Below are positions 1 to 52,599 of a DNA stretch of 52,599 bases, one piece after another (position 1 is the stretch's first letter; the number at the start of each line of letters is the position of its first letter). The stretch spans positions 1 to 52,599 of the IMG/VR virus record IMGVR_UViG_3300046791_000268; one strand, given 5' to 3'. The translations under genes and the position numbers were made by a program. The stretch is from a virus. Taxonomy: Duplodnaviria > Caudoviricetes. The notes under the pieces were generated by a model. That model made no database searches, was not told where the DNA came from, and was given only the letters and a program-made list of their open reading frames with translations.

Positions 1-366
1 CCCAGCCATACGGGCCCCCAAACCAGTCACTGCTATGTACGGTGACCACATCCGCTAGGATGGCCGTACACAAGATCGCACTCCGCGGCCACGTAGGCGG
101 TGGCTCGGCGCCCGCTAGCTGACACATCTCCGCACAGTCGGCCTGGCCCTCGTGGTCGCCAGGTTTCGCGCCTGCGTGAATGGCGATCCGCTGGCCTATC
201 ATGGCTTTCGGCGGGGACCAGACCCGGTTCTCTATGTCCTTGCCAGCGTGGGCGATGGCCCAGGCCCAGCAAGCGTGCAACGTCAGTGCCTTCATACGCT
301 ACAGCTTGACAGGTGCCGCCACGTCCGCAAGGCGAAAGTGCAACAAAGATTCAGCCGCGCCATGGT

Positions 367-404
367 CGATTTACTGTTGCACTATTTCAGAGACGCGCTA
401 CAGT
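367..404 (+). promoter_or_regulatory. Repeated promoter/operator element copy 1
   Basis: cgatttactg-TTG-cactatttca; -35 TTGCAC, 16 nt, -10 TACAGT, 6 nt, ATG 411. Confidence 0.85.
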
Positions 405-410
405 CTAGAT

Positions 411-758
411 ATGAACAACGCGACGCAAACAACCGAGACGCAGAACGCCACCTACACGCACGATGGCCGCATCGTTTACCCCGCGGGAACGGCCCTGCCA
501 GTCTGGGCGCATGGCTGGACACAGTGTAACAACCGTGGCGGCGCTTACTCTGTGTGGCTGGACGCGGCGGACATTGCCGCCAGCAAGGCGGACTATGCGG
601 CCATTGCCGCGGAAGCTGCAAAGCTCCGCACGCGAGTGGCTTGCGAGGCGGCATTGCGGGACCTGGGCGTTGAGCCATGCGGCACTTGCGCGATGATGCG
701 CATTGCGTACCAAAATACGAAATACGCGGATCTCTGGCCACTCCGCCAAGTCGGCTGA
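411..758 (+). CDS. Hypothetical array protein (115 aa, CxxC near C-terminus)
   Basis: In-frame ATG of ORF 180..758 directly after element; its TGA is the first 3 nt of the next element. Confidence 0.8.
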   Translation: MNNATQTTETQNATYTHDGRIVYPAGTALPVWAHGWTQCNNRGGAYSVWLDAADIAASKADYAAIAAEAAKLRTRVACEAALRDLGVEPCGTCAMMRIAYQNTKYADLWPLRQVG

Positions 759-793
759 TTTAGCGTTGCGCGGATTCAATCTAGTGCTAGATT
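756..793 (+). promoter_or_regulatory. Repeated element copy 2 (leadered, SD GGGAG)
   Basis: tgatttagcg-TTG-cgcggattca; TTGCGC-16-TAGATT; extra inverted repeat ttcaatctag-tg-ctagattgaa. Confidence 0.85.
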
Positions 794-827
794 GAAGTCG
801 TAGGCAGTCAGCAAGGGAGACACGAAA

Positions 828-1043
828 ATGAGCAACGGTATGACGGCGGCGGATGTGCAGGGTTTGGCGAACGGCATTGAGGCGCGTTTGATGGCGCACC
901 TGTCGGGCGCGCAGCCTGCGGACACACAGACACAGCGCGTGCTACTCGCGCAACTTTCGTGGTGCCAGGCGCGCCTGTGCGAGGCCCAGGCCGATCAAGA
1001 GCGATCGGACGAAATCTCCTACCTTTGTTGCGTGCATGGTTGA
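828..1043 (+). CDS. Hypothetical array protein (71 aa)
   Basis: SD aagggag upstream; stop embedded in next element. Confidence 0.75.
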   Translation: MSNGMTAADVQGLANGIEARLMAHLSGAQPADTQTQRVLLAQLSWCQARLCEAQADQERSDEISYLCCVHG

Positions 1044-1078
1044 TTTGCCGTTGCACTAAATCAGAACGGTGCTATTCT
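1041..1078 (+). promoter_or_regulatory. Repeated element copy 3
   Basis: tgatttgccg-TTG-cactaaatca; TTGCAC-16-TATTCT-6 nt-ATG 1085. Confidence 0.85.
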
Positions 1079-1084
1079 CTAGAT

Positions 1085-1267
1085 ATGAACACGACGCAAT
1101 CAATCGCCGCCTACGAAATCTGCACACGCACACGGAACGTCGCACAGGCGCGCAAGTTCCACGCACAGGGCATCTTGACCGCCGTCCAGGTAGCCGCGGT
1201 GGAACGCTTGGTAGCCCAAGAGAACGCGTGGAAGCCGCGCGATACGAATAAAAGCGGCATGCGCTGA
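1085..1267 (+). CDS. Hypothetical array protein (60 aa)
   Basis: In-frame ATG of ORF 959..1267 (MNTTQSIAAY...). Confidence 0.75.
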   Translation: MNTTQSIAAYEICTRTRNVAQARKFHAQGILTAVQVAAVERLVAQENAWKPRDTNKSGMR

Positions 1268-1302
1268 AATAACGTTGCACCGAATCAAAGTAGTGCTAGA
1301 TT
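1265..1302 (+). promoter_or_regulatory. Repeated element copy 4 (leadered)
   Basis: tgaaataacg-TTG-caccgaatca; TTGCAC-16-TAGATT; leader nearly identical to copy 2. Confidence 0.85.
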
Positions 1303-1336
1303 GAAGTTGTAGGCAGTTAGCAGGGAGTTGACACGG

Positions 1337-1858
1337 ATGACCACCACGATTCACCAGATTCTTTTCACGCGCAAACACAATGAAAACGCGACCACCGCTA
1401 TGGACGCGTACGCGCCATGGTCGGGTCAGGTAGACCTGAACGAAACCGGCACATTCTGCGCGTCGTTCGATTGGGACATGCTGGTCACGGCGAAACTGTA
1501 TGAGGTGCGTGACGTGGAATTGCCCTCGTGGCTCCCTGCGGCGGAGTGGTGCAACGCTACGATTGACTGGAAATACACTTGGGGTGCGGGCGTAGACCGG
1601 GCATGGTCGGAAGCCTGGCAACGCGGTCTGAAAAGCCTGTCATTCGCCGATCGCTACGCGGCATGCAAGTTGCTCAATACCAAGAAGTTCCGATCCGAGT
1701 TTCGCAAATCGCTCCGTGACCAGATTGTCGCCTGGCTTGAAACCCCCGCCGCTGACCGCCGCTACGGCAACCCCCTGAGCCCTCGCCAGTGGGCCGCCAT
1801 CTCGGGGCCCGCGTACGAAACCAAGCGCGCCCAGGAACAGATTTACCGCGATCGTTGA
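1337..1858 (+). CDS. Hypothetical array protein (173 aa, Trp-rich)
   Basis: SD GGGAG before ATG 1337; stop embedded in next element. Confidence 0.85.
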   Translation: MTTTIHQILFTRKHNENATTAMDAYAPWSGQVDLNETGTFCASFDWDMLVTAKLYEVRDVELPSWLPAAEWCNATIDWKYTWGAGVDRAWSEAWQRGLKSLSFADRYAACKLLNTKKFRSEFRKSLRDQIVAWLETPAADRRYGNPLSPRQWAAISGPAYETKRAQEQIYRDR

Positions 1859-1893
1859 TTTTCTGTTGCGCTAAATCAAGACACTGCTAGTAT
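1856..1893 (+). promoter_or_regulatory. Repeated element copy 5
   Basis: tgattttctg-TTG-cgctaaatca; TTGCGC-16-TAGTAT-6 nt-ATG 1900. Confidence 0.85.
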
Positions 1894-1899
1894 CTAGAC

Positions 1900-2487
1900 A
1901 TGGGCACGAATCAAGGAGTTGGAACGATGAATAGCGAAGCAGTGGCGACGGTTAGCAGCGTGCATGTGTTCGAGGCGGCAGGCTTGGGCAAGGCGCCGTT
2001 CAAGCTGGGCGCGATTGTCGACACAGCCGCTGGCAAAGACGCACAGGGCCTTGTGTTGGTGGGCTACACACCGGAAGGCTTTGCCATCCACACGACGCCA
2101 GGCGGCACGTGCGCCTACTGCGGCCATGCCATCATCGTCTTGTGCAAGATCGTCAGCGCCGATGGTCAGCGGTTCCACGTGGGCACCGATTGTGTGAACA
2201 AAACTGGCGATGCTGGCATGGAAAAGCGTGTGGCGACTTTCGCCAGTGCGCGCGCATCAAAGCAACGCAAGGCGCTTGCGGCCGCAAAAAAAGCTGACCT
2301 GGCGACGCTGTTAGCCGACGAAACCGTGTGCGCGACACTCGCCGCGATGCCCCATCCGCTCGCCTGGCGCGCCGCACAAGGCGACACGCTGCTAGGCTGG
2401 GCTCAGTGGATGGCCGCCCATAGCGGCGCCGCTGGCAAGGCTAAGACGCTGAAAGCAGTCAAGGCTGCGCTGGCGGTGGCGCCATGA
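1900..2487 (+). CDS. Putative Zn-binding phage protein
   Basis: CAYC...HVGTDCV motif; alternative start 1927 with SD AAGGAG. Confidence 0.8.
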   Translation: MGTNQGVGTMNSEAVATVSSVHVFEAAGLGKAPFKLGAIVDTAAGKDAQGLVLVGYTPEGFAIHTTPGGTCAYCGHAIIVLCKIVSADGQRFHVGTDCVNKTGDAGMEKRVATFASARASKQRKALAAAKKADLATLLADETVCATLAAMPHPLAWRAAQGDTLLGWAQWMAAHSGAAGKAKTLKAVKAALAVAP

Positions 2488-2765
2488 AGTTCGAAGTTTC
2501 GCGCCGCCTCGATTCGCGCGGCTTCACACTGCGCACGCGCGTGCTGACTCTCGCCGCTCACTGGTGGCCGCGCTGGCGGCGCTTCCCCGGCGCATGCGTG
2601 ACGCTGAACTTTGGGCAAGGCGCGGGCTACATCGGGGGCGCTACAGCGTTTCTTGCGGTCAACGCCAAAGGCGGGGGCCTGCGCTGGCTGCACACACCCG
2701 CGCCGTTCCGGGCCGGTCTCACGCGCAACGGCAACGGCGTTCCCTACCATTTTCGCGGGGGCTGA
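2484..2765 (+). CDS. Hypothetical protein (93 aa)
   Basis: ATGA overlap with the previous gene; the only array gene without its own element. Confidence 0.65.
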   Translation: MKFEVSRRLDSRGFTLRTRVLTLAAHWWPRWRRFPGACVTLNFGQGAGYIGGATAFLAVNAKGGGLRWLHTPAPFRAGLTRNGNGVPYHFRGG

Positions 2766-2783
2766 AAATCGACGCGCGCCGAT

Positions 2784-2821
2784 TGAAAAGACGTTGCACG
2801 AAATCAAAAGGCTGTTAGAGT
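2784..2821 (+). promoter_or_regulatory. Repeated element copy 6
   Basis: tgaaaagacg-TTG-cacgaaatca; TTGCAC-16-TAGAGT-6 nt-ATG 2828. Confidence 0.85.
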
Positions 2822-2827
2822 AAAGAC

Positions 2828-3025
2828 ATGGACGAAACACAAACCAAGCCCTCCGCTGTAACAACCCTCGCCGCCGTCAAGGCGTTGCGCGCAACCAAGC
2901 CCAGCAGTGGCTTCGCCTGCATGGAATGCGGCCACAAGTTCCGCACCATCGCGGCCGCCCAAAAAGCGGCGTTTGGTGACAACGGGTGCCCCAAGTGTGG
3001 CGGCGCTGACATTGACCTGGGTTGA
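2828..3025 (+). CDS. Zinc-ribbon protein (65 aa)
   Basis: CMECGHKF...CPKCGG. Confidence 0.8.
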   Translation: MDETQTKPSAVTTLAAVKALRATKPSSGFACMECGHKFRTIAAAQKAAFGDNGCPKCGGADIDLG

Positions 3026-3042
3026 AAGATCGGGGCAACGTC

Positions 3043-3080
3043 TGAAAAGGCGTTGCACTAAATCAAGGGCCTGCTAGTCT
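3043..3080 (+). promoter_or_regulatory. Repeated element copy 7 (leadered)
   Basis: tgaaaaggcg-TTG-cactaaatca; TTGCAC-16-TAGTCT. Confidence 0.85.
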
Positions 3081-3132
3081 GATGAGTGTGGATACGGTAA
3101 CGAAACGCAACGCGAGCCAGGGAGTTGACACG

Positions 3133-3450
3133 ATGATTACGACGCAAACCAACAACGGCACCACGGTCACCATGTTCGCCTGTACGGCGGAACAAGAGGC
3201 CTTTGCCGCCTCTCTGAGCTACTGGACGGTCCTTATCCCTTGGTCGGATCAGCCGACCAAGTGGCACCCCACAGACCGCAAGGGCCCCTTCGCGGTGCTG
3301 ACCAGCGGCTGTTACAAGACGCTCGCACAGGCGCAAGCCTGGGCTGACGCCAACCTAAAGGGCCAGCCCTGCACGTTCCGCTGGTACGCGTTCGAAATGC
3401 CCCCAGAGGCGATCGGCCCCGATGGCGCGTGCCTGCCGCCTGCGGTGTGA
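3133..3450 (+). CDS. Hypothetical array protein
   Basis: cagggagttgacacgATG, the same RBS as the gene at 1337; alternative starts 3082/3088. Confidence 0.75.
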   Translation: MITTQTNNGTTVTMFACTAEQEAFAASLSYWTVLIPWSDQPTKWHPTDRKGPFAVLTSGCYKTLAQAQAWADANLKGQPCTFRWYAFEMPPEAIGPDGACLPPAV

Positions 3451-3481
3451 GCTGCCGCCAAACAATCTTCAGTGCAACGCA

Positions 3482-3520
3482 TGAAAACGTGTTGCACTAA
3501 ATCAGAGACCACGCTAGAGT
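3482..3520 (+). promoter_or_regulatory. Repeated element copy 8
   Basis: tgaaaacgtg-TTG-cactaaatca; TTGCAC-17-TAGAGT-6 nt-ATG 3527. Confidence 0.85.
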
Positions 3521-3526
3521 AAAGAC

Positions 3527-3811
3527 ATGGACAACAGCAACTACACGATGCCAGACGCGAGCGAAGCCGTAACCGTCAAGATCGCGGATTTCCGCCGCGC
3601 CATAGAGCACCTAGAGCGCAAGTTGCACGTGGACTACCACGCGTGTGTGGGCGCCGCGGAACGCGCCGCCTGGGCGGCACAGGCGCGCCGTGTAGGCTCT
3701 GAGCTGATCCGCCTAGTGTGCAAGCGCGCCACGGCTGACGATATGGATCGGCGCGAACGCGCTCTGGACCGTTCTACCGCTCTGATCGCGAAAGTTTTGC
3801 AAGCCGGTTGA
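3527..3811 (+). CDS. Hypothetical helical array protein (94 aa)
   Basis: ORF fills the interval between two elements. Confidence 0.8.
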   Translation: MDNSNYTMPDASEAVTVKIADFRRAIEHLERKLHVDYHACVGAAERAAWAAQARRVGSELIRLVCKRATADDMDRRERALDRSTALIAKVLQAG

Positions 3812-3847
3812 TTTAGGGTTGCACTCAATCAAGAGCCTTGCTAGAGT
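3809..3847 (+). promoter_or_regulatory. Repeated element copy 9
   Basis: tgatttaggg-TTG-cactcaatca; TTGCAC-17-TAGAGT-6 nt-ATG 3854. Confidence 0.85.
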
Positions 3848-3853
3848 CTACTC

Positions 3854-4678
3854 ATGGACAGCAGTCAAACGGTTACCCGGTTCGTGGGCATCTGCCAAAT
3901 CTGCGAAGGCCAGTTCAAGCTGGACGCGCAGGCCCTGATGGTGCACCACGGCTACAAGCGCCCAGGCGGCGGCTACATCGTGGGCGATTGCGCCGCGGTA
4001 GGTCACCCAGCCTACGAACAGAGCTGTGAGCGCCTGAAGTTGTACATCGTGGGCATGCGCGCGGCGCTGGCGACCGCCCAGGCGCGGAAGTGTGCGCTTG
4101 AAAGCGGCGAAGTGTCGGAACTGACTGTTGAGAGCCGCTACCGTCGCGGTTATGCGGCAGAGACCCGCACCCACAAAGTGGGCGATGTGGAATGGCTGCG
4201 CGTCCTAGAGTCAGCGATCGGCAAACAGACTCAGCTGGTCCGCTGGCTGACCGACGATATCAAGCGTTGCGAGGCCCGCGTAGCCGCCTGGAAAGCCCAG
4301 CCGCTGCGCACGGTGGAGGAACTACGGGCCACGGAACGTGCGAGCGCTCAGGAGGCGCAGGCGGCCAAACTTGCCAAGCGCCAGGCAAAGCTAGACGCCA
4401 AAATCAAGGGCTACCAGACGCGGATCGATGCGGCGTGCCGCCGAAAAACAACCAGCACGCTAGCCGACATTTTCGAGTCAGCGCCTGCCAAGCTCCGCGA
4501 AATCGTGGGCTGGAATGAGCTGACCGCCGCCCAGGCGCTTGCGCTCTTGGAACGTGACCACGTGTGGCGCGCGTTCGAGTTAGAGCCAGGCGCGCCCTCG
4601 AATCAGGTCACTCTGTCAAAGATGAGTTGGCCCGCGCTGCACGGCCTGCCGCGTTTTCCCTGGCCCGCGGGCCTGTGA
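3854..4678 (+). CDS. Zn-finger plus coiled-coil phage protein (274 aa)
   Basis: CQIC...HHGY...C N-terminus followed by long helical region. Confidence 0.85.
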   Translation: MDSSQTVTRFVGICQICEGQFKLDAQALMVHHGYKRPGGGYIVGDCAAVGHPAYEQSCERLKLYIVGMRAALATAQARKCALESGEVSELTVESRYRRGYAAETRTHKVGDVEWLRVLESAIGKQTQLVRWLTDDIKRCEARVAAWKAQPLRTVEELRATERASAQEAQAAKLAKRQAKLDAKIKGYQTRIDAACRRKTTSTLADIFESAPAKLREIVGWNELTAAQALALLERDHVWRAFELEPGAPSNQVTLSKMSWPALHGLPRFPWPAGL

Positions 4679-4698
4679 CGATTGTTGGGGTGCAACGC

Positions 4699-4736
4699 TG
4701 ATTTAGTGTTGCACTCATTCAGGCACCTGCTAGAGT
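4699..4736 (+). promoter_or_regulatory. Repeated element copy 10
   Basis: tgatttagtg-TTG-cactcattca; TTGCAC-16-TAGAGT-6 nt-ATG 4743. Confidence 0.85.
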
Positions 4737-4742
4737 CTAGAC

Positions 4743-4964
4743 ATGGAAACAAAGCAAATCATCGTGTCTAGCCGCCTGACCCTGGACGGCGTTCGCGTGT
4801 TCATCCACTCGGATGGTGCGATCGCCGATCGCTGTAACTTCCTTCGCAATCGCGTCAAGCGTGATCTGTGGCGCTTTGTGGGCGAAATCTGCACTCTGAA
4901 CTATTCGGAGTTAGAGACCGCGATCAAGGCCTGGAACCGTCCAGCGAAGGCCGGTGTGCGCTGA
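4743..4964 (+). CDS. Hypothetical array protein (73 aa)
   Basis: Bounded by two elements; stop embedded in the next. Confidence 0.8.
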   Translation: METKQIIVSSRLTLDGVRVFIHSDGAIADRCNFLRNRVKRDLWRFVGEICTLNYSELETAIKAWNRPAKAGVR

Positions 4965-4999
4965 TTTAGTGTTGCGCTATTTCAGAGGCCTGCTAGAGT
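4962..4999 (+). promoter_or_regulatory. Repeated element copy 11
   Basis: tgatttagtg-TTG-cgctatttca; TTGCGC-16-TAGAGT-6 nt-ATG 5006. Confidence 0.85.
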
Positions 5000-5005
5000 C
5001 TAGAC

Positions 5006-5185
5006 ATGGAACCGACGTACACAAAAAGCAACGCGGAAACGGGTGTAGAGGCGCGCGTGTTTGCCTACGGCGAACGCTACACGGTGACCCTGTGCGATCT
5101 TGACTCTGGCCAGACGTTGCCCCACATGCGGCGCGTGGCCACGCTGGCGGAAGCCGTGGCGCTTGCGGACAAGTGGGCCGCCTGA
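5006..5185 (+). CDS. Hypothetical array protein (59 aa, not in ORF track)
   Basis: Hand translation MEPTYTKSNAETGVEARVFAYGERYTVTLCDLDSGQTLPHMRRVATLAEAVALADKWAA*. Confidence 0.8.
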   Translation: MEPTYTKSNAETGVEARVFAYGERYTVTLCDLDSGQTLPHMRRVATLAEAVALADKWAA

Positions 5186-5197
5186 ACCGCGCCAGGG

Positions 5198-5236
5198 CGC
5201 GTGAGTGTTGCGAACAATCAAGAGAGTGGTTAGTGT
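5198..5236 (+). promoter_or_regulatory. Degenerate element copy 12 (left arm lost)
   Basis: gtg-TTG-cgaacaatca; TTGCGA-17-TAGTGT-6 nt-ATG 5243. Confidence 0.6.
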
Positions 5237-5242
5237 GTGGCG

Positions 5243-5455
5243 ATGAAGAAAAAGAAGAAAGTGGCGACACGGGGCGGGGCTCGCGAGGGCGCTGGACGGC
5301 CCGCGGTGGCCGATGAACTCAGGCGCGGTCATCGCATCATGCTGAATCTGCGAGACGAGCAACACGCGGAGCTAGTAGGCCTGGCCCAGCGTGCGAAGGT
5401 AAGTCTAAGTCGGTTCATCGTGCGTAAGCTGTTTCCGCTGGCTGCCGACGATTGA
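5243..5455 (+). CDS. Ribbon-helix-helix DNA-binding protein with basic RGGAREGAGRP arm
   Basis: HRIMLNL strand, then helices EQHAELVGLAQR and SLSRFIVRK. Confidence 0.75.
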   Translation: MKKKKKVATRGGAREGAGRPAVADELRRGHRIMLNLRDEQHAELVGLAQRAKVSLSRFIVRKLFPLAADD

Positions 5456-5476
5456 GCGGCTGGCAAGGGGGCACGC

Positions 5477-5896
5477 ATGGGTGAGCTGGATGACGGGATT
5501 GCGGAGCGCGTAGAGCTGTTTGAGCGGCTCAAGATGGCCTATTTGGAGTATCGGGCGGAGTGTTCGCTAGCCTGGAATCGTCACAGCACGTTCATGATTC
5601 TTGTGATCGTGCCTACAGCGCTGGGGTGCGTGCTGGGCATGGGATCGGCTGGGGTGCGTGCGTTGTTGCTTCAAAGCGCGCTGACGGCGCTAGCAGGCGC
5701 GTTCATCACGGCCCGCTCGCATGGCAGGGTAGCCGCGGCCCGGTACGTCCTAGAGGCGCTTGAGGGCAAGCTAGGGCTGGTCGCGATGCATGCCGCAGAC
5801 GGCGCGCGCGAACCGTTCCCCGGCATGCGGGTCACGGTCGCGCTGTTTGCGCTTCTGGCCGTGCTGGACGTCGGGCTAGCGGTGTGTGGGAGGTAG
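5477..5896 (+). CDS. Membrane protein (about 3 TM)
   Basis: Three hydrophobic stretches; SD-like aagggg upstream. Confidence 0.7.
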   Translation: MGELDDGIAERVELFERLKMAYLEYRAECSLAWNRHSTFMILVIVPTALGCVLGMGSAGVRALLLQSALTALAGAFITARSHGRVAAARYVLEALEGKLGLVAMHAADGAREPFPGMRVTVALFALLAVLDVGLAVCGR

Positions 5897-6337
5897 CGGT
5901 CTACGAAATCCCAGCTTGTGCGCGACCGCATCGGACATGCCTTGCAGGGCTTCGCGGTAGGGGTCGCAGACTTTGATGCTGGCCACGATCGCAGGCGCTG
6001 TGTAGGCGAGGGGCATGCGGGTGTGCGCGGCCAGGGCCTGACCGTTCATCGAATCGGCTGCGGCGCGTAGGCGCTTGGCGAGCTGGGATTCAAGGGCCAG
6101 CATCAGCGTGACGTGGTCGCAGGGCAGGGGAAAGTGTTGCTCGTGCAGTGGGTCAGCGCTTTCAAACAGGGCGGCGAATGTGATGGGATGGCCGCCCAAA
6201 TCGTACAGCCCGACGCGGCCGAAAGCGGGCCACACGGCCATAGTGTAGTGGCCTACCTGTGCGAGCCAGACGCGCCTACCATCGCAGTCTGTACGGCGTT
6301 GCCATTTCGCTTGCGGCTGTGTGGGCTGTGTGTGCAT
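5876..6337 (-). CDS. Hypothetical protein
   Basis: 153-aa ORF with SD-like GGGGG upstream. Confidence 0.65.
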   Translation of the reverse strand: MHTQPTQPQAKWQRRTDCDGRRVWLAQVGHYTMAVWPAFGRVGLYDLGGHPITFAALFESADPLHEQHFPLPCDHVTLMLALESQLAKRLRAAADSMNGQALAAHTRMPLAYTAPAIVASIKVCDPYREALQGMSDAVAHKLGFRRPLPPTHR

Positions 6338-6415
6338 GACGTGTCCCCCTGAGTGGTTAGAGCTAGCGCGACGATAGCGCGCTGGGTGCGTGCGTAAATG
6401 GCCGATCGGGGCCGT

Positions 6416-6643
6416 TCAGGGGTAGCCAGTGACCGTCAGTGCCTTGCGGACCCTGGGCGTAAGCGAGCGTAGCCAGAGCGCGACCGCCAGGCAGTCCACG
6501 TGTTCACAGGCGAACGCAAGGCTGACGCAGGCGTCAACGTCGCGATCGGCTACGTGGCCATTGTCGAGCACGTTGGCGACGCAACAGCCGGACGCGGCGC
6601 GCGCGTAAATGTTCGCGATGAGTGTGCTGGGCGCGTCCATCAC
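6416..6643 (-). CDS. Hypothetical Cys-rich protein
   Basis: 4-nt overlap with the upstream gene. Confidence 0.6.
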   Translation of the reverse strand: MMDAPSTLIANIYARAASGCCVANVLDNGHVADRDVDACVSLAFACEHVDCLAVALWLRSLTPRVRKALTVTGYP

Positions 6644-6894
6644 TTCCCCAGCCGTCCCTCTACGATGGTTTCCCAGCGCTCGTGTAGGCGGTCACGCCAG
6701 CCCCGGACGCGTCCAAGCAAACGGGACCAGCGGATGGTGCCGCGTTCGTGGTCGATGTCTAGGCGGTAGTCCCCTGCCGGCGTGTCACGAAACGTGATTG
6801 TGCATACCATGGCGCCCAGTTCCTGCATGTGGTCCAGGGTCGCTTTGAGTAGCTGTTCCCGCTGCGCATGGGTGAGTGGTAAATCGTCCATCAC
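6640..6894 (-). CDS. Hypothetical protein, paralog of 6891..7127
   Basis: Shared LPLTxxQxxQLL...TxTF...G...LxxD pattern. Confidence 0.7.
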   Translation of the reverse strand: MMDDLPLTHAQREQLLKATLDHMQELGAMVCTITFRDTPAGDYRLDIDHERGTIRWSRLLGRVRGWRDRLHERWETIVEGRLGK

Positions 6895-7127
6895 TTGACC
6901 AGGTGATTTTCTTCAAAGTTATCCCACCATAGGCGCAGACGCTCACCCCAGGTCAGGCGGCACAGGTGAGCGGTGCGGGTGTTCACATCTACGCGCAGGA
7001 TGACCGTGCCACAGCGGAGGCCTGAAAAGGTCATGGTGTGCACACCGCCTGTGTCAGGAGGCGTAGGTGTTTCAAAGATGCGTAGGAGCTGTTGCACCTG
7101 ATCGGGAGTGAGCGGCAGCTGTTGCAT
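6891..7127 (-). CDS. Hypothetical protein, paralog of 6640..6894
   Basis: Same shared pattern; overlapping stop/start. Confidence 0.7.
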   Translation of the reverse strand: MQQLPLTPDQVQQLLRIFETPTPPDTGGVHTMTFSGLRCGTVILRVDVNTRTAHLCRLTWGERLRLWWDNFEENHLVK

Positions 7128-7248
7128 ACGTGTAGGTCTTTCTGTGTGTTGCGCTAAGGTCCATTGACGGGCGCGCTAAGTTAGACATACATCAGCACAC
7201 CGAAGTGATGAACACGGAAAGACACGCAGACCCAATGAACGACAAGAG

Positions 7249-7503
7249 ATGCAGTCTCTGTTAAGAGGGGTAGACGTGAGAAAGCGTACAGCGACACCCG
7301 TAGAGGGTTTGAGTGGTGTGCAATACACACGCATCAGTGTGGAGCAGGCTGGGATGTTAGAACAGCTGCGGACGCTCAAGAGCGCCGAGAATCCAGGGAT
7401 GTGTATTTCGAGGGCTGATGTGGTCCGCGGGCTGATCGAGGATGCGGCGCGCAGGCTGCGCGGTGTGCCTTCGGCGCCGCCCCAGCGTGGCCGTGTAGGC
7501 TGA
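7249..7503 (+). CDS. Ribbon-helix-helix protein
   Basis: YTRIS strand, EQAGMLEQL helix, SRADVVRGLIEDA helix; start uncertain. Confidence 0.65.
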   Translation: MQSLLRGVDVRKRTATPVEGLSGVQYTRISVEQAGMLEQLRTLKSAENPGMCISRADVVRGLIEDAARRLRGVPSAPPQRGRVG

Positions 7504-7656
7504 GTGTACGTAGATTGTGGGCTGCGCTACTCGTGAGTGGGCCGCACAGGTCTAAATCTCGCACCCTAGACCAAGCCTGTGCGGTGGCGAGATAGCGCGG
7601 CCCAGAGTCTACGTGTGGTGATGTGCGCACGATTGCACGTGAAACGCGTGTGTAGG

Positions 7657-7911
7657 TCAGCTGCTAGCGGTGTTAGGGTCAGCGGCCAGGCTGAGCTTTT
7701 TGGCGTCAGCATCCATCTCGCCTGCAATGTGTCGAAGCACGGCGGCCGCCGTGGTGAGTAGCTCGGGGGCCTGTGACGGTAAGACCAGCCACTGCTGGCT
7801 ATACGCGTTACCGTGTTCGCCCTCAAAGACGATCAGCACGGTGCCCTTGGCATGTGTCTTCTCGCGGATGAAGGCGCATAGCTCGTCACACTCATCGGTA
7901 CCTTGGGTCAT
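7657..7911 (-). CDS. Hypothetical protein (84 aa)
   Basis: Protein-like 3' part of ORF 7657..8223 starting MTQGTDEC. Confidence 0.55.
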   Translation of the reverse strand: MTQGTDECDELCAFIREKTHAKGTVLIVFEGEHGNAYSQQWLVLPSQAPELLTTAAAVLRHIAGEMDADAKKLSLAADPNTASS

Positions 7912-8294
7912 GTGAGCCGTTGTAACCGCTAGCGGTGTGACGGGCAACGGTGGACGCGTAAGAGCGCTGACAGTCTGTGCGGAGGCGATGATGAGCAAGG
8001 CTAAGAGCACGGGGAAGGCGAAAGCCAAGCTCAAGGGCAAGGTCAACGCGAGCGTGTACACGCAGGCTAAGAAGTCCAGGGAGAGCTGTGTGGGTCGCGT
8101 GTGCTCGAAGCCGGGGTGAGCGTTCGAGGCTGGGCGTAGGGAGGGCACTGGACGCTCTTGACCCCGCGTACGTCTGCGAAAAACACGCCAACCCATCGAA
8201 GACGCGCGCGCGGTGTCATACACCGACCGTGGCCGAGACGTACGCGAGCGCGTGCAGCGGCGGCCTCCTCCTCCGCCTCACCCTCTGCCTCTGC

Positions 8295-8515
8295 GGTACC
8301 ATTCGGCGCACACATCGCACTCAGCGCACATCAGCGTAGCGTGCGCGCGCGATCCCCGGTGTCCGCTCACGGTCCCATTCGGCGCATCTGCACACATCGT
8401 CAGGGCGCAGCGCACGTCGGCTCTGGGCGCACTGCGTACGATTCGGCGCTGTCTGTGGGCGCTGTGTGTGTGGCGTGCTGTGTACGGCCTGTGCGCTCAG
8501 CGTACGATTCGGCGC
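8295..8515 (+). repeat. Four direct repeats with core ATTCGGCGC in an apparently non-coding region
   Basis: Core at 8301, 8377, 8441, 8507; GGTACCATTCGGCGC, GGTCCCATTCGGCGC and two GCGTACGATTCGGCGC. Confidence 0.7.
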
Positions 8516-8581
8516 ATTCTCCTGCGTTCCCCTCTGGTGGGCTGTGTGGGTTGGGCTGTGTGGGTTGGGCGCTGTGTGCGA

Positions 8582-8845
8582 TTACGCGAACACTCCGCAC
8601 TGGCTCGCGATCTTGCGCGCCTGCGCAAAGCATTCGTGGGCGCCCACGACGTTCTGTAGCTCCGCTTGTAGGTCACGGCAGGCGTTACCGATGCCTGCTA
8701 CGCCGCTGGCGTTCCACTCGCTCGCAAGCGCCTGGGCGAACCAGGCGCCGCTCTCATAGTGCAAGCACCACACACGGGCCCGCAGCTTGATCGCGCTGGC
8801 GATGATGGCGGCCTGTGACTCGGTTACGGCGTGCTTGCTGTTCAT
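8582..8845 (-). CDS. Hypothetical cassette protein
   Basis: ATG 6 nt after the -10 of element copy 13. Confidence 0.75.
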   Translation of the reverse strand: MNSKHAVTESQAAIIASAIKLRARVWCLHYESGAWFAQALASEWNASGVAGIGNACRDLQAELQNVVGAHECFAQARKIASQCGVFA

Positions 8846-8851
8846 ACTCAT

Positions 8852-8889
8852 ATCCTAGCACGTCACTGAATACGTGCAACAGCTTTTCA
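8852..8889 (-). promoter_or_regulatory. Repeated element copy 13
   Basis: tgaaaagctg-TTG-cacgtattca; TTGCAC-16-TAGGAT. Confidence 0.85.
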
Positions 8890-8909
8890 GCTGTGCCCCC
8901 GTATTCAGT

Positions 8910-9161
8910 TCAGCGGCTGGCGATCGTCCAGACGTAGTGACCAGCGCGGTTAGCGGCTTCCTGGCCCTTGACCAGCCGGCCCTGCATCGTCTGGCCCGTC
9001 AGGCGGCGCGATGCCAGGCGAGCGGCTGTCACCAGCTCCGCTTGACGGTCGGTCGCGCTGATGTCCATCGCCAGGGCGAACTTGCCGTTGACATACGCAT
9101 TGTAGAGCGAGCCCGTGACGGTGGGTGACTGGTAGCAGAGCGTGATTTGCTTTGTGTTCAT
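8910..9161 (-). CDS. Hypothetical cassette protein (83 aa)
   Basis: Leaderless ATG after copy 14. Confidence 0.8.
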   Translation of the reverse strand: MNTKQITLCYQSPTVTGSLYNAYVNGKFALAMDISATDRQAELVTAARLASRRLTGQTMQGRLVKGQEAANRAGHYVWTIASR

Positions 9162-9167
9162 ATCTAG

Positions 9168-9205
9168 AGATTAGCACGCGTATGATTACGCGCAACAGTA
9201 AATCA
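9168..9205 (-). promoter_or_regulatory. Repeated element copy 14
   Basis: tgatttactg-TTG-cgcgtaatca; TTGCGC-16-TAATCT-6 nt-ATG. Confidence 0.85.
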
Positions 9206-9220
9206 GCACTGTGCACAAAC

Positions 9221-9248
9221 TAAAAGAGCGAGCCTCGCGGCCCGCTCT
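9221..9248 (-). terminator. Rho-independent terminator
   Basis: Minus strand agagcgggcc-GCGA-ggctcgctct followed by TTT. Confidence 0.6.
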
Positions 9249-9270
9249 GTGTGCGCTCAGTGCGCAGCCC

Positions 9271-9501
9271 TTAGAGGGCGCCCAAGGCGCGCAAGGTAAG
9301 ATTGCGCTCCTGCCATTTGTGGAGCATGCGATCGATTTCGCGCGCAGGCAGTGTGTGCGCATAGGCCTCGATTACAGCAAGGCTGGCCGCCTCGTATTCC
9401 TCGCGCATGGTGCGCTCTTGGGCTGTGCCGCAGGCTTGCGCCAAGCGGTCATGCGCGGTCACGAGGTTTTGGGTGGCGACTTTGATTTGCGTGCTGTCCA
9501 T
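9271..9501 (-). CDS. Hypothetical cassette protein (76 aa)
   Basis: Leaderless ATG after copy 15. Confidence 0.8.
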   Translation of the reverse strand: MDSTQIKVATQNLVTAHDRLAQACGTAQERTMREEYEAASLAVIEAYAHTLPAREIDRMLHKWQERNLTLRALGAL

Positions 9502-9507
9502 ATCTAG

Positions 9508-9545
9508 AGATTAGCATCACTCTGAATATGTGCAACACGAAATCA
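9508..9545 (-). promoter_or_regulatory. Repeated element copy 15
   Basis: tgatttcgtg-TTG-cacatattca; TTGCAC-16-TAATCT-6 nt-ATG. Confidence 0.85.
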
Positions 9546-9630
9546 GCATGGTAGGCGCGATCGGGGTGCGATTTACGGCGGCGCCTCAAGTCGGCTGAGT
9601 ACGTCTCGGCTGCGTTAGAGAGGTGAGAGC

Positions 9631-9894
9631 ATGGCTACAGTAGCTGAACACCTCGCAAGGCTGACTGCACAGCGCGCCTCTATGCGTGGCGGCTTTCTGA
9701 CCCCCAAGGAGGGGGCGGCCGCGGACCTGAGACGCGCGCGGCAGGCCGCTGGGCGCGACAAGATCGCAGAGCGTGCGAAGGCCAAAGCTGACGCCAAACA
9801 GCGCCGCCTTGCACGGGGCGCCTATGGCAACGCTCGCCAAATGAGCCTGTTTGGGCGCCTCTTGGGCGGCACGGCCAGCGGTAAATCGGGCTGA
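9631..9894 (+). CDS. Small basic Arg/Ala-rich protein ending -SGKSG
   Basis: SD GAGGTG; strongly basic composition. Confidence 0.75.
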   Translation: MATVAEHLARLTAQRASMRGGFLTPKEGAAADLRRARQAAGRDKIAERAKAKADAKQRRLARGAYGNARQMSLFGRLLGGTASGKSG

Positions 9895-9976
9895 CTACGC
9901 TTGTCATTGGATGGCCTACGCACGTCATACAAGCGTAGTGCACACATCTGTACTCATGACGTAGGAGGGCTAGCGT

Positions 9977-10384
9977 ATGGCTCGCAGATTCGTAAGCAGC
10001 ACGCCAGCCGCCAAATCGCTGGGTGTAGGCAAAGACGGCAAGCCGCTCACCAAAGCCGCCATCAAAGCAGGCATAGCCAAAACACGCGTAGCCACGGCCG
10101 CACGCAATGCCGCATCGGCCGCCGCAGGCACAGCCGCCTACAACAAGATCTTCGGTAAACAAGCCTTGGCCGCTGGCAAGGCGAAAGTCGCATCACGTCG
10201 CATACGTGACTCGCAATCCCTCAAGAAGGCCAACAAGACCGCTGTAGGTAAGCGCCGTGTGACGTTCCTAGGCGACAAGCGGGGCGGCGCCGCACGTGCG
10301 AAGGCTGCGGCAGGGGTCCTAGCCGCAAGCCGCGGTGGAGGCGCTGGGCTCGTTCTCAAGCTCTCTGGCAGCAAAGGCGGATAG
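9977..10384 (+). CDS. Small basic Lys/Ala-rich protein ending -SGSKGG
   Basis: SD AGGAGG; very few acidic residues. Confidence 0.8.
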   Translation: MARRFVSSTPAAKSLGVGKDGKPLTKAAIKAGIAKTRVATAARNAASAAAGTAAYNKIFGKQALAAGKAKVASRRIRDSQSLKKANKTAVGKRRVTFLGDKRGGAARAKAAAGVLAASRGGGAGLVLKLSGSKGG

Positions 10385-10393
10385 GGTACACCC

Positions 10394-10741
10394 ATGCCTA
10401 CCAGCCCCGATATCGACCCCTACAGCCCCTGCCCTGATCCCATCATCGAAAGCACGGGCTATCCTACAGAGGATTTCCTGCAGTGGCTCAGTGTGGCAGA
10501 CGACCACAAAGCCATCATGCGTGCGGTACTCGCCTACTTCAGCGAAGTCGCCTACGGGTCCATCACACGCGTTTACGCTGACAGGGTAAGCCTTGCTACG
10601 GGCGGATGGTCCGGGTGCGAGGATGTGATCGCCTCCCTACACGACAATGTACGCTTTTGGCACGATTGCTGGGAGGAACAGCACCGTGGCGGAAAGTGGG
10701 TCTTTGAAGTCGAGGGCCTACAGCTCCCCGGCAACGATTGA
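10394..10741 (+). CDS. Conserved-looking acidic phage protein
   Basis: LATGGWSGCE...FWHDCW...RGG motif. Confidence 0.75.
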   Translation: MPTSPDIDPYSPCPDPIIESTGYPTEDFLQWLSVADDHKAIMRAVLAYFSEVAYGSITRVYADRVSLATGGWSGCEDVIASLHDNVRFWHDCWEEQHRGGKWVFEVEGLQLPGND

Positions 10742-10743
10742 GC

Positions 10744-11652
10744 ATGTGTATGGGTAGCCCTCGTGCTGACGCACCCACACAGCCCCGTAAACGTCGCACC
10801 TCCACCCAAGTGGTACGCGCTGAACTAGCCCGGGTTACAGGCCTCCTGCTGCTGAGCCGCAAGCGCATGGAGCGCGTGTCGGCACTTTCGCACGATCGCG
10901 TGATGGTGGGGCTTTCTGGGGGCAAAGACAGCCTTGTCACACTGGACCTGTGCTGTAAGTACATCTCTCATGTAGAAGCCTACTACATGTACTTGGTCCC
11001 CGGCCTAGAGGCGTTCGAGTGTCACGTGGATGCCGCCGCTAAGCGTCACGGTATCAAGGTGCACAAAGTACCGCATTTCGACCTAGCAAGGCTCGTCAGG
11101 CACGCTGTGTTGCGACCGCCTACCAAGGGGTGCAACACGCTACGGATCATGCAATTGCGCGACATTGAGTTTGCGTTGCGCGATCGCACCGGCATCACCT
11201 GGATGGCCATGGGTGAGCGTGCAACGGACAGCTTCAATAGGCGTTTTTACACACGTCGCAATGACGGCATTGACGAACGTGTGCACCGCACTTACCCGAT
11301 ATGGGATTGGTGCGACAGAGACGTATACGGCTACCTACGCGCGCGAGGCATCAAGCCCCCTGACAATCGGGGCTACCAGAAAGCCCGTGTACGCGTCAGT
11401 GGCTTTTCGCTCTCTGGACAGTGTCTATCCTGGCTCAAGGTAGAGCATCCCAGAGATTACAAGCGTGTGCTCCGCGTATTCCCTTACGCTGACAGCGAAA
11501 TCCGCAAGTATGAACTCCGACAAGAAAGCGCACGCGACCAAGATCAAGGCGCTGCAAGACTATGTGCGGGAGTCTATCCCGACACAGAGCCCGACACAGA
11601 GCACGCTTCCCACAGCGAACCAGGTCAGCAAATACCAGACGTTCATCACTGA
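10744..11652 (+). CDS. PAPS reductase-like PP-loop adenine nucleotide alpha-hydrolase
   Basis: VGLSGGKDS PP-loop, GERATDS..RR, YPIWDW..DVYGYL; start uncertain (10738-10867). Confidence 0.85.
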   Translation: MCMGSPRADAPTQPRKRRTSTQVVRAELARVTGLLLLSRKRMERVSALSHDRVMVGLSGGKDSLVTLDLCCKYISHVEAYYMYLVPGLEAFECHVDAAAKRHGIKVHKVPHFDLARLVRHAVLRPPTKGCNTLRIMQLRDIEFALRDRTGITWMAMGERATDSFNRRFYTRRNDGIDERVHRTYPIWDWCDRDVYGYLRARGIKPPDNRGYQKARVRVSGFSLSGQCLSWLKVEHPRDYKRVLRVFPYADSEIRKYELRQESARDQDQGAARLCAGVYPDTEPDTEHASHSEPGQQIPDVHH

Positions 11653-12376
11653 GCGCGTACACCGTAGCCAGATTGCGCTTGCGGACTACAACCCGCGCAC
11701 CATGGACGATGAAGCCCGGGGCAAGCTACACGCGAACCTAAAGACGGTCGGGCTGGTCGCTGCGCTTACGTGGAATCGTCGCACAGGGAACCTTGTTGCA
11801 GGTCACCAGCGCATCGCAGAGCTGGACGCGCTCGAAGGTAGCCAGGACTACTACCTGGATCTCAATGTCGTAGACCTGGACGAAAAAACCGAACGCGAAC
11901 AAAATATATTTTTGAACAATCGCGCCGCCCAGGGCGATTACGACGTGCTCAAAGTCGCCGAACTTTTTTCTGACAAAGTGCTAGAGCTGAACCCCGCGGC
12001 CGCAGGCTTTGGCGCGCTGGACCTACAGCTGATGTTCGATGAAGCCGGGGTGGGCATGTTCAGCGATACGGAGGGCCTAGCCGCCATCGATGAACTCAAG
12101 GCCATGGGCGCCGAAAAGAGCACCAAGCGCCACGCGGATCGCGCACCGGGCGAAATGCCCAGCCGCGCAGTGGTAGGCGAGCTGGGCCTAGACGAGCGCG
12201 AAGCCACGGAAGAAACCGAGACGATGAGTGTTATCGTGTTTCTCAATCCCAGGGAACGCGCTGTGTTTCTCGCCGCCATGGGCTGCGATGAACATCAGCG
12301 CTATGTCGACGGGTCCGCGGTGTTTGCGAAGCTGGGCATTGACCCCTCGGAAGCCTGGGCCAGCGAGCTGGGCTAG
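11510..12376 (+). CDS. ParB/Srx-like protein
   Basis: ADYNPR...GLV...WNRRTGNLVAGHQR; start uncertain, overlaps the 3' tail of the previous ORF. Confidence 0.85.
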   Translation: MNSDKKAHATKIKALQDYVRESIPTQSPTQSTLPTANQVSKYQTFITERVHRSQIALADYNPRTMDDEARGKLHANLKTVGLVAALTWNRRTGNLVAGHQRIAELDALEGSQDYYLDLNVVDLDEKTEREQNIFLNNRAAQGDYDVLKVAELFSDKVLELNPAAAGFGALDLQLMFDEAGVGMFSDTEGLAAIDELKAMGAEKSTKRHADRAPGEMPSRAVVGELGLDEREATEETETMSVIVFLNPRERAVFLAAMGCDEHQRYVDGSAVFAKLGIDPSEAWASELG

Positions 12377-12750
12377 AACTGGACGCTTTGCAGGCGCACG
12401 CGGCGCTGAGCTTTGGAGCCGTTGCGGCGCGTGTATGCGATAAGCGCGCTGGTCGCGCACGCGCGGACCACACGCCCCGTCCACGATCCGAACATTCCGC
12501 GCTGGAATGTCACCAGCTGACCGATGGCCGGCTGCGATCGGCAGCCGTTGGCGACGCAGTAGCCATCCCAGTGCGCGAGCACGCGCGCCGCACTCGACAC
12601 GTCGAGCGCTATCGATGCCTCGCCCTGGCGGCCGCCGCTGAATACCACGTACCCCGCCTCAATCCGCGCGGATAGCCGCAGGCCGTTCTGTGCCAACTTC
12701 AGTTCAGTGACCAGTTTCGCAATCCGTGTCTCTGTGTTGTTTGCGTCCAT
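12373..12750 (-). CDS. Hypothetical cassette protein (SH3-like C-terminus)
   Basis: Leaderless ATG after copy 16; IGQLVTF...TGRVV pattern. Confidence 0.8.
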   Translation of the reverse strand: MDANNTETRIAKLVTELKLAQNGLRLSARIEAGYVVFSGGRQGEASIALDVSSAARVLAHWDGYCVANGCRSQPAIGQLVTFQRGMFGSWTGRVVRACATSALIAYTRRNGSKAQRRVRLQSVQF

Positions 12751-12756
12751 GTCTCT

Positions 12757-12794
12757 ATGCTAGCAGGCCTCTGAAAGAACGCAACACATAATCA
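12757..12794 (-). promoter_or_regulatory. Repeated element copy 16
   Basis: tgattatgtg-TTG-cgttctttca; TTGCGT-16-TAGCAT-6 nt-ATG. Confidence 0.85.
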
Positions 12795-12814
12795 ACGGTC
12801 TGGGCTGGCGGAGT

Positions 12815-13150
12815 TTACCAGGGCGCGACACTTAGGATGTCTGCTAGGTGCACAAAATCCGCTTGACACGCGCGCGCTTCCGCCTCGGTCGCGTGTTGCC
12901 TCTGACTGTCGTGCGCGATTTCGTGCGTCCCGTGCCAAAAAATGGTCGTCTCAAAAATCAGCGGCGGCTCCGCTACGTAGTCCGCGCTATCAGACCGATA
13001 CGGATCGAAGCCCGTCCAGATCGTGGCCACGCGAAACTCGTTAACGGTCTGGTCCGCAAGGAACCGATAGGCGCGATCTTCGAACAGCTCAGCCCAGCGC
13101 TGTAGCGTGATGGGCCGGCCCTCGCGGTCAAAGTAGTGATCCATGGTCAA
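12815..13150 (-). CDS. Conserved hypothetical phage protein
   Basis: YFDREGRPI...VATIWTG.D...PLIFETTIF pattern. Confidence 0.75.
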   Translation of the reverse strand: MTMDHYFDREGRPITLQRWAELFEDRAYRFLADQTVNEFRVATIWTGFDPYRSDSADYVAEPPLIFETTIFWHGTHEIAHDSQRQHATEAEARACQADFVHLADILSVAPW

Positions 13151-13542
13151 GCCTTTGTCGGGGGCTGGGGCAGAGCCTCGTCAGCTTCTGCGTGGGCCGC
13201 GGCGAACGCAACAGCGTCGGCTTCCGCGTAGACTTTGACGAACACAAGCGCGTCCCCAAGGTTCATGTCCGCGCACATCGCAACGCCCCGGATCGCTCTG
13301 GCGAGTACGCCAAGCGCGTCCCATGGGCCGGGCTGGATAACCGCAGCGTCAAATGCCAAGTTCGCAGAGCGTTTCCACTGAGCTTGTCGCGCTTCGGTGA
13401 CTAGCGTTTCGTTTGGTAGCGGCGGCTCAGCGAGTACAAGCATTGTAGCCAGATCCGCCTCGGTCACTTCTACGGGTCGGCTTTGTTGTGCCCGGCTGGC
13501 GCCGTAAGCATGGTTGCGCGGCCCTCGATTGCGTCGGCTCAT
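13147..13542 (-). CDS. Hypothetical protein
   Basis: Tightly packed leftward operon. Confidence 0.65.
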   Translation of the reverse strand: MSRRNRGPRNHAYGASRAQQSRPVEVTEADLATMLVLAEPPLPNETLVTEARQAQWKRSANLAFDAAVIQPGPWDALGVLARAIRGVAMCADMNLGDALVFVKVYAEADAVAFAAAHAEADEALPQPPTKA

Positions 13543-13544
13543 GG

Positions 13545-13802
13545 TCAGGCCTTCTTTCTGGCGCGCCGCGCCTCGCGTTCAATCGCGTTGACCAGCCCCG
13601 CATGTGCGGCCGCTGACACGCTGAAAAGCGTGTGCACATCGGGCGGCTGTTCGTTGGGTTGCAAGTATTCACGCCGCAACGATCCGTCAGCGCCGCGGAC
13701 AATGACCGTGCACAGCGCGTTACTCCACCCCGGCCCTGACGCGTACTCACAGAACGCCGTCACGATGCTTTCATCCGCCGCAATCTTCATCCCCACGGGC
13801 AT
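13545..13802 (-). CDS. Hypothetical protein
   Basis: Tightly packed leftward operon. Confidence 0.65.
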   Translation of the reverse strand: MPVGMKIAADESIVTAFCEYASGPGWSNALCTVIVRGADGSLRREYLQPNEQPPDVHTLFSVSAAAHAGLVNAIEREARRARKKA

Positions 13803-13813
13803 GCCACGGCTTT

Positions 13814-14392
13814 ATGGCGATTGTCAAAATGAACGATGCGCTCAGGGAACAGATCCTGGGCGCCATCCGCGCAGGCGTACACCCGACAGAAGCGTGCACA
13901 GCCGCAGGCCTTGACCGCTGCTACATGTATGAGGCGCGCCGCCTCGCACGCAATGGCAGCGCCACGTCGCTGGCGTTCCTTGAGGCCGTGGCCCAGGCCT
14001 CCGCGCTCGCCGAAGTGGACGACGTTCTCACCACGAAACGCGCCGCGAAAGTCGAAACGGTCGCGCTCGTGTGCCCCGAATGCAAGGCGCCGTTTCACGG
14101 CGATCCGGTCCAGCTCGCCAACGTGCTGGGCGCCGCCGAAACCGCGCAGCGCGTGAAAGCCAGCGCCGCTGGCATCGCGATGACGCGGCTAGAGCGTCGG
14201 TTTAGTCAGCGCTGGTCACAGCGCGTAGTCCACACGGTCCAGGAAGAACACGAAAGACTGCTCAATGTCGCAGAGCGGATTCTTGCGCCAGAAGTTTTCG
14301 AGCTACTCCTTGAAGAATACATCTCTTCAAGCGGCGGCGAAGACGCGCCTGAAGACGATCAGGGCCCAGCGCCCCGGGCAGGCGTTCACTGA
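13814..14392 (+). CDS. terS: Terminase small subunit (putative)
   Basis: N-terminal HTH (ILGAIRAG...ACTAAGL), LERRF..RW motif, directly upstream of terL. Confidence 0.7.
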   Translation: MAIVKMNDALREQILGAIRAGVHPTEACTAAGLDRCYMYEARRLARNGSATSLAFLEAVAQASALAEVDDVLTTKRAAKVETVALVCPECKAPFHGDPVQLANVLGAAETAQRVKASAAGIAMTRLERRFSQRWSQRVVHTVQEEHERLLNVAERILAPEVFELLLEEYISSSGGEDAPEDDQGPAPRAGVH

Positions 14393-15734
14393 ACCGCTCA
14401 TGTCGTTCATCCCGCTGGTAACACCGCGGTGGACGGCTCCGACCCATCTAGCTCCCTACGTAGACATTCTAGAACAGGCGCCGGGAGGCGGGTTACGCGT
14501 AGTCTTAGCAGCCCCGCCCCAACATGGCAAGACAGAGGCCACAATTCATGCGTTTGCGTGGTGGATTCGTAAGTTTCCCCACCTACGCTACGCCTACGCT
14601 ACGTATAGCCAGGATCGGTCATACCGTGTAGGGCGCCGCGCCAAAGTGTTAGCGGAACGCGCAGGCGTCGAGCTGGACACGGCCAACATGGGCCTCTGGC
14701 TCACCCCACGTGACGGGCAAGTGCTCTGGACGTCAGTAGGCGGCGGTCTAACAGGTGAGCCTGTTGACGGTGTGTTTGTCATAGACGACCCGCTGGCAGG
14801 CCGTAAGGAGGCCGAAAGCCCCACGATCCGCCAAAACCATAAGGATTGGTTTCACGGCTCTGTCGAAACCCGCGTACACCCCGGCGCATCCATCATTGTG
14901 ATGGCCACGCGCTGGCACGCGGACGATTTGTCCGGCTACTTGGTGCGCGAGCAAGGGTTCACCTACTGCAATCTGAAGGCGATCGCGGATGAAAACCGCC
15001 CAGCGGGTGACAATCGTCAGATAGGCGAGGCGCTATGGGAAGCAGAGCGCCCGCTGACGATGTTGCAAGAGCGTCAAAAGGGAAATATTTGGAACTTTGC
15101 ATCGCTCTATCAAGGCGAGCCACGGCCCCGTGGCGGCGCGCTGTTTCGCGAGCCTACCTACTTCACTCAGCTACCTGCTAGCGGCTTCCGGGTCACGCTG
15201 GGCGCTGACCTGGCCTATTCCGAGAAGACTCACGCAAATTTCTCGGTGCAAGTCGAGATTTGGGCTGTGCCCCCGCCTCCCGCGCGAGGCGCGCGCAGGC
15301 CTGAAGAATGGGCCTTTTACATCGTGGATGTGACCCGCGTGCAGGTAGAAGCGCCGGCTTTCACCATGCTTCTGCTCAAAAAGCAGCGACAGCGCAACGC
15401 GAACACGTACTGGTACGCAAGCGGCACGGAAGCCGGCTCAGCGTCGTTCATTCGCAGCAAGGGCGTGCGCTTGATCGTGATGGACCCTGGCGGCCGCGAC
15501 AAGCTTACACGCGCGCAACAGTCAAGCTACCTGTGGAACTTGGGGCGGATTCTCGTGCCTGAAGACAATGAGCGCTACCCCTGGGTAGATGTGTTCGTCG
15601 ACGAAATCACCTCGTTTACAGGCGTCAAAGACCCACAAGACGATCAGGTAGACGCGCTTGTCAGTGGCATAGATGCCGCCCTGCGCGGCACGCATGACAT
15701 GCAGGTGCAGGGCAGCGGCGGACGCTACGCCTAG
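14265..15734 (+). CDS. terL: Terminase large subunit
   Basis: Walker A APPQHGKT, Walker B VFVIDDP, MATRWHADD, nuclease GADLA and DDQVDAL; true start probably further downstream (about 14399). Confidence 0.95.
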   Translation: MSQSGFLRQKFSSYSLKNTSLQAAAKTRLKTIRAQRPGQAFTEPLMSFIPLVTPRWTAPTHLAPYVDILEQAPGGGLRVVLAAPPQHGKTEATIHAFAWWIRKFPHLRYAYATYSQDRSYRVGRRAKVLAERAGVELDTANMGLWLTPRDGQVLWTSVGGGLTGEPVDGVFVIDDPLAGRKEAESPTIRQNHKDWFHGSVETRVHPGASIIVMATRWHADDLSGYLVREQGFTYCNLKAIADENRPAGDNRQIGEALWEAERPLTMLQERQKGNIWNFASLYQGEPRPRGGALFREPTYFTQLPASGFRVTLGADLAYSEKTHANFSVQVEIWAVPPPPARGARRPEEWAFYIVDVTRVQVEAPAFTMLLLKKQRQRNANTYWYASGTEAGSASFIRSKGVRLIVMDPGGRDKLTRAQQSSYLWNLGRILVPEDNERYPWVDVFVDEITSFTGVKDPQDDQVDALVSGIDAALRGTHDMQVQGSGGRYA

Positions 15735-15736
15735 CG

Positions 15737-16111
15737 CTATTTCCCAGGCCGCCTGTAGCCGTACAGCGCCGGCTCAGCCTCTGGTAGCTGGACGGTTTCG
15801 GGAAGCGCGGATAGATCGCTAAGGTCTTGTTGGTAGAGCCAGCACAAAAACGGTTCATAGAGCGGACACACCCAGATTTTGTGTCTGTTCAGGTCAGCGC
15901 CGGCCAGCCCACCGGGGCGGAACAGCGCCCCCTCACCCGTCTGCAGATCCAGCACCCATACGAAGTCTGGATCCCAGCCCGTCTCACGTAGCAGCGGCAT
16001 AGCAGAGCCGCTGATGGGGCTGCGCTTGCGCCATTCCTCCGCATCGAACCGAGCCACGATGAACTTACCCCAGTTGATACCGTTTGTGGCCTCGATGATG
16101 TGCGTCAGCAT
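15737..16111 (-). CDS. Conserved hypothetical phage protein
   Basis: WVLDLQTGEGALF...HKIWVCPLYEPFL; start MLTHII. Confidence 0.75.
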   Translation of the reverse strand: MLTHIIEATNGINWGKFIVARFDAEEWRKRSPISGSAMPLLRETGWDPDFVWVLDLQTGEGALFRPGGLAGADLNRHKIWVCPLYEPFLCWLYQQDLSDLSALPETVQLPEAEPALYGYRRPGK

Positions 16112-16168
16112 GGTGGCGCTGTTTACCACGAAAGTGACATTTGCCAAAAGGCGTTGCGTGTGATGGTC

Positions 16169-16369
16169 ATGACTGACGAGCAAGAGCCTATTTTGCAGTT
16201 TTTCGTGTGCGACCACTTGCCAGCGCCGTTGCAAATCGTGTCAACGCCGTTTTGTGACCTGGCGCGCGCGTTGGTTCGCAGCCTGCCCCGCAATCCTGAG
16301 CGGTCGGTCGCGCTGCGCAAACTCTTAGAGTCGAAAGACGCGGCTGTCCGCGCGTTCATTTTCAAGTGA
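16169..16369 (+). CDS. Small helical-hairpin protein, possibly Acb2/Tad1-like
   Basis: FF..HLP...LPRNPERSVALRKLLESKDAAVRA. Confidence 0.6.
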   Translation: MTDEQEPILQFFVCDHLPAPLQIVSTPFCDLARALVRSLPRNPERSVALRKLLESKDAAVRAFIFK

Positions 16370-16671
16370 TCACTACGCACAAGTACACGCTGCAGCTGGA
16401 CGCGCTAGAGCCCAACTCTGCGCTTGTGCTCGACATGCCTGACGGCGCGTCAGTGCTGAGTGTGCAGGAGCAACGCGGATCGCTGGTCATGTGGGCGCTG
16501 GTCGACACTGACAAGCCCATGGAAAAGCGGCGTTTCGCGATCTACGGCACGGGCCACGCTGTGCCTATCTACATCGGCGTTTACCACGGCACCGTACAGC
16601 TAGCGCAGGGCCACTTAGTGGTTCACGTGTGGGAAGTGCCTGGCCGCGCGCTGGACGATGTGGACGCTTGA
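16366..16671 (+). CDS. Conserved beta-rich phage protein
   Basis: HKYTL...MPDGASVLSVQ.Q...WALVD...YGTGH...GTVQ...VHVWE. Confidence 0.8.
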   Translation: MITTHKYTLQLDALEPNSALVLDMPDGASVLSVQEQRGSLVMWALVDTDKPMEKRRFAIYGTGHAVPIYIGVYHGTVQLAQGHLVVHVWEVPGRALDDVDA

Positions 16672-16862
16672 GCTTCGCTATCCGGCATGACCACCGTAGC
16701 CCAACCCTTGCGCTTGAACACCAGCGCAAGCCAGCGTGCGGGGTGACCTATGCACCACTTCAGGATCGGGGCCGCCTGGTAGCAGTAGCCGTCTCGGATT
16801 AGGATGCCAGCGCAGAAGTGCGGCGCCGTAACCTGCACTGCGTAGCTTTTGGCATTTGTCAT
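16623..16862 (-). CDS. Hypothetical phage protein
   Basis: APHFCAG...AAPILKW...RKGW segment of ORF 16623..17324; start MTNAKS. Confidence 0.6.
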   Translation of the reverse strand: MTNAKSYAVQVTAPHFCAGILIRDGYCYQAAPILKWCIGHPARWLALVFKRKGWATVVMPDSEAQASTSSSARPGTSHT

Positions 16863-17000
16863 GTTCGGTAGAACGGCCAAAAACGCAACTCGGGCTTTTG
16901 CCAATGTCGCCACACGATTAGCTGCCAGTAGCCGTTTGGGCGCTGTAGGGTGAGCGAATAGTTGTGCAGGTAGCGACTTACCGCGATTTTGGCACTTGTC

Positions 17001-17285
17001 ATGCTGATTACTCAGGCTGCATTGCGATTTCGTGGCGACGTTTGGACGCTTCCGCGTCCGGCTCGTCACTGTCACATCATGTGGGTGTTGCGTCAGGTGC
17101 TTGGCTGGGACGGCAAGGCGGGCGCGTTTGTCCCGCTTGATGATGCGGCCGACATTGAGCAAGGATTTGTCACAAACCGAGGGGATTTCGTAGATCGCAT
17201 AACGGCCGGTGAAATCGCGCTGGGCGCGGGCCAGATTGCGGCGCTGGGCTGGCCGCCTGAACTCTACTCGGAAGATTTGTGGTAG
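17001..17285 (+). CDS. Conserved hypothetical phage protein
   Basis: PARH...QGFVTNRGDFVDR..A...A.Q...LYSEDLW. Confidence 0.8.
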   Translation: MLITQAALRFRGDVWTLPRPARHCHIMWVLRQVLGWDGKAGAFVPLDDAADIEQGFVTNRGDFVDRITAGEIALGAGQIAALGWPPELYSEDLW

Positions 17286-17527
17286 GCCTTGCCTACCACC
17301 TTCGCAAAGTTCACTTCGTAACACTCTAAGACGCTGGCCAGCGTCAGCGTGATGGGTATGCCTGTTAGGCTGCCGTAGCTCGCTATTAGCAGCGCGATAA
17401 ATGGCGGCACGGCCGCCGTCCCGTGGCCAAGTAACTCGTGCATGGCCGCTTTCAGCGCGCTGTCAAGCGCCGCTCGCAGCCTCTCTAACTCGGCTGTGTC
17501 CAAAAAATCATCATCCGGCGCTGGCAT
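17264..17527 (-). CDS. Hypothetical protein
   Basis: Chain of overlapping leftward ORFs. Confidence 0.55.
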   Translation of the reverse strand: MPAPDDDFLDTAELERLRAALDSALKAAMHELLGHGTAAVPPFIALLIASYGSLTGIPITLTLASVLECYEVNFAKVVGKAYHKSSE

Positions 17528-17753
17528 GGGTTGTGTCTTCTTTCTGTAGGTCTAAAAACTTGACGCGGATCGATCCGCACAGCGTGAAATCTGGCAGGTG
17601 TCGATACTCCTCCGCGTCGCACGCCAGGCGAAACCAAAACACGCGGCGCCCAAACACATAGCGCTCAAACGGTGCAACGCCGCTGGGCACGCGGTAGGCG
17701 CGACGCTGGCGATTGAACAGCACGCGCAGGCGCGTACGCTGGCGACGGGTCAC
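17511..17753 (-). CDS. Hypothetical protein
   Basis: Chain of overlapping leftward ORFs. Confidence 0.55.
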   Translation of the reverse strand: MTRRQRTRLRVLFNRQRRAYRVPSGVAPFERYVFGRRVFWFRLACDAEEYRHLPDFTLCGSIRVKFLDLQKEDTTHASAG

Positions 17754-17974
17754 GTATCCTTCGCTTTTGTCGGGCTAAGCAGACTGCCGGCGATGATGTC
17801 CAGCGCGTTCGCGATGCGCTCAACGTTGCTGCACATGTCGCTTAGCAGACTGTCAATATTCGCCAGGTGTAACCCGATCGGATAGTCCTGGACTTCGTCA
17901 TCTTGCGAAAGTGGGCCGATGAGTGCACGGCGCAGCGCGTCGACGCTCTCTGAAATCTCTTCTAGTTCTGTCAT
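17750..17974 (-). CDS. Hypothetical protein
   Basis: 4-nt overlaps on both sides. Confidence 0.65.
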   Translation of the reverse strand: MTELEEISESVDALRRALIGPLSQDDEVQDYPIGLHLANIDSLLSDMCSNVERIANALDIIAGSLLSPTKAKDT

Positions 17975-18186
17975 TTCGTTCGCTCCAATGGGTCGGGCTT
18001 GTCAAATGGGTGCCGCGCCGCATCCGCCAGGGCCCGCAACACGTCCACGACAAGCGGCCACATCGACGGCGGCAAGCGCCGTTTGACCCGCGTGTGTAGC
18101 TCATGGCTGTACAGCAGCACATCCCGATCTAGCGTTAGCGTAGTCCCGGGCTCTGCGGAGCTGACAGGGCGGCGGCGCTTGGTCAT
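17971..18186 (-). CDS. Hypothetical protein
   Basis: 4-nt overlaps on both sides. Confidence 0.6.
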   Translation of the reverse strand: MTKRRRPVSSAEPGTTLTLDRDVLLYSHELHTRVKRRLPPSMWPLVVDVLRALADAARHPFDKPDPLERTK

Positions 18187-18416
18187 GCCGCATCGCCCCC
18201 GCTGTCGCTGTCAGCATCGTCCGCAACAAACCACCACTTGCAGCCCGTGTCGCTTTCTTCTTCCGGCGTACAGGGCCGGCAAAGCACGGCATTGAGCATG
18301 CAGGATTCATCCCAGCCGCGCGAGCGCTCGCCATCTATGCCGTAACGCGTCGTGGACGTCTTACCGCACGCTGTGCACACGAACATGTGCCCCTCTGGCG
18401 CCACGCGATCGCTCAT
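18183..18416 (-). CDS. Small Cys-rich (Zn-binding) protein
   Basis: FVCTACGK...GWDESC.LNAVLC. Confidence 0.7.
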   Translation of the reverse strand: MSDRVAPEGHMFVCTACGKTSTTRYGIDGERSRGWDESCMLNAVLCRPCTPEEESDTGCKWWFVADDADSDSGGDAA

Positions 18417-18937
18417 GGCGCTGGCTCTGGCGGCGCGGCTTCCGCGGGAATGTCTACGGCCAGCGTGACCCTGCCAAAGTTCGGATCTTCGATGCGCAGC
18501 GCGACCAGCCGCAGGATGCCGCGCGCGTTGAGTGAATCGCCAGCCTCATCAGCCTGCTGACGCAAATGCGCCGCCACCGTGCCCCGGAACGCTTCTACGG
18601 CCGCGTATTCGTGGGCGGCGCAATCCATGGCGGCACCCACTTCCTGGCTTTCAAGTGTCTGCAGGTTCGCCTGCAGAACGTCAATCGTTGCGTTCAGTTC
18701 GTCGCGTTCCGCGCCGGCTTTCTTGAGCTGGGCCCTAAGTTCGCGGCTCTTGGCGTTCGCCTTGGCGAGCGCGTCAACGGCCGTGATCGCGCACTGACCG
18801 CATAGCGCTACGTTGCCGCTGATCGGCCCGCAGCCGTTGCTGCACACGGGCCCCGGCGCGGCCTTCGGTTTCGGCGCGGGGTTGGGTTTGGCCTTGGGCT
18901 CAGGCTTCGCTTTTGGTTTGGTTTTGTAGTGTGGCAT
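18413..18937 (-). CDS. Coiled-coil protein with KP-rich N-terminus
   Basis: KPKAKP repeats, CxxxC and CxxC, coiled coil. Confidence 0.65.
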   Translation of the reverse strand: MPHYKTKPKAKPEPKAKPNPAPKPKAAPGPVCSNGCGPISGNVALCGQCAITAVDALAKANAKSRELRAQLKKAGAERDELNATIDVLQANLQTLESQEVGAAMDCAAHEYAAVEAFRGTVAAHLRQQADEAGDSLNARGILRLVALRIEDPNFGRVTLAVDIPAEAAPPEPAP

Positions 18938-19664
18938 CGGGGTTCTCTGGCGTTTCACGCTTGCGGTAGTCGCGCAACTTCGATGCTGCATAGTGACACT
19001 GTGCGATGGTTTCGTAACGCACGGGCATATCGTACTCGCCCAAGTCGTGCGGGTCAGTGGGCGTTGCTGGTAGCTCGCCTACGGCATGCAACAGCTTTTC
19101 AAGGTACATGCCGCTGACTGTCTTTGCGGCGGCCGCTCCCATGAAGTCGTCAAGGTGACTTTGCGTGCGTGCGTGCGCGGCTTTCTCATAATACAGCGCG
19201 TCACGGGTTTGGGCGTGCGCGATCGTTTCCGCGTTTAGCCGGTTGATAAAGCTTTCCGTCGCATCGCTTGCGGCAAGGCGTCCGGCACGCCAGTGCAAGC
19301 TTTCGTGCCGCAGCCCGTCCAGCTCGACACGTAAGCGCCGCAACGCGCGGGCCAGCACGGCCGCTGCGCTATCCGCGTCGCTTTCGTCAGCGCGCTGTAG
19401 CGCCGATTCGACCAGCGCCCATTCGTCCGGTGTTTGGTCCGCGATCGACACGGCTGACCCTTCGGGCTGCTGAGCCGTTTCCGACCGTGGCCCGCGGCGC
19501 ATTAGTTCCCTAGGCGCGCAGTGACCGCAAAAGCTGGGGCCGCCTACGTGGCTAACGATGCAGTGATCACGGCCGTGAAACACAACGCCCGGATTGCAGG
19601 CACGGGCGCCCGCAATGCACGTGAACGTTACATGGCAGCCCGCGCAAACGTATTCGGTTTCCAT
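18900..19664 (-). CDS. Hypothetical protein (Zn finger plus coiled coil; possibly two genes)
   Basis: CAGC...CGHC N-terminus. Confidence 0.6.
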   Translation of the reverse strand: METEYVCAGCHVTFTCIAGARACNPGVVFHGRDHCIVSHVGGPSFCGHCAPRELMRRGPRSETAQQPEGSAVSIADQTPDEWALVESALQRADESDADSAAAVLARALRRLRVELDGLRHESLHWRAGRLAASDATESFINRLNAETIAHAQTRDALYYEKAAHARTQSHLDDFMGAAAAKTVSGMYLEKLLHAVGELPATPTDPHDLGEYDMPVRYETIAQCHYAASKLRDYRKRETPENPDATLQNQTKSEA

Positions 19665-19701
19665 AGCCGCGCACTCTAACCCAACATTCAGTCATTGACA
19701 C

Positions 19702-21081
19702 ATGTCAAAAAGCGCGGCCAAAGCTGCAAAGAAGCAGCGGCCTGCCGCTACGTCCAGCGCAGAGATTTACAAGGCTGAGTCGCAGCCATCTGTACGCGTC
19801 CAGACACTTTTCACGCCTCCGATGCTGCGCTCGCTTGAGCTGCAGGTTGATTCAGGGGAGCTGTGGCGGCTAGCTGATTTGTGCGAACAGATACTGGCTG
19901 ACGATCGCGTCAGTGAACTGCTGGAATCGTTGGTAGGTGAAGTGCTGGGCTCGGAGCTGACTTTCGAAGTCGGCCCGCGGCAGAACGCCGGAAGCGCCGA
20001 AAAGAGCGAGGAACTCGAAGAAGACTGGCCGATCGGCTTCGATGATGACGAGCTAACCAGCCTCGCAATCTGGACGCTGATGTGTGGCGTTGGCTTCGCC
20101 AAAATCGAACGCTGGGTGAGCCAGCCGCCCAGCTCTGCAGACGCAACGCAAAGCACGCCCGCACGCGTGATCCCCGTGCTGCGCTGGTGGCATCCAAAGC
20201 ACTTTTGCTACGATTACACCTCGAATACGTGGCAAGTACGCGATCAACTCGGGATCAAAACGCCGATCCACGCGGGTGATGGCACGTGGATCATTGCCAC
20301 GCGGCGCGGCGAAGTCCGGCCCTGGGCATCGGGGCTTTGGCGCGGTCTGTCGCGCTGGTGGATGCTCAAACAGTACGCGGTCTCTGACTGGGGCGTGCAC
20401 TCTGAGAAAGCCAGCAAGCTGGTGGCCACGTCGCCAGACGGCGCGACGTTTGAAGATCGGGCCTCGCTTGTTACCGAGATTTTCAACGCCGCTAAAGACG
20501 CTACGATCGCGCTTCCGATCGGGTTTGATCTCAAGCTCCTAGAACTCAGCGCGGACACGCGCATGATCTATGAAGCCCAGATCAATGCGGCGAACGAATC
20601 CTTTGCGATCGGTATCGCGGGCCAAAACCTGACTACCAAAGTCGAGGGCGGTTCGCACGCCGCAGCCCAGGTACACGAGAATAAAGAGAACAAAAAGCAG
20701 CGCTATGTAGCCCAGTTTTTGGGCAAGCTTCTAAGCACGCAGGTGCTGACCTGGTGGGCTCAGTACAACTTTGGCGATCGCGCGCTTGCGCCCTATCCCA
20801 AATACCACACAGAGCCGCCTGACGATGTTCTGTCACGGGCTACCGCACTCAAGATGTTGGGCGATGCGCTCAACAGTCTCAAAACCGCGGGCTACCAGCT
20901 CAGCACCGAACAGATAGAAGAAGCCTACGGGGTAGAGCTTACGGAAGTGCCCCCGCCTCCGATGCCTACGCTAGGCCCCAACGGTCTGCCTGTGAAGCCG
21001 CCTCCCGGCACACCGGGATCGCCAGGTCCACAAGCCGCGCCACCGCGCAAGCCGCCGCCTGCGGCCCCGCCAGCGTCGTAA
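19702..21081 (+). CDS. Portal protein (Mu gp29/DUF935-like)
   Basis: IAGQNLTT...GGSHAAAQVH motif, position, Pro-rich tail. Confidence 0.9.
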   Translation: MSKSAAKAAKKQRPAATSSAEIYKAESQPSVRVQTLFTPPMLRSLELQVDSGELWRLADLCEQILADDRVSELLESLVGEVLGSELTFEVGPRQNAGSAEKSEELEEDWPIGFDDDELTSLAIWTLMCGVGFAKIERWVSQPPSSADATQSTPARVIPVLRWWHPKHFCYDYTSNTWQVRDQLGIKTPIHAGDGTWIIATRRGEVRPWASGLWRGLSRWWMLKQYAVSDWGVHSEKASKLVATSPDGATFEDRASLVTEIFNAAKDATIALPIGFDLKLLELSADTRMIYEAQINAANESFAIGIAGQNLTTKVEGGSHAAAQVHENKENKKQRYVAQFLGKLLSTQVLTWWAQYNFGDRALAPYPKYHTEPPDDVLSRATALKMLGDALNSLKTAGYQLSTEQIEEAYGVELTEVPPPPMPTLGPNGLPVKPPPGTPGSPGPQAAPPRKPPPAAPPAS

Positions 21082-21183
21082 CGCGCTCGCCGCTAATGGC
21101 TGCAACGGAGCGGCCGCGCTCTGTCCTGCGGTCTGTCGTCGGCCTGGGCTCCGCTGCAACCACGTCCAAGGTGACACATTCTC

Positions 21184-22533
21184 ATGACAAAATCAGTCTT
21201 TGAAGTTCAGGCGTCCGCAGACGGTAGCGCGCTGACGCTGAACCTGTTTGGCCGCATTGGCGGCGGCATGTTCGATGAAGGCATCACAGCGAACATGGTC
21301 CAGCGCCAGCTGGATCAGCACCCGCACGCGCGCGAGATTCAGTGCAATCTCAGCTCGCCTGGCGGCAACATGTTCGAAGCCCAGGCGATCCGCAGCATCC
21401 TGGCGGCGCATCCTGCCAACGTCACTGTGGATGTAGTCGGCCTTGCGGCGTCAGCCGGTAGTTTGCTGGCGATGTGCGGCGACAAGATCCGCATGCACGA
21501 GGGCGCGTCAATGATGGTGCATGACGCCACCACGATGACGCAAGGCGGCGTCAGCGATCATAACCGCGCCATCGCGGCGTTAGGCGCCGCTGACACGAAC
21601 ATGGCGGATCTGTATGCCGCCCGCAGCGGCAAGACAGCGGCGCAGTGCAAGAAAATGATGGCCGCTGAAACGTGGATGACCGCGGCGCAGGCCGTTGCGG
21701 AGGGCTTTGCCGATGAAGTGATCAAGGGCAAGCCCGGCGCGCCACAGACAGCGCCGCAGGCCTGTTTAGAAGCGCGTTTTGACACGCGGGATCTCGGTTA
21801 CGCGCGCGTGCCAGTGGAGTACGCGCATTTTTTCATCACTGCGCAGGCGACAACGTTGCCGCCCGCGCCACTCACACAACCCACTGGGGAGCTAACTGTT
21901 ATGGCCGATTACACGCGCATCGCACAGGCACTGAGCCTGACCGCAGACGCAGGAGAAGGCGCCGTGTTTTCGGCGCTGGACAAGCTCAAAGACAAAGCCG
22001 CCACCGCTGACAAGGCAGTAGCCCAACTGTACGCGCTGACTGGCACGCAGGATATTTCTGCAGCGTTCGGTGTGGTGCAAGCGCACGCGGAAGCCGCAAA
22101 GCAGCTGCCGATCGTCAAGGAGCAAGCGGACACGCAAGCCAAGGCGCTGGAAACCGCGGAACGCGCCGCACTGTTTGCGGCGGATTCTGCGGATGCGAAG
22201 GGCCGCAAGCTTACGCCGGCCATGCAAGCGTATTGGGCGGAGCGTCCGGTCAAGGAGCTACGCGAGTTTCTAGCCGTGGCACCTGTCGTGATTGCGAACA
22301 CGGCCGCAGCCACTGGCGGCGCCCAGCCGCCTGTCAACGCGGGCCCTGCCGCAGGCAAGGTCGCCCCGATTTTGTATGAGGGCAAGACCTGGGAACAGCA
22401 CGTAGCGGAAGCGCCCAGCGTGCTCGCGGAGCTGCACAGCGCGGACCCCGCGCAATACGCGGCACTGAAAGCCAATCACGAGGAGCGCGGACGCCCGCGC
22501 GCGCACGTCACCCAGCCGCGCGCAGGCGCGTAA
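21184..22533 (+). CDS. ClpP-type head maturation protease with C-terminal scaffold
   Basis: SSPGG, LAASAGS, MVHD, ETWMTA..AV..GFAD. Confidence 0.92.
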   Translation: MTKSVFEVQASADGSALTLNLFGRIGGGMFDEGITANMVQRQLDQHPHAREIQCNLSSPGGNMFEAQAIRSILAAHPANVTVDVVGLAASAGSLLAMCGDKIRMHEGASMMVHDATTMTQGGVSDHNRAIAALGAADTNMADLYAARSGKTAAQCKKMMAAETWMTAAQAVAEGFADEVIKGKPGAPQTAPQACLEARFDTRDLGYARVPVEYAHFFITAQATTLPPAPLTQPTGELTVMADYTRIAQALSLTADAGEGAVFSALDKLKDKAATADKAVAQLYALTGTQDISAAFGVVQAHAEAAKQLPIVKEQADTQAKALETAERAALFAADSADAKGRKLTPAMQAYWAERPVKELREFLAVAPVVIANTAAATGGAQPPVNAGPAAGKVAPILYEGKTWEQHVAEAPSVLAELHSADPAQYAALKANHEERGRPRAHVTQPRAGA

Positions 22534-22568
22534 CCCGCACCCGATCAAACGCAAAGGATTTTTGACCT

Positions 22569-23453
22569 ATGCCGACCACAGTTCGCAGTGACATCGTTGT
22601 ACCTGAGTTGCTAGAGCAAGCCATTGAGGGCGCGTTTCTAGGGCGCACGTTGTTGTTTGGTACTGGCGCCGTAGTCCGCTCGAACACGCTACCAGGCAAC
22701 AAAAAGGGCGGTGACACTGTCACGATCCCTTACTTCAGTACGCTGGGTGACGCTGAAACCCTCGCAGAGGGTGACGCGCTGACACCTGAGAAAATCACCG
22801 AATCGAAAGAGACTAACGTTGTCATTCGAATCGGTAAGGCGTTCGAAACGACCATGTGGGCGCAATGGGCGGCCGCTGGCGATCCGTACAAAGAAGCTTC
22901 GCGGCAAATCGATATCATCATCGCGCGCGCGCAAGATCAGGCGCTGATCGATCGCGCTACGGCGGCACTGCCTACGGCGTACGTCTGGGATATCACCGGC
23001 ACGCCAGGCGCTACGCTGAACTTCGATGTGATCACGGATGCCGCAGGCATCTGGGGTGACCAGCAAGACGATGTGGTGCTTCTGGGCGTGCACAGCAAGG
23101 TCTTCCGCGACTTGCGCAAGCTCAAGGATTCCACGGGACGGCCGCTCTTGGTTGACCCCGAGTTTTCCCCGCTGCCACTCGGACGCCCAGCGCCCGCGAC
23201 GATCTGGGGAATCCCGATCGTGGTGTCTGACAAGTGCAAGGTAATCTCTGGCACGCCCAACCAGTATGAAAGCCTGTTGATCAAGCGCAGCGCGCTGGCG
23301 CTGTGGGAAATGCAGGCGCCTGTGGTCAAGACGGGTGACGATATCCTCGCACACACGGAGATTTTGGCCGTGCATCACTACTTCGCCACGCACCGTTACC
23401 TGCGCGTGCAAGGGTCCACACACCCCGGCGTCATCAAGATCAAGCACTTCTAA
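22569..23453 (+). CDS. Major capsid protein
   Basis: Follows protease; GDTVTIPYF...LAEG, LRKLKDSTGRPL, GIPIVVSD (HK97-type). Confidence 0.92.
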   Translation: MPTTVRSDIVVPELLEQAIEGAFLGRTLLFGTGAVVRSNTLPGNKKGGDTVTIPYFSTLGDAETLAEGDALTPEKITESKETNVVIRIGKAFETTMWAQWAAAGDPYKEASRQIDIIIARAQDQALIDRATAALPTAYVWDITGTPGATLNFDVITDAAGIWGDQQDDVVLLGVHSKVFRDLRKLKDSTGRPLLVDPEFSPLPLGRPAPATIWGIPIVVSDKCKVISGTPNQYESLLIKRSALALWEMQAPVVKTGDDILAHTEILAVHHYFATHRYLRVQGSTHPGVIKIKHF

Positions 23454-23486
23454 GTCTAGGCGACCTACACACAGGACAATAACGCT

Positions 23487-23966
23487 ATGCCATACATTGC
23501 CACCCCCAGTAAGTCGCCTTTCGGCCACCCCCAAGTCCACGCCAACGCCGTAGGTACGGCAGAGTACAACGGCGGGGATATCTACGCGGTCAAGCTGGCC
23601 GTTGACTACACGATGGCAGACGCCACCGTGCTGTTCACGATCCCTTACCGCAGCATCATGATCCCTGACAGCCCGTTCATGGAAGTGATCACGGGTTTCA
23701 CTGGCGGCACTGCGTCAGCGGTGGGCGCATCGTCGAGCCAGACGGCCTACACCGCAAAGGGAAGCCTGCACGGCGGCGCCGCTGGGCTTCTGACCGCGGT
23801 CATCGGTACGACCACGATCGTGCGCGGCACCGTAGGCACCGGCGTCTCTGCGGCGCCTAACGTGGTCGTGCTCGAAAAGGGCGCCACCATTCGCTGGGAT
23901 CTCATCGCGAGTCAGTACGCGGTGGGCGCTGGTTTCCTCCACATGGCGTTCCGCACGATCGGCTAA
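23487..23966 (+). CDS. Putative capsid decoration protein
   Basis: Beta/Gly-Thr-rich, directly after the capsid gene. Confidence 0.55.
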   Translation: MPYIATPSKSPFGHPQVHANAVGTAEYNGGDIYAVKLAVDYTMADATVLFTIPYRSIMIPDSPFMEVITGFTGGTASAVGASSSQTAYTAKGSLHGGAAGLLTAVIGTTTIVRGTVGTGVSAAPNVVVLEKGATIRWDLIASQYAVGAGFLHMAFRTIG

Positions 23967-23969
23967 GCC

Positions 23970-24377
23970 ATGGCGTTCCCCGCTATCATCCGACGCGAAC
24001 ACAACCGGACGCGTGAGATCCAGGCCGCGCGCGCCGCCAAGCGCCAAGCGTATTACGACGCTTTCGGCGAGGCGGAACGCGCGGACGCGGAGCGGCCCAC
24101 CCCCGTGATCGAACCGTACGAATCGCCCCCGGGCGCTGACCCCGGGCCCGTGCCTGACGTCGAGCCTGCCCCCGAGCCTAAGCCCGACGAACCGGACGCG
24201 GCGCCTGTGCCCAGCGAACCGGCCCCCGACGAATCCGAGGCGCCTGACGTGGCCGCGCGCGCCACGCAAACCGCCAAGGCGGCCCCGCAGCCTGCCAGAC
24301 TTGCGTCTGTCAGCCCCGGCCCGCAACACGCGCAGCTGCGGCCAGGGTTTCAGCCCAGCCGCAGCATCAGGCGCTAG
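23970..24377 (+). CDS. Pro/Glu-rich hypothetical protein
   Basis: In operon, 3 nt after the previous stop. Confidence 0.65.
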   Translation: MAFPAIIRREHNRTREIQAARAAKRQAYYDAFGEAERADAERPTPVIEPYESPPGADPGPVPDVEPAPEPKPDEPDAAPVPSEPAPDESEAPDVAARATQTAKAAPQPARLASVSPGPQHAQLRPGFQPSRSIRR

Positions 24378-24860
24378 TCACTCCGACAGGTCCAACAGGT
24401 GACGGCTGATGGTGTGGGCCAACTCGCGGATCTCAGCGTCAGCGCATTCCAAGGCCTGGCGCATGGCTGCCAAGTCTTTCGCGTCCATCGCCTCTCGGAT
24501 CGCGTCGGACAGGCGCTTGACGCGTGAGTCTTGCAGGTAGGCCATGTGCGAAACGCACTCCTTGAGGTGTGCGGCGTTCATCACTTCCGCGCATTGTTGG
24601 GCGATCTGTTCGTTCCACTGTTCGATCGCTTGCGCTTCTGACCGGCCCACACCGCTAGTCTGGGGTGTGCCATCTGCGCATTCCTCGCACGCGATGCTGT
24701 AAAAGCCAGCGGGCTGACTTTCGACAGTGGGTGTGGTGCCGCACGTACACGCCAGCGGCTCTGTGGGCGTGTGTTCGGAGTGAAAAGCCGCATACGCCTT
24801 GCGAAAGGCGTCACACTTTGAGCATTCGTTATTGGGGCACTGGCCGTTGCAGTTGTTCAT
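24378..24860 (-). CDS. Cassette protein with Lar-like zinc finger
   Basis: CTCGTTP...IACEEC...AIEQWN; ATG 7 nt after the -10 of copy 17. Confidence 0.75.
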   Translation of the reverse strand: MNNCNGQCPNNECSKCDAFRKAYAAFHSEHTPTEPLACTCGTTPTVESQPAGFYSIACEECADGTPQTSGVGRSEAQAIEQWNEQIAQQCAEVMNAAHLKECVSHMAYLQDSRVKRLSDAIREAMDAKDLAAMRQALECADAEIRELAHTISRHLLDLSE

Positions 24861-24867
24861 AAGCATC

Positions 24868-24905
24868 AATCTAGCAGGGATATGAAATCGCGCAACTAGA
24901 AATCA
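24868..24905 (-). promoter_or_regulatory. Repeated element copy 17
   Basis: tgatttctag-TTG-cgcgatttca; TTGCGC-16-TAGATT; its TGA is the stop of the upstream gene. Confidence 0.85.
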
Positions 24906-25106
24906 ATGTGACCAGGCTTCATTATCAAAGTGGTGCGCGCGCACGCCCACGGTAGCCGGTATTTCCCCTTGCCAGAGAAAAACGCGCTGTTGTTCGCGCG
25001 CCACGGCGTCGTAAGCATCCTCCTCCCGGGCATGCACAGAGACCACCGTGCAACGGTTAGGGGTAATGTCGCCAGCCACTACGTAAGTCGAGGGTTTTTT
25101 GTCCAT
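24903..25106 (-). CDS. Hypothetical cassette protein (67 aa)
   Basis: Between copies 18 and 17. Confidence 0.8.
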   Translation of the reverse strand: MDKKPSTYVVAGDITPNRCTVVSVHAREEDAYDAVAREQQRVFLWQGEIPATVGVRAHHFDNEAWSH

Positions 25107-25112
25107 TCCAAA

Positions 25113-25151
25113 AGCCTAGGGCATGCGCTGAAATAACGCAACGCTAAATCA
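25113..25151 (-). promoter_or_regulatory. Repeated element copy 18
   Basis: tgatttagcg-TTG-cgttatttca; TTGCGT-17-TAGGCT-6 nt-ATG. Confidence 0.85.
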
Positions 25152-25153
25152 GC

Positions 25154-25450
25154 ATGTCTGACATTCTCACCTACCGGCGCTACCTGCATAACGAGCGCAT
25201 GAACGCCCGCGCACGTCAGGACAAGGAGTTGGAAAGCGTCTGGCGTGCGAAGCAGGAGGCTCAGCCTGGCACGGCCATCCCTGCCAGTGTGCCCTACCAC
25301 CCCGAACTAGCCATGGGCGGTTACGAGGCGCTAGAAGACTTGGACGGCGCGGACAGTTGCGAGCTGGTGACTATGACAAGCCTTGCGTGTGGCCCGGGTC
25401 TGACGCATCGGGAGGCGGATCAGGTAATGGCGGCGCTTGCGGCTCTGTAG
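25154..25450 (+). CDS. Hypothetical head-region protein (possible HhH-like C-terminus)
   Basis: LAMGGYEALEDL..A...EL...GL pattern. Confidence 0.65.
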   Translation: MSDILTYRRYLHNERMNARARQDKELESVWRAKQEAQPGTAIPASVPYHPELAMGGYEALEDLDGADSCELVTMTSLACGPGLTHREADQVMAALAAL

Positions 25451-25631
25451 TTCCACACTCGGGGTTTATGCAGGTCAGGCGTAGGCTTGCCAGCGCCGGA
25501 TCGTGCAATGGCGCAAGGTCTATAAGCCGATTGAACCAGCACGCCCAGCAAAGGCCCGCTAGGTCAAGCTGACTTGCCCAATAGTCAGCGGGGTCGTAGC
25601 CCCGCGGACAGTGATCGTCAGGGTACGTCAT
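25371..25631 (-). CDS. Hypothetical Cys-rich protein
   Basis: Start MTYPDD; CWAC and CINPEC; 3' end overlaps the convergent gene. Confidence 0.45.
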   Translation of the reverse strand: MTYPDDHCPRGYDPADYWASQLDLAGLCWACWFNRLIDLAPLHDPALASLRLTCINPECGTTEPQAPPLPDPPPDASDPGHTQGLS

Positions 25632-25818
25632 GTGGGACCAGCAGTGAGCGTAGCGTGTCACCGTGTGGATAGCCCCCGGCGTATTGGTCTAGCGCGTGCT
25701 CTATCCCCTTGCGCAGGCGCGCCACTTCGGCGACCAGCGCGGCCCTGTACGCGACTTCCGCCGCCAGCGATTTGCACAGGGGACACGTGGCGAGTTCACA
25801 GCCCAGCGGTTTGATCAT
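25618..25818 (-). CDS. Hypothetical protein
   Basis: Start MIKPLG; CPLC followed by helix. Confidence 0.5.
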   Translation of the reverse strand: MIKPLGCELATCPLCKSLAAEVAYRAALVAEVARLRKGIEHALDQYAGGYPHGDTLRSLLVPHDVP

Positions 25819-25958
25819 GGCCGCACGTTGGCATGAGTCAATGACAGATGCCAACGGCCTGGACGGGTCAGCGGCGGACGTGCCCAGGCACACAAGATCA
25901 ATCCGCGCAAACCGCGCGGGCTGTGTACGCAAACCTCCACGGGACGGGACACAAACAC

Positions 25959-26309
25959 ATGGGATATTACAAGGCCAACGGCCGCTACGCGGACACGATC
26001 GTGAGCACGTTCGCCAACGGCGTTATCAGCGTCACCACGACCAGCCCCGCGCATGAGCTGGGTGACCGCGGCACGATCCGAATCGACACCGCGGTAACGG
26101 CCATCACAGGCACGCCCACGCTGACAGTGGCTGTTGAAACCAGCAAAGACGGCGTGACCTGGGTAGCGGTGGCCGCGTTTACCGCGATTTCCACGGTTAG
26201 CACGGCGCGCAAAATCTTTTCGGGCTTGGATCGATTCGTCCACATCGTCGAAACGGTAGGCGGCGGCGCAGGCACGATTACGCGCAGCGTCGTGGGCGAA
26301 TCCTGCTAA
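25959..26309 (+). CDS. Virion beta-sandwich protein
   Basis: TLTVAVETSKDGVTW...; Thr-rich; start MGYYK. Confidence 0.7.
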   Translation: MGYYKANGRYADTIVSTFANGVISVTTTSPAHELGDRGTIRIDTAVTAITGTPTLTVAVETSKDGVTWVAVAAFTAISTVSTARKIFSGLDRFVHIVETVGGGAGTITRSVVGESC

Positions 26310-26312
26310 CCC

Positions 26313-27047
26313 ATGCCTAACGCACTCCCCATCAGCCTGCACCCAGCGGGCGCCGAAATCGCTGACGGCGTAGGCGCGGCCGTTCCGCTGGGCGATCGGC
26401 TGTATGCCACCGTGACGCTCAACTGCACGGCGCTCACAGCATCGGACACGCTGGCCGTGGTTATCGAGGCGTCGCCTACGGGTGACAACTGGGCCACGGC
26501 GGCGGCGTTCCCTGAGCTGACGGCCCCGGCCACGCTGGACGTCGTGATCCCCGTATGCGCGGGAAGCCTGCGCGCGCGTTGGACGTTTACGGGCCTGACC
26601 CCATCGGCCACGTTTTCAGTGACAGGCACGGCCTACCAACTCTATGCGACGATCGCTGACCTAGCAGAGCACGGTATGCCAGCCAGCGCGCTAGCGCGCT
26701 TTACGCAGGCCGAAATGGCCGCGGCATGCCTCGCGTCCAGCGATGAAGCCAACGGCTACATTGCCAGCGCCTACGCGTTACCCCTGACAGCGTGGGATCG
26801 CGACTTGCGAAAGCAAGTCAGCTGTATGGCGATCTACGACTTGCTATCTACACACGGGTTTGACCCGCTGAGCGGCAAAGACAGCATGATCGAAACGCGC
26901 CAAAAGGGCGCGATCAAGTGGCTGGACCGTTTGGCAAACGGCCAGATTCGCCCTGTGGGCATCATCGATAGCGCCCCGGAAGTGCGTGAGCAATCGGTGT
27001 ATGTCGAAACGTGGCAGGCGCGCGGCTGGCGCGGATGGAACTGCTAA
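26313..27047 (+). CDS. Head-tail connector (Mu gp36/DUF1320-like) with extra N-terminal beta domain
   Basis: YATIADL...SDEANGYI..AYALPL...MAIYDL...AIKWLDRLANG. Confidence 0.85.
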   Translation: MPNALPISLHPAGAEIADGVGAAVPLGDRLYATVTLNCTALTASDTLAVVIEASPTGDNWATAAAFPELTAPATLDVVIPVCAGSLRARWTFTGLTPSATFSVTGTAYQLYATIADLAEHGMPASALARFTQAEMAAACLASSDEANGYIASAYALPLTAWDRDLRKQVSCMAIYDLLSTHGFDPLSGKDSMIETRQKGAIKWLDRLANGQIRPVGIIDSAPEVREQSVYVETWQARGWRGWNC

Positions 27048-27078
27048 GCAGTTCCATAAAAAACGCAACGCATAATCA
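27041..27078 (-). promoter_or_regulatory. Vestigial element copy 19 with no downstream gene
   Basis: tgattatgcg-TTG-cgttttttat; TTGCGT-16-TAGCAG. Confidence 0.5.
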
Positions 27079-27081
27079 ACC

Positions 27082-27561
27082 ATGGCCCTGACTGGCGATT
27101 TCAAGAAGCTAGGCCACTGGGCTGACCTGATGCGCAACGGGTCAGTTATCGCGGAGGCTTCTTCAGAGGCGCTCGCCCAAAAATCCGTTGATCTGATAGA
27201 GGATGGTTTCAACGCGGGGCGCGACCCGTACGGCCGCATGTGGGTACCCAAACAGCGGCCGAATGGTTACGCGACCCTGCACGGCAAGACCGGATTGCTT
27301 GAATACACCTGGCACGTGGTCAAGACCAAGCGCCGCGGCTTCATCGTGGCGAGCGATGCGCCTTACGCGGCCGCTCACCAGAAGCCCAAACGCGGCAAGC
27401 GCCCCATGCGCATGATGGTGCCATCCACGGCGCGCGGTCTCCCTGCATCGTGGTCGCGCGCGTTTGAAAAGCTGTATCTGAACTTAGTCAACGTCTATTT
27501 GTCAGGCGGCGCGGTCAACGATGCGGGCGGGCTTGCCGACGATATGAAAGAAACGGGCTAA
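27082..27561 (+). CDS. Virion morphogenesis / neck protein (Mu gpG-like)
   Basis: F..GRDPYG..W.P...L..TG.L...YAAAHQ. Confidence 0.8.
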   Translation: MALTGDFKKLGHWADLMRNGSVIAEASSEALAQKSVDLIEDGFNAGRDPYGRMWVPKQRPNGYATLHGKTGLLEYTWHVVKTKRRGFIVASDAPYAAAHQKPKRGKRPMRMMVPSTARGLPASWSRAFEKLYLNLVNVYLSGGAVNDAGGLADDMKETG

Positions 27562-27563
27562 GC

Positions 27564-28124
27564 GTGGCCAGCGATTTTGAGGTGCTGGTCGGCGTCATAC
27601 ACGTCGCATTCAATGATCCCAGCATTGAGTGGGGGATCTTCCGTGTGGAGGAGTCTGCCAACTCCATTACGCGCACCGTGCTGTGGGTGCCTACCACGTT
27701 CAAAACGGAAGCGCCGAAATACTCTAGCCCGTCCATCGACCCCGACACGGGAATGCCCGTCCAGATTGGCTACCAAGATTTCCTAACGGTTGAGTGTCAG
27801 ATCACAGGCACTACGTTTGAAGACGCGTGCAACACACGCGCGCGCGTTCTGACGGCTGTCCGCATCGCGCTGGGCACGGCCAGCACGCCCACCACGGGCG
27901 CGTACATGACTGAGTTAGAGGGCAAGTCAGGGCACCTCTGGGGCGGCGCGTGCCTGATAGTCCAACACTTCGTGTGGCAGATGAACGTTGAGCTTGTCGA
28001 CGTTATCGCGGGCGCTGGCGAGCCATTCATCTGCGCCAAAATCATCGTAGACGCTGAGCTTCACGACGTTGTTGATAACAGCGTCAGCATTCCGATCGAA
28101 ACGTTCGAAATCCCGACACCGTAA
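27564..28124 (+). CDS. Putative tail terminator
   Basis: Position between neck and sheath; acidic. Confidence 0.55.
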   Translation: MASDFEVLVGVIHVAFNDPSIEWGIFRVEESANSITRTVLWVPTTFKTEAPKYSSPSIDPDTGMPVQIGYQDFLTVECQITGTTFEDACNTRARVLTAVRIALGTASTPTTGAYMTELEGKSGHLWGGACLIVQHFVWQMNVELVDVIAGAGEPFICAKIIVDAELHDVVDNSVSIPIETFEIPTP

Positions 28125-28137
28125 GGGGAAAACCACC

Positions 28138-28677
28138 ATGAGTAAGATAGATGGCGCGGCCGAAGCCGCGGCCGATGGGGACGCGCGCGCGCCGCGTGCG
28201 AAGCCCCCGACCACAACGGCCATTCTCTCGCCTAGCGCATGGAGCAAGGCGTATTTTCCCGTGTCGGTTACGGGCCGCATCAATGACGACATGTGGCGCC
28301 ATTCCGCGGCATCGCAGCTGCACGGCTGGGCCAATCACATCCGCGTGATGGGTGTCCCGATGCAGCTGGATCAGGATGCCTATGAGGGCGCGCTAGCCGC
28401 CGTCAGCGGCACGACGCTGGACCCGTATCCAGACGCGCTGTTTGTAGATCCCAGCTTGCCTGTGGTGGGGGGTCAGTTGCCGCGTGTGCCGCGTGTGCCG
28501 CCTCTGCATGGCGACACGCTACCCGTTTTGCCGCCTCTGCATGGCGCCACGCTGCCAACCATTCCGGGCATCGACAACGCCTTGCCAACTCCGCCCGATC
28601 CGCCGCCTGAGATGGCTGACGACCAGTCACGCCGCGAAAAGTCCAGCGATAAGCCACTTCCGAAAGGCGCGCGCTAA
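28138..28677 (+). CDS. Hypothetical Pro-rich protein
   Basis: Start MSKIDG; internal PPLHGxTLP duplication (28496-28546). Confidence 0.65.
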   Translation: MSKIDGAAEAAADGDARAPRAKPPTTTAILSPSAWSKAYFPVSVTGRINDDMWRHSAASQLHGWANHIRVMGVPMQLDQDAYEGALAAVSGTTLDPYPDALFVDPSLPVVGGQLPRVPRVPPLHGDTLPVLPPLHGATLPTIPGIDNALPTPPDPPPEMADDQSRREKSSDKPLPKGAR

Positions 28678-30107
28678 TGCCGATCCCTAAACTGACTCTT
28701 ACAATCCGCGATCCGGGGCTGGGCTCTACCAGTGCGGCTACTAACGCAGTGCTCTACATGGGTTGCTGCTCCACTGGCTCTAACTACGTATTCAACACGT
28801 TTGGCAACGCCGCGGACGCGGTAGACATGCTGGGCCAGGGGCCTCTAGTAGAGGATATCGCGCTAAACTGTTTGGTAGCTGGCGGGCCTGTGTATGGCGT
28901 GAAGCTGGCAGCTACGATAACCGGCACGTCCAGCGCGGTGGTAGCGTCGCCAGTCACCACGGCTACGGGAACCATCACAGTCAGCGGCGCGGCTTACGAT
29001 TCGTATGACGTCGTGGTGGAAATCACAGGCGCAGGCACGGTCGGGATTGGCTCGTTTCGCTATTCGCTGGACGGTCGTAACACCTACAGCCCAAGCGTGC
29101 TGATTCCGTTGACGGGCCCGTACATCGTCGCGAATACCAACCTCACGATCACGTTTGTGCCAGGCGCTGGCCCGATCTTCTATGCCGTGGGCGATCTTCA
29201 TTCGTTCACCACCACGGGCCCGAGTTTCAGCGTCACAGAGTTGGCGCTAGGCATCGCGGCCGTCAAAGCGGCGAATGTGCGTCTCGCGTCGATCAACATC
29301 TCGGGGAAGTTCGCCACGGGCGCAGGCGCGGCCACCATGGCGGCGGCGCTCGCCACGCATGCCGCAAGCCTGTTTCAGGTCTATCAACCTGTGCGCTGCA
29401 TACTCGACGGCGGCGCTGAAAACGAGTCTACAACCCAGCTCGCTTTCGTCGCGTTCGCCAGCGATCGCGTAGCTGTGGGCTACGGTGACGAGCGCGTGTC
29501 GAGCGGTAAGCCGTTTGCAGGCTGGGGCTTTCCACGTTGCTCTGTACAGCGTTCGATGTCTGTGCGCTGCGCCGCCATCAGCGTCAGCACTGACCCCGCA
29601 CGCTTTGCCACAGGCGCATTGCCAGGCGTCATCAGCATTACGCATGACGAGTTTCGCACCGAAAACATGGATGCGAAAAAGTTCGCCACGCTGCGCACGC
29701 ATCAGGGCCAGCCGGGGATCTACATCTGCAAAGTACGGCTGATGAGTGCGGGGGGCTCTGACTATACAGACTGGCAGCTAGGCCGCGTGATGGATGCGGC
29801 ATGCAATGTCACCTATGACGCGCTGTTGCCGTTTCTGTCTAGCAGCGTGCGCACCAACGCTGACAAGACCATGAACGCCAGCGACGCGGATCGCTGGGAA
29901 AAGAAAGTAAACGACGCGCTCAAGGCTGTGTTGCTCGCGCCTGACAACGCGGAAGGCACGCCAGGTCACGTCAGCGCCGCCAAGTATTTCGTAGACCGCG
30001 CTTACAACGTGCTCGACACCAAAACAGTCAAGGGCCGCGTGGCCATCCGTCCGCTGGGTTACGCGGATTTCATCACTGTTGAGCTGAGCTTCAGCGCCAA
30101 CGTCTAA
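28677..30107 (+). CDS. Tail sheath protein (DUF2586-like)
   Basis: FRYSLDG, SDYTDWQ..RVMDAA, IRPLGYADFITV. Confidence 0.9.
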   Translation: MPIPKLTLTIRDPGLGSTSAATNAVLYMGCCSTGSNYVFNTFGNAADAVDMLGQGPLVEDIALNCLVAGGPVYGVKLAATITGTSSAVVASPVTTATGTITVSGAAYDSYDVVVEITGAGTVGIGSFRYSLDGRNTYSPSVLIPLTGPYIVANTNLTITFVPGAGPIFYAVGDLHSFTTTGPSFSVTELALGIAAVKAANVRLASINISGKFATGAGAATMAAALATHAASLFQVYQPVRCILDGGAENESTTQLAFVAFASDRVAVGYGDERVSSGKPFAGWGFPRCSVQRSMSVRCAAISVSTDPARFATGALPGVISITHDEFRTENMDAKKFATLRTHQGQPGIYICKVRLMSAGGSDYTDWQLGRVMDAACNVTYDALLPFLSSSVRTNADKTMNASDADRWEKKVNDALKAVLLAPDNAEGTPGHVSAAKYFVDRAYNVLDTKTVKGRVAIRPLGYADFITVELSFSANV

Positions 30108-30119
30108 CGGAGATTTGAC

Positions 30120-30608
30120 ATGGCTATCCTTCCCGGCACTGGCACACGCATCAACGGTCACATCTACGATTGGTCGTCTGTCAACATCGATTGCAACGGG
30201 CGCTTTTACGGCGGCATCAGCGAAATCAACTACACTGACAAGCTGGACGTAGGCGAGCTACGCGGGTCAGGCGCGATCCGCCTGGGCACTACGCGCGGTC
30301 AATACTCTGCAGAGGGTAGCTTCACAATCGCGAAAGAAGATTGGGAACCGCTGCGCATGAGCCTGACCGCCATGGGATTTGGCGGTTTTGGCGAGGCTCG
30401 GTTTTTGATTGTGTGTAGCTACCGTGAGGTAGCCGCCGTCTCGCCTATCACTGACACAATCGAGACATGCCGCGTCATCAACGTGGAAAACAGCCATAGC
30501 CAGGGCACCGATCCGCTGATGGTCAAGATCACGCTGGACGTGCACCGTATCGGCCATAACGGAAACTACCTGGTCAACGATTTGGAGGCGCAAGCGGTGG
30601 GCCTCTAA
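30120..30608 (+). CDS. Tail tube protein
   Basis: INGHIYDWSSV...GISEINY...TRGQYSAEGS. Confidence 0.9.
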   Translation: MAILPGTGTRINGHIYDWSSVNIDCNGRFYGGISEINYTDKLDVGELRGSGAIRLGTTRGQYSAEGSFTIAKEDWEPLRMSLTAMGFGGFGEARFLIVCSYREVAAVSPITDTIETCRVINVENSHSQGTDPLMVKITLDVHRIGHNGNYLVNDLEAQAVGL

Positions 30609-30648
30609 GCCTCGCACGCGCCTTGTAGACACGTGAAAGGGATCTGTC

Positions 30649-31011
30649 ATGTCACTGACGCTAGCGGAAAAAATGCAGGAGCCAGAGAGCTACGGCGGGT
30701 TGACGTTGGACGAGTTGAAAGCCAAGCACGGCGACCTAACCATGATGAACACCCCGCGCGGGCCGCTGATTTTCAAGCGGCCCAGCGATCCGGTGTACGC
30801 TGACTTTGTCGACTCCATGAGCCGCGATAAGGCTTCGAAACACGCCAGCATGAAGCGCCTAGCGCTCGCGTGCTGTGTGTTTCCCAGCCTGCCAGAGGCG
30901 CGCGATATCTTGGAAACGTACCCCGGCGTAGTGCTCAAAGCGCAAGGCATCATCAGTGAGCTGGGCGGGGCCGCGGATGAAGGGGCCGGATTCGATATAA
31001 AAAAACTCTAG
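30649..31011 (+). CDS. Tail assembly chaperone (G)
   Basis: Between tube and tape measure; ends on slippery A AAA AAA. Confidence 0.8.
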   Translation: MSLTLAEKMQEPESYGGLTLDELKAKHGDLTMMNTPRGPLIFKRPSDPVYADFVDSMSRDKASKHASMKRLALACCVFPSLPEARDILETYPGVVLKAQGIISELGGAADEGAGFDIKKL

Positions 31012-31205
31012 CGGGTCTGCGTCGGGACCCCTTGCGCGCCGCGCTGGCAGTGCGCGCACTGGTCGACACTTTGCCGCCAGGCGCAAGCGACGATGACCGC
31101 GCCACGCATGAAGAAAGGCGCCTATATGGCGCGCTTTTGGTCGCTATGGCGCTTGGCGATCTTGCCATGATTCGAAGTGTTTTCTTTCGGTTTCGCGACG
31201 AATAA
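30999..31205 (+). CDS. -1 frameshift extension of tail assembly chaperone (GT)
   Basis: A-AAA-AAA at 30999-31005; -1 frame open to TAA 31203-31205, just upstream of the tape measure start. Confidence 0.75.
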   Translation, partial: KKTLAGLRRDPLRAALAVRALVDTLPPGASDDDRATHEERRLYGALLVAMALGDLAMIRSVFFRFRDE

Positions 31206-31214
31206 CCGCACATC

Positions 31215-33062
31215 ATGGCCACAGATAGCGCGTCATTTGCTCTTGCGTTGATCGACAGGGTCACGGCGCCTACGCGCGCGATTTCCAAATCGCTGGACGC
31301 GGTCAATAAGCAGTTCAAGTCGCTGGCGAAACAAGACACCGTGACGTCGGGGCTGCGTGACGCGCTGTCTAGCGTCAACAGTAAGCTTTTCTCGTTCGGT
31401 AAGACCGCGGCCCTCGCATTAGGGGCCGCTGGCATCGCTGTTGGCGGCTTTGTCGTCAAGGGCGTTGTGCACATGGGGATGTTTGCTGAGTCGATCAAGA
31501 TGGCCTTTGGGCTGCTTACAGGCGACAAGGCGATCGGCGATGCGACGTTTACTCGCACCATAGAGCTGTCCAAACAGCTGGGCCTGGGTGTCGAGGAAAC
31601 TGCGCACAGCATGCAAAAGCTGTTGGCAATGCAGTTCTCGCCTCCCGATGCCGAGAAGTGGGTCAGGTTGGGCTCAGACTTGCGCGCTGTTGGCGTGCAA
31701 GGCGATGCTGTACAGCGCGTGATGCTTGACATCGCGCACGTCAAGGCCACCGGCAAACTGAATCAGCGTAACGTCAACATGTTCGCCAACGCTGGCGTAT
31801 CCGCACAGTTGCTGATGGAAGAAGTTGGCAAGGCGATGGGCACCAATGAGGCCGGCGCCATGGCGGCCATGCACAAGGGCAAGATTACCAGCGCGATCGC
31901 GTTGCCTGCCCTTGAACGTGCGATCATGCGTAAGACGCATGAGCATGCAGCCGGCGAGGCTGGTACGGGATTCGCTCAGAAAACACTCACGGGCCTAACA
32001 GGTCAACTCCAAAACGCGCCCGCGCTACTCTTTTTGAAGATTTCGGAAGCTGCGCAGGATTCGCTAGAGCGTCTCAAGCCGCTCGTCCAGAGCGTCATGA
32101 ACGCGATCGATCAGGTGAACGTTTCGCAGGTAGCGCGGTTTGTGGGCAACGTGCTGGACATGCTGACCAGCCTTGTGCCCCTCGCGGTCGAGTTTGCCAA
32201 CGGTTTCGGCGAGGGCTTGAGTGAGATCTCGGACGTGATCGGCGGCGGCAAAGTGGCGGCGGAGTCGCTGCAGACGGCGCGCGATCTTGGGCACGCGCTT
32301 GCGTCGGCGTTCGCAGAGGTACTCAGGATCATAGGGAAGATCGTGGACGCGTTCGTGTGGCTCAATGAACACCGCTGGGCCGCGTGGTCGCTAGCAGGTC
32401 TGTATATCGCGCTCAATATTTTCTCGCAGATGGGCAACATCGCCAAGGGCATAGAGCTAAGCATGGTCGCCGCCAAGGGCATCGGTGCGCTCTTGGGTAT
32501 TGGCGGCAGTGCTGCCGCTGCCGCCGCCCCTGCGGTTACTGGCGCGCTTGCAGGCGGCGCGCGCGAGCTGGTGCTTGGCGGCGAGGGCGCCGCGCTTGAG
32601 CTGGCCGCGGCAGGTGAGGTTACTGCTGCGGGCGGCGGCGTTGCCGCTGCGGGCGGCGGGGCTGCGGCCGCTGGTGGCGCTGCCGCCTGGGGTAGTACGG
32701 CCGTAGGCGCCGCGTCCGTAGGCGCGCTGGCGTTGGCGGCGTTGCCCGGTCTGATGATTGGCGGCGCTGGGTATTACTTTCGCGAGGAAATCGCAAAGGG
32801 CATGTTGGGCATGTTGGGGCCGCGCGCGGATGAAGCCACGGGCCGCGGGCTTGGAGCGGGCGCGGCTACGCCCACGGCCATGTTTACGGGCTTGGAAGCC
32901 GCGGGCAGCAAGCAACCCAACAACGTCACGGTTGGTAATATCAATCTACAGATTGACGGCACGGGCAAAGACGGCGCGCAAATCGGCAGGGATGCGGCGG
33001 AAGCCGCGGGCACGCACATTCAACAGAACTGGCAAAGCCTAGCGTTTGAGAGCGGCGGTTAA
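31215..33062 (+). CDS. Tape measure protein (615 aa)
   Basis: LIDRVTAP N-terminus, KATGKL tape-measure domain, Ala/Gly-rich. Confidence 0.9.
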   Translation: MATDSASFALALIDRVTAPTRAISKSLDAVNKQFKSLAKQDTVTSGLRDALSSVNSKLFSFGKTAALALGAAGIAVGGFVVKGVVHMGMFAESIKMAFGLLTGDKAIGDATFTRTIELSKQLGLGVEETAHSMQKLLAMQFSPPDAEKWVRLGSDLRAVGVQGDAVQRVMLDIAHVKATGKLNQRNVNMFANAGVSAQLLMEEVGKAMGTNEAGAMAAMHKGKITSAIALPALERAIMRKTHEHAAGEAGTGFAQKTLTGLTGQLQNAPALLFLKISEAAQDSLERLKPLVQSVMNAIDQVNVSQVARFVGNVLDMLTSLVPLAVEFANGFGEGLSEISDVIGGGKVAAESLQTARDLGHALASAFAEVLRIIGKIVDAFVWLNEHRWAAWSLAGLYIALNIFSQMGNIAKGIELSMVAAKGIGALLGIGGSAAAAAAPAVTGALAGGARELVLGGEGAALELAAAGEVTAAGGGVAAAGGGAAAAGGAAAWGSTAVGAASVGALALAALPGLMIGGAGYYFREEIAKGMLGMLGPRADEATGRGLGAGAATPTAMFTGLEAAGSKQPNNVTVGNINLQIDGTGKDGAQIGRDAAEAAGTHIQQNWQSLAFESGG

Positions 33063-33065
33063 GTC

Positions 33066-33707
33066 ATGCTGTCACATTGGGACGAGTTCGGCGACCCGTG
33101 GGATCGCATGACGCTGGGCACGCGTCAGTTGCCCGGTGTGTGGGAAGTGTCGAGCGGCGAATGTTCGCGGCAGGTTGACCACAAGAAAACCAAGGACAAA
33201 GACGGCGCGCGCATCAAGGATCTGGGCGTACTGCCCTCGCGATTTGCGGCGCGCGGCAAGATCATGACTCCCGAAGATTGGGAGACCATGCAAGATGTGT
33301 TGCAGGAAATCAACCCCAAGAAAAAGGGCGGGCTGAAAACGCCGTTACATATCTTTCATCCCGCGATCGCGGTGCTGGGCGTATTCACGGTGTACGTAGA
33401 ACGCGTGCGGCCGCCAGAGCTGAAAAACGGCGTAGCAGAGTTCACGTTTGATATGATCGAGTGGACGGAGCCTAAGGCTACGAACATCGGAAAAACGCCA
33501 GCGTCGGTCATCACGTATGACTTTACCACGCGCACATGGGTGTCACGCGAGCGCGATGGCAAGGGCGGATTCAAAGACACCCCGATCGGCCAGACGCCCA
33601 CGGCTGAACTCAGTTTCAACGATCCGCCCAGCAAGAAGGCGGCGGAATGGGACCCAACTACAGCCGGTAACCGTAAGCACTTCTTTGACGATCCAGCGGC
33701 TCACTGA
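33066..33707 (+). CDS. Tail tube initiator / baseplate-associated protein
   Basis: Position after tape measure; LPG...G...IFHP...IEW. Confidence 0.6.
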   Translation: MLSHWDEFGDPWDRMTLGTRQLPGVWEVSSGECSRQVDHKKTKDKDGARIKDLGVLPSRFAARGKIMTPEDWETMQDVLQEINPKKKGGLKTPLHIFHPAIAVLGVFTVYVERVRPPELKNGVAEFTFDMIEWTEPKATNIGKTPASVITYDFTTRTWVSRERDGKGGFKDTPIGQTPTAELSFNDPPSKKAAEWDPTTAGNRKHFFDDPAAH

Positions 33708-34819
33708 TGGGCGCCACAGCTAACGGCAAAGACGTTCTACATGCCGTGATTCAAGAGCCGCGTACAGGCGTCTGGACGGCTGTTGTTGACGTCGACAGCG
33801 ATCAAACCCTAACCGGTCAGGTGACGCTTGTCATTGACGGTGTGACGTGGATAGGCACGGTTACGCGCGGGGATCTCACGTCCGGCCACGTGCACGCGCA
33901 ACTTGTGGGCGGCGCTGGGAAGCTCGCCACGTTGTTAGCGGCGAAATACTATATCAGTGTCCCGCTGTCTGTGGTGCTGACCGATGTCATGACAGCCACG
34001 GGCGAACGCTTGTCGCCGCTGACCAGCACGGCTGTCACGGGCTACACGTCGCCGCGCTGGGCGCGTTTGCAGGGTAAGGCGGGGCTGGTCGTCAAACAGC
34101 TGGCCGCGGCTGTGCCGAACACGGTTTGGCGCGTGCTGCGGGACGGCACGGTGTGGCTGGGCGCTGAAACCTGGCCCGCGGTCAAACCTGAATACGATGA
34201 GACCGATCGGCAGCCCTCGCGAGACTCGGTCACGATCGCGCCTGAGTCGCCTACGGTAGCGCCAGGCACCATGTTCCTGGACAAGCGCGTGTCACGTGTG
34301 ACCACCACGTGCGGCGCGGATGGGCTGCGGCAAGAAATCTTGTTCGAAGCTGACGGCGGCGGCACGCGTGTGATGGGCGACGTAGAAGCCGTGATCGGCG
34401 CGATCGTCGATACGCGGATCGATCTTAGCTACGCCTATCCGGCCAAAGTGATCCGGCAAGCGTCGGATGGCACGCTAGAGCTGCTTTGTGATGACGACAA
34501 AATGCGCGGCACGGGTCTAACCCGCGTCCCGATCCGTCACGGCATACCCGGCGTGATTGTCAAAGTTCCGCCTGGCGGCAAGGTGCTTCTGATGTTCGAA
34601 GCAGGCGACCAGACACGGCCAATAGCCGCGCTGTGGCCCGATGGGTCCAGTGTAACAGAGATTCAAATCACGTCACCCACGATCAAGATCGTGGGCGACC
34701 TAGAAGTCACAGGCGAGGTAACGGCGCTCAGCGCTAACCCGCTGACCAAGGTGACACTGTCAGGGCACATCCATCCCACAGCGATGGGGCCCAGCGACAA
34801 ACCGATCGGCGGTATGTAG
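33707..34819 (+). CDS. Baseplate hub-spike protein (gp27-like fused to gpV-like)
   Basis: WRVLRDGTVWLG hub-like part; OB-fold VP..G.KVLLMF..GD..RP; apex HIH. Confidence 0.7.
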   Translation: MGATANGKDVLHAVIQEPRTGVWTAVVDVDSDQTLTGQVTLVIDGVTWIGTVTRGDLTSGHVHAQLVGGAGKLATLLAAKYYISVPLSVVLTDVMTATGERLSPLTSTAVTGYTSPRWARLQGKAGLVVKQLAAAVPNTVWRVLRDGTVWLGAETWPAVKPEYDETDRQPSRDSVTIAPESPTVAPGTMFLDKRVSRVTTTCGADGLRQEILFEADGGGTRVMGDVEAVIGAIVDTRIDLSYAYPAKVIRQASDGTLELLCDDDKMRGTGLTRVPIRHGIPGVIVKVPPGGKVLLMFEAGDQTRPIAALWPDGSSVTEIQITSPTIKIVGDLEVTGEVTALSANPLTKVTLSGHIHPTAMGPSDKPIGGM

Positions 34820-34821
34820 CC

Positions 34822-34974
34822 ATGAGCAAGCATCCACGGTGTAGGCGATGGCACTGGCTCCCATGGGAATGGGCCGGCTGCGCAGATTGTAGAATGTTCG
34901 CAGCCCACGATGTGGCGAGCGCACGTGTGCGCGAGCAAAGCGCCGCGCCGCCAGTTACCCCGGGCGAACCGTAG
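34822..34974 (+). CDS. Trp/Cys-rich microprotein (50 aa, not in ORF track)
   Basis: MSKHPRCRRWHWLPWEWAGCADC...; paralog of the next gene. Confidence 0.7.
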   Translation: MSKHPRCRRWHWLPWEWAGCADCRMFAAHDVASARVREQSAAPPVTPGEP

Positions 34975-34976
34975 CC

Positions 34977-35168
34977 ATGGACATTCACCCACGGTGCACG
35001 CGCTGGCACTGGCTTCCCTGGCGATGGCCCGGCTGTGCGCAATGCGTCCAGCTTCGCGAGCGCGATCTTGACCGCTGGTCAGAGAGCCAGGGCTTCATTC
35101 CGATCAAGCGACATACACCTATCCCAACGGCGTGGGATCTCCTGCACAAAGACCCGCCCAAAAAGTAG
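34977..35168 (+). CDS. Trp/Cys-rich microprotein (63 aa)
   Basis: MDIHPRCTRWHWLPWRWPGCAQC... Confidence 0.7.
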   Translation: MDIHPRCTRWHWLPWRWPGCAQCVQLRERDLDRWSESQGFIPIKRHTPIPTAWDLLHKDPPKK

Positions 35169-35171
35169 GCG

Positions 35172-35615
35172 ATGGCGCTCATAGCTGCGAACTTGCAAAC
35201 GAGTCTAACAGCGCTCGCCGAAGACCCGGGCGCGACGGTTGCTGACTGCGCGCAAGCGTGGGCCGCGGCTGTTCGCGACTATGCTGCTACCGTGGTCCCC
35301 CTTTCTGCCACGGTAGCAGCGGCGGGCTTAGCGCTACAGGCGCAGCTGACAGCGGCGTTCGAGGTGCGGCCAACGGCGGCGCCTGCCATGGATGCAGCCT
35401 TCCAGGCGTTCGGCGCAGCCGTAGGGCTGGGCATGGCGCCCGCGTTCGTGGCCGTGCCGCCTCCCGCACCTGTGGGCTTTGCAAGCCTGTTTGCGAAGCC
35501 CTACCAGACGAGCGCGGCCGCAGCTGCGGCGCATCTGACGCCAGCGATTGACGCTTGGATGCGCACAGGCACGGCCACGCCAGCGATCGGCGGTTCGCCT
35601 ATTCCGTGGTCATGA
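35172..35615 (+). CDS. Ala-rich baseplate-region protein
   Basis: In operon after the spike gene. Confidence 0.7.
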   Translation: MALIAANLQTSLTALAEDPGATVADCAQAWAAAVRDYAATVVPLSATVAAAGLALQAQLTAAFEVRPTAAPAMDAAFQAFGAAVGLGMAPAFVAVPPPAPVGFASLFAKPYQTSAAAAAAHLTPAIDAWMRTGTATPAIGGSPIPWS

Positions 35616-35616
35616 C

Positions 35617-36426
35617 TTACTGTGCGCGGTAGCCGCGCACCTCGCCTACAGCGTCAATGGCCAGCGTGCTGATTGAGAATGTGGATTTTGCGTAGTAGCC
35701 GGTTACGGTATCGCCAGCGGCAAGCGCGCAGGGCACGATCTTGGATTGCTGCGGCCAGTCTGTGGACGCGGCGCTAGGGTCCACGAAAATGTATCCAACT
35801 TCGATTGATTGAAGGGTACGCAGGGCCGCGGTTTTTGTTGCGTCGGCCGGGCTGAGTAGTTCGGCGCTCATAACCGGGCTAGGCATTGCCATGGTGACGG
35901 CGTGAACATACGCAGTGGCCTTTGCCAGGGATGTACCGCTCGTAGCGCCTGCGTTTGTGGCGTAGATGCTTGACGAAACGCGGGTCATTGTCCCCGAGTG
36001 AGCTGGCGCAACGCCATGTACAGCGGCGGTACACAGCACCACTTCCACAGGGTCGACATGCACAGGCGCGGGGCTACCGCTTGCGCCACCAGTGCCGCCC
36101 GTAGGCATCACAGCGGCTTGACCCGCTGCGCCTGAGCCAGCGGCGCCGCCTGCGCCTGCCACAGGCGCGGGGTCAGCGATGGCCGCGTCCGCTTGCTCCA
36201 CAGGCATTCCAGCGTCCGGCGTCGCTTCCGACTGGGGCTTCGGTTTGGGCTTGGGGGCCGCGCTTCCCGCGGTCTCCTGCGGCGCCGCCTGGCCCGCAAA
36301 TACCGTGGATGGACCCGTCCACTCCTGCGCAGTCCAGCCGCCGTCTGGCGCGGGCTCTGCGCCTCCGCACGCCGCTGTAAGTGTTGTCACTAGGATAAGC
36401 CACTTCGATTGATTGCAACTGCTCAT
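35617..36426 (-). CDS. Lipoprotein moron
   Basis: Signal KWLILVTTLTAAC (lipobox), Pro/Ala/Gly linker, C-terminal beta domain; upstream TTGCGT-16-CATGAT-6 nt-ATG. Confidence 0.8.
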   Translation of the reverse strand: MSSCNQSKWLILVTTLTAACGGAEPAPDGGWTAQEWTGPSTVFAGQAAPQETAGSAAPKPKPKPQSEATPDAGMPVEQADAAIADPAPVAGAGGAAGSGAAGQAAVMPTGGTGGASGSPAPVHVDPVEVVLCTAAVHGVAPAHSGTMTRVSSSIYATNAGATSGTSLAKATAYVHAVTMAMPSPVMSAELLSPADATKTAALRTLQSIEVGYIFVDPSAASTDWPQQSKIVPCALAAGDTVTGYYAKSTFSISTLAIDAVGEVRGYRAQ

Positions 36427-36508
36427 ACATTGATCATGCAAGTTTCGCTAAGCGACGCAATAGCCGATTGGCACTTGTCCAAATCGCGCGCGCGCGCGGG
36501 GGGCTACC

Positions 36509-36898
36509 GTGGCCACTCCTGATCCGTTTGGCGTCGATTTGTATGGTGTCGACGACCTAACACCCACGATGCGCACAGTCAGCGGGCCACTGGGCCTGAC
36601 GCAAGCCATCACACGGCGGCTTATCACGCCCAGCGGCGCGCTTTGGTATGACCCCGCCTACGGCTGGGATGTTCGCCGCTATCTGTCTGCGTCGATTGCG
36701 AACGTAGGACAAATCGCAGCCAGTTGTGCGCATGAGGCGGAAAAAGACGAGCGCGTAGCAAGCGCCACGGCCACGGCCACGTTTACGACAAAGACCCTGG
36801 CGATCGCTATGCACATAGTGAGCGCGTTTGGGCCTTTCACATTCACGATCACGATTGACAAGGTGACAGCTGAGCTGCTGTTGCAGGCGCCTACATGA
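36509..36898 (+). CDS. Baseplate wedge / sheath initiator (gp25/gp46-like)
   Basis: QAITRRLITPSG.L.YDPAYG...DERV. Confidence 0.8.
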   Translation: MATPDPFGVDLYGVDDLTPTMRTVSGPLGLTQAITRRLITPSGALWYDPAYGWDVRRYLSASIANVGQIAASCAHEAEKDERVASATATATFTTKTLAIAMHIVSAFGPFTFTITIDKVTAELLLQAPT

Positions 36899-38004
36899 GT
36901 CTATCGCTTGACCAGCTACTGACGCCCACTACGGAAGAAGAGGCGCTGACAACGGCGCTAGCGTTCCTGGATGACCTGGGCTTTTCCGCCAGCTCATGGC
37001 AATCGGGAAGCCTGCCGCGCGCGCTGGTCCAGCTTGTAGCGCGCTTCTACAGCGATCTTACGTACACACGTGTGACGCTGACCAAGTCGCGTTTCAACGA
37101 TAGCGCACAGGGCGACTTTTTAGACCTGTACAGCGATGACGCTTACGACAATCAGCGCATAGCGGCCGTTTACACAGAGATTACCCTTGTACTTGACGAC
37201 ACCACGAGTCACGTGGGCCCGTTTACGATCGCTGTAAACCAGCTGGTGGCGCAAGACTCTGGCGGCTATACCTATCGCAATCTGACAGGCGGCACGCTCG
37301 CAAACGGCGGCACGCTGACCCTGACGTTCAAAGCCGAGCAAGCGGGCTCTGGCCCCATTCCGCCGCTGGGCCTGGGCATTCCGCTGATAACGCCGCTGGC
37401 GGGCCTGCCTGACCCGATCGTGCAAGCCATTACGGTGGTAGGTGCGGAAAAAGAAGACGATACCAAGCTCCAAACGCGCAACCGGGCGAAGTGGGCAACG
37501 CTATCGGTGCATGCGCCTGCGGACGCGTACAAAGCGTGGGCGCTTGCGGCGGATCCCAGCGTTACGCGCGTCTACATAGACGACTTGAATCCGCGCGGGC
37601 CTGACACGATCGATATCTACATCGCAGGCGCCACCAATCCCTTGCCGCCTATCGTGGCCACAAACGTGCTGGCCTACATCGAGCCTCGCAGGGGCATCGG
37701 CGCGGACGTGGCCGTGCTGAATGCGGTTACGATAGACGTCAACATCGTGGGCACACTCTATGTGGCCGCGTCTTACGATGTTGATCACGTGTCCAACGCT
37801 GTGGAGGCGGCGCTAGAGCTGGCGTTTGACGCGATGCCAGTGGGCGGGGACGGCGGCGTAGTCCAGCTCGCCACGCTGTATACCACGATCATGCCAGTGC
37901 CTGGCGTTCGCAATGTGCATATCCTTTTGCCGTCTGGCGACGTGGCGATCGGTCCAACGCAAATCCCGATCCCAGTGGTCACACTTCCGACGCTGCTAGT
38001 CTAA
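36895..38004 (+). CDS. Baseplate J-like protein
   Basis: AQGDFLD, AEQAG, GAEKEDD..L..R, AYKAWAL, RGPDTIDIY. Confidence 0.92.
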   Translation: MSLSLDQLLTPTTEEEALTTALAFLDDLGFSASSWQSGSLPRALVQLVARFYSDLTYTRVTLTKSRFNDSAQGDFLDLYSDDAYDNQRIAAVYTEITLVLDDTTSHVGPFTIAVNQLVAQDSGGYTYRNLTGGTLANGGTLTLTFKAEQAGSGPIPPLGLGIPLITPLAGLPDPIVQAITVVGAEKEDDTKLQTRNRAKWATLSVHAPADAYKAWALAADPSVTRVYIDDLNPRGPDTIDIYIAGATNPLPPIVATNVLAYIEPRRGIGADVAVLNAVTIDVNIVGTLYVAASYDVDHVSNAVEAALELAFDAMPVGGDGGVVQLATLYTTIMPVPGVRNVHILLPSGDVAIGPTQIPIPVVTLPTLLV

Positions 38005-38006
38005 GC

Positions 38007-38666
38007 ATGGCCAACTTCCAGACGTATAGGCGCTGGGCTAAGACCCTGGCCACTAACGCGTTACACGGTGAATGGGGAGACAAGTTTGCGCAGGCGTTCG
38101 CGCTGCTATTCGACATAGAGGCGGAAGCCGCTATGGAGGCTGGCGCGTGTAACCAGCTGCCGGCCCCGACGTTCCCGGTTGAGTCGCTTTCGCCGAAAGG
38201 CAATGAGCGTCAGATTGAGCGTTACCCGGGCGATACCGACGAAATCTACAAAGAACGCGTAGCGGGCGCATGGGTCGCCTGGTCGCAGGCTGGCACGGTC
38301 CCCGGCATGCTATCGCAGCTGACGGCGGCGGGCTTTGATGCAGAGATCAAAGAATGCCGTGACTGGGATTGGGATGGGGACACGGCGAACCGATCGCGGT
38401 TTTGGGTGATTCTGCATAACACCGGCTGGACGCCCCGCCTTTGGGGCGATGGCCACGTGTGGGGCGTTGGCGTGTGGGGCGTGGACGCGCCTATAGAAGA
38501 AGTAAACCTGTTGGTCCGCATCGTGATGAAGTGGAAACCCGGCCACATGGTGCCCATTATCATCGTGGTGCTGGATGAGGCGGCCTGGGCGGCGGATCAG
38601 CCCGATGGCACATGGGGCGATGCCGCAAACCGCAACCCCGCAGCGCTCTATCACTACTTTCGCTGA
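38007..38666 (+). CDS. Baseplate wedge / tail protein I-like
   Basis: After J; ETDE-like ..Y.ER, GT..G, WKPGH. Confidence 0.75.
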   Translation: MANFQTYRRWAKTLATNALHGEWGDKFAQAFALLFDIEAEAAMEAGACNQLPAPTFPVESLSPKGNERQIERYPGDTDEIYKERVAGAWVAWSQAGTVPGMLSQLTAAGFDAEIKECRDWDWDGDTANRSRFWVILHNTGWTPRLWGDGHVWGVGVWGVDAPIEEVNLLVRIVMKWKPGHMVPIIIVVLDEAAWAADQPDGTWGDAANRNPAALYHYFR

Positions 38667-38679
38667 CTGTTAGATCGCT

Positions 38680-39699
38680 ATGCCAACAAACTACACGCCA
38701 GTCCCGGGCAACGCCCCGGCTGTGATCACGCTTCCGTCCGATTTGGACGCTGCATCAGCAGAGTCAGTCAATCTCGCGTTCCGCGCGTTGGCTGACAACA
38801 TGATGGGCCTGACCGCGATCCTGGACCAGCCCAATGAGTTCACCGGCGCGCCTATCATCGTCAATGTTACTAACGCGGAAACCGCGGCGCTTGTCACGCA
38901 AACGATAGCGGCTGACGATGCGAACGCCGCGAACATCTGGAAGGCGGTTTTAGGCTTCAACGTTGGCAGTTACTACGTCAACATTTACGTGGGCCGCGAC
39001 GGGGCCGCGGAGCAGTTCATTTTTGCGGTCAACGGCGTGTGGAATGCTGTCACGCAAGTCTGGATCGCGGATGACCATTTACACCCGTCACTGGCGCTGA
39101 TTTTGTCGGTTGACGGCGCGCGCATTTCGCATCGTGGCGCGGGGTTTGGCTCGTGGACTACCTGGCCCACAACCAGCGGCGATCTATCACTGGGCGGTAC
39201 TCTGTTTGCTGCGGCTGCGGCTGTCGTGGGCGATATTGCGGCAGGCACGGGCAACTTCGCGTACGCCCCTGCGCGCGTGCGTACCAGCATGATGCCAACA
39301 GGCGTTGTCTGCGCTGGTGGCCACAACGGCGGTAACGGCGAAGTGCTTACGAATGGCTCGCGTTCGTATGTGTATTTCAGCCTCAATCTACCTAGCAACT
39401 CCCCGGGCGGCACAATCGAAATCGTGCACCACCAGAGCACGGCCACCCCTAGCGTATTTCGCCTAGAGGTGATTACGTGCAACTTCGCAGCCCCCGCGGC
39501 CTGTTCGTCGGCATGGATCGGCACGGCCACGGGGCCCACAGCGTCGGGCTACTACAAAGCCACGATCGATCTAACGCTCTTGACGTTTGACCAAACCAAG
39601 GAATACCGATTGCAGTGGTATCCGGGTGACGCGGCGGACGCGGTAGAGGGGATCCGGATGGTCGCCTGGGAAGATAACGGCCCCTTCAATGATCTGTAA
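38680..39699 (+). CDS. Tail fibre protein (proximal)
   Basis: After the wedge gene; VN.AFRALAD N-terminal anchor. Confidence 0.65.
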   Translation: MPTNYTPVPGNAPAVITLPSDLDAASAESVNLAFRALADNMMGLTAILDQPNEFTGAPIIVNVTNAETAALVTQTIAADDANAANIWKAVLGFNVGSYYVNIYVGRDGAAEQFIFAVNGVWNAVTQVWIADDHLHPSLALILSVDGARISHRGAGFGSWTTWPTTSGDLSLGGTLFAAAAAVVGDIAAGTGNFAYAPARVRTSMMPTGVVCAGGHNGGNGEVLTNGSRSYVYFSLNLPSNSPGGTIEIVHHQSTATPSVFRLEVITCNFAAPAACSSAWIGTATGPTASGYYKATIDLTLLTFDQTKEYRLQWYPGDAADAVEGIRMVAWEDNGPFNDL

Positions 39700-39708
39700 G
39701 GTCAAGCC

Positions 39709-40188
39709 ATGCCATTCCTAGACGACTTGCCCGGCATCCACGACGTCACGGTCAACGGGGGTAGTACCGTGCCGCGGCGCAGCGTTCTAAATGTCGTCGG
39801 GCTGGGCATTACCATCACAGACAACAAGCTTGCGGGGCGTACCGATCTAAGCCTGCCAGCGACCGCCAGCGGCACGACAATCACGCCCCCCACGCTGACC
39901 AGCGACGTGAATGACTACCTGCCAGCGGGGCACGCAGGCGCGACGCTAGAGCGCTGGTCAGCGGACGCCACACCGCGAAACGTGACGGGGCTGGACGCTG
40001 GCGGGCTTCCGCGTCTGGTGATTTGCAACGTAGGCGCCACCACGATTACGCTCAAACATGAGAGTGCAAGCTCGCTGGCCGCGAACCGTTTCACGTGTCC
40101 GGCCAGTGCGGATTTCGCGCTAACGCAGGCGTTTAGCGTGGCACTGGTACGCGATCCGGTCAGCTTGCGCTGGCGTGTGGTGACCTGA
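39709..40188 (+). CDS. Tail fibre-associated protein
   Basis: N-terminus paralogous to the next gene. Confidence 0.65.
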   Translation: MPFLDDLPGIHDVTVNGGSTVPRRSVLNVVGLGITITDNKLAGRTDLSLPATASGTTITPPTLTSDVNDYLPAGHAGATLERWSADATPRNVTGLDAGGLPRLVICNVGATTITLKHESASSLAANRFTCPASADFALTQAFSVALVRDPVSLRWRVVT

Positions 40189-40751
40189 TGGGGCACGGCG
40201 TTCTGACAGACATCCTGGGGCCCTGGGATATCTCAATCAATGGTGAACCGTCCTACCCGTTGCGCAAGGTTCTGAACGTCATCGGCTCCGCTGTTGCGGC
40301 CACTGACAACCCTGGACGTGGCCGCACTGACTTGTCACTTGGGATCGGCACGCTGGCCTACAACTCGCTTACGCGCTCGTTTCCGGGCGAATGGCAGCCG
40401 CTGGCGGTCACGGAGGGCATGACGGATCTGGACCTGTTGCGCGTGCAGGCGACGGTGGCCGGCGTCATCATGACGGGTTTCGACGTCTCAGGCGAGCCCA
40501 CGCAAAGCGAAAAATACCTCGCAAACTACGGCGCAAACCCGATTGAACTACGGCCGCCTACAACGCTGCTAGGTGGTCATGCGTACTTTGCTGACAGCTA
40601 CACGCTGCGCATCAATGAAACGGTTCACCTCATCTACGACAGTGAAGACGGCGTGTATCGCATCCTAGGCGCGGTGTTCAGCACGTTTAGCTACCTGGCC
40701 GTGGGCGGAGCGCACCTCACTGTCAACGGCGACCGCTTGCACGTCGGATAA
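40188..40751 (+). CDS. Tail fibre-associated protein
   Basis: LNVIG...TDNPGRGRTDLSL shared with the previous gene. Confidence 0.65.
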   Translation: MGHGVLTDILGPWDISINGEPSYPLRKVLNVIGSAVAATDNPGRGRTDLSLGIGTLAYNSLTRSFPGEWQPLAVTEGMTDLDLLRVQATVAGVIMTGFDVSGEPTQSEKYLANYGANPIELRPPTTLLGGHAYFADSYTLRINETVHLIYDSEDGVYRILGAVFSTFSYLAVGGAHLTVNGDRLHVG

Positions 40752-40753
40752 CC

Positions 40754-40930
40754 ATGCAACTCGCAATCGCGATCGCGCTGGCCATGGGCTGCGGCGCGTG
40801 TGCGCCCGAGTTTGCTTTGCAGCGGCCTACCAGCATCCATTGCAGCTGTGTGTGCGAACGCAAGCCGCATGACCTGCAGTGCCCCGAGACACGGCCACGC
40901 CCCGCTGGGCCGGCGCCTGCGCCCAAGTAA
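40754..40930 (+). CDS. Small Cys-rich, possibly lipoprotein (58 aa, not in ORF track)
   Basis: MQLAIAIALAMGC...; fills the gap in the operon. Confidence 0.5.
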   Translation: MQLAIAIALAMGCGACAPEFALQRPTSIHCSCVCERKPHDLQCPETRPRPAGPAPAPK

Positions 40931-40945
40931 GGATCTGACACTTTC

Positions 40946-41740
40946 ATGGCAGACATTGAACTTCTAACGCTGGCGCGGATGAACTGGCCGCACAGTGTTA
41001 TCAGCGCCACGCTGACGGCGCCTCCCGGGTCCCCTGTGGCAGGAGACCCGTATATCGTGGCCGCGTCACCCACGGGCGCGTGGGCCGGTCAGGCGACCAA
41101 GATCGCGCGCTGGTCCGGCACTGTTTGGGAGTTTCAAACGCCGGGGCTAGGGCGCACCGTTTACAATGAAGCCACGTCTGGCGTTCTGCGCTGGACAGGC
41201 GCCGCATGGGTTGACCCAAGTCCAGCCTCCCTGACGGCGTCCATTTACGACGCTAACACGGTGCTTGCGGCGGACGTTGACGACACGCCGCACACGGTTA
41301 CGATGGCGGCGTCTACCACGCTGGCGCGCCTCGCAAGCGGAAACATCAAAGCGGCGAGCGTCGCAGAAATGCAGGCGCTGCTAAGCATCAGTGTTAGCGG
41401 CGGCGGCGCGATCACGGCGTTCGCATGGGCCTCGAACGCTGCGACACTCTCTCTGCTCACCTCTAAGAACTGGGCGGCGTCTAACACGCTAACTGGTAAC
41501 AGCACGATTACGATTACAAACGGCGTTGAGGGCGACTACGGAACTATCTATGTTCGGCAGGATGGCACGGGTACCCGCACGCTGACATTTACCGTTGCGG
41601 GACGGACGATCTTGCGCGACGCCAACGCTATCGACGATAACCCGCAGAGCTTCAATAGCACTATCACAGCATATAACTATCAGTTTGTGACGATGACGGG
41701 GGGCGTGTACATACGCATTACGAAAGTGTTTCTCGCATGA
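40946..41740 (+). CDS. DUF2793-domain tail protein
   Basis: APPGSPVAGDPYIVAASPTGAWAGQ..KIA.W. Confidence 0.8.
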   Translation: MADIELLTLARMNWPHSVISATLTAPPGSPVAGDPYIVAASPTGAWAGQATKIARWSGTVWEFQTPGLGRTVYNEATSGVLRWTGAAWVDPSPASLTASIYDANTVLAADVDDTPHTVTMAASTTLARLASGNIKAASVAEMQALLSISVSGGGAITAFAWASNAATLSLLTSKNWAASNTLTGNSTITITNGVEGDYGTIYVRQDGTGTRTLTFTVAGRTILRDANAIDDNPQSFNSTITAYNYQFVTMTGGVYIRITKVFLA

Positions 41741-42606
41741 TGGGGGCACAGTCAGAGCGCATGTTGCTGCAAGCGATCAGCGCTCGCCCGAACTTCATCG
41801 GCGGAACTATGCGTTTCAACGCCGGTTACGGCGGGCCGATCTTGCAGATATACAACGGGACAACGGTGCAAGATGTCTCATCGGTCAACGCGATCGGGGC
41901 GTTCTGCGGCGCGAGCAATGGATTCGTTGCGAAGATCTATGATCAGTCAGGCAACGGCCGCGACTTCACGCAAGCGACCACCACTGCGCGCCCGAAGATA
42001 TATGATGGCGCGACCACTGCCCTGCTTCGCGCAACTCCACACGGTCCAGCTGTAATGTCGTTCGATGGCGTGGACGATTACCTGCCGCGTGCAGCGGATG
42101 GCTGCGGGCTTGTTGGCGCGCCGTCATTCACCTATTGGCAGATGAACAAGGTAACGTTCAACGCTAGCAGCGGGTATGCACACTTTGGAACCACGGGGAC
42201 CACTGGCGGCGACTTCACGCCGCAGATTATCTACAACTACAACGGGCTCGGCATAGACGCTCCGCGCATCACCAGCACGAGCGCGATGGAAGTCTACTAT
42301 CAAGACACTCTGCCAGGCGGGGAAACGTCCACCGCGTTCCACGAAGACGTTATAAATCATGTCGGCGGGACCAGCGGCAGCGGGCGCATTACATGGAACC
42401 TAAACGGCACATCGTTGCCGCCTACCGATCAAACGGTTGGCACGCAAAACCTCAATAACACGGCATCGGGGATCGGCGCGCGCACCGCAGGCAATCTTCC
42501 TTTCAAGGGAAGCTTTGCATGCCTCGCGATATGGAGCCCGCAGCTGTCAGCGGCAGACTTCGCTGTGTTGAAACGGTTTAGTCAAACGTGGCGCTCGCAA
42601 GCGTGA
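41737..42606 (+). CDS. Lectin/LamG-like receptor-binding protein
   Basis: YDQSGNGRDFTQ...RP, FDGVDDYL, IGAR...F.G. Confidence 0.75.
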   Translation: MMGAQSERMLLQAISARPNFIGGTMRFNAGYGGPILQIYNGTTVQDVSSVNAIGAFCGASNGFVAKIYDQSGNGRDFTQATTTARPKIYDGATTALLRATPHGPAVMSFDGVDDYLPRAADGCGLVGAPSFTYWQMNKVTFNASSGYAHFGTTGTTGGDFTPQIIYNYNGLGIDAPRITSTSAMEVYYQDTLPGGETSTAFHEDVINHVGGTSGSGRITWNLNGTSLPPTDQTVGTQNLNNTASGIGARTAGNLPFKGSFACLAIWSPQLSAADFAVLKRFSQTWRSQA

Positions 42607-42655
42607 CGGGAGACCTATACAACGCTGCTGGACCTATGCTGAAAGGGCACTTTAT

Positions 42656-43006
42656 ATGTCTGCCACTATCGTAAGCGGCTACTTTCCGGGGCAGTCTCAA
42701 GCGGCAAGCGAAGGCGCCTTGATCGCGGCCGATCTTGTATGTCCGAATGTCTGCATGCTGCAATGCGTTGTCGGCTACAACGCAGGCGCAGGCCTGCTCT
42801 ATGTCCAGCTATTCGACAAGACCACCGCGCCCATCGCTGGTGACGTGCCAGAGATATCCATACCGGTGCCAGGCGGCCGTACGCCGTTCTCCCTGTCTAT
42901 GCCATATGCGTTCACGTTAGGATGCGCGATCGGCATTAGCAGCACTGAGTTTACATACACATCGGGCGGCAACTCGCTCGCCTACGCGGCGACGGTTCAC
43001 CTGTGA
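42656..43006 (+). CDS. Virion structural protein
   Basis: YVQLFDKTTAP..GDVP pattern. Confidence 0.65.
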   Translation: MSATIVSGYFPGQSQAASEGALIAADLVCPNVCMLQCVVGYNAGAGLLYVQLFDKTTAPIAGDVPEISIPVPGGRTPFSLSMPYAFTLGCAIGISSTEFTYTSGGNSLAYAATVHL

Positions 43007-44445
43007 GCGGCGAACAGTTTTACGGTGGGCTACGCGTAGGCGCGGCGGGTGCGAGCGCTCCCACGGGCGCGGGCGCAGCCACGCCGCCGCTCACGAGCGC
43101 GCGGACGATTCATGTGGATAGCGCGACGGGCAGTGACAACACCGGCGACGGCTCAAGCGCTAGACCTTGGCAGACCTTGGCCAAAGCGTGGGCCGACCGA
43201 AAGGTATACGACGAGTTGCGTGCTATCTACACGATCCAGCTGCATGGCGTCGGGCCGTACACGATGCCTATCATGATGGGAAGCTATGCCGGTGACGGGG
43301 GTTTTTTTGTGTTGCTGGGTGATCCCAGTGTTGACGTCACTGCTATCAGTGGAACGTTTACGGGCGACGTCAACACGACGACTTTCATAGTGCCTACGTC
43401 TGCAGGGCTTGGCGTGGATACGCACAAGGGAAAGTTTCTCTACATCACTAGCGGCGCATGCGCTGGCGTGCGGAGCACTGTCCTAGCCACGACCGATACA
43501 TCGATCACGGTGCCTCTGACTGACTGGCGAACGACGCTCGGAGCCATAGTCGCAGGCGACACATTTAGCATCAAGACTCCGGGAACTGTCATCAACGTTC
43601 CCACTATTTCGACAGCATCGGGCCAGCCAAACTCAACCTTCATAAACTGCACTGGCGGCGGCGCATATCCTAACGGCCCAAGCGTTGGAGACTCCCCGAC
43701 AAAGCACTGGGTTGTCGGATGTTCCTTCACGGGCGCGGCCCTACGGATGAAGCGCAGCTCCATGATCTTCGCCGGATGCGTGTTCACGCAGCCGTTCCAA
43801 AACTACGGCAGCGAACTACAGATAGGAGGTATTTCAAATGGGTTTGCGGCTGGCGTCGGTGCGGACACTAAGACTGACAAACTTACCGGATATGGCTGCG
43901 CGACCAACTCACAGGTTATAAACGGGATGAATGCTACTGCCGGCATATTTGGACTATACACTTCATCAACAGGCACGTTGTCATGCGGCACCGTAAGCCA
44001 AGCTGACTACATGTTCCTAAATGGCTGTCGGCTGGAAGGCTCTCTGTTCATGAACACTGGGCGCGTAGAAGGCAACGGCGCCTGCCTAAACATATTCAAT
44101 AAGACGATAACACTCCAATCGTTTGCTACGCTGGTCATCAATGGCGGCACGTGGAACTTTGCTGTCACAAGTGGTGAGTGCATCTTAGTCAAGCAAGGTT
44201 CCACGGCAGTTATATCGTTCGGCACCGCGACGGGTGGAACTACTGACGCCGCTAGCGTAGCCATGCGTGCTCTCAGTGGTTCTAAAATCATCATGGTCAA
44301 CAAAGCTCCTACGCTCACTGGCGTAGCAGGCGCAGACATGAAGGCCGACAGCACGGCGGCGATCGCGAACGCGACGCTATCCGCAAACGGTCAAAGCACG
44401 CTCGATGCCGCCACGCAGGCGATCATTATGCGCGTTGCGGCATGA
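43003..44445 (+). CDS. Tail spike / beta-helix-like protein A
   Basis: VDSATGSD..GDGS.ARPWQTL.KA motif; Thr/Gly-rich. Confidence 0.75.
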   Translation: MSGEQFYGGLRVGAAGASAPTGAGAATPPLTSARTIHVDSATGSDNTGDGSSARPWQTLAKAWADRKVYDELRAIYTIQLHGVGPYTMPIMMGSYAGDGGFFVLLGDPSVDVTAISGTFTGDVNTTTFIVPTSAGLGVDTHKGKFLYITSGACAGVRSTVLATTDTSITVPLTDWRTTLGAIVAGDTFSIKTPGTVINVPTISTASGQPNSTFINCTGGGAYPNGPSVGDSPTKHWVVGCSFTGAALRMKRSSMIFAGCVFTQPFQNYGSELQIGGISNGFAAGVGADTKTDKLTGYGCATNSQVINGMNATAGIFGLYTSSTGTLSCGTVSQADYMFLNGCRLEGSLFMNTGRVEGNGACLNIFNKTITLQSFATLVINGGTWNFAVTSGECILVKQGSTAVISFGTATGGTTDAASVAMRALSGSKIIMVNKAPTLTGVAGADMKADSTAAIANATLSANGQSTLDAATQAIIMRVAA

Positions 44446-44470
44446 CGCGCTTGGTGGAGGGAACACAGCT

Positions 44471-45931
44471 ATGAGCGGCGAACAGTTTTACGGCGGGCTG
44501 CGCGTAGGCGCAGCGGGCGCGAGCGCTCCTACGGGATCGGGCGCAGCCACGCCGCCACTCACAGCGGCGCGCACGGTCCACGTTGATAGCGCGGCGGGCA
44601 ATGACGCGACGGGCGATGGGTCCGCGGCGCTACCGTTTGCGACGCTTGCGCGTGCGTGGACGGAGCGGCTTACGTATGGCGAGCTACGCGCGAGGCTGAT
44701 TATACAGCTGCATGGCGTGGGTCCATACACTATGCCGGTTATGGGCGCTAGCGTCTGTGGTGACGGCGGTTACCTTCAGGTGTTTGGCGATCCCGCTGTA
44801 GATATCGCGGTGGCCGCTGGAACCTTTACGGGCGACCTAAACACGACCACGTACACACTGCCGACGTCGGCGGGCTTGGGCGTCAACACGCTCAAGAATG
44901 CGTTTCTTGAGATCACGAGTGGCGCGTGCGTGGGCGTACGCTCGAACATCGTACTCAACACAGACGCAAGTATCACGATTCCGTTTCGTGCGTGGCGTGC
45001 GTCGCTAGCTGTAGCTGTTGCGAGCGGCGACACATTCAGAGTATTTCAGCCGGGTACTGTGATCAACTTTGCGGCGGCCGCCACGGGCACGATCGCGCCC
45101 GGCTGCTATGACTGGATCGGCAGCGCTGAATACCCACTGTCGTATGCAAGCGGCGGCGTAGCGCGGCACGGGTTTTACAATCTACAGTTCAGCGGAACAC
45201 AGCTAAGCACGCGAAACGCGGCAGTGCAGTTGATCGGCGTGCGGGCCACTCTAAGCATTGTGTGGTTTGACCGCAGCACAATCAGCGCGGGCGGGCCGAG
45301 CAACGGTGCAACGTGGGGCGTGGGCGCTTCCGCGATTACAAACCTGATATCCTCTTACGGTCTTGTCGATACAGCCTCGACATTCCTGATCGGCAATCGA
45401 TCGATCTTGGCCGGTGTGCTTTGCGTAAAAACTTCACTGAATATCGGCACCGAGATTGCTGGCGAGGGGGACATTGTGTTGCAAAAGGGCGGCCGATATG
45501 AGGGCGGGATCACTCTGACGGGCGGAACCTTCGAAAGCAACGGCGGCGGCAACACGTACACTTATATCCAAGGAACACTAACGATCAACAAAGGCGGCAA
45601 GCTGTATCTGTTTACGGGTACCACCACGACGTCTAAGGCCGTGTTCGCGGTCACGGTCGGAAGCTGCATCGACGTGGCCGACAGCTCGCTGGTAGAGATC
45701 GTCACCACGGGCGGACTGTCAGGCGGCACTACCGATGCTGCCGGTTATGGCATCCGGCTGCGGGCAGGCGGCGGCAGCGTGTTGCTAAACGGCGCGTTTA
45801 CGCTCACAGGCGGCACGCTGAACGCTGACGTAAAGACGGCTGTGGCGGCGGCCACTGCCAACTCGTTCTTTACGGCGGCCAACATCTTCATCAACGACAT
45901 GGGCGGCGCGGGTTTGGTGGCGCGGATATGA
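44471..45931 (+). CDS. Tail spike / beta-helix-like protein B (paralog of A)
   Basis: Near-identical N-terminus MSGEQFYGGLRVGAAG; SD GGAGGG. Confidence 0.75.
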   Translation: MSGEQFYGGLRVGAAGASAPTGSGAATPPLTAARTVHVDSAAGNDATGDGSAALPFATLARAWTERLTYGELRARLIIQLHGVGPYTMPVMGASVCGDGGYLQVFGDPAVDIAVAAGTFTGDLNTTTYTLPTSAGLGVNTLKNAFLEITSGACVGVRSNIVLNTDASITIPFRAWRASLAVAVASGDTFRVFQPGTVINFAAAATGTIAPGCYDWIGSAEYPLSYASGGVARHGFYNLQFSGTQLSTRNAAVQLIGVRATLSIVWFDRSTISAGGPSNGATWGVGASAITNLISSYGLVDTASTFLIGNRSILAGVLCVKTSLNIGTEIAGEGDIVLQKGGRYEGGITLTGGTFESNGGGNTYTYIQGTLTINKGGKLYLFTGTTTTSKAVFAVTVGSCIDVADSSLVEIVTTGGLSGGTTDAAGYGIRLRAGGGSVLLNGAFTLTGGTLNADVKTAVAAATANSFFTAANIFINDMGGAGLVARI

Positions 45932-46013
45932 CCCCTTGACAGCCACATAAGCCAGCGCCACAGTGCGCTTGCGCTTTGCGGGCTCTGCGTGCCTCCTCTG
46001 AACGTTGCCAAGC

Positions 46014-46051
46014 AAAACCGCCTACCCCTTGCAGTGGGGTAGGCGGTTTTT
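46014..46051. terminator. Bidirectional Rho-independent terminator ending the late operon
   Basis: aaaaccgcctacccc-ttgcagt-ggggtaggcggttttt. Confidence 0.85.
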
Positions 46052-46082
46052 GCAATTCTAAGCGTGCCGATCTTGGGGAGAG

Positions 46083-46346
46083 TCAGGGGAGCGGTTCGCC
46101 GCGGCGCATGCGATCGATGAAGTCCCGCAAGTCGGGGTCATGCATCATGCGGCTGATGGTGCGGCACAGCTGTTGGGTGGTCTGGCCGCAGCTGGCGGCA
46201 TGCAGTGCCGTGGCGGCGGTCAGCGCGATGCCTACGACGGTCGGGGGCTCGCCTCGCTCTGTGAGGCGGTCAACGGCGTCAGCGATGGCGCATGTGCAGC
46301 GCATTACGGCGGCGTCTTGTGCGGCGTTAGCCATGGCATAGCCCAA
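46083..46346 (-). CDS. Hypothetical protein
   Basis: Leftward operon; start uncertain. Confidence 0.55.
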   Translation of the reverse strand: MGYAMANAAQDAAVMRCTCAIADAVDRLTERGEPPTVVGIALTAATALHAASCGQTTQQLCRTISRMMHDPDLRDFIDRMRRGEPLP

Positions 46347-46997
46347 TCAGCGTACCAGTGTGTGATTTGCCACACGTAAAAATGTGGCTTCATCGGTTTC
46401 AAGCAACAGCTTTTGCGCCAACATCGTGTCGGCGTCAGGCACGGCCAGCGTGGGGTGAATGCACAGGCGTTTGAGCACGCGCCCCGCATCGTCGAGCTGA
46501 TCCACATTGCCAGCGCGACCGCGCCGAATCCGGTAGCGGCGGCGCGTGCCATCGGCTGCGATCGTCGTGAGGTGAAACGCGTTGGTTTGCTGCAGCTCCG
46601 CAGCCTGGGCGGCTGTTAGCGATTCGGTCAGCAAGATTTCGGCGCGGGCCGCGGCTGCGGCGCGTTCGATGGCCAGCGCACGCTGATGCTGTTCTGTCGC
46701 CGCCAGCCGCTCTAGGCGGGCTGCGCGCTGGGCCTGAGTCAGCTCTAGCGTGCCGCCCCACGCTTGCCACGTGGCAAGCGGCAGGGCTGCAGCGCGGCGC
46801 AATTCCGCTTGGGTCCACGCGGGCCAGACCAGCACGTTAGAGCCGGTGATCATGGCTGTCGGTGTTATGTAAGCGGTAGACGTGACGCTAGATGCGCTCC
46901 ATGCGAGCACGGGCGTATTCCACGGCCTGGCGCTCCACGTTGTCGGCGTGGTGGCTGACGTCGTGGGCGTGGACGTGACAATCACAGGGAACGGCAC
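46347..46997 (-). CDS. Conserved-looking hypothetical protein (LCIHP...PxxD.MLAQKL.LE.DE..FL..AN)
   Basis: 2 nt downstream of the GG-terminated gene. Confidence 0.75.
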   Translation of the reverse strand: MPFPVIVTSTPTTSATTPTTWSARPWNTPVLAWSASSVTSTAYITPTAMITGSNVLVWPAWTQAELRRAAALPLATWQAWGGTLELTQAQRAARLERLAATEQHQRALAIERAAAAARAEILLTESLTAAQAAELQQTNAFHLTTIAADGTRRRYRIRRGRAGNVDQLDDAGRVLKRLCIHPTLAVPDADTMLAQKLLLETDEATFLRVANHTLVR

Positions 46998-46999
46998 GG

Positions 47000-47260
47000 T
47001 CAGCCGCCCTGCATGGGTGGCGCAAATATGATCCGTTCCGCGTCGGGATCAAACTCCCGCATTTGCTCTCCTTTCGTTCCGTCTTTCCCTGTGACGCGGA
47101 ACGCCAGATAGCCCTGACGGCGGAGCCCATCAAACTGGGCGCGTGCGGCTTCCACTTCGGTAGAAACATCTGCGTTCCACATCGTCTTGACGTCGCCCTC
47201 TATCCCTAATGTCTGCGCCTCTAAGAACGGCTTCAATCGCAGCACGATCGGCCCACTCAC
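47000..47260 (-). CDS. Small protein with ubiquitin/MoaD-like C-terminus (ERIIFAPPMQGG)
   Basis: Terminal beta strand + PP..GG-stop. Confidence 0.7.
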   Translation of the reverse strand: MSGPIVLRLKPFLEAQTLGIEGDVKTMWNADVSTEVEAARAQFDGLRRQGYLAFRVTGKDGTKGEQMREFDPDAERIIFAPPMQGG

Positions 47261-47294
47261 GCGAGCCTGTAATCACCACGCATTTCATACGCAC

Positions 47295-47594
47295 CTAGTT
47301 AGTATCTGAGCTTACGTTCTCGCTGGTTTCTTGCTCATTCTTGCGCAGCCATTCCACGTAATCGGCTGCGCGGGGCAACGCCTTGTTGACCGCGGTGTGC
47401 ACGTCTAGTGGTGTTAGTTCTGAGTAAAGGCCTACGGTCACGAGCGCCAGCGCCAGCGCTGGGCCAATGGCGCCAGCGGGGCAACCGGCTTCTTCCAGGT
47501 GGCTTATCGTTGAGAGAATCACTGCGGCAGCGCGATCAATGGTGCTACCGCATCCCAGGCAGCCGCAGCCTGCTACAGGTATTTTGTGGCCCAT
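47295..47594 (-). CDS. Hypothetical protein
   Basis: SD AAGGAGG upstream. Confidence 0.7.
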   Translation of the reverse strand: MGHKIPVAGCGCLGCGSTIDRAAAVILSTISHLEEAGCPAGAIGPALALALVTVGLYSELTPLDVHTAVNKALPRAADYVEWLRKNEQETSENVSSDTN

Positions 47595-47822
47595 GCCAAT
47601 CCCCTCCTTGCGATCATGGTCGCGAGTACGCGCGTGGTATCAGCACTTTCGGCGGCCACGCAACCCGGCTACAGGTCACCGTGTGCTGACGGCGGCAAGC
47701 TAGCGCAGCGCTAGCGCTACGGTTGCCGCGAAAAAGTGCAACAAAAAAGTTGAATACCGATCGCTCCTGGCGTCCTATGCGCAGAGGAGCAGCAAAAACA
47801 ACCCTCAAACGTCAGGAACGCT

Positions 47823-48164
47823 ATGGCCAAGCCAGCCCGAGTTTTGCAGCGCAGTGAAAAAGCTCACCCCTACGTTGTGCGCGCAACAGACGTCCAGCGC
47901 GCCCAGCGGCAGATGAACGCCGCATCTAAGCAGAGTCTGGTCACGCTGTTTTCGCTGGGCTCATACGATCGTAATCAGTTGTCGATTCGCCAGCTCGACA
48001 AGTTACGAGACTGGATCGATTCAAGCGGCGCGGCGGAAGTTGCGAAGGCTCTAGCCGTAAGTGAGATCACGCTTTTTCGTGTGTGCGCGGGGTTTGGGCA
48101 TCGTCTGCGCCCAGGTACCGCCATGAAGTTTCGAAAGTATTTCAACGTCAACGTGAACGATTGA
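47823..48164 (+). CDS. HTH (Cro/XRE-like) regulator
   Basis: GAAEVAKALAVSEITLFRVCAG. Confidence 0.7.
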   Translation: MAKPARVLQRSEKAHPYVVRATDVQRAQRQMNAASKQSLVTLFSLGSYDRNQLSIRQLDKLRDWIDSSGAAEVAKALAVSEITLFRVCAGFGHRLRPGTAMKFRKYFNVNVND

Positions 48165-48176
48165 GGCATCCAGTCT

Positions 48177-49307
48177 ATGGGCTCAGCCTCGCGTAACAAG
48201 CCTTCGCAATCGCCTGCCGCACGTCGGGAGGCTTTCGTTAGGAGGCTTCCGCGCGGGCTAGACACGGATGAAGTAATGCGCCGCTGCAAGGCGGCAGGCG
48301 TCTCTTGCACACGATTGCAAGTCAATAAGATTCTGTACGACAAAGATTTGGCGCACGCGGTGGAAGCCGTCTCAGCGGTCCCCGCGGCGGCGCCGAAAAA
48401 GCCAGCGGAGCGCAAGGAGCTGTTGGCCTTTGCGCGCACGCTGTTGCCGCGGTTCCTTGAGATGTCAGCGTTGGATGCAATCAAGCGCGCGGAAGCCGCG
48501 GGCCTGTACGGCTGGACAAAGCGCGACGTGCACAGGTTTCGTTACATCCTGAAACAAGAAGCGGCGAACGCTGGTCAGCCGGTCGCCGAAAACGCGGAGC
48601 CCACAACCATAACCATAACCACAGACGCGAGGGGACAAGACATGCCAGACGGATCCGAGTCACAGAGCGCCAGCGCGGCGCCAGGCGATAGGAACGAGGA
48701 GGAGGATAGGCGGTCAGGGCCGGGCAAGCCAGTGAGCGGCAAGCGCCTCTACATCGAAGCAATCCCCCTGTCAGTCAACGCGAAAGACGCGGTCAAAATG
48801 GTAGAGGCGGCGGGTTTTGGCGAAACGACGCTCAGCACGATTTACACAACTCGCAGCAACAAGCGGCTCAGGGAGGAGCGCGGTCAGGTCAAGCGCAAGC
48901 CCGCGCCTGTGCCCACGTCCAAGGCCAGTCAGGACAAGCTGGGCCACGGCGCGAAACGCGCATTCGTTGAAACGCTGCCAGACACAACGCCAGTTCAAGA
49001 GGTTATCCAGGCGGCGGCCGCGGCGGGGATTGAGGTATCAGAGGCGTACATAAAACAGATGAGGCGCAACGCTCGCAGACTCGCAGAGCTAGGCGCTGTT
49101 TCTGTGGTGCCCAGCCCGTCAGCGTCCAAGGCGCTGGCTCGCAGGCCGCAGCCATTGGCGGCGCAAACCAACGGCGCCTCGGACAAGCTTGCGCTTCTCA
49201 AGTCGCTTATTCTGGACGTCGGACTTGATCAAGCGCGTCATGCGTTCGATGAGTTTGAAGCATTGTCCGGCCACATACGGCCACCGCAGGAGCGTAAGCC
49301 ATGGTAG
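48177..49307 (+). CDS. Putative DNA-binding protein with four helical repeats
   Basis: Four repeats of KRAFV..LP.......V...A.AAG......Y...R type. Confidence 0.75.
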   Translation: MGSASRNKPSQSPAARREAFVRRLPRGLDTDEVMRRCKAAGVSCTRLQVNKILYDKDLAHAVEAVSAVPAAAPKKPAERKELLAFARTLLPRFLEMSALDAIKRAEAAGLYGWTKRDVHRFRYILKQEAANAGQPVAENAEPTTITITTDARGQDMPDGSESQSASAAPGDRNEEEDRRSGPGKPVSGKRLYIEAIPLSVNAKDAVKMVEAAGFGETTLSTIYTTRSNKRLREERGQVKRKPAPVPTSKASQDKLGHGAKRAFVETLPDTTPVQEVIQAAAAAGIEVSEAYIKQMRRNARRLAELGAVSVVPSPSASKALARRPQPLAAQTNGASDKLALLKSLILDVGLDQARHAFDEFEALSGHIRPPQERKPW

Positions 49308-49585
49308 CGGGCCAAGCACAAAACGCAGACACAGAGACTGCGTCTGTAGGCGACGTGATCCAGCTCGATCCGGTGCACTCGTGCTGGGGGCCACAGCTGT
49401 GCATCGTGGACAACGTCAATCCCAAAAGCGTGCGCTGCATTTTTTTCACAGACCACGTCAAAGACGAACCGCCAGGGGAAGCCTACTTGCGCGTGCCGCA
49501 CGGTCAGTACGTTCGGATCGGTCGCGCGGCATGGTTGCCCGGACACCTCGCAGAGGAAATGCAGGAGCAATCCGGTAGACGCTGA
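49301..49585 (+). CDS. Hypothetical SH3-like protein
   Basis: VGDVIQLDP...CIVD...AYLR...IGRA.W. Confidence 0.7.
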   Translation: MVAGQAQNADTETASVGDVIQLDPVHSCWGPQLCIVDNVNPKSVRCIFFTDHVKDEPPGEAYLRVPHGQYVRIGRAAWLPGHLAEEMQEQSGRR

Positions 49586-49612
49586 GCCTGTGCGCCGGTA
49601 GAGTTTCCGCTT

Positions 49613-49652
49613 GCCCCCTGGTCGCGCTTCACGGCGCGGTCAGGGGGCTTTC
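49613..49652 (+). terminator. Rho-independent terminator
   Basis: gccccctggtcgcgc-ttcacg-gcgcggtcagggggc-tttc. Confidence 0.65.
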
Positions 49653-49743
49653 AGTTTGTAACGCGTCGGGGTCTGTTGTGAGCCATGCGGCGGCGAACAT
49701 CAGAACGAGCCACAGCGCCGCCAGCAGCCACGCTTTGCCCTGG

Positions 49744-50256
49744 TCACCCATGGGAGCGTACTGGCGCAGGGGCAAGCTCTCTGCGGCGCCTGGGTGGCGG
49801 CTGGCGCGGCACGCGTCGCAAGTATTGGGTCAGGAGGAGCAGCGCGAAAAAATACATGCGCAGCGACTCTATGCGCGTCCAGCGCTCCCCAGTTTCGTAG
49901 ACGACGATCGCGGACGTCAGCGCTCCCCAAACGATGAAGGCCTTGAGCATGGCGGCAGCTTCTCCCGCTGGACCCCAATCACGTCGGGCGGTGGGCACGT
50001 GCATGGCGGCCACCAGAAACGCAGTGAGGCCGATGCCCATCAGCCAATGGCCTTGCGCGGCGTTGAGGGCCAGGCCTGTGGACGCGACCGCGGCATCGTG
50101 GGCATAGTAGATGGCAATGCGCCGCACGCCTTGCGCTTCCATCCACCACACCGCGGCGTTTACGGCGTTTTGGATCGCGGTGTCGAGCGGGCCGAACGCG
50201 GTGCGCAGCGCCCAGCCAACCAGGCGGGGGATCAGCGTGAAGCCAGCCCAAAACAT
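49744..50256 (-). CDS. Membrane protein (about 4 TM)
   Basis: Start MFWAGF; hydrophobic segments. Confidence 0.7.
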   Translation of the reverse strand: MFWAGFTLIPRLVGWALRTAFGPLDTAIQNAVNAAVWWMEAQGVRRIAIYYAHDAAVASTGLALNAAQGHWLMGIGLTAFLVAAMHVPTARRDWGPAGEAAAMLKAFIVWGALTSAIVVYETGERWTRIESLRMYFFALLLLTQYLRRVPRQPPPRRRRELAPAPVRSHG

Positions 50257-50258
50257 TT

Positions 50259-50540
50259 TCACGAGGGCTTGTCTCCCGAGCGCAGCAAGATCTGAAAGAA
50301 CACCCCCAGCACGCGCTGGCGCAACGCTTCCGGCGCTTGCTCGCATTCCAGCGCGGTGGCCTTGCGCAGCGTGACCCGCGCGCCATCCGCGGACACGCGA
50401 TCGAAGATCAGCACCTCTGCGCAGAACACGCAAACGGCCCAGTCTCCCGCGATAGGGAGCCGCGTGCCTCCCGATAGCGCGCTGGGAAGGGGTGTGTTGC
50501 ACTCGGGGCACTGCGCGTCTTTCAGGGGCACGTGACTCAC
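50259..50540 (-). CDS. Zn-finger protein
   Basis: CPEC...GD..VCVFC. Confidence 0.7.
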   Translation of the reverse strand: MSHVPLKDAQCPECNTPLPSALSGGTRLPIAGDWAVCVFCAEVLIFDRVSADGARVTLRKATALECEQAPEALRQRVLGVFFQILLRSGDKPS

Positions 50541-50543
50541 GGG

Positions 50544-50789
50544 CTAGCCCCACACTTCCCAGACGTGCGGATCGGGGTCGACTCCGCGCGGCTGCATCAG
50601 CACAAGCTGCCGGAACGTGCGCTGGACCCATGCGCGTGCCGCCTCGCAGCTGGCGAAAGTCGCGTAGCGCGGATCGTTCGTGATGCTGCCATCGCTCCAC
50701 ACGTAGCCGCATCGCACCACAGCGCAGTCGGGGTGGTCGGTCGGGCGATCGTAGATCGTCACCAGCATCAGCGGCGGGTCAGCGTTCAT
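50544..50789 (-). CDS. Conserved hypothetical protein
   Basis: TIYDRPTDHP..AVVR...R..DPDP.V.EVW. Confidence 0.7.
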   Translation of the reverse strand: MNADPPLMLVTIYDRPTDHPDCAVVRCGYVWSDGSITNDPRYATFASCEAARAWVQRTFRQLVLMQPRGVDPDPHVWEVWG

Positions 50790-50976
50790 GTCAAAAGCCC
50801 CTCCCGCTAGCATCGCGCTAGCCGGGCTTTGTCTCGCGTGTTTTCGGCGCGCGGACAAGCGGCCGCGATAGGCTAGGGGGCCCCGCCCCCAAGGGGGTAT
50901 TTACTGCACAGACGGACGCAGTGAAAACGAGGTGAAACAAAAATGGCTTGTTTTATAGCTAAAAACGAACGACTCC

Positions 50977-51026
50977 GCATGCTTTGGGAGCATGAGGTCG
51001 CAGGTTCGAATCCTGTCGCCCCGACC
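50977..51026 (+). other. attP core: 3' half of tRNA-Pro(TGG)
   Basis: Anticodon arm catgc-ttTGGga-gcatg, T arm caggttcgaatcctg, 3' acceptor strand cgccccgacc; no 5' half. Confidence 0.88.
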
Positions 51027-51031
51027 CGCTG

Positions 51032-51067
51032 AAACCCCGCAAAACGCTCTGTTTTGCGGGGTTTTTT
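51032..51067. terminator. Terminator hairpin after att core / end of integrase
   Basis: aaaccccgcaaaac-gctct-gttttgcggggtttttt. Confidence 0.85.
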
Positions 51068-51103
51068 GCGTCTGGGCCCCGCTGGCCGTTCCGCCGATGG
51101 GGG

Positions 51104-52459
51104 TCAACTGGCACCCTTTGAGCCCTTTTTGCCCATCGCATTTACTGCACTGACGTACGCAGTTTGGGCCGGACGGGCTTCTGCTGTCTGTGCTGCAGTT
51201 GAAATGGCCCCCGTTCGAGCCTGCAAACGCTGCTTTTGCAGCTGTCTGCGGGATGGTTTGCGCGCGCGCGGCAGGGCCACGGGGGGCAGGGCCATGGGGG
51301 GCAACTTGGCGACCGCGGCGTGTAGCCTGGCCATGTCCGTGTGGCCATAGACCAAGCGGACCATGGCAATGTCTTGGTGGCCCAAAAGCTCCGCGCAATC
51401 TTCGAAGCTGACCCCGGCATTTTTCATCAAACTGCAAAACGTCCGGCGCAGGTCATTGAACGTCAGCGACTTCGGCAGCTCCACGTCCAGATCCTGGCGT
51501 GCGTCGCCTTTCTTGGCGCGCGCCAAGAGACTCGCGCGGGCCCGTTTCCAGTTTGCGCGCAGGTCACGGTTACCCGATCCCCATTCGGTGAACAGCGGCG
51601 TTCCCACGCGCGCATTGCGCATGCGGCGCGTGAACAGCGCTAGCATGACGTCATTGAGCGGCAGTGGCCGCGCGGAGCCATCGGTTTTCAGCTCACGCAC
51701 GACAACGCCACCGCGGACAAGCTCCTCTAACTTCAGCACGCGCTTAACTAGGTCGACATGTTCCCGACAGATGACCAGCAGCTCACGGCGGCGCAGCCCT
51801 AGGTTGACGAGTGTCAAAATATCGTCGCGCCGATCGATCCGATGGCGATCGGGGTTCGAGCTGGTCTCTGCGATCAGCGCTCCGATCCACTCGGGCTTAC
51901 GCAACCATCTGGCCCCGGGCTTGTAGTAACCGCGCTTGCCCTTGGCTCGTTTGAAGCCCTCCACCGTCAACGATTTGGGGTCGCCAGAATAGCCGCCTAC
52001 GGCCTTGGCCAGCTTTGCCGCCTGCCGCAGCACGCGAAGTTCTTTCTGGATCGTGTGGCGTGACGCGTTTTCGGCCAGGCGCGTGTCTGTGTACGCCACC
52101 AGCGTGGGAGCGGGCGGCGTGACATCGATCAGCCGCGTGTCAGGGAGCAACAAGCGCACGAGATGGCGCCCGCGATCCACGTGAAACTGGACGGTTTTGG
52201 GCGCGGCGTTGACGCGTGCGTCATGTTGACCGAGTAGGCCTAGCGCCTCCGCTAGCGTAAGTTCCTGGGCGGTTTGGGTTTGATCGGGCGCAGGTACGGA
52301 CTTGTCGCGTTCGATTTCTCTGGCGGCGTCAAGCGCGGCTTTTCGGTCGGTTTGGTGGGTAGAGGCGGTGTACTTCTTTCCGGCGTAGTCGTAGCCCCAG
52401 AAGTGCCAGACGGCTCCGCGTTGCATGAGTCGCTTTTCGATGGGCGTGCGTTTGAACAA
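51104..52459 (-). CDS. int: Tyrosine integrase
   Basis: GLRRREL (R), LKT (K), NDLRRT, LLGH, VY (Y); start may be ATG 52426. Confidence 0.93.
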   Translation of the reverse strand: MFKRTPIEKRLMQRGAVWHFWGYDYAGKKYTASTHQTDRKAALDAAREIERDKSVPAPDQTQTAQELTLAEALGLLGQHDARVNAAPKTVQFHVDRGRHLVRLLLPDTRLIDVTPPAPTLVAYTDTRLAENASRHTIQKELRVLRQAAKLAKAVGGYSGDPKSLTVEGFKRAKGKRGYYKPGARWLRKPEWIGALIAETSSNPDRHRIDRRDDILTLVNLGLRRRELLVICREHVDLVKRVLKLEELVRGGVVVRELKTDGSARPLPLNDVMLALFTRRMRNARVGTPLFTEWGSGNRDLRANWKRARASLLARAKKGDARQDLDVELPKSLTFNDLRRTFCSLMKNAGVSFEDCAELLGHQDIAMVRLVYGHTDMARLHAAVAKLPPMALPPVALPRARKPSRRQLQKQRLQARTGAISTAAQTAEARPAQTAYVSAVNAMGKKGSKGAS

Positions 52460-52599
52460 ATGCAGTCTCCTGAGCGCAGGTGTTGCTCAAGCTTGACATT
52501 TGTCAATCGTAGCTGCGAGCTGAGCCGTCTTACGGCTTGCGCGAGCGCGAACGTTTCTGCGTGGCCGGCGTGATTGGACGCAGAAACGGACTTATCGCG

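What the first reader, a model, noticed from the sequence alone, without database searches (positions are those of the whole stretch)
367..5455. Array of 'one element-one gene' cassettes sharing a 23-bp palindromic promoter/operator
Seen: 12 of 13 consecutive small genes are preceded by the same element, consensus TGATTTAGTG-TTG-CACTAAATCA (10-3-10 inverted repeat; the central GTTGC is invariant and the TGA...TCA ends nearly so). The centre doubles as a -35 box (TTGCAC/TTGCGC), followed 16-17 nt later by a mostly extended -10 box (TGcTAGAGT). There are 18 gene-linked copies in the window. The genes are mutually unrelated, none recognisable, several Zn-binding. Established: repeated early promoters mark host-takeover and anti-defence regions in some lytic phages. 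Inference: this is a modular, jointly regulated library of early host-interaction genes in a temperate phage, possibly an undescribed cassette system.
Basis: partly seen in the sequence, partly recalled or inferred. Interest (0 to 1): 0.9.

Follow-up and report, generated by a model that had tools for sequence, protein, structure and literature searches.

The report
Repeated promoter-operator cassettes in soil phage
A temperate soil phage places the same ~50-base promoter-plus-operator in front of 18 small unknown genes, mostly so that the message would begin exactly at the start codon; this looks like a variant of the mobile promoter cassettes known from T4-like phages, not a wholly new system.

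Summary
The window is a whole ~90%-complete temperate myovirus contig. It carries exactly 18 co-oriented copies of one element, 12 of them before 12 of 13 consecutive genes at 365-5455. The invariant letters are those of a sigma-70-type promoter: TTG at -35, a 16/17-nt spacer, TGn in 14 of 18, and T-A-N3-T at -10. The "10-3-10 palindrome" exists only in the consensus. Only TGA...TCA and the inner G...C are kept, there is no covariation, and hairpins are weak. So it reads as two half-sites around -35, an operator. New here: in 15 of 18 copies an ATG lies 6-7 nt after the -10, which predicts leaderless mRNAs. The same dyad occurs in two other distant temperate myoviruses. One has a 7-promoter array with unrelated genes. 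The other has two dyads beside a small gene whose homologue is also in the window. The best reading is a co-regulated array of promoter-operator cassettes like T4 PeSLs. Transcription starts, the regulator, the host and the gene functions are untested. I class it as a new variant of a known kind, of moderate interest.

The parts
365..758 (+). Cassette 1: element 365-412 (arm CGA instead of TGA; -10 TACAGT; ATG 6 nt after it) and gene 411-758 (115 aa, orphan).
   Evidence: R1 38.7 bits; geometry; no family
753..1043 (+). Cassette 2: element 753-799. The TGA of its left arm is the stop codon of gene 411-758. A 34-nt leader with GGGAG precedes gene 828-1043 (71 aa).
1039..1267 (+). Cassette 3: element 1039-1086 (arm TGA = stop of 828-1043) and leaderless-type gene 1085-1267 (60 aa).
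1263..1858 (+). Cassette 4: element 1263-1308 (arm TGA = stop of 1085-1267). Its leader resembles that of cassette 2. Gene 1337-1858 (173 aa; phrog_30881, unknown function).
1854..2487 (+). Cassette 5: element 1854-1901 (arm TGA = stop of 1337-1858). An ATG lies 6 nt after the -10 at 1900, and an in-frame ATG with a Shine-Dalgarno (SD) motif lies at 1927. Gene ends at 2487 (195 aa, one CxxC).
2484..2765 (+). The one gene of the run without its own element. It overlaps the previous stop (ATGA). 93 aa.
2783..3025 (+). Cassette 6: element 2783-2829 and leaderless-type gene 2828-3025 (65 aa, two CxxC; zinc ribbon below cut-off).
3042..3450 (+). Cassette 7: element 3042-3085, a leader of about 50 nt with CCAGGGAG, and gene 3133-3450 (105 aa).
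3482..3811 (+). Cassette 8: element 3482-3528 and leaderless-type gene 3527-3811 (94 aa).
3807..4678 (+). Cassette 9: element 3807-3854 (arm TGA = stop of 3527-3811) and leaderless-type gene 3854-4678 (274 aa). The N-terminal Cys/His domain is shared with jumbo-phage proteins of unknown function.
4697..4964 (+). Cassette 10: element 4697-4744 and leaderless-type gene 4743-4964 (73 aa).
4960..5185 (+). Cassette 11: element 4960-5007 (best match; arm TGA = stop of 4743-4964) and leaderless-type gene 5006-5185 (59 aa).
   Evidence: R1 48.3 bits
5199..5455 (+). Cassette 12: the weakest element, 5199-5244 (left arm lost, right arm AATCAA kept), and leaderless-type gene 5243-5455. This 70-aa ribbon-helix-helix (RHH) protein has a conserved N-terminal TRGGAREGAGRP arm. 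It is the only array gene shared with phage G002.
   Evidence: R1 22.3 bits
5477..5896 (+). Hydrophobic 139-aa protein 22 nt after the RHH gene, with no element of its own. G002 has a lipoprotein-like gene at the same place.
   Evidence: reading of the sequences
12373..12796 (-). Isolated cassette: element 12749-12796 and leaderless-type gene 12373-12750 (125 aa).
9271..9547 (-). Cassette: element 9500-9547 and leaderless-type gene 9271-9501 (76 aa). A terminator-like hairpin follows at 9248-9225.
8910..9207 (-). Cassette: element 9160-9207 and leaderless-type gene 8910-9161 (83 aa).
8582..8891 (-). Cassette: element 8847-8891 and gene 8582-8845 (second in-frame ATG, 6 nt after the -10).
24903..25153 (-). 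Cassette lying antisense inside the head/tail gene block: element 25106-25153 and leaderless-type gene 24903-25106 (67 aa).
24378..24906 (-). Second antisense cassette in the structural block: element 24863-24906 and gene 24378-24860 (ATG 7 nt after the -10). 160 aa, 11 Cys, sub-threshold Lar-like zinc ribbon.
27058..27080 (-). Half element (left arm + GTTGCGT) with no -10 and no gene, abutting the start of 27082-27561. It may be the scar of a lost cassette.
   Evidence: R1 12.1 bits
48177..49307 (+). Candidate regulator (inferred). The 376-aa protein has four tandem ~45-aa three-helix repeats and a C-terminal helical domain. It is homologous to the small proteins encoded beside the dyads in G002 (2111-2533) and G007 (8979-9305).

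Best explanation
Each element is a self-contained expression signal of about 50-65 bp for one small accessory gene.

(1) Promoter. It is a promoter for the host's primary sigma factor: -35 TTGCRC, a 16/17-nt spacer and an extended -10 TGnTAGAnT.

(2) Leaderless start. In 15 of 18 copies the -10 lies 6-7 nt before an ATG. Transcription would then begin at the A of the start codon, giving a leaderless mRNA. The other three copies carry a shared 34-50-nt leader with a Shine-Dalgarno (SD) sequence.

(3) Operator. Two inverted half-sites, TGAWWW and WWWTCA (TTGATT/AATCAA in relatives), lie about 20 bp apart and bracket the -35. A dimeric phage-encoded regulator binds them, most likely as a repressor that occludes RNA polymerase. 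All 18 genes would therefore switch together.

(4) Candidate regulator. The best candidate is the repeat-domain protein 48177-49307 (odds about 0.35). The RHH protein 5243-5455 at the end of the array is second (about 0.15).

(5) Spread. The units have spread within and between phages as promoter cassettes, as PeSLs have in T4-like phages. That is why the genes between them are unrelated orphans and why copies sit at four places, including antisense in the virion gene block.

Shown by sequence: the copy number, the promoter-type conservation, the ATG geometry, the lack of a hairpin, and the conservation of the dyad in two other phage lineages. Inferred: promoter activity, the transcription start, the binding protein, the direction of regulation and mobility.
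For: Promoter:
- The invariant columns are exactly the sigma-70 contact positions (TTG; T, A and the last T of the -10), with a fixed 16/17-nt spacer and TGn in 14 of 18.
- All 18 copies are co-oriented with, and directly before, an ORF with coding-type GC3 of 0.71-0.83.

Leaderless start:
- An ATG lies 6 nt (14 copies) or 7 nt (1 copy) after the -10 in 15 of 18.
- All 15 starts are ATG. This matches the finding that all 171 mapped leaderless starts in S. meliloti are AUG (PMC3616915, passages).
- In 12 of 15 the TAG of the -10 is an in-frame stop at -12, so no upstream start is possible.
- For 9 of the 14 whose coordinates were set correctly, no downstream in-frame SD-led start exists within 150 nt.

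Operator rather than hairpin:
- Only TGA/TCA and the inner G/C are kept.
- Pairing is 67% against 71.5% in shuffles, and the covariation score is below the shuffles.
- The MFE is 0 to -5.3 kcal/mol, with z near 0 in 7 of 8 folded copies.

Conservation elsewhere:
- G002 is a 46-kb phage with direct terminal repeats (DTR) whose structural proteins are about 25% identical to the window's. It has 7 promoters of the form TTG(A/T)TTT-N3-GTTGNN-N4-AATCAAG-GCTAnnnT in an array next to its integrase.
- G007, whose portal is 66% identical to G002's, has two near-perfect dyads TTGATT-N13-AATCAA 44 bp apart in a divergent intergenic region. One of them has no TTG at its centre.

Regulator candidate:
- The gene beside the dyads in G007 and beside the array in G002 is homologous to the C-terminal third of window 48177-49307.
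- Among 10 portal-related records, the profile A4 hits only G002 and G007. These are the only two with the element.
- The model has an N-terminal three-helix domain (pLDDT about 85).

Cassette behaviour:
- Only the RHH protein is shared between the two arrays.
- Copies lie at 4 loci, and there is a half element at 27058-27080.
- In G002, terminator+promoter+leader modules of 114-146 bp are about 90% identical between unrelated genes.
- In 6 of 12 array copies the left-arm TGA is the upstream gene's stop codon. The same is described for PeSLs.
Against: - There is no RNA evidence of any kind.
- The -35 TTGCRC matches the E. coli consensus in only 3 of 6 positions. A generic sigma-70 scan of 1-13000 called none of the elements.
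- The host is unknown, so its promoter rules and its capacity for leaderless translation are unknown.
- The W-tracts of the arms are A- or T-rich in either orientation, which would also fit a shape or UP-like role.
- In G002 the left arm coincides with the T-run of a terminator in 5 of 7 copies.
- The regulator link rests on two independent lineages (window; G002+G007). The two positive records were also used to build the profile.
- The repeat domain is widespread: 989 representative clusters.
- In the window no dyad lies next to gene 48177-49307.
- RHH relatives at about 42% identity occur in 12 other loci without the element, and G007 lacks the RHH.
- Mobility is inferred from distribution only. 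No close relative with a different cassette content was found.
Confidence: 0.6

Rival explanations
1. The promoters depend on an activator and are 'middle'-type. The dyad, or the GTTGC core, is bound by a phage activator that replaces or assists sigma region 4 at a weak -35. T4 MotA boxes and lambda CII sites that straddle the -35 work this way (both recalled, not tested). The array would then switch on after an early protein is made.
For: The -35 is only 3 of 6 to consensus, yet GTTGC is invariant in 18 of 18, including a G outside the usual hexamer. In the window the candidate regulator gene 48177-49307 sits in a rightward operon behind an HTH gene, not in a divergent autoregulated position.
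Against: TGn extended -10 boxes in 14 of 18 copies usually make a promoter independent of -35 help (established knowledge). In G007 the two dyads lie in a divergent region beside the regulator gene, the classic repressor-operator layout, and one has no promoter features. A dyad centred at about -33 covers both the -35 and the spacer.
Confidence: 0.15
2. The elements are plain duplicated strong promoters with no dedicated regulator. The arms would be AT-rich flanks (a UP-like tract, a terminator T-run, built-in stop codons) that travel with the promoter by descent. The genes would be constitutive 'morons'.
For: The W-tract orientation is free. In G002 the left arm is the terminator T-run in 5 of 7 copies. 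Stops occur in all three frames in 8 of 18 elements, against 2.6% of random 46-nt windows. The array lies next to the integrase, where accessory cargo is common.
Against: TCA is invariant in 18 of 18 and TGA is present in 16 of 18, at mirror positions in the spacer and upstream, where a promoter needs no specific letters. AATCAAG is kept at the same spacer position in a phage whose structural proteins are only about 25% identical. G007 keeps the dyad twice, once without a -35.
Confidence: 0.15
3. The palindrome acts as an RNA or DNA stem-loop that terminates or attenuates read-through from the upstream cassette, like the stem-loop part of a PeSL.
For: The consensus is a perfect 10-3-10 repeat. 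PeSL stem-loops can overlap the -35 (PMC2839356 section 13). G002 does have real GC-rich hairpins with T-runs before 5 of 7 promoters.
Against: Individual copies have 4-8 of 10 pairs and an MFE of 0 to -5.3 kcal/mol. z was about 0 in 7 of the 8 copies tested. There is no covariation, and pairing is below the shuffled controls. No T-run follows.
Confidence: 0.04
4. The elements are recombination sites of an integron-like or other site-specific gene-capture system.
For: The layout is one element per gene, all in one orientation, next to a tyrosine recombinase gene. The genes are unrelated.
Against: The elements lie 5' of the genes and contain the promoter. Integron cassettes are promoterless, with a 3' attC that folds as a hairpin (established knowledge); here folding is weak and does not covary. 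The recombinase matches only the generic phage integrase family. Copies also occur singly, far from the integrase.
Confidence: 0.03

Closest known systems
PeSLs (promoter-early stem-loops), the mobile regulatory cassettes of T4-like phages. Sources: Arbiol et al. 2010, PMC2839356 (abstract and section 13 read); Comeau et al. 2014, PMC4122927 (abstract read).
   Same: A repeated sigma-70-like promoter motif sits immediately before ORFans. There is an AT-rich part upstream of the -35 that contains the upstream gene's stop codon. Arrays lie in plastic regions, with a few copies inside virion modules next to unknown genes. The genes between conserved motifs are unrelated. G002's units are composite terminator+promoter, exactly as described for PeSLs.
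   Different: The phage is temperate and not T4-like. In the window there is no stable stem-loop. 15 of 18 units have no Shine-Dalgarno sequence and would be leaderless. The flanks form a conserved dyad that also occurs as a stand-alone operator-like pair in G007. Recombination at the elements was shown for PeSLs and is not shown here.
Dispersed repressor sites of temperate actinophages. These are the stoperators of cluster A mycobacteriophages (PMC9283540, only the start of the abstract seen in a search listing) and the conserved inverted repeats of phiC31 (recalled; my search of the library found no paper on them).
   Same: One phage regulator would control many sites spread over the genome, giving a single regulon of early or accessory genes in a temperate phage.
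   Different: Per that abstract, stoperators are asymmetric sites that also stop elongation. Here the site is a dyad centred on the -35 of each promoter. No repressor has been shown here.
Cluster O mycobacteriophages (PMC4351075, passages read).
   Same: Predicted SigA-like promoters have +1 at the first base of the start codon (leaderless), including one driving a leftward gene inside the structural operon. There is also a dyad-symmetric repeat in more than 30 copies, predicted to bind a dimer.
   Different: There the dyad repeats are mostly not at promoters. The promoters number 8-9 and are not one per gene. Those phages are not obviously temperate.
Morons of temperate phages and lambda PRM-cI (both recalled). 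'Accessory or moron loci' are mentioned in PMC7067206 (listing only).
   Same: A single accessory gene has its own promoter (and in G002 its own terminator) inserted between phage genes. A leaderless message starts at the A of AUG.
   Different: Here 18 units share one promoter-operator sequence and are stacked head to tail.

Membership tests
PeSL-type mobile regulatory cassette | Repeated sigma-70-like promoter motif located immediately upstream of ORFans | tested here: met
   18 copies, all before small genes without a known family
PeSL-type mobile regulatory cassette | [quoted passage not shown] | tested here: met
   Elements are 36-50% GC against 61% for the genome. The arm TGA is the upstream stop in 6 of 12 array copies.
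PeSL-type mobile regulatory cassette | Stable stem-loop that acts as terminator or attenuator | tested here: not met
   Window: MFE 0 to -5.3 kcal/mol and no covariation. G002: 5 of 7 units do have a GC hairpin plus T-run.
PeSL-type mobile regulatory cassette | Shine-Dalgarno sequence and start codon at the 3' end of the motif | tested here: not met
   Only 3 of 18 have a leader with SD; 15 of 18 have the ATG 6-7 nt after the -10.
PeSL-type mobile regulatory cassette | Recombination between elements causes indels or swaps between close relatives, or produces mini-circles | not testable with these tools
   No close relative with a different content was found.
Leaderless-mRNA promoter (lambda PRM-cI type) | The -10 hexamer ends 6-7 nt before an ATG, with no room for an SD | tested here: met
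   15 of 18 copies; all 15 starts are ATG.
Leaderless-mRNA promoter (lambda PRM-cI type) | The mapped 5' end coincides with the A of the AUG | not testable with these tools
   No RNA data were available to test this.
Repressor-operator regulon | Dyad-symmetric site overlapping core promoter elements, conserved independently of the promoter | tested here: met
   TGA/TCA are mirror invariants around the -35. One G007 dyad has no -35.
Repressor-operator regulon | A cognate DNA-binding protein binds the site | not testable with these tools
   Candidates only. The A4 family co-occurs with the dyad in 3 of 3 phages that have it and in 0 of 8 that lack it. The fold of its N-domain is inconclusive (Z up to 4.8 to small HTH domains).
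Integron gene cassettes | Promoterless cassettes with a 3' attC hairpin site and an IntI-type integrase with attI/Pc | tested here: not met
   The element is 5' of the gene, contains a promoter and folds weakly. The integrase matches only PF00589/phrog_1. An IntI-specific insert was not examined.
Ribbon-helix-helix (RHH) regulators (protein 5243-5455) | Beta-alpha-alpha fold of the CopG/Arc/MetJ type | tested here: met
   AF2 model with helices 38-50 and 55-68 at pLDDT 85-94. The top Foldseek rows are nearly all RHH proteins (KacA, AtaR, ParG, CopG, AmrZ), with rmsd 1.5 A over 42 residues and probability up to 0.98, but E is only 0.4. Pfam RHH_7/NikA-like/MobC_2 are below cut-off.

The most novel reading that the evidence does not exclude
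The element may be a complete 'plug-and-play' gene-capture and expression module. It would stop translation of whatever lies upstream, supply a promoter, an operator and a transcription start that is also the start codon. Any ORF joined at its ATG would then become an independently transcribed, Shine-Dalgarno-independent, co-regulated gene. Homologous recombination between copies would move such genes within and between phages, even into the virion operon. A dedicated regulator built from a so far unnamed, widespread ~45-aa tandem-repeat DNA-binding domain would hold the whole library silent or switch it on at once.
Probability: 0.2. Interest if true: 0.7.

Novelty: new variant of a known kind. 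Interest (0 to 1): 0.45.

Why it matters
If the predictions hold, this phage shows that the PeSL strategy of one portable promoter per orphan gene is not confined to lytic T4-like phages. It would also exist in temperate soil phages, combined with an operator and with leaderless translation. That gives a compact, well-defined regulon of 18 promoters and one site in which to study how phages acquire, insulate and co-regulate orphan genes. It also offers a short natural part (about 50 bp) that would drive SD-independent expression. Finally, it points to an unannotated repeat domain, found in about a thousand protein clusters, as a possible DNA-binding module.

Tried and rejected
**Searches for relatives by DNA**
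- The 14-nt pattern in viral contigs gave only single chance matches.
- A 34-nt IUPAC pattern that hits 9 of 18 window copies found G001/G002 in viral contigs. In genome contigs it gave one match and in metagenome contigs two. On inspection these were single copies in unrelated, lower-GC DNA, so I took them as chance.
- A second pattern gave 6 loci with no R1 match.

**Searches for relatives by protein**
- TerL found no close relative.
- The A4 family found only G001/G002.
- P0009, the closest relative of the candidate regulator, is not in IMG/VR.
- blastn and tblastn against cultured phages found no near relative and no host.
- The atlas gave only 'Viruses'. There are no tRNAs and no Rfam family.

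**RHH as the regulator**
- 20 loci encoding RHH relatives were scanned with R1. Only the two G001/G002 loci matched.
- Three of the loci showed no comparable repeat family.

**Sequencing runs**
- No RNA holder was listed.
- Contigs of four other soil or rhizosphere runs, laid on 1-13500, gave identical fragments. The only joints had 20-22-nt sides and were not at elements. No cassette variant was seen, and parts without cover say nothing.

**G001 versus G002**
- They are 100% identical over 11.5 kb, so they are uninformative.

**Fold of the candidate regulator**
- Foldseek found nothing at E<=0.001.
- VIA-align gave Z<=5.8 overall. The N-domain scored Z 4.1-4.8 to small HTH domains (small terminase, transposase, TrpR, StbA), which is inconclusive.

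**Homodimer prediction for P0004**
- No verdict.

**Three-frame stop idea**
- Only 8 of 18 elements have stops in all three frames, so I dropped it as a designed feature.

- The search of earlier findings was not open.

Full report
**What the window is.** The 52,599-bp window is one IMG/VR virus record, linear and about 90% complete, with 61% GC. PHROGs and Pfam scans of 90 and 60 candidate ORFs identify these genes:
- small and large terminase (13814-15734)
- portal, protease and major head protein (19702-23453)
- tail sheath and tube (28677-30608)
- baseplate and fibre genes
- a tyrosine integrase at 51104-52459 on the minus strand

It is therefore a temperate myovirus. No cultured phage is close: the best TerL identity is about 30%. 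The host could not be named. The same sequence occurs as identical contig fragments in four other soil and rhizosphere runs.

**The observation.**
- The consensus 23-mer with up to 3 mismatches occurs 5 times, against 0 in 100 shuffles.
- I aligned the 18 copies that a loose GTTGCR scan showed and built a sequence-only model from them.
- Run over the whole window without filters, the model returns exactly those 18 at 22-48 bits. The next match is 12 bits, a half element at 27058-27080. The 18 match by construction; the gap to everything else is the result.
- Twelve copies precede 12 of the 13 consecutive genes between 411 and 5455. The other six are on the minus strand at three places: 8582-9547 (three copies), 12373-12796 (one), and 24378-25153 (two, antisense inside the head/tail gene block).
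- Every copy is co-oriented with the ORF that follows it.
- The 19 proteins are unrelated to each other (no within-window BLASTP pair with E<0.01).
- They have no family above cut-off in Pfam, NCBIfam or PADLOC. PHROGs hits are to 'unknown function' families only, for 3 of 19.

**Anatomy.**
- Invariant columns are the G of TGA, GTTGC, TCA, and T, A and the final T of the -10 hexamer.
- The spacer between TTGCRC and the hexamer is 16 nt in 14 copies and 17 nt in 4. TGn precedes the hexamer in 14 of 18.
- This is the conservation pattern of a promoter for a primary sigma factor (established knowledge of -35, extended -10 and -10 contacts).
- However, TTGCRC matches TTGACA in only 3 of 6 positions, and a generic scan did not call these sites.

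The palindrome needs correcting:
- Single copies have 4-8 of 10 complementary pairs.
- Only the outer three pairs (TGA/TCA) and the innermost G-C are kept. Paired cells are 67% against 71.5% in shuffles, and the covariation score is below the shuffles.
- Predicted hairpins are 0 to -5.3 kcal/mol, with z near 0 in 7 of 8.
- The tracts next to TGA and TCA are A/T-rich in either orientation.

So this is not a stem-loop. It is two mirror half-sites about 20 bp apart that bracket the -35.

- In 14 copies an ATG lies exactly 6 nt after the -10 hexamer, and in one copy 7 nt after. A start 7 nt downstream of the hexamer is the usual distance, so the mRNA would begin at the A of the start codon.
- All 15 such starts are ATG.
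- In 12 of them the TAG inside the -10 is an in-frame stop at -12.
- Nine of them have no in-frame SD-led alternative within 150 nt.
- The codons after the ATG are also alike (ATG-RAC-A..-A.G-CAA).
- Three copies (755, 1264, 3042) instead have a 34-50-nt leader with GGGAG. Two of these leaders are near-identical.
- In 6 of the 12 array copies the TGA of the left arm is the stop codon of the previous gene. Stop-to-start distances are therefore little more than the element itself.

**Relatives.**
- A 34-nt pattern found one other phage, G002 (46,197 bp, DTR, 64% GC), and an identical fragment, G001.
- Its structural proteins are about 25% identical to the window's.
- Between a small minus-strand gene (2111-2533) and its integrase (7348-8718), G002 has seven promoters of the same build: TTG(A/T)TTT-N3-GTTGNN-N4-AATCAAG-N5-GCTAnnnT.
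- Five of the seven are preceded by a GC-rich hairpin plus T-run, one is leaderless-type, and the rest have SD leaders.
- The terminator+promoter+leader modules are 114-146 bp long and about 90% identical between unrelated genes.
- Only one array gene is shared with the window: the last one, an RHH protein (41% identity over 54 aa). In both phages it is followed by a membrane or lipoprotein-like gene.
The opposite is seen.

Ten records related by portal sequence (25-29% identity) were then scanned with R1. Only G007 matched. G007 is a relative of G002 (portal 66%, sheath 62%).
- It has no array.
- It has two near-perfect dyads, TTGATT-N13-AATCAA, 44 bp apart in the divergent region between a small gene (8979-9305, minus strand) and rightward genes that lead to the integrase.
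- The first dyad has no TTG at its centre.
- A dyad kept without a promoter, in a classic operator layout, is the strongest argument that the arms are a protein-binding site.

**Candidate regulators.**
- The G007 gene beside the dyads, the G002 gene beside the array, and the C-terminal third of window protein 48177-49307 are homologous. The C-terminal motif is 53% identical over 30 aa, and the whole-length alignments are 32-33% identical.
- A profile of the three hits only G002 and G007 among ten portal-related records. The eight records without the element have no hit. This is weak support, because the two positives were in the profile and are related to each other.
- The window protein carries four tandem copies of a ~45-aa unit (K..FV..LP....EV...A.AAGI..S...V...R). 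G002 and G007 have one copy each.
- An AF2 model of the G007 protein has a three-helix N-domain (pLDDT about 85) and a C-terminal helical hairpin. Fold searches are inconclusive.
- The repeat profile finds 989 representative clusters (221 at E<=1e-10), mostly with 2-5 repeats. None of 37 sampled proteins has a Pfam family on the repeat.
- The RHH protein does have an RHH fold. However, its relatives at about 42% identity occur in 12 other loci without the element, and G007 lacks it. It is the weaker candidate.

**Comparison with what is known.** The nearest described thing is the PeSL of T4-like phages. PeSLs share these features:
- repeated sigma-70-like promoters before ORFans in plastic regions
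- an AT-rich upstream part that holds the previous stop codon
- a few copies inside virion modules beside unknown genes
- a role in modular shuffling (PMC2839356 abstract and section 13; PMC4122927 abstract)

G002's units fit that description well. The window's units differ in four ways: they lack the stem-loop, they lack the Shine-Dalgarno in 15 of 18, they carry a conserved dyad, and they sit in a temperate, unrelated phage.

Other comparisons:
- Predicted leaderless phage promoters, including one inside a structural operon, and many-copy dyad repeats are described for cluster O mycobacteriophages (PMC4351075, passages).
- Many-site repressor regulons are known from cluster A mycobacteriophages (PMC9283540, listing only) and, from my recall, from phiC31. 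My search of the library found no paper on the latter.
- Two searches for the combination of a temperate phage with a per-gene leaderless promoter or regulatory cassette found nothing closer. The library lacks most subscription journals.

**Verdict.** The most likely reading (0.6) is a co-regulated array of promoter-operator cassettes, most of them giving leaderless mRNAs, that has spread in PeSL fashion.
- Promoter identity: I rate this at about 0.85.
- Leaderless start: about 0.65.
- Operator: about 0.6.
- Identity of the regulator: open.
- Early, anti-defence or host-takeover function of the genes: not supported by any result here. The only hint is one sub-threshold Lar-like zinc ribbon.

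It is a new variant of a known kind, and its interest is moderate.

Noticed in passing
window 27058-27080 (-): A half element (left arm plus GTTGCGT, 12 bits) with no -10 and no gene. It lies directly against the start of structural gene 27082-27561. It may be the scar of a lost cassette in the virion module.
   Followed up: partly
window 48177-49307 (+); proteins P0005-P0153: A ~45-aa tandem-repeat unit (4 copies here) defines a family of 989 representative clusters, usually with 2-5 repeats. None of 37 sampled proteins has a Pfam family on it. One member is fused to GerE-type HTH domains, and another carries an AT-hook-like GRPKG. It is probably an unnamed DNA-binding repeat.
   Followed up: partly
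L138 (G002) about 3845-3955 and 4500-4580: A second repeated intergenic element in G002 precedes the two array genes that lack a promoter element (3954-4157, 4581-4889).
   Followed up: no
window 800-828 and 1309-1337; L138 4236-4292 and 4969-5025; L193 about 9505-9520: The leadered cassettes share a 5'-UTR core GT(C/T)GT(A/C)GGCAG across the window and G002. G007 has GTTTGTCGGTGG after its second dyad. This could be a second conserved signal in the leader.
   Followed up: no
window 47595-47822: A divergent intergenic region holds overlapping GCTAGCGC palindromes (47699-47726). It lies between a Cys-rich 99-aa gene (minus strand) and an HTH-like 113-aa gene (plus strand). It is probably a separate genetic switch with its own operators.
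   Followed up: partly
window 15737-19664 (-): A block of about ten small minus-strand genes of unknown function lies between the large terminase and the portal genes. None of them has the element.
   Followed up: no
window 10738-12376 (+): A PAPS-reductase-domain ORF (10738-11652) and a ParB-like/phrog_9353 ORF (11465-12376) overlap by about 190 nt in my ORF calls. The start of the second, or a frameshift, needs checking.
   Followed up: no
window, 51 genes without the element: Only 22 of 51 have a Shine-Dalgarno-like motif before the start I chose. This suggests a host with weak SD use, or wrong starts on my part.
   Followed up: partly
window 24378-24860 (-): The 160-aa, 11-Cys cassette protein gives sub-threshold matches to Lar restriction-alleviation zinc ribbons (Pfam 22.9 vs 28.6 bits; TIGR03655 19.2 vs 39.6). 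This is the only functional hint among the 19 cassette genes.
   Followed up: partly
window 2-295 (-) and 52252-52599 (-): An ASCH-domain-like gene is cut by the left end of the contig, and another ORF is cut by the right end. They do not join in frame, so the record is not simply circularly closed.
   Followed up: no

Follow-up and report, generated by a model that had tools for sequence, protein, structure and literature searches.

A repeated promoter-like element before 18 small genes of a temperate, high-G+C soil phage

Does a short element that is repeated between small phage genes, and inside which several of these genes end, serve to capture and shuffle genes or to express them? The question is raised by the virus record IMGVR_UViG_3300046791_000268, which was analysed over its whole length (52,599 nt, about 90% complete; hereafter the window) and represents a temperate, myovirus-like soil phage with a G+C content of 61%. 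An element of about 50 nt is present in 18 copies, of which 12 belong to a 5-kb array, 4 are found at 8.8-12.8 kb and 2 lie between the head and the tail genes, and its orientation is that of the downstream gene in 18/18 cases (Table 1). A sequence-only reading had proposed that the element is a palindromic crossover point, through which genes are gained, lost and reordered in an integron-like way while each keeps its own promoter.

The pattern TGA-N6-GTTGC-N6-TCA occurred 16 times in the window, against 0.00 expected from 100 shuffles. A profile built from the copies returned 18 matches with E <= 1.4e-5, the next best having E = 0.51, and this search of the window found no copies within genes and none lacking promoter geometry. 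Conservation sets in sharply at the TGA (T in 16, G in 18 and A in 17 of 18 copies), is complete at GTTGC and TCA, and continues into the A/C-rich codons 2-6 of the downstream gene. The -35-like box GTTGCRC is represented by TTGCRC across the 18 copies, one of which has it as TTGCGA. It is followed after a spacer of 16 nt (14 copies) or 17 nt (4 copies) by a -10-like TAnnnT, which is found in every copy and directly preceded by TG in 14/18, as in an extended -10. An in-frame ATG lies 6-7 nt past the -10 in 15/18 copies, which is the geometry of leaderless mRNAs, and the remaining three have leaders of at least 34 nt with GGGAG ribosome sites. A ribosome-site-like tetramer was found at 0/11 leaderless starts versus 4/4 leadered starts. 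The placement of the element relative to the downstream ATG is fixed within 1 nt, and this positioning is a regulatory constraint. The earlier claim that each unit brings its own promoter was thus borne out to the extent that every unit carries a promoter-like signal, as predicted from its boxes. A strict scan with the Escherichia coli consensus called 0/18 copies as promoters; over 13.9 kb it made one call, off any element, against 3.8 expected, and TTGCAC agrees with TTGACA at only 3/6 positions.

Table 1 Copies of the element and associated features in the window ("leaderless" denotes predicted geometry; stem-loops are predicted, with z relative to shuffled sequences)
Feature	Position	Strand	Upstream side	Promoter-like part, start codon and remarks
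Copy 1	367..413	+	first of the array; CGA replaces TGA	GTTGCAC at 376; 16-nt spacer, TACAGT, 6 nt, then ATG 411; leaderless geometry; profile E 4.9e-13
Copy 2	756..830	+	TGA 756-758 terminates gene 411-758	extended -10 TGCTAGATT; 34-nt leader with GGGAG, then ATG 828
Copy 3	1041..1087	+	TGA 1041-1043 terminates gene 828-1043	leaderless ATG 1085
Copy 4	1265..1339	+	TGA 1265-1267 terminates gene 1085-1267	leader almost identical to that of copy 2; ribosome-site block CAGGGAGTTGACACG in common with copy 7; ATG 1337
Copy 5	1856..1902	+	TGA 1856-1858 terminates gene 1337-1858	ATG 1900, 6 nt past -10; second in-frame ATG with GGAG site downstream at 1927
Copy 6	2784..2830	+	upstream stop 2765, 18 nt before	leaderless ATG 2828
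Copy 7	3043..3135	+	upstream stop 17 nt before	GGGAG in leader, then ATG 3133
Copy 8	3482..3529	+	upstream stop 31 nt before	17-nt spacer; leaderless ATG 3527
Copy 9	3809..3856	+	TGA 3809-3811 terminates gene 3527-3811	leaderless ATG 3854
Copy 10	4699..4745	+	upstream stop 20 nt before	leaderless ATG 4743
Copy 11	4962..5008	+	TGA 4962-4964 terminates gene 4743-4964	leaderless ATG 5006
Copy 12	5198..5245	+	no TGA	weakest copy (E 1.4e-5); GTTGCGA, TAGTGT; ahead of gene 5243-5455
Copy 13	8843..8889	-	upstream gene 8910-9161 stops 20 nt before	two ATGs, at 8851 and, 6 nt past -10, at 8845
Copy 14	9159..9205	-		leaderless ATG 9161
Hairpin upstream of copy 14	9248-9225	-		separate, terminator-like, with T-run
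Copy 15	9499..9545	-	TGA kept without an upstream gene	opens a leftward three-gene group; leaderless ATG 9501
Copy 16	12748..12794	-	upstream stop 20 nt before	isolated; leaderless ATG 12750
Copy 17	24858..24905	-	TGA 24905-24903 terminates gene 24903-25106	within head-tail gene block; ATG 24860, 7 nt past -10
Copy 18	25104..25151	-		left 17 nt identical with copy 2; the 19 nt at 1256-1274 recur in reverse complement as right arm and spacer; leaderless ATG 25106
Stem-loop at copy 7	3028..3064	+		formed by the core of copy 7 and an inverted -35 core upstream of it; GAAA loop; -18.7 kcal/mol, z -2.48
Stem-loop at copy 8	3471..3498	+		AGTGCAACGC/GTGTTGCACT; overlaps -35 box; -15.2 kcal/mol, z -2.39
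Stem-loop at copy 10	4688..4716	+		13 pairs; overlaps left arm and -35 box; -22.7 kcal/mol, z -2.81
Stem-loop at copy 13	8865..8909	-	begins 1 nt past the upstream stop	strongest; GAAA loop; -35 box and right arm of copy 13 form its 3' arm; -24.5 kcal/mol, z -5.01; equally good folds in 0/200 shuffles
Small-gene array	411..5455	+		13 genes, 59-274 aa, all TGA-terminated
Two-gene insert	24378..25153	-	flush with the rightward virion genes on both sides	own element per gene
Tyrosine integrase	51104-52459	-		451 aa, phage-type; about 46 kb from the array; only recombinase found

Twelve of the 13 array genes have their own element; the exception, the gene at 2484, overlaps the preceding gene by ATGA and is thereby coupled to it. 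No paralogues were found among the 13 genes; two of their products matched PHROG families, both of unknown function, and none passed the Pfam cut-off. The two-gene insert among the virion genes is a moron-type layout. The cassettes have a G+C of 0.57-0.68, which resembles the remainder of the genome, and therefore gave no sign of recent capture.

All seven stop codons that had been described as the opening TGA of the next element were correctly placed, and the six rightward genes and one leftward gene that end in this way are free of internal stops. The distance from the upstream stop to the TGA is bimodal, with exact overlap in the 7 copies and values of 12, 17, 18, 20, 20, 20, 31 and 65 nt in others. 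Since the TGA is retained in 9 of the 11 copies that do not use it as a stop, it should be regarded as part of the signal. The overlap itself looks like compaction.

The description of the element as a palindrome was only partly upheld. The mirrored ends, TGA and TCA, flank the -35 box in a dyad of 23 nt and are invariant as a pair, but covariation is absent from the inner bases: at the three A/T positions inside each arm, complementarity was found in 21/54 cases, so that the symmetry had been overstated. Variation in the arms is limited to a few types, which recur as reverse complements of one another (TGATTT/AAATCA, TGAAAT/ATTTCA, TGATTTC/GAAATCA). At the RNA level 14/18 copies fold no better than shuffles, including all 7 stop-overlap copies (z -1.69 to +0.61) and copy 6 (z +1.14). 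Significant hairpins were predicted only in 4 spaced copies, for which the upstream stop is 17-31 nt away (z -2.39 to -5.01); these are about 45 nt or shorter and have no T-runs. One further copy (copy 14) has a terminator-like hairpin upstream, separate from the element, and the other 13 have none.

Based on this arrangement, the element is probably a composite regulatory cassette, in which a predicted promoter stands before each of 18 small accessory or early genes in a manner resembling the promoter-early stem-loop (PeSL) cassettes discussed below, and in which the stop-codon overlap would result from compaction. A host RNA polymerase of the sigma-70 type would read GTTGCRC as the -35 and TGCTAnnnT, 16-17 nt further on, as an extended -10. 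Transcription would start at the A of the ATG 6-7 nt past the -10 and give leaderless mRNAs for 15 units, and the other three would use a leader with a GGAG ribosome site instead. Leaderless ATGs on read-through transcripts would be translated poorly because they have no ribosome site, which would account for the provision of a separate promoter for nearly all genes and for the constant distance between -10 and ATG. The invariant TGA-W3 and W3-TCA, one helical turn on either side of the -35 core, would most likely be contacts rather than a hairpin, touched either by one regulator or by the polymerase itself, and could in this way coordinate the 18 units. Upstream genes would end on the TGA of the element because the array has been compacted to the limit. 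The remaining spacers of 17-31 nt often hold an inverted -35 core and would there give an RNA stem-loop, which might protect the upstream message at its 3' end or reduce read-through. Repeats of 50 nt may in addition have recombined with one another by gene conversion or ordinary homologous recombination, as described for PeSLs, a side effect that would have led to block-wise mosaicism.

Such mosaicism is present, and the instances that had been pointed out were reproduced. The leaders of copies 2 and 4 are 83% identical over 63 nt; the block in common to copies 4 and 7 occurs exactly twice, at 1321-1335 and 3118-3132; and GCATGCGCTGAAATAACG also occurs exactly twice, at 1257-1274 and 25121-25138, on the + strand in both places, with the identity spanning 19 nt from 1256/25120. 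Exact blocks of 15-23 nt are common to copies with changing partners, for example a block of 23 nt in copies 10 and 11. Runs of shared variable sites had a top-10 sum of 140 versus 96 +/- 8.6 in column permutations (reached in 0/2000), although neighbouring slow-evolving sites can inflate the result of this test. These blocks suggest past recombination or gene conversion between copies, as far as can be read from the sequences.

They also bear on the strongest alternative, namely that the repeats are purely regulatory, being alike since one polymerase or regulator reads all of them and having no role in gene gain, loss or reordering. The mosaic look would then come from the few variants allowed in each functional box together with local duplication. 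In agreement with this, the arm variants recur in few reverse-complement types, the composition of the cassettes is homogeneous, the same architecture is found in an unrelated phage (see below), and contigs of four soil/rhizosphere runs showed 0 differences from the window, the array included. However, the exact blocks also cover non-conserved spacer positions, such as the 17-nt TTTCAGAGGCCTGCTAG in copies 11 (4971(+)) and 16 (12785(-)), the 19-nt block at 1256-1274/25120-25138 enters coding sequence, and the run lengths exceed the permutations. We therefore consider the purely regulatory explanation a lesser possibility, rather unlikely but to be taken seriously.

It is unlikely that TGA...GTTGC...TCA is mainly a site for the prophage repressor, which would silence genes or block elongation, and not primarily a promoter. 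Stoperators of mycobacteriophage L5, at which the repressor acts in these ways, are likewise many oriented intergenic sites near stop codons; unlike the elements here, they are 13-bp asymmetric sites mostly without promoter geometry. Oriented intergenic copies that overlap stop codons, a core within a partial dyad whose ends are two helical turns apart, and a strict motif that appears phage-specific, because 49/49 matching loci in species-representative bacterial genomes had a single match and no array, would all suit an operator. Nevertheless, every copy has a -10 hexamer at promoter spacing, the ATG is fixed in 15/18, and copies in genes or without promoter geometry were absent from the window. 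No prophage repressor or regulator of the element was identified among the window proteins either; the product of gene 5243-5455, a small basic protein and candidate regulator, had no sequence match in Pfam, NCBIfam or the PDB, nor did the predicted model of it show a significant fold match. The operator and promoter readings can coexist, with the operator overlapping the promoter.

Integron-like capture was the central proposal of the sequence-only reading, and here its two halves parted. The mosaic copies and their long shared runs fit a crossover by homologous recombination, but a site-specific mechanism, in which the phage tyrosine integrase cuts the element and inserts or excises promoter-bearing cassettes, found no support and is very improbable. 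Integron attC sites are 57-141-nt imperfect palindromes that fold as single strands. They resemble the phage elements in that a cassette gene can have its stop inside the site, as in 7 elements, in being imperfect inverted repeats with an asymmetric core, and in the single orientation of their cassette arrays. GTTGCAC agrees at 6/7 positions with the attC core consensus GTTRRRY, and the upstream GTGCAAC of copies 8 (3491) and 10 (4708) agrees at 6/7 with RYYYAAC; copy 18 (25142) is moreover chimeric. An element acting as a minimal recombination site (core GTTGCRC with inverse GTGCAAC) for the integrase or for an ORFan recombinase, and thus as a phage-borne integron analogue, nonetheless seems hardly tenable; its cassettes would be single promoter-plus-gene units that bring their own leaderless promoter. 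The best NCBIfam match of the integrase, weak and to a general tyrosine-recombinase model, scored 24.5 bits against a cut-off of 220, the integron-integrase (IntI) model was absent among the NCBIfam matches listed for it, and the gene encodes 451 aa about 46 kb from the array. Integrons further differ in that no IntI was found in the phage, that its elements are much shorter and mostly do not fold (short hairpins in just 4/18, with arms that do not covary), that 12/13 array genes have their own promoter-like element rather than being promoterless and read from one common promoter, and that each element is fixed to the next start codon. A search for junctions between non-adjacent elements, drawn from the listed contigs of the four runs, found no joint between elements and no other rearranged junction in the matching contigs. 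No relative of the phage was present in any collection searched, so gene gain, loss or reordering could not be demonstrated by comparison. A small non-autonomous, MITE-like palindrome spreading into intergenic gaps is the least credible explanation, for although the element is short, repeated, partly dyad-symmetric and flush with gene ends, 18/18 copies share the orientation of the downstream gene and include its start codon, target-site duplications were not observed at the copies, and only a functional analogue was found outside the window in the collections scanned.

This analogue is one of the closest known counterparts of a regulatory cassette as favoured here. Pattern scans of three collections gave single chance matches and, apart from it, no element copies in other genomes. 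It lies in an uncultured, unrelated phage (L008/L009), where a terminator-promoter array of 7 small genes stands beside an integrase. Its 7 units have the same spacing (TGA or TGT-N6-GTTGM-N6-TCA-N6/7-GCTAnnnT); one has the consensus TTGACA and one is leaderless. They differ in that 5/7 follow a canonical terminator (GC hairpin and T-run) and 5/7 have GGAGG leaders. A homologue of gene 5243-5455 closes that array (39% identity over 51 aa, E 2e-5), and no other array protein, nor any other protein of the window phage, was shared with it.

Leaderless SigA-like promoters have been described for Cluster O mycobacteriophages, one of them before a leftward gene within the structural operon (PMC4351075). 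They share with our elements a +1 at the first base of the start codon, including that of the leftward gene, but each genome has only a few of them, and they do not form a single repeated unit of 50 nt.

The closest published layout is that of the PeSL cassettes of T4-type phages (Arbiol et al. 2010, PMC2839356; Comeau et al. 2014, PMC4122927). PeSLs start at the upstream stop codon, combine a promoter with a stem-loop that possibly overlaps the -35, are located before ORFans and mediate shuffling (PMC2839356; PMC4122927); the homologous-recombination half of the crossover idea is this published model (PMC2839356). The likeness extends to a repeated composite intergenic motif that begins at the upstream stop, a sigma-70-like promoter with a possible stem-loop over the -35, a preference for the ORFans of a variable region, in addition to which the virion block holds a few copies, and copies similar enough for recombination. 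The present case differs in several respects: the phage is temperate, from soil, has 61% G+C and is not T4-type; most units are leaderless, without a ribosome site; with about 50 versus about 100 nt, the element has half the length; a significant stem-loop, without T-run, is found in only 4/18 copies; and an invariant TGA...TCA pair surrounds the -35. Promoter cassettes that punctuate ORFans and are capable of shuffling were previously documented, in these sources, for lytic T4-type phages of enterobacteria and vibrios. If our reading is true, the PeSL idea would extend to a temperate, high-G+C soil phage in leaderless form, and the need of a leaderless gene for its own 5' end would be a simple reason for one promoter per gene. 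The element would also pin 15 start codons exactly for annotators and mark a coordinated set of 18 accessory genes as candidates for host takeover or defence functions. The arrangement condenses a layout already known from phages and is not a new gene-capture machine or recombination mechanism.

The repeat of about 50 nt (TGA...GTTGC...TCA followed by a -10-like TAnnnT; copies are named here by the position of GTTGC) is rather likely to be a repeated promoter cassette, probably combined with an operator, serving 18 accessory genes in leaderless fashion, with compaction having brought upstream stop codons onto its first invariant triplet and with the -35 core occasionally forming part of a stem-loop. 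TGA-N6-GTTGC-N6-TCA was counted 16 times, whereas 100 shuffles gave an expectation of 0.00, and a profile made from the copies gave 18 matches at E <= 1.4e-5, the next best being at E = 0.51. The plus-strand array at 0.37-5.25 kb comprises twelve copies. On the minus strand there are three at 8.8-9.5 kb, a single one at 12.8 kb and a pair at 24.9-25.15 kb, and the orientation is that of the following gene in all 18. No paralogy was detected at E <= 0.05 among the cassette proteins (a cassette being an element with the gene behind it), thus the repeated part consists of the intergenic units only. The factual observations of the sequence-only reading were confirmed. Seven genes end on the opening TGA of the next element (756, 1041, 1265, 1856, 3809, 4962, and 24905 on the minus strand), and CAGGGAGTTGACACG is present exactly twice in the window (1321 and 3118). 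The 18-mer at 1257 was found again at 25121, where the identity actually covers 19 nt, and the leaders of copies 765 and 1274, described as almost identical, share 83% identity over 63 nt.

When the copies were aligned on GTTGC, conservation started sharply at TGA (T in 16, G in 18 and A in 17 of the 18), followed by three A/T positions. GTTGC itself is invariant, and TCA lies exactly 6 nt downstream of it in 18/18 copies. TAnnnT follows TTGCRC in every copy, with a spacer of 16 nt (14 copies) or 17 nt (4 copies), and is preceded by TG in 14 of 18. In 13 copies, an ATG belonging to the reading frame of the following ORF is located exactly 6 nt past TAnnnT; two further copies have an ATG 6 or 7 nt past TAnnnT plus another ATG shortly before, which brings the total to 15/18. 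Copies 765, 1274 and 3052 have leaders of at least 34 nt ending in GGGAG and ATG, and copy 1865 has a leaderless ATG plus an in-frame, GGAG-led ATG 27 nt downstream. A tetramer resembling a ribosome site was found at -18 to -4 for none of 11 leaderless starts versus all four leadered starts; its frequency in other genes (23/74) is a weak comparison because those starts were assigned mechanically. Codons 2-6 are A/C-rich and similar at the DNA level, and the gene starts encode M-D/N/E-x-T/K-Q. Judged from sequence, the geometry would be that of a sigma-70-type promoter with an extended -10 and with +1 at the A of the start codon, and the units look like leaderless transcription units. We infer promoter activity from this layout; a strict scan with the E. 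coli consensus did not call the copies, and TTGCAC matches TTGACA at three positions only.

The mirror-invariant parts of the "palindrome" are TGA and TCA only. At the inner three A/T positions, complementarity was seen in 21 of 54 cases, no more often than expected by chance where both bases are A or T, and RNA folding of the seven stop-overlap copies was no better than that of shuffles (z -1.69 to +0.61), so a hairpin formed by the TGA...TCA dyad was rejected. Significant stem-loops were obtained in four copies only, 3052 (z -2.48), 3491 (-2.39), 4708 (-2.81) and 8880 (-5.01), which belong among those with the upstream stop 17-31 nt before TGA. In all four the spacer contains an inverted -35 core (GTGCAAC facing GTTGCAC) and the loop is formed by the TGA-W3 box, being GAAA in two; the stem starts 1-2 nt past the upstream stop in 3052 and 8880 and 10-20 nt past it in 3491 and 4708.

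The distance from the upstream stop to TGA is bimodal, with exact overlap in seven copies and 12, 17, 18, 20, 20, 20, 31 and 65 nt in others, the 65-nt gap containing a separate terminator-like hairpin with a T-run. Since TGA persists in 9 of the 11 copies that do not use it as a stop, including the two minus-strand copies whose TGA opens at 9545 and 25151 and which have no upstream gene on their own strand, it is part of the signal. The gene ends on TGA are best read as the end-point of compaction, which stops there because the signal would suffer from the loss of one more base. Each invariant triplet has its centre about 10 bp from that of GTTGC, one on either side and both on the same helix face, a spacing compatible with a dimeric regulator, or else with contacts made by polymerase in the spacer and upstream of -35. 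All 13 array genes stop with TGA, including seven whose stop falls outside any element, and TGA is the stop of 33 of the 72 genes listed elsewhere in the phage. At the stops of genes 2484-2765 and 2828-3025 the sequence is TGAAAA and TGAAAG, resembling a second copy of the left box.

Exact blocks of 15-23 nt are common to several copies, with changing partners. For example, copy 765 matches 25142(-) in the left half and 1274 in the right half. In copy 1050 the core is common to 3052 and 3491, and the -10/start region to 9196(-), while copy 4971 agrees with 4708 at both ends and with 12785(-) in the non-conserved spacer. Copy 25142 is wholly covered by 17 nt of copy 765 and the reverse complement of 1256-1274. 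In a GENECONV-style test comparing runs of shared variable sites with 2000 column permutations, which clustered slowly evolving sites can inflate, the ten longest runs summed to 140 versus 96.4 +/- 8.6 (reached in 0/2000 permutations), and runs of at least 12 were found in 8 pairs versus 1.4 expected (reached in 5/2000). The identities of left and right halves are weakly correlated (r = 0.33). The 19-mer carries less weight because arm variants recur as mutual reverse complements. These patterns fit past recombination or gene conversion between copies, and segments were probably exchanged between repeats by ordinary homologous recombination. A two-gene leftward insert (24378-25153) was also observed, abutting the stop of 23970-24377 on one side and the ATG of 25154-25450 on the other, both rightward; its second gene has a weak match to a Lar-like (restriction alleviation) zinc ribbon (E 1e-4, below the Pfam cut-off).

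Such past exchange is the part of the earlier proposal, in which genes are captured and shuffled at the element, that appears probable; current gene capture driven by the repeats is unproven. The phage is present in four soil or rhizosphere sequencing runs, with no RNA run among those listed as containing it, and the listed contigs from these runs fall within 1-13,500 with 0 differences. Junctions between non-adjacent elements were absent among these contigs, which is weak evidence against ongoing shuffling because contigs drop rare variants. Three joints were listed (2591>7464, 3974>7727 and 5945>12128), with sides of merely 20-22 nt, foreign letters between the sides in two of the three and none at an element; they were taken as other organisms. 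The sole loose end at an element, at 1274, continues exactly as the sequence past 25138 and thus represents the 25.1-kb locus on the 19-nt repeat, not a recombinant. Furthermore, the cassettes resemble the remaining genome in G+C (0.57-0.68) and thus bear no mark of recent capture. A dedicated integron-like mechanism is very improbable, since no IntI was found (best NCBIfam match 24.5 bits vs a cut-off of 220), an attC-like fold is missing in 14/18 copies and the cassettes are not promoterless, while the agreement of GTTGCAC at 6/7 positions with what we take to be the attC core consensus was regarded as chance.

Genes were identified by PHROG and Pfam scans, and from the predicted set (terminase, portal, sheath, baseplate, integrase and others) the phage is classed as temperate and myovirus-like.

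Virion, packaging and integration genes identified in the phage record
Feature	Position	Strand	Remark
Small and large terminase	13814-15734
Mu-like portal	19702-21081
Head protease, major capsid protein			PHROG/Pfam
Tail sheath	28677-30107
Baseplate proteins, tail-fibre-like proteins			PHROG/Pfam
Tyrosine integrase	51104-52459	-	right end

The window is a whole IMG/VR record, linear and rated about 90% complete, with G+C of 58-64% along the whole window, and neither Rfam matches nor tRNAs were found in it. Both contig ends (2-295 and 52252-52599) truncate minus-strand ORFs that cannot be joined in frame, thus the record does not close into a circle here; the array may adjoin the integrase across the missing part, which is the arrangement in L009, one of two contigs of an unrelated uncultured phage. 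In the tail-fibre region, genes 43003-44445 and 44405-45931 are adjacent paralogues (43-45% amino acid identity over about 450-490 residues) whose starts have in common a 157-nt repeat of 83% identity, and they may be a duplicated host-recognition module. The segment 10738-12376 encodes a PAPS-reductase-domain protein (Pfam E 7.8e-11) and then a ParB-like/phrog_9353 protein (E 1.2e-47), a pairing frequent in phage modules for DNA modification or partition. Genes 47295-47594 (leftward) and 47823-48164 (rightward) diverge from an intergenic region of 230 nt (47595-47822), which includes nested GCTAGCGC repeats at 47700-47722 and may be an immunity switch; the genes on either side showed no recognisable repressor family. 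Short direct repeats occupy 8434-8560 in a 360-nt gap separating leftward genes, namely a 16-nt unit present twice, 66 nt apart (8434/8500), and a 14-nt tandem repeat (8538/8552).

Megablast of 1-20000 against named phages gave no relative, nor did IMG/VR scans with the 274-aa array protein and the terminase. Among 50,697 phage records, the large terminase gave only matches at <60% identity, and at <=32% among the matches listed. Element arrays were absent from 185,579 species-representative bacterial genomes (49 loci, one match each), so the motif is phage-specific rather than a common host promoter form, and metagenome contigs gave four single pattern matches, in low-GC contigs without homology. 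As for the host, the capsid protein was absent from the 5 genomes searched, and terminase matches (E <= 1e-20, all <=36% identity) occurred in 17 of 401 genomes sampled from one class, taken as Alphaproteobacteria.

Within IMG/VR, the element patterns were found only in one other phage, sampled twice (L008 and L009), in which seven units precede small genes and adjoin the integrase (L009 2900-8718). Their spacing equals that of the window (TGA or TGT-N6-GTTGM-N6-TCA, then GCTAnnnT), and the unit spacing is identical between the two sampled copies; the consensus TTGACA is present in one unit, and one is leaderless. Ahead of 5/7 units stands a canonical GC hairpin with a T-run, the T-run taking the place of the TGATTT box in the window, and the terminator pattern of L009 matched the L008/L009 contigs plus one single match. 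The promoter-type architecture is thus common to both phages, whereas the stop-codon overlap is not shared. Protein 5243-5455 (70 aa, basic, the last array gene) is the sole window protein with a clear homologue there (39% identity over 51 aa, E 2e-5); the only other match is a 30-residue stretch of protein 48177-49307 (E 1e-4). In L009 the array is followed by this homologue, a Gly/Ala-rich lipoprotein-like gene and the integrase. Protein 5243-5455 gave no Pfam, NCBIfam or PDB sequence match (best PDB E 0.62). Its predicted model is all-helical (mean pLDDT 70.7), with no significant Foldseek match (best E 1.1); a role as ribbon-helix-helix regulator was unconfirmed, the proteins AtaR, CdbA and MatP matching the model at E 5.9-9.1.

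Leaderless promoters have been described in Cluster O mycobacteriophages, one of them for a leftward gene within the structural operon, in a paper that contrasts them with the oriented, asymmetric stoperators of Cluster A (PMC4351075). The closest published counterpart is the PeSL. In the cited accounts, about 100 of these composite motifs occur in the T4-type phages phi1 and RB49, each starting at the upstream stop codon, within an AT-rich stretch, ending with the next start codon, and containing a sigma-70-like promoter and a stem-loop possibly overlapping the -35 (PMC2839356, PMC4122927). They lie mostly ahead of ORFans with few in the virion block, flank genes differing between phi1 and RB49, and yield mini-circles (PMC2839356, PMC4122927). 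As described there, the PeSL model is the homologous-recombination half of the idea of the sequence-only reading. The window element is like a PeSL in its working; unlike a PeSL, it is leaderless, half the length and located in a temperate phage of high G+C, with a stem-loop in 4/18 copies only and with an additional invariant TGA...TCA pair.

Follow-up and report, generated by a model that had tools for sequence, protein, structure and literature searches.

A five-gene cassette of a soil phage

The window, i.e., the whole stretch of 52,599 nt analyzed here, comes from a soil phage and contains a cassette of five co-directional ORFs on the + strand, as given by the ORF listing (Table 1). They encode two basic proteins (b87 and b135), an acidic protein (ac115), a PP-loop enzyme, and a ParB/Srx-like protein. 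All five genes described in an earlier sequence-only reading of this DNA were present in the ORF list, together with the C-termini quoted for b87 and b135. The ORFs of the - strand finish at 9501, and the divergent intergenic region between them and the cassette is likely its promoter region. A 66-nt repeat (family D1) has its third copy at 9483-9548, which reaches into this region; no sigma-70-like site was found within 9200-14000. At least 90 nt at the 3' end of the PP-loop gene are shared with the ParB-like ORF, whose product has an uncertain start (GTG at 11465 or ATG at 11510).

The cassette had been described as lying shortly upstream of terminase. The gene of the terminase small subunit does follow at 13814, but four - strand ORFs with positive coding scores (12373-13802) lie between it and the ParB-like gene, and therefore the cassette and terminase are not one transcription unit. 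Public sequencing runs carry the cassette region nearly unchanged, so that the substitution pattern is not readable. One metatranscriptome contig of 250 nt maps within the PP-loop gene only.

Table 1. Positions of the cassette genes and of the adjacent intergenic region in the window.
Feature	Position	Strand	Description
b87	9631..9894	+	87 aa, basic ORFan, Gly/Ser-rich end, last residue Gly
b135	9977..10384	+	135 aa, basic ORFan, ends Gly-Gly; tail encoded by nt 10334-10381
ac115	10394..10741	+	115 aa, acidic, pI 4.4
PP-loop enzyme ORF	10738-11652	+	304 aa from TTG
PP-loop enzyme, shorter form	10750..11652	+	300 aa from ATG 10750; form in the public protein collection
ParB/Srx-like ORF	11465-12376	+	303 aa from GTG; ATG at 11510 (11510..12376)
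Divergent intergenic region 5' of b87	9502..9630	.	likely cassette promoter region

The PP-loop enzyme and the ParB/Srx-like protein

The PP-loop enzyme matched Pfam family PF01507 (PAPS_reduct; 42.7 bits, cut-off 22.5, E 7.8e-11), as well as phrog_424 (E 3e-20) and phrog_2302 (E 5.5e-20). Its SGGKDS motif (nt 10915-10932) was invariant in 36/36 aligned relatives. Homologues numbered 76, the closest with 55-64% identity; identity to annotated phage examples was merely 26-35%. The enzyme is short, and no second Pfam domain was detected in it at E<=0.01. Together with its closest relatives, it has a basic N-terminal extension of approximately 30 residues, which is absent from most relatives.

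No cysteine was invariant in the 36 aligned relatives. The best cysteine columns, C68 (27/36) and C69 (19/36), both adjoin the PP-loop helix. With no conserved cysteine, the enzyme is a poor candidate for sulfur or phosphorothioate chemistry. The predicted structure had a pLDDT of 90.6, with the C-terminal 40 residues modeled poorly (block pLDDT 53-70). In the Foldseek search, the closest structures were generic PP-loop enzymes (TM 0.37-0.47); the top rows were TtuA and NcsA sulfurtransferases, including an entry that by its title represents TtuA with TtuB, at TM ~0.4. PADLOC gave a weak match to BrxP (E 3e-8) confined to residues 53-80, i.e., the PP-loop stretch. True PAPS/APS reductases (CysH) have a conserved catalytic cysteine near the C-terminus; this identity was rejected for the phage enzyme, which has no invariant cysteine and gave no match to a CysH model in the NCBIfam scan at E<=0.01. 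Judged by its sequence, the enzyme is a PP-loop ATP pyrophosphatase of the PAPS-reductase family without a conserved cysteine.

The ParB/Srx-like protein matched phrog_9353 (E 1.2e-47) and the ParB-like phrog_620 (E 1.3e-15), the matches to ParB-like PHROGs ranging from E 1.3e-15 to 3.4e-5. Nothing was found for it in Pfam at E<=0.01 or among PDB sequences. The ParB/Srx superfamily has a GxxR nucleotide-binding box; in this protein, the H, Q, and R of the GHQR box (nt 11801-11812) were invariant in 21/21 sequences; NPR, HQR, and further columns were invariant in the same alignment. Most ORFs flagged as ParB-like in the surveyed loci (16/24) had a pI<=6.0. The identity proposed earlier was thus correct for the enzyme, with PF01507, the PHROG matches, and the SGGKDS motif as evidence, and is probable for the ParB/Srx-like protein from its PHROG matches and GHQR motif.

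Gly-tailed microproteins in related loci

We surveyed 111 related viral loci, which were collected with PAPS and ParB seeds and collapsed to 67 clusters; the two samples have contigs in common, and this overlap was dealt with by the clustering. Loci L033-L064 were excluded from the neighborhood counts because of their weak enzyme matches. Another 43 matches in genome contigs (L065-L107), weak, mostly partial, and of a generic PP-loop pattern, were left unused. A metagenome scan contributed one usable locus (L108; L109 and L110 were unused), and a scan of viral contigs with the single enzyme sequence found nothing.

The PP-loop gene stood directly 5' of the ParB-like gene in 78/80 ParB-seeded viral loci, and both genes were adjacent in 26/64 PAPS-seeded ones. 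Directly 5' of the PP-loop gene, a small basic ORF was found in 59/67 clusters; a few of these 59 microproteins are probably spurious, as ORFs were called by simple in-house rules without a gene finder. Their median length was 45 aa, and 32/59 started with Met-Ala. As a control, we used 229 likely real, translationally coupled genes from the same loci. The sequence-only reading was to be refuted if homologous loci did not conserve the terminal Gly motif; small basic neighbors of the pair conserved it far above the controls: Gly was the last residue in 41/59 microproteins vs. 27/229 control genes (12%). The end was Gly-Gly in 19 microproteins vs. 4 controls (2%), a 16-fold excess, and at least three Gly were present among the last 10 residues in 38 vs. 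13 (6%). Gly occurred within the last three residues in 51 microproteins.

A strict criterion combined length (28-140 aa), composition (K+R>=0.18, D+E<=0.06), at least three Gly in the last 10 residues, and an ORF end between -150 and +40 nt of the start of PP-loop homology. Such ORFs were detected in 15/33 PAPS-seeded loci (0.38 expected; 26/2886 background ORFs) and in 46/75 ParB-seeded loci (0.50 expected; 20/4476 background ORFs). The pooled composition of the microproteins was 15% R, 14.5% G, 13% A, and 10% K, and Cys occurred in 6/59 only; this low complexity suggests disorder. One subfamily has a conserved N-terminal motif besides the tail. In some microproteins one or two residues follow the Gly run. 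The Gly end is missing in 18/59, which would be odd for an obligatory C-terminal activation unless the protein is trimmed first.

The trait was present in 47 of the 62 rows of a quick enzyme tree, on both sides of its midpoint root (5/67 clusters were dropped since their enzyme segment was <150 aa), and in all the rows nearest the enzyme of this phage (L001, L003, L002, L004, and L030). Relatives L003 and L014/L015 have microproteins in tandem pairs. In 37/48 cluster representatives, a terminase large subunit, from several terminase families, was encoded by the first large ORF downstream. The three-part arrangement, its conservation, translational coupling, and usual place ahead of terminase were thus observed across loci.

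For 14 microproteins, no PHROG or Pfam match was obtained at E<=0.1, and those microproteins that the public collection contains are named only "hypothetical protein." A Gly-tailed microprotein partner is not described in the available parts of five publications (PMC12839542, PMC10853773, PMC12704722, PMC9068703, and PMC12323421). The accessible part of a preprint (bioRxiv 10.64898/2026.04.06.716658) mentions no such microprotein; it presents operons of a YejK-like nucleoid protein and a PAPS reductase, a loose parallel only. These data point to the Gly-tailed microprotein as an unnamed third part of a common phage gene set.

In the window, 6 of the 748 ORFs passed the strict criterion, and b135 was the only one of them in a supported coding frame beside the enzyme pair. 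It is the clearest Gly-tailed basic microprotein of this stretch (K+R 0.22, D+E 0.02). With the same K+R and four Gly in its last 10 residues, b87 narrowly falls outside the strict criterion because of its D+E of 0.07 (limit 0.06); it ends in Ser-Gly and is a probable first copy of the class. The own-frame codon score per codon was +0.07 for b87 and +0.17 for b135, vs. -0.11 to -0.40 for overlapping alternative ORFs. Both genes have purine-rich ribosome-binding sites 5-8 nt 5' of the ATG, which in b135 is a strong Shine-Dalgarno sequence 8 nt before it. We consider it likely that b135 and b87 belong functionally to the conserved microprotein class.

The remaining neighbor, ac115, separates b135 from the PP-loop gene. 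It belongs to a large, uncharacterized, mostly viral family (793 cluster representatives at E<=1e-3), 40 members of which gave no Pfam or PHROG match. Its predicted structure had a pLDDT of 91.3, and the fold search returned no clear match (best Z 5.5). By BLASTP at E<=0.01, ac115 was absent from all of L001-L064. It is probably an inserted, unrelated phage gene between the microproteins and the enzyme, outside the conserved module.

Possible role of the Gly tail and relation to known systems

We tentatively read the cassette as a version of a conserved three-part phage module in which the Gly tail is activated. The first part would be one or two small microproteins rich in Arg, Lys, Gly, and Ala, probably disordered, with a Gly-rich and usually Gly-terminated tail; in this phage, it would be represented by b135 and probably b87. 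The cysteine-less PP-loop ATP pyrophosphatase and the mostly acidic ParB/Srx-like protein would be the second and third parts. In the proposed sequence of events, the microprotein would bind nucleic acid through its basic body, and its flexible Gly tail may then enter the PP-loop enzyme, which would adenylate the tail's terminal carboxylate. Enzymes of the PP-loop superfamily transfer AMP from ATP to an oxyanion. Around packaging, the activated peptide could be transferred to an amine acceptor, located on phage DNA or on a protein bound to DNA, with the ParB-like protein as a putative DNA- or NTP-binding partner. Of the readings considered, we favor adenylation of the Gly terminus, at less than even odds. 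Distinctly unlikely, taken as a whole, is the most far-reaching form of the proposal, a fold-free counterpart of ubiquitin-type tagging: the PP-loop enzyme, not an E1, would activate the terminal Gly of a basic, disordered microprotein and attach the microprotein by a covalent bond to phage DNA, to a protein bound to DNA, or to a virion protein just before packaging, and the peptide mark would shield or condense the genome.

The microprotein might instead act without any covalent step, as a nucleic-acid-binding subunit in the style of histone tails or arginine-rich motifs. It would tether the enzyme pair to DNA or RNA, with the Gly tail as a linker or docking strand, and the enzyme would adenylate a base or another small substrate. 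We give this adaptor role a limited chance. The R/G/A/K-rich, nearly Cys-free composition and the tails without a terminal Gly agree with it, and a basic microprotein could attract the acidic ParB-like proteins by charge. The conserved N-terminal motif of one subfamily indicates selection beyond the C-terminus, and the enzyme of this phage and its closest relatives bear a basic extension of their own. An adaptor leaves unexplained, however, why Gly is so often the very last residue and why Gly-Gly ends are in such excess over the controls.

It is rather unlikely that b87 and b135 are unrelated ORFans, e.g., DNA-binding or host-takeover proteins, which resemble the class by composition only, so that the cassette lacks the microprotein part or has it replaced by the N-terminal extension of the enzyme. 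Every homology search agreed with this explanation. The protein b87 retrieved only itself, in a 70-aa form, among 5.8 billion proteins (23 candidates), and b135 retrieved only itself among 627 candidates; b135 also gave no tblastn match in phage records and no relatives among 65 pattern matches in viral contigs. A profile built from 25 clearly related microproteins found neither protein among its 462 matches in the stretch at E<=100, the top one being an unrelated - strand segment (E 0.062). BLASTP gave E 0.48 for b135 against the microprotein of L002, the most similar-looking tail-bearer, and E 0.22 for b87 against b135. On these comparisons, the two proteins are not demonstrably homologous to the microproteins of other loci. 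In addition, they are 2-3 times as long as the median microprotein, ac115 intervenes, and the basic extension of the enzyme is absent from most relatives. Against coincidence stand the strand, the upstream position, the composition, and the Gly end, all as in the class, as well as the rarity of strict ORFs such as b135 in the window, the tandem microproteins of other loci, and the presence of the trait in all nearest tree neighbors.

Very improbable is a by-product of expression signals, in which short leader or coupling ORFs encode a functionless peptide and the Gly end mirrors the G-rich Shine-Dalgarno sequence of the PP-loop gene. A start codon in the PP-loop frame lay -4 to +12 nt from the microprotein stop in 23/32 listed loci, where the two overlap or abut. 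In coupled loci, the Gly codons, 5-20 nt ahead of the PP-loop start, sit at the expected Shine-Dalgarno place, and so the signal may partly reflect the DNA sequence itself. Ordinary coupled genes rarely have such a tail, however, as the control counts show. Gly was also the end of 12/17 ORFs whose stop lies 45 nt or more ahead of PP-loop homology; the tail therefore persists without a possible overlap with the next ribosome-binding site. The Gly codons were varied (GGC, GGT, GGA, and GGG), and the runs of 5-8 Gly, mostly GGC/GGT, exceed what a Shine-Dalgarno sequence requires. Loci with a G+C content from 31% to 68% shared a basic composition of the microprotein, its Met-Ala start, and the subfamily motifs.

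The sulfur-carrier variant of the sequence-only reading, in which the Gly-Gly end would carry a thiocarboxylate, as TtuB, ThiS, or Urm1 do, and phage DNA would be thiolated or phosphorothioated with this sulfur, is hardly credible: the TtuA/NcsA rows of the Foldseek search and the weak BrxP match speak for it, against the lack of any invariant cysteine (and thus of a DndC-like Fe-S triad or Cys dyad), the low structural similarity, the low-complexity nature of the peptides compared with the folded beta-grasp carriers TtuB, ThiS, and Urm1, and the absence of a cysteine desulfurase, rhodanese, or E1-like protein among the scanned cassette proteins (for desulfurase and E1-like protein, among seven proteins of the stretch scanned with Pfam and PHROGs).

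The proposed module, with or without activation of the Gly tail, resembles several known systems in part. IbrA and IbrB, named in E. coli, are a PAPS_reduct-family protein and its ParB-like partner in phages and prophage islands, and IbrA has an extra C-terminal domain, DUF3440. As in this pair, the PF01507 enzyme gene adjoins a ParB-like gene, co-directional, often overlapping, and ahead of the packaging genes, and the enzyme of this phage matches phrog_2302 and phrog_424, the PHROGs that stand with ParB-like PHROGs in such pairs. However, it is short, and PF01507 was its sole Pfam family at E<=0.01; a match to the extra C-terminal domain was not found. Among the five annotated, distant phages of the IbrA/IbrB type that we inspected, four (LR1, Pm86, BigBern1, and Morgana) had no Gly-tailed ORF 5' of the enzyme gene; in the fifth, Riemerella phage RAP44, an unannotated basic ORF of 44 aa had no Gly tail.

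PAPS-reductase-like and ParB-like pairs are among the commonest unexplained phage cassettes. They are usually labeled as sulfur metabolism, an example of which is found in the available part of PMC12323421. With an obligate-looking third partner that gene catalogs leave unnamed, a concrete hypothesis for the cassette becomes available. A peptide substrate would mean a new route to activate the C-terminus of a protein, and perhaps a mark of a new kind on DNA or virions. Should the peptide act as an adaptor only, it would account for the way in which the small enzyme and its acidic ParB-like partner reach nucleic acid.

TtuA-TtuB and Ncs6-Urm1, PP-loop thiolases with their carriers, combine a PP-loop ATP pyrophosphatase with a small protein ending in Gly-Gly, an end found here in b135 and in 19/59 microproteins of related loci, with Ser-Gly in b87. 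Carriers of the ubiquitin-like/ThiS-MoaD-TtuB kind also have a beta-grasp fold and an E1-like enzyme that adenylates them. The phage enzyme differs in having no Fe-S cysteines, and its partner is a basic low-complexity peptide in a cassette without an E1-like enzyme; compared with TtuA, the structural similarity is low (TM ~0.4), and the sequence match is confined to the PP-loop stretch. The joint action of a ParB-superfamily protein and a PAPS-reductase-like PP-loop enzyme on DNA is described for Dnd/Ssp-type systems in the accessible parts of PMC10853773 and PMC12839542, and DndC-type enzymes carry a 4Fe-4S cluster on three cysteines plus a cysteine dyad, according to the available part of PMC10853773. 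The phage cassette shares this pairing with DndB-DndC, SspD, and BrxP; its enzyme has neither the cysteine triad nor the dyad, and it lies in a late region of a phage, not in a host defense island. Homologues of DndA, DndD, and DndE were absent from the cassette proteins in the Pfam, PHROG, PADLOC, and NCBIfam searches. A phosphorothioation enzyme of the DndC/SspD/BrxP type was rejected on the absence, in those searches, of its usual partners (a cysteine desulfurase and DndD/DndE or equivalents), on the lack of conserved cysteines, and on the narrow extent of the BrxP match.

In the Pup-PafA system, a disordered tag ending in Gly-Gly-Gln/Glu is activated with ATP and ligated to lysines. The phage module shows the same logic, by analogy only: a small protein that appears unfolded and has an end of the Gly-Gly type stands beside an enzyme that would activate a carboxylate at the expense of ATP. 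The enzymes belong to different superfamilies, and the phage tag is strongly basic.

Organization of the cassette in the window

The G+C content of the window was approximately 61%, and several metagenome runs from soil and rhizosphere contained near-identical copies of it. Five ORFs, encoding two basic proteins (b87 and b135), an acidic protein (ac115), a PP-loop protein of the PAPS-reductase family, and a ParB-like protein, were located on the + strand at 9631–12376. Since this block is flanked on both sides by − strand ORFs with positive codon scores (up to 9501 and 12373–13802) and the terminase genes begin only after them, the cassette forms a + strand unit of its own, which lies 1.4 kb ahead of terminase and does not share its operon. 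The sequence-only reading of five co-directional genes shortly upstream of terminase was correct. The genes for portal, protease, and major head protein come after the terminase large subunit. The two terminase ORFs as listed overlap by 128 nt; the real start of the large subunit is probably further downstream, since its PHROG match begins at residue 35.

Coordinates of the cassette, neighboring elements, and selected ORFs of related viral loci
Feature	Sequence	Position	Strand	Remarks
66-nt element, copy 1	window	8827–8892
66-nt element, copy 2	window	9143–9208
66-nt element, copy 3	window	9483–9548		divergent region upstream of b87
b87	window	9631–9894	+	87 aa, basic
b135	window	9977–10384	+	135 aa, basic
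ac115	window	10394–10741	+	115 aa, acidic
PP-loop protein	window	10750–11652	+	300 aa; ORF opens at 10738
Metatranscriptome match	window	10838–11087		inside PP-loop gene
ParB-like protein	window	11510–12376	+	288 aa; ORF opens at 11465
Terminase small subunit	window	13814–14392		ORF; PHROG match
Terminase large subunit	window	14265–15734		ORF; PHROG match
Extended ParB-like protein	L030	6479–7729
Extended ParB-like protein	L008	6390–7640
Gly/Lys ORF	L014	2018–2110
Gly/Lys ORF	L015	5450–5542
Gly/Lys ORF	L018	3159–3245
Gly/Lys ORF	L021	4891–5295
Basic 44-aa ORF	L113	2339–2473		Riemerella phage RAP44

Two kinds of repeats were present before the cassette. Three copies of a 66-nt element, 64–79% identical to the reference copy and spaced by 316 and 340 nt, cover the 5′ ends of three small − strand ORFs in tandem, one copy per ORF; either a recurring promoter/leader or a paralogous gene triplet could account for the element. 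A 28–32-nt repeat in 3–4 copies at 8284–8520, a stretch without a convincing gene, could represent an iteron-like or other binding-site array.

The codon scores of b87 and b135 in their own frames exceeded those of any overlapping ORF, and both genes had good ribosome-binding sites. Sequence searches yielded no homologues of either protein, and neither matched Pfam, PHROGs, PADLOC, or NCBIfam. The gene of ac115, which separates b135 from the enzyme gene, encodes a member of a large and predominantly viral protein family (~100 aa; 793 cluster representatives at E ≤ 1e-3) with conserved Gly-Tyr-Pro-Thr and Thr-Gly-Gly-Trp-Ser-Gly motifs. Its structural model was confident (pLDDT 91); family scans and structure comparison gave no Pfam, PHROG, or fold assignment. 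Because ac115 was not found beside the pair of PP-loop and ParB-like genes in the other loci examined, we read it as a probable insertion.

The PP-loop and ParB-like pair

The PP-loop protein scored above the Pfam cut-off for PF01507 and matched both PHROGs that carry the phage PAPS reductase annotation, in agreement with its initial assignment. At E ≤ 1e-3 it had 76 homologues; identity was 50–64% among the closest of these, with 64% as the highest value. The AlphaFold model was confident (pLDDT 90.6), and its likeness to solved PP-loop enzymes was generic (TtuA, NcsA, TilS, APS reductase, LarE, and CysH at TM 0.37–0.47). The sequence profile match to TtuA was confined to the PP-loop; FAD synthase, CysH, and CysD were matched at E values of 3e-4 to 3.5e-3.

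In an alignment of 36 relatives, the invariant positions included SGGKDS and a number of Arg, Trp, Tyr, and Asp residues; no invariant cysteine was found. DndC has characteristic cysteines (PMC10853773), whereas the window protein and its relatives have no conserved ones. This absence speaks against a DndC- or TtuA-like insertion of sulfur, and with it against the sulfur-carrier role considered for the basic proteins in the sequence-only reading. In many relatives the catalytic domain is followed by a conserved motif in the C-terminal tail (alignment columns 330–393), inside which the window protein ends. A single 250-nt soil metatranscriptome contig matched the PP-loop gene with 2 differences and may reflect transcription or carried-over DNA.

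The ParB-like protein matched phrog_9353 and ParB-like PHROGs, and the HQR box was invariant in its alignment. The proposed ParB/Srx identity is supported to this extent but not by Pfam, where no family was matched at E ≤ 0.01. The ParB-like ORF begins within the PP-loop gene, with an overlap of 90–190 nt at the 3′ end of the latter (11465–11652). Similar overlaps occur in several relatives; two ParB-like proteins (L030 and L008) have a C-terminal extension of >100 residues that is missing in the others.

Both genes were adjacent in 26 of 64 viral loci collected with the enzyme alignment as a seed. When the ParB alignment served as the seed instead (573 relatives found, 80 kept), the PP-loop gene was directly upstream in 78 of 80 loci. 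The first large downstream ORF was the terminase large subunit, of several terminase families, in 37 of 48 cluster representatives, and portal in two of the 48. The pair is of the known yet uncharacterised IbrA/IbrB kind.

Gly-tailed microproteins upstream of the enzyme gene

Reading of the upstream DNA revealed in most related loci a tiny + strand ORF ending at or just before the enzyme start, often beginning with Met-Ala, rich in Arg, Lys, Gly, and Ala, and closing with a Gly-rich run. Under a strict rule (28–140 aa, K+R ≥ 0.18, D+E ≤ 0.06, at least 3 Gly in the last 10 residues), this upstream slot held a qualifying ORF in 15 of 33 enzyme-seeded loci (0.38 expected; background 26/2886 ORFs) and 46 of 75 ParB-seeded loci (0.50 expected; background 20/4476 ORFs). 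Because the two samples share some contigs, the 111 loci were grouped by enzyme identity (80%), which gave 67 clusters; 59 of the clusters had a small basic ORF in the slot (median length 45 aa). Of these 59 ORFs, 38 had the Gly-rich tail of the rule (≥3 Gly among the final 10 residues), and 19 ended in Gly-Gly.

In the window, the strict rule selected only 6 of 748 ORFs, b135 among them; b87 fell outside on acidic content alone. Both are longer than the usual microprotein, and neither profile search nor BLASTP revealed homology to any other microprotein. Tandem microprotein pairs, as in the window, were present in L003 and L014/L015, and in L026 the ORF was directly 3′ of the enzyme gene rather than upstream. 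One microprotein subfamily was clearly homologous by alignment, with a common N-terminal motif and the end basic-basic-Lys-Ser-Ser-Gly-Gly-x-Gly-Gly. Of ten microproteins looked up, the public collection contained five, found on as many as 166 contigs and named only "hypothetical protein"; 14 scanned against PHROG and Pfam gave no match. In a quick enzyme tree, 47 of 62 rows had the Gly-tailed trait, and these were distributed to either side of the midpoint root. The window grouped with L001, L003, and L108 at support 95, adjoined by L002, L004, and L030; all of these except L108 had Gly-tailed ORFs.

The microprotein stop overlapped or abutted a start codon in the enzyme frame in 23 of 32 loci examined, which indicates that the two genes are translationally coupled. 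The Gly codons are positioned where the Shine-Dalgarno sequence of the enzyme gene should be and could have arisen from it by accident. However, the tail was found in only 13 of 229 ordinary coupled genes of the same loci, where Gly-Gly ends numbered 4. Terminal Gly, whose conservation beside the pair the sequence-only reading had named as its check, was present in 41 of the 59 slot ORFs vs. 27 of these 229 controls. It was also kept in 12 of 17 microproteins whose stop lies 45 nt or more ahead of the enzyme homology, and the runs of 5–8 Gly, mostly GGC and GGT, go beyond what a Shine-Dalgarno signal needs. For these reasons we argue that such an accident is probably not the main cause of the tail.

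Proposed role of the microprotein and other small ORFs

In the PP-loop enzyme family, ATP serves as the donor of AMP to an oxyanion or a carbonyl oxygen. Around the observed arrangement, conservation, coupling, and placement of the module, the reading we rank first is that the enzyme would adenylate the Gly tail, followed by transfer to an amine acceptor; a conserved terminal Gly beside an adenylating enzyme is most simply taken as a carboxylate to be activated. A close second is a non-covalent adaptor role of the microprotein; the 18 of 59 tails without terminal Gly would fit either this role or a trimming step. The basic microprotein body and the acidic ParB-like partner suggest nucleic acid as the target, and the location ahead of terminase suggests a role at about the time of packaging. 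No mention of a Gly-tailed microprotein with a PP-loop/ParB-like pair was found in the papers searched. Covalent tagging, if confirmed, would be categorically new.

In L014, L015, L018, and L021, the Gly-tailed microproteins are preceded, at a distance of a few hundred bases, by tiny ORFs of a second kind, largely alternating Gly and Lys. In Riemerella phage RAP44 (HQ396194.1), the gap immediately upstream of the annotated PP-loop gene is taken up by a basic 44-aa ORF that has neither an annotation nor a Gly tail.
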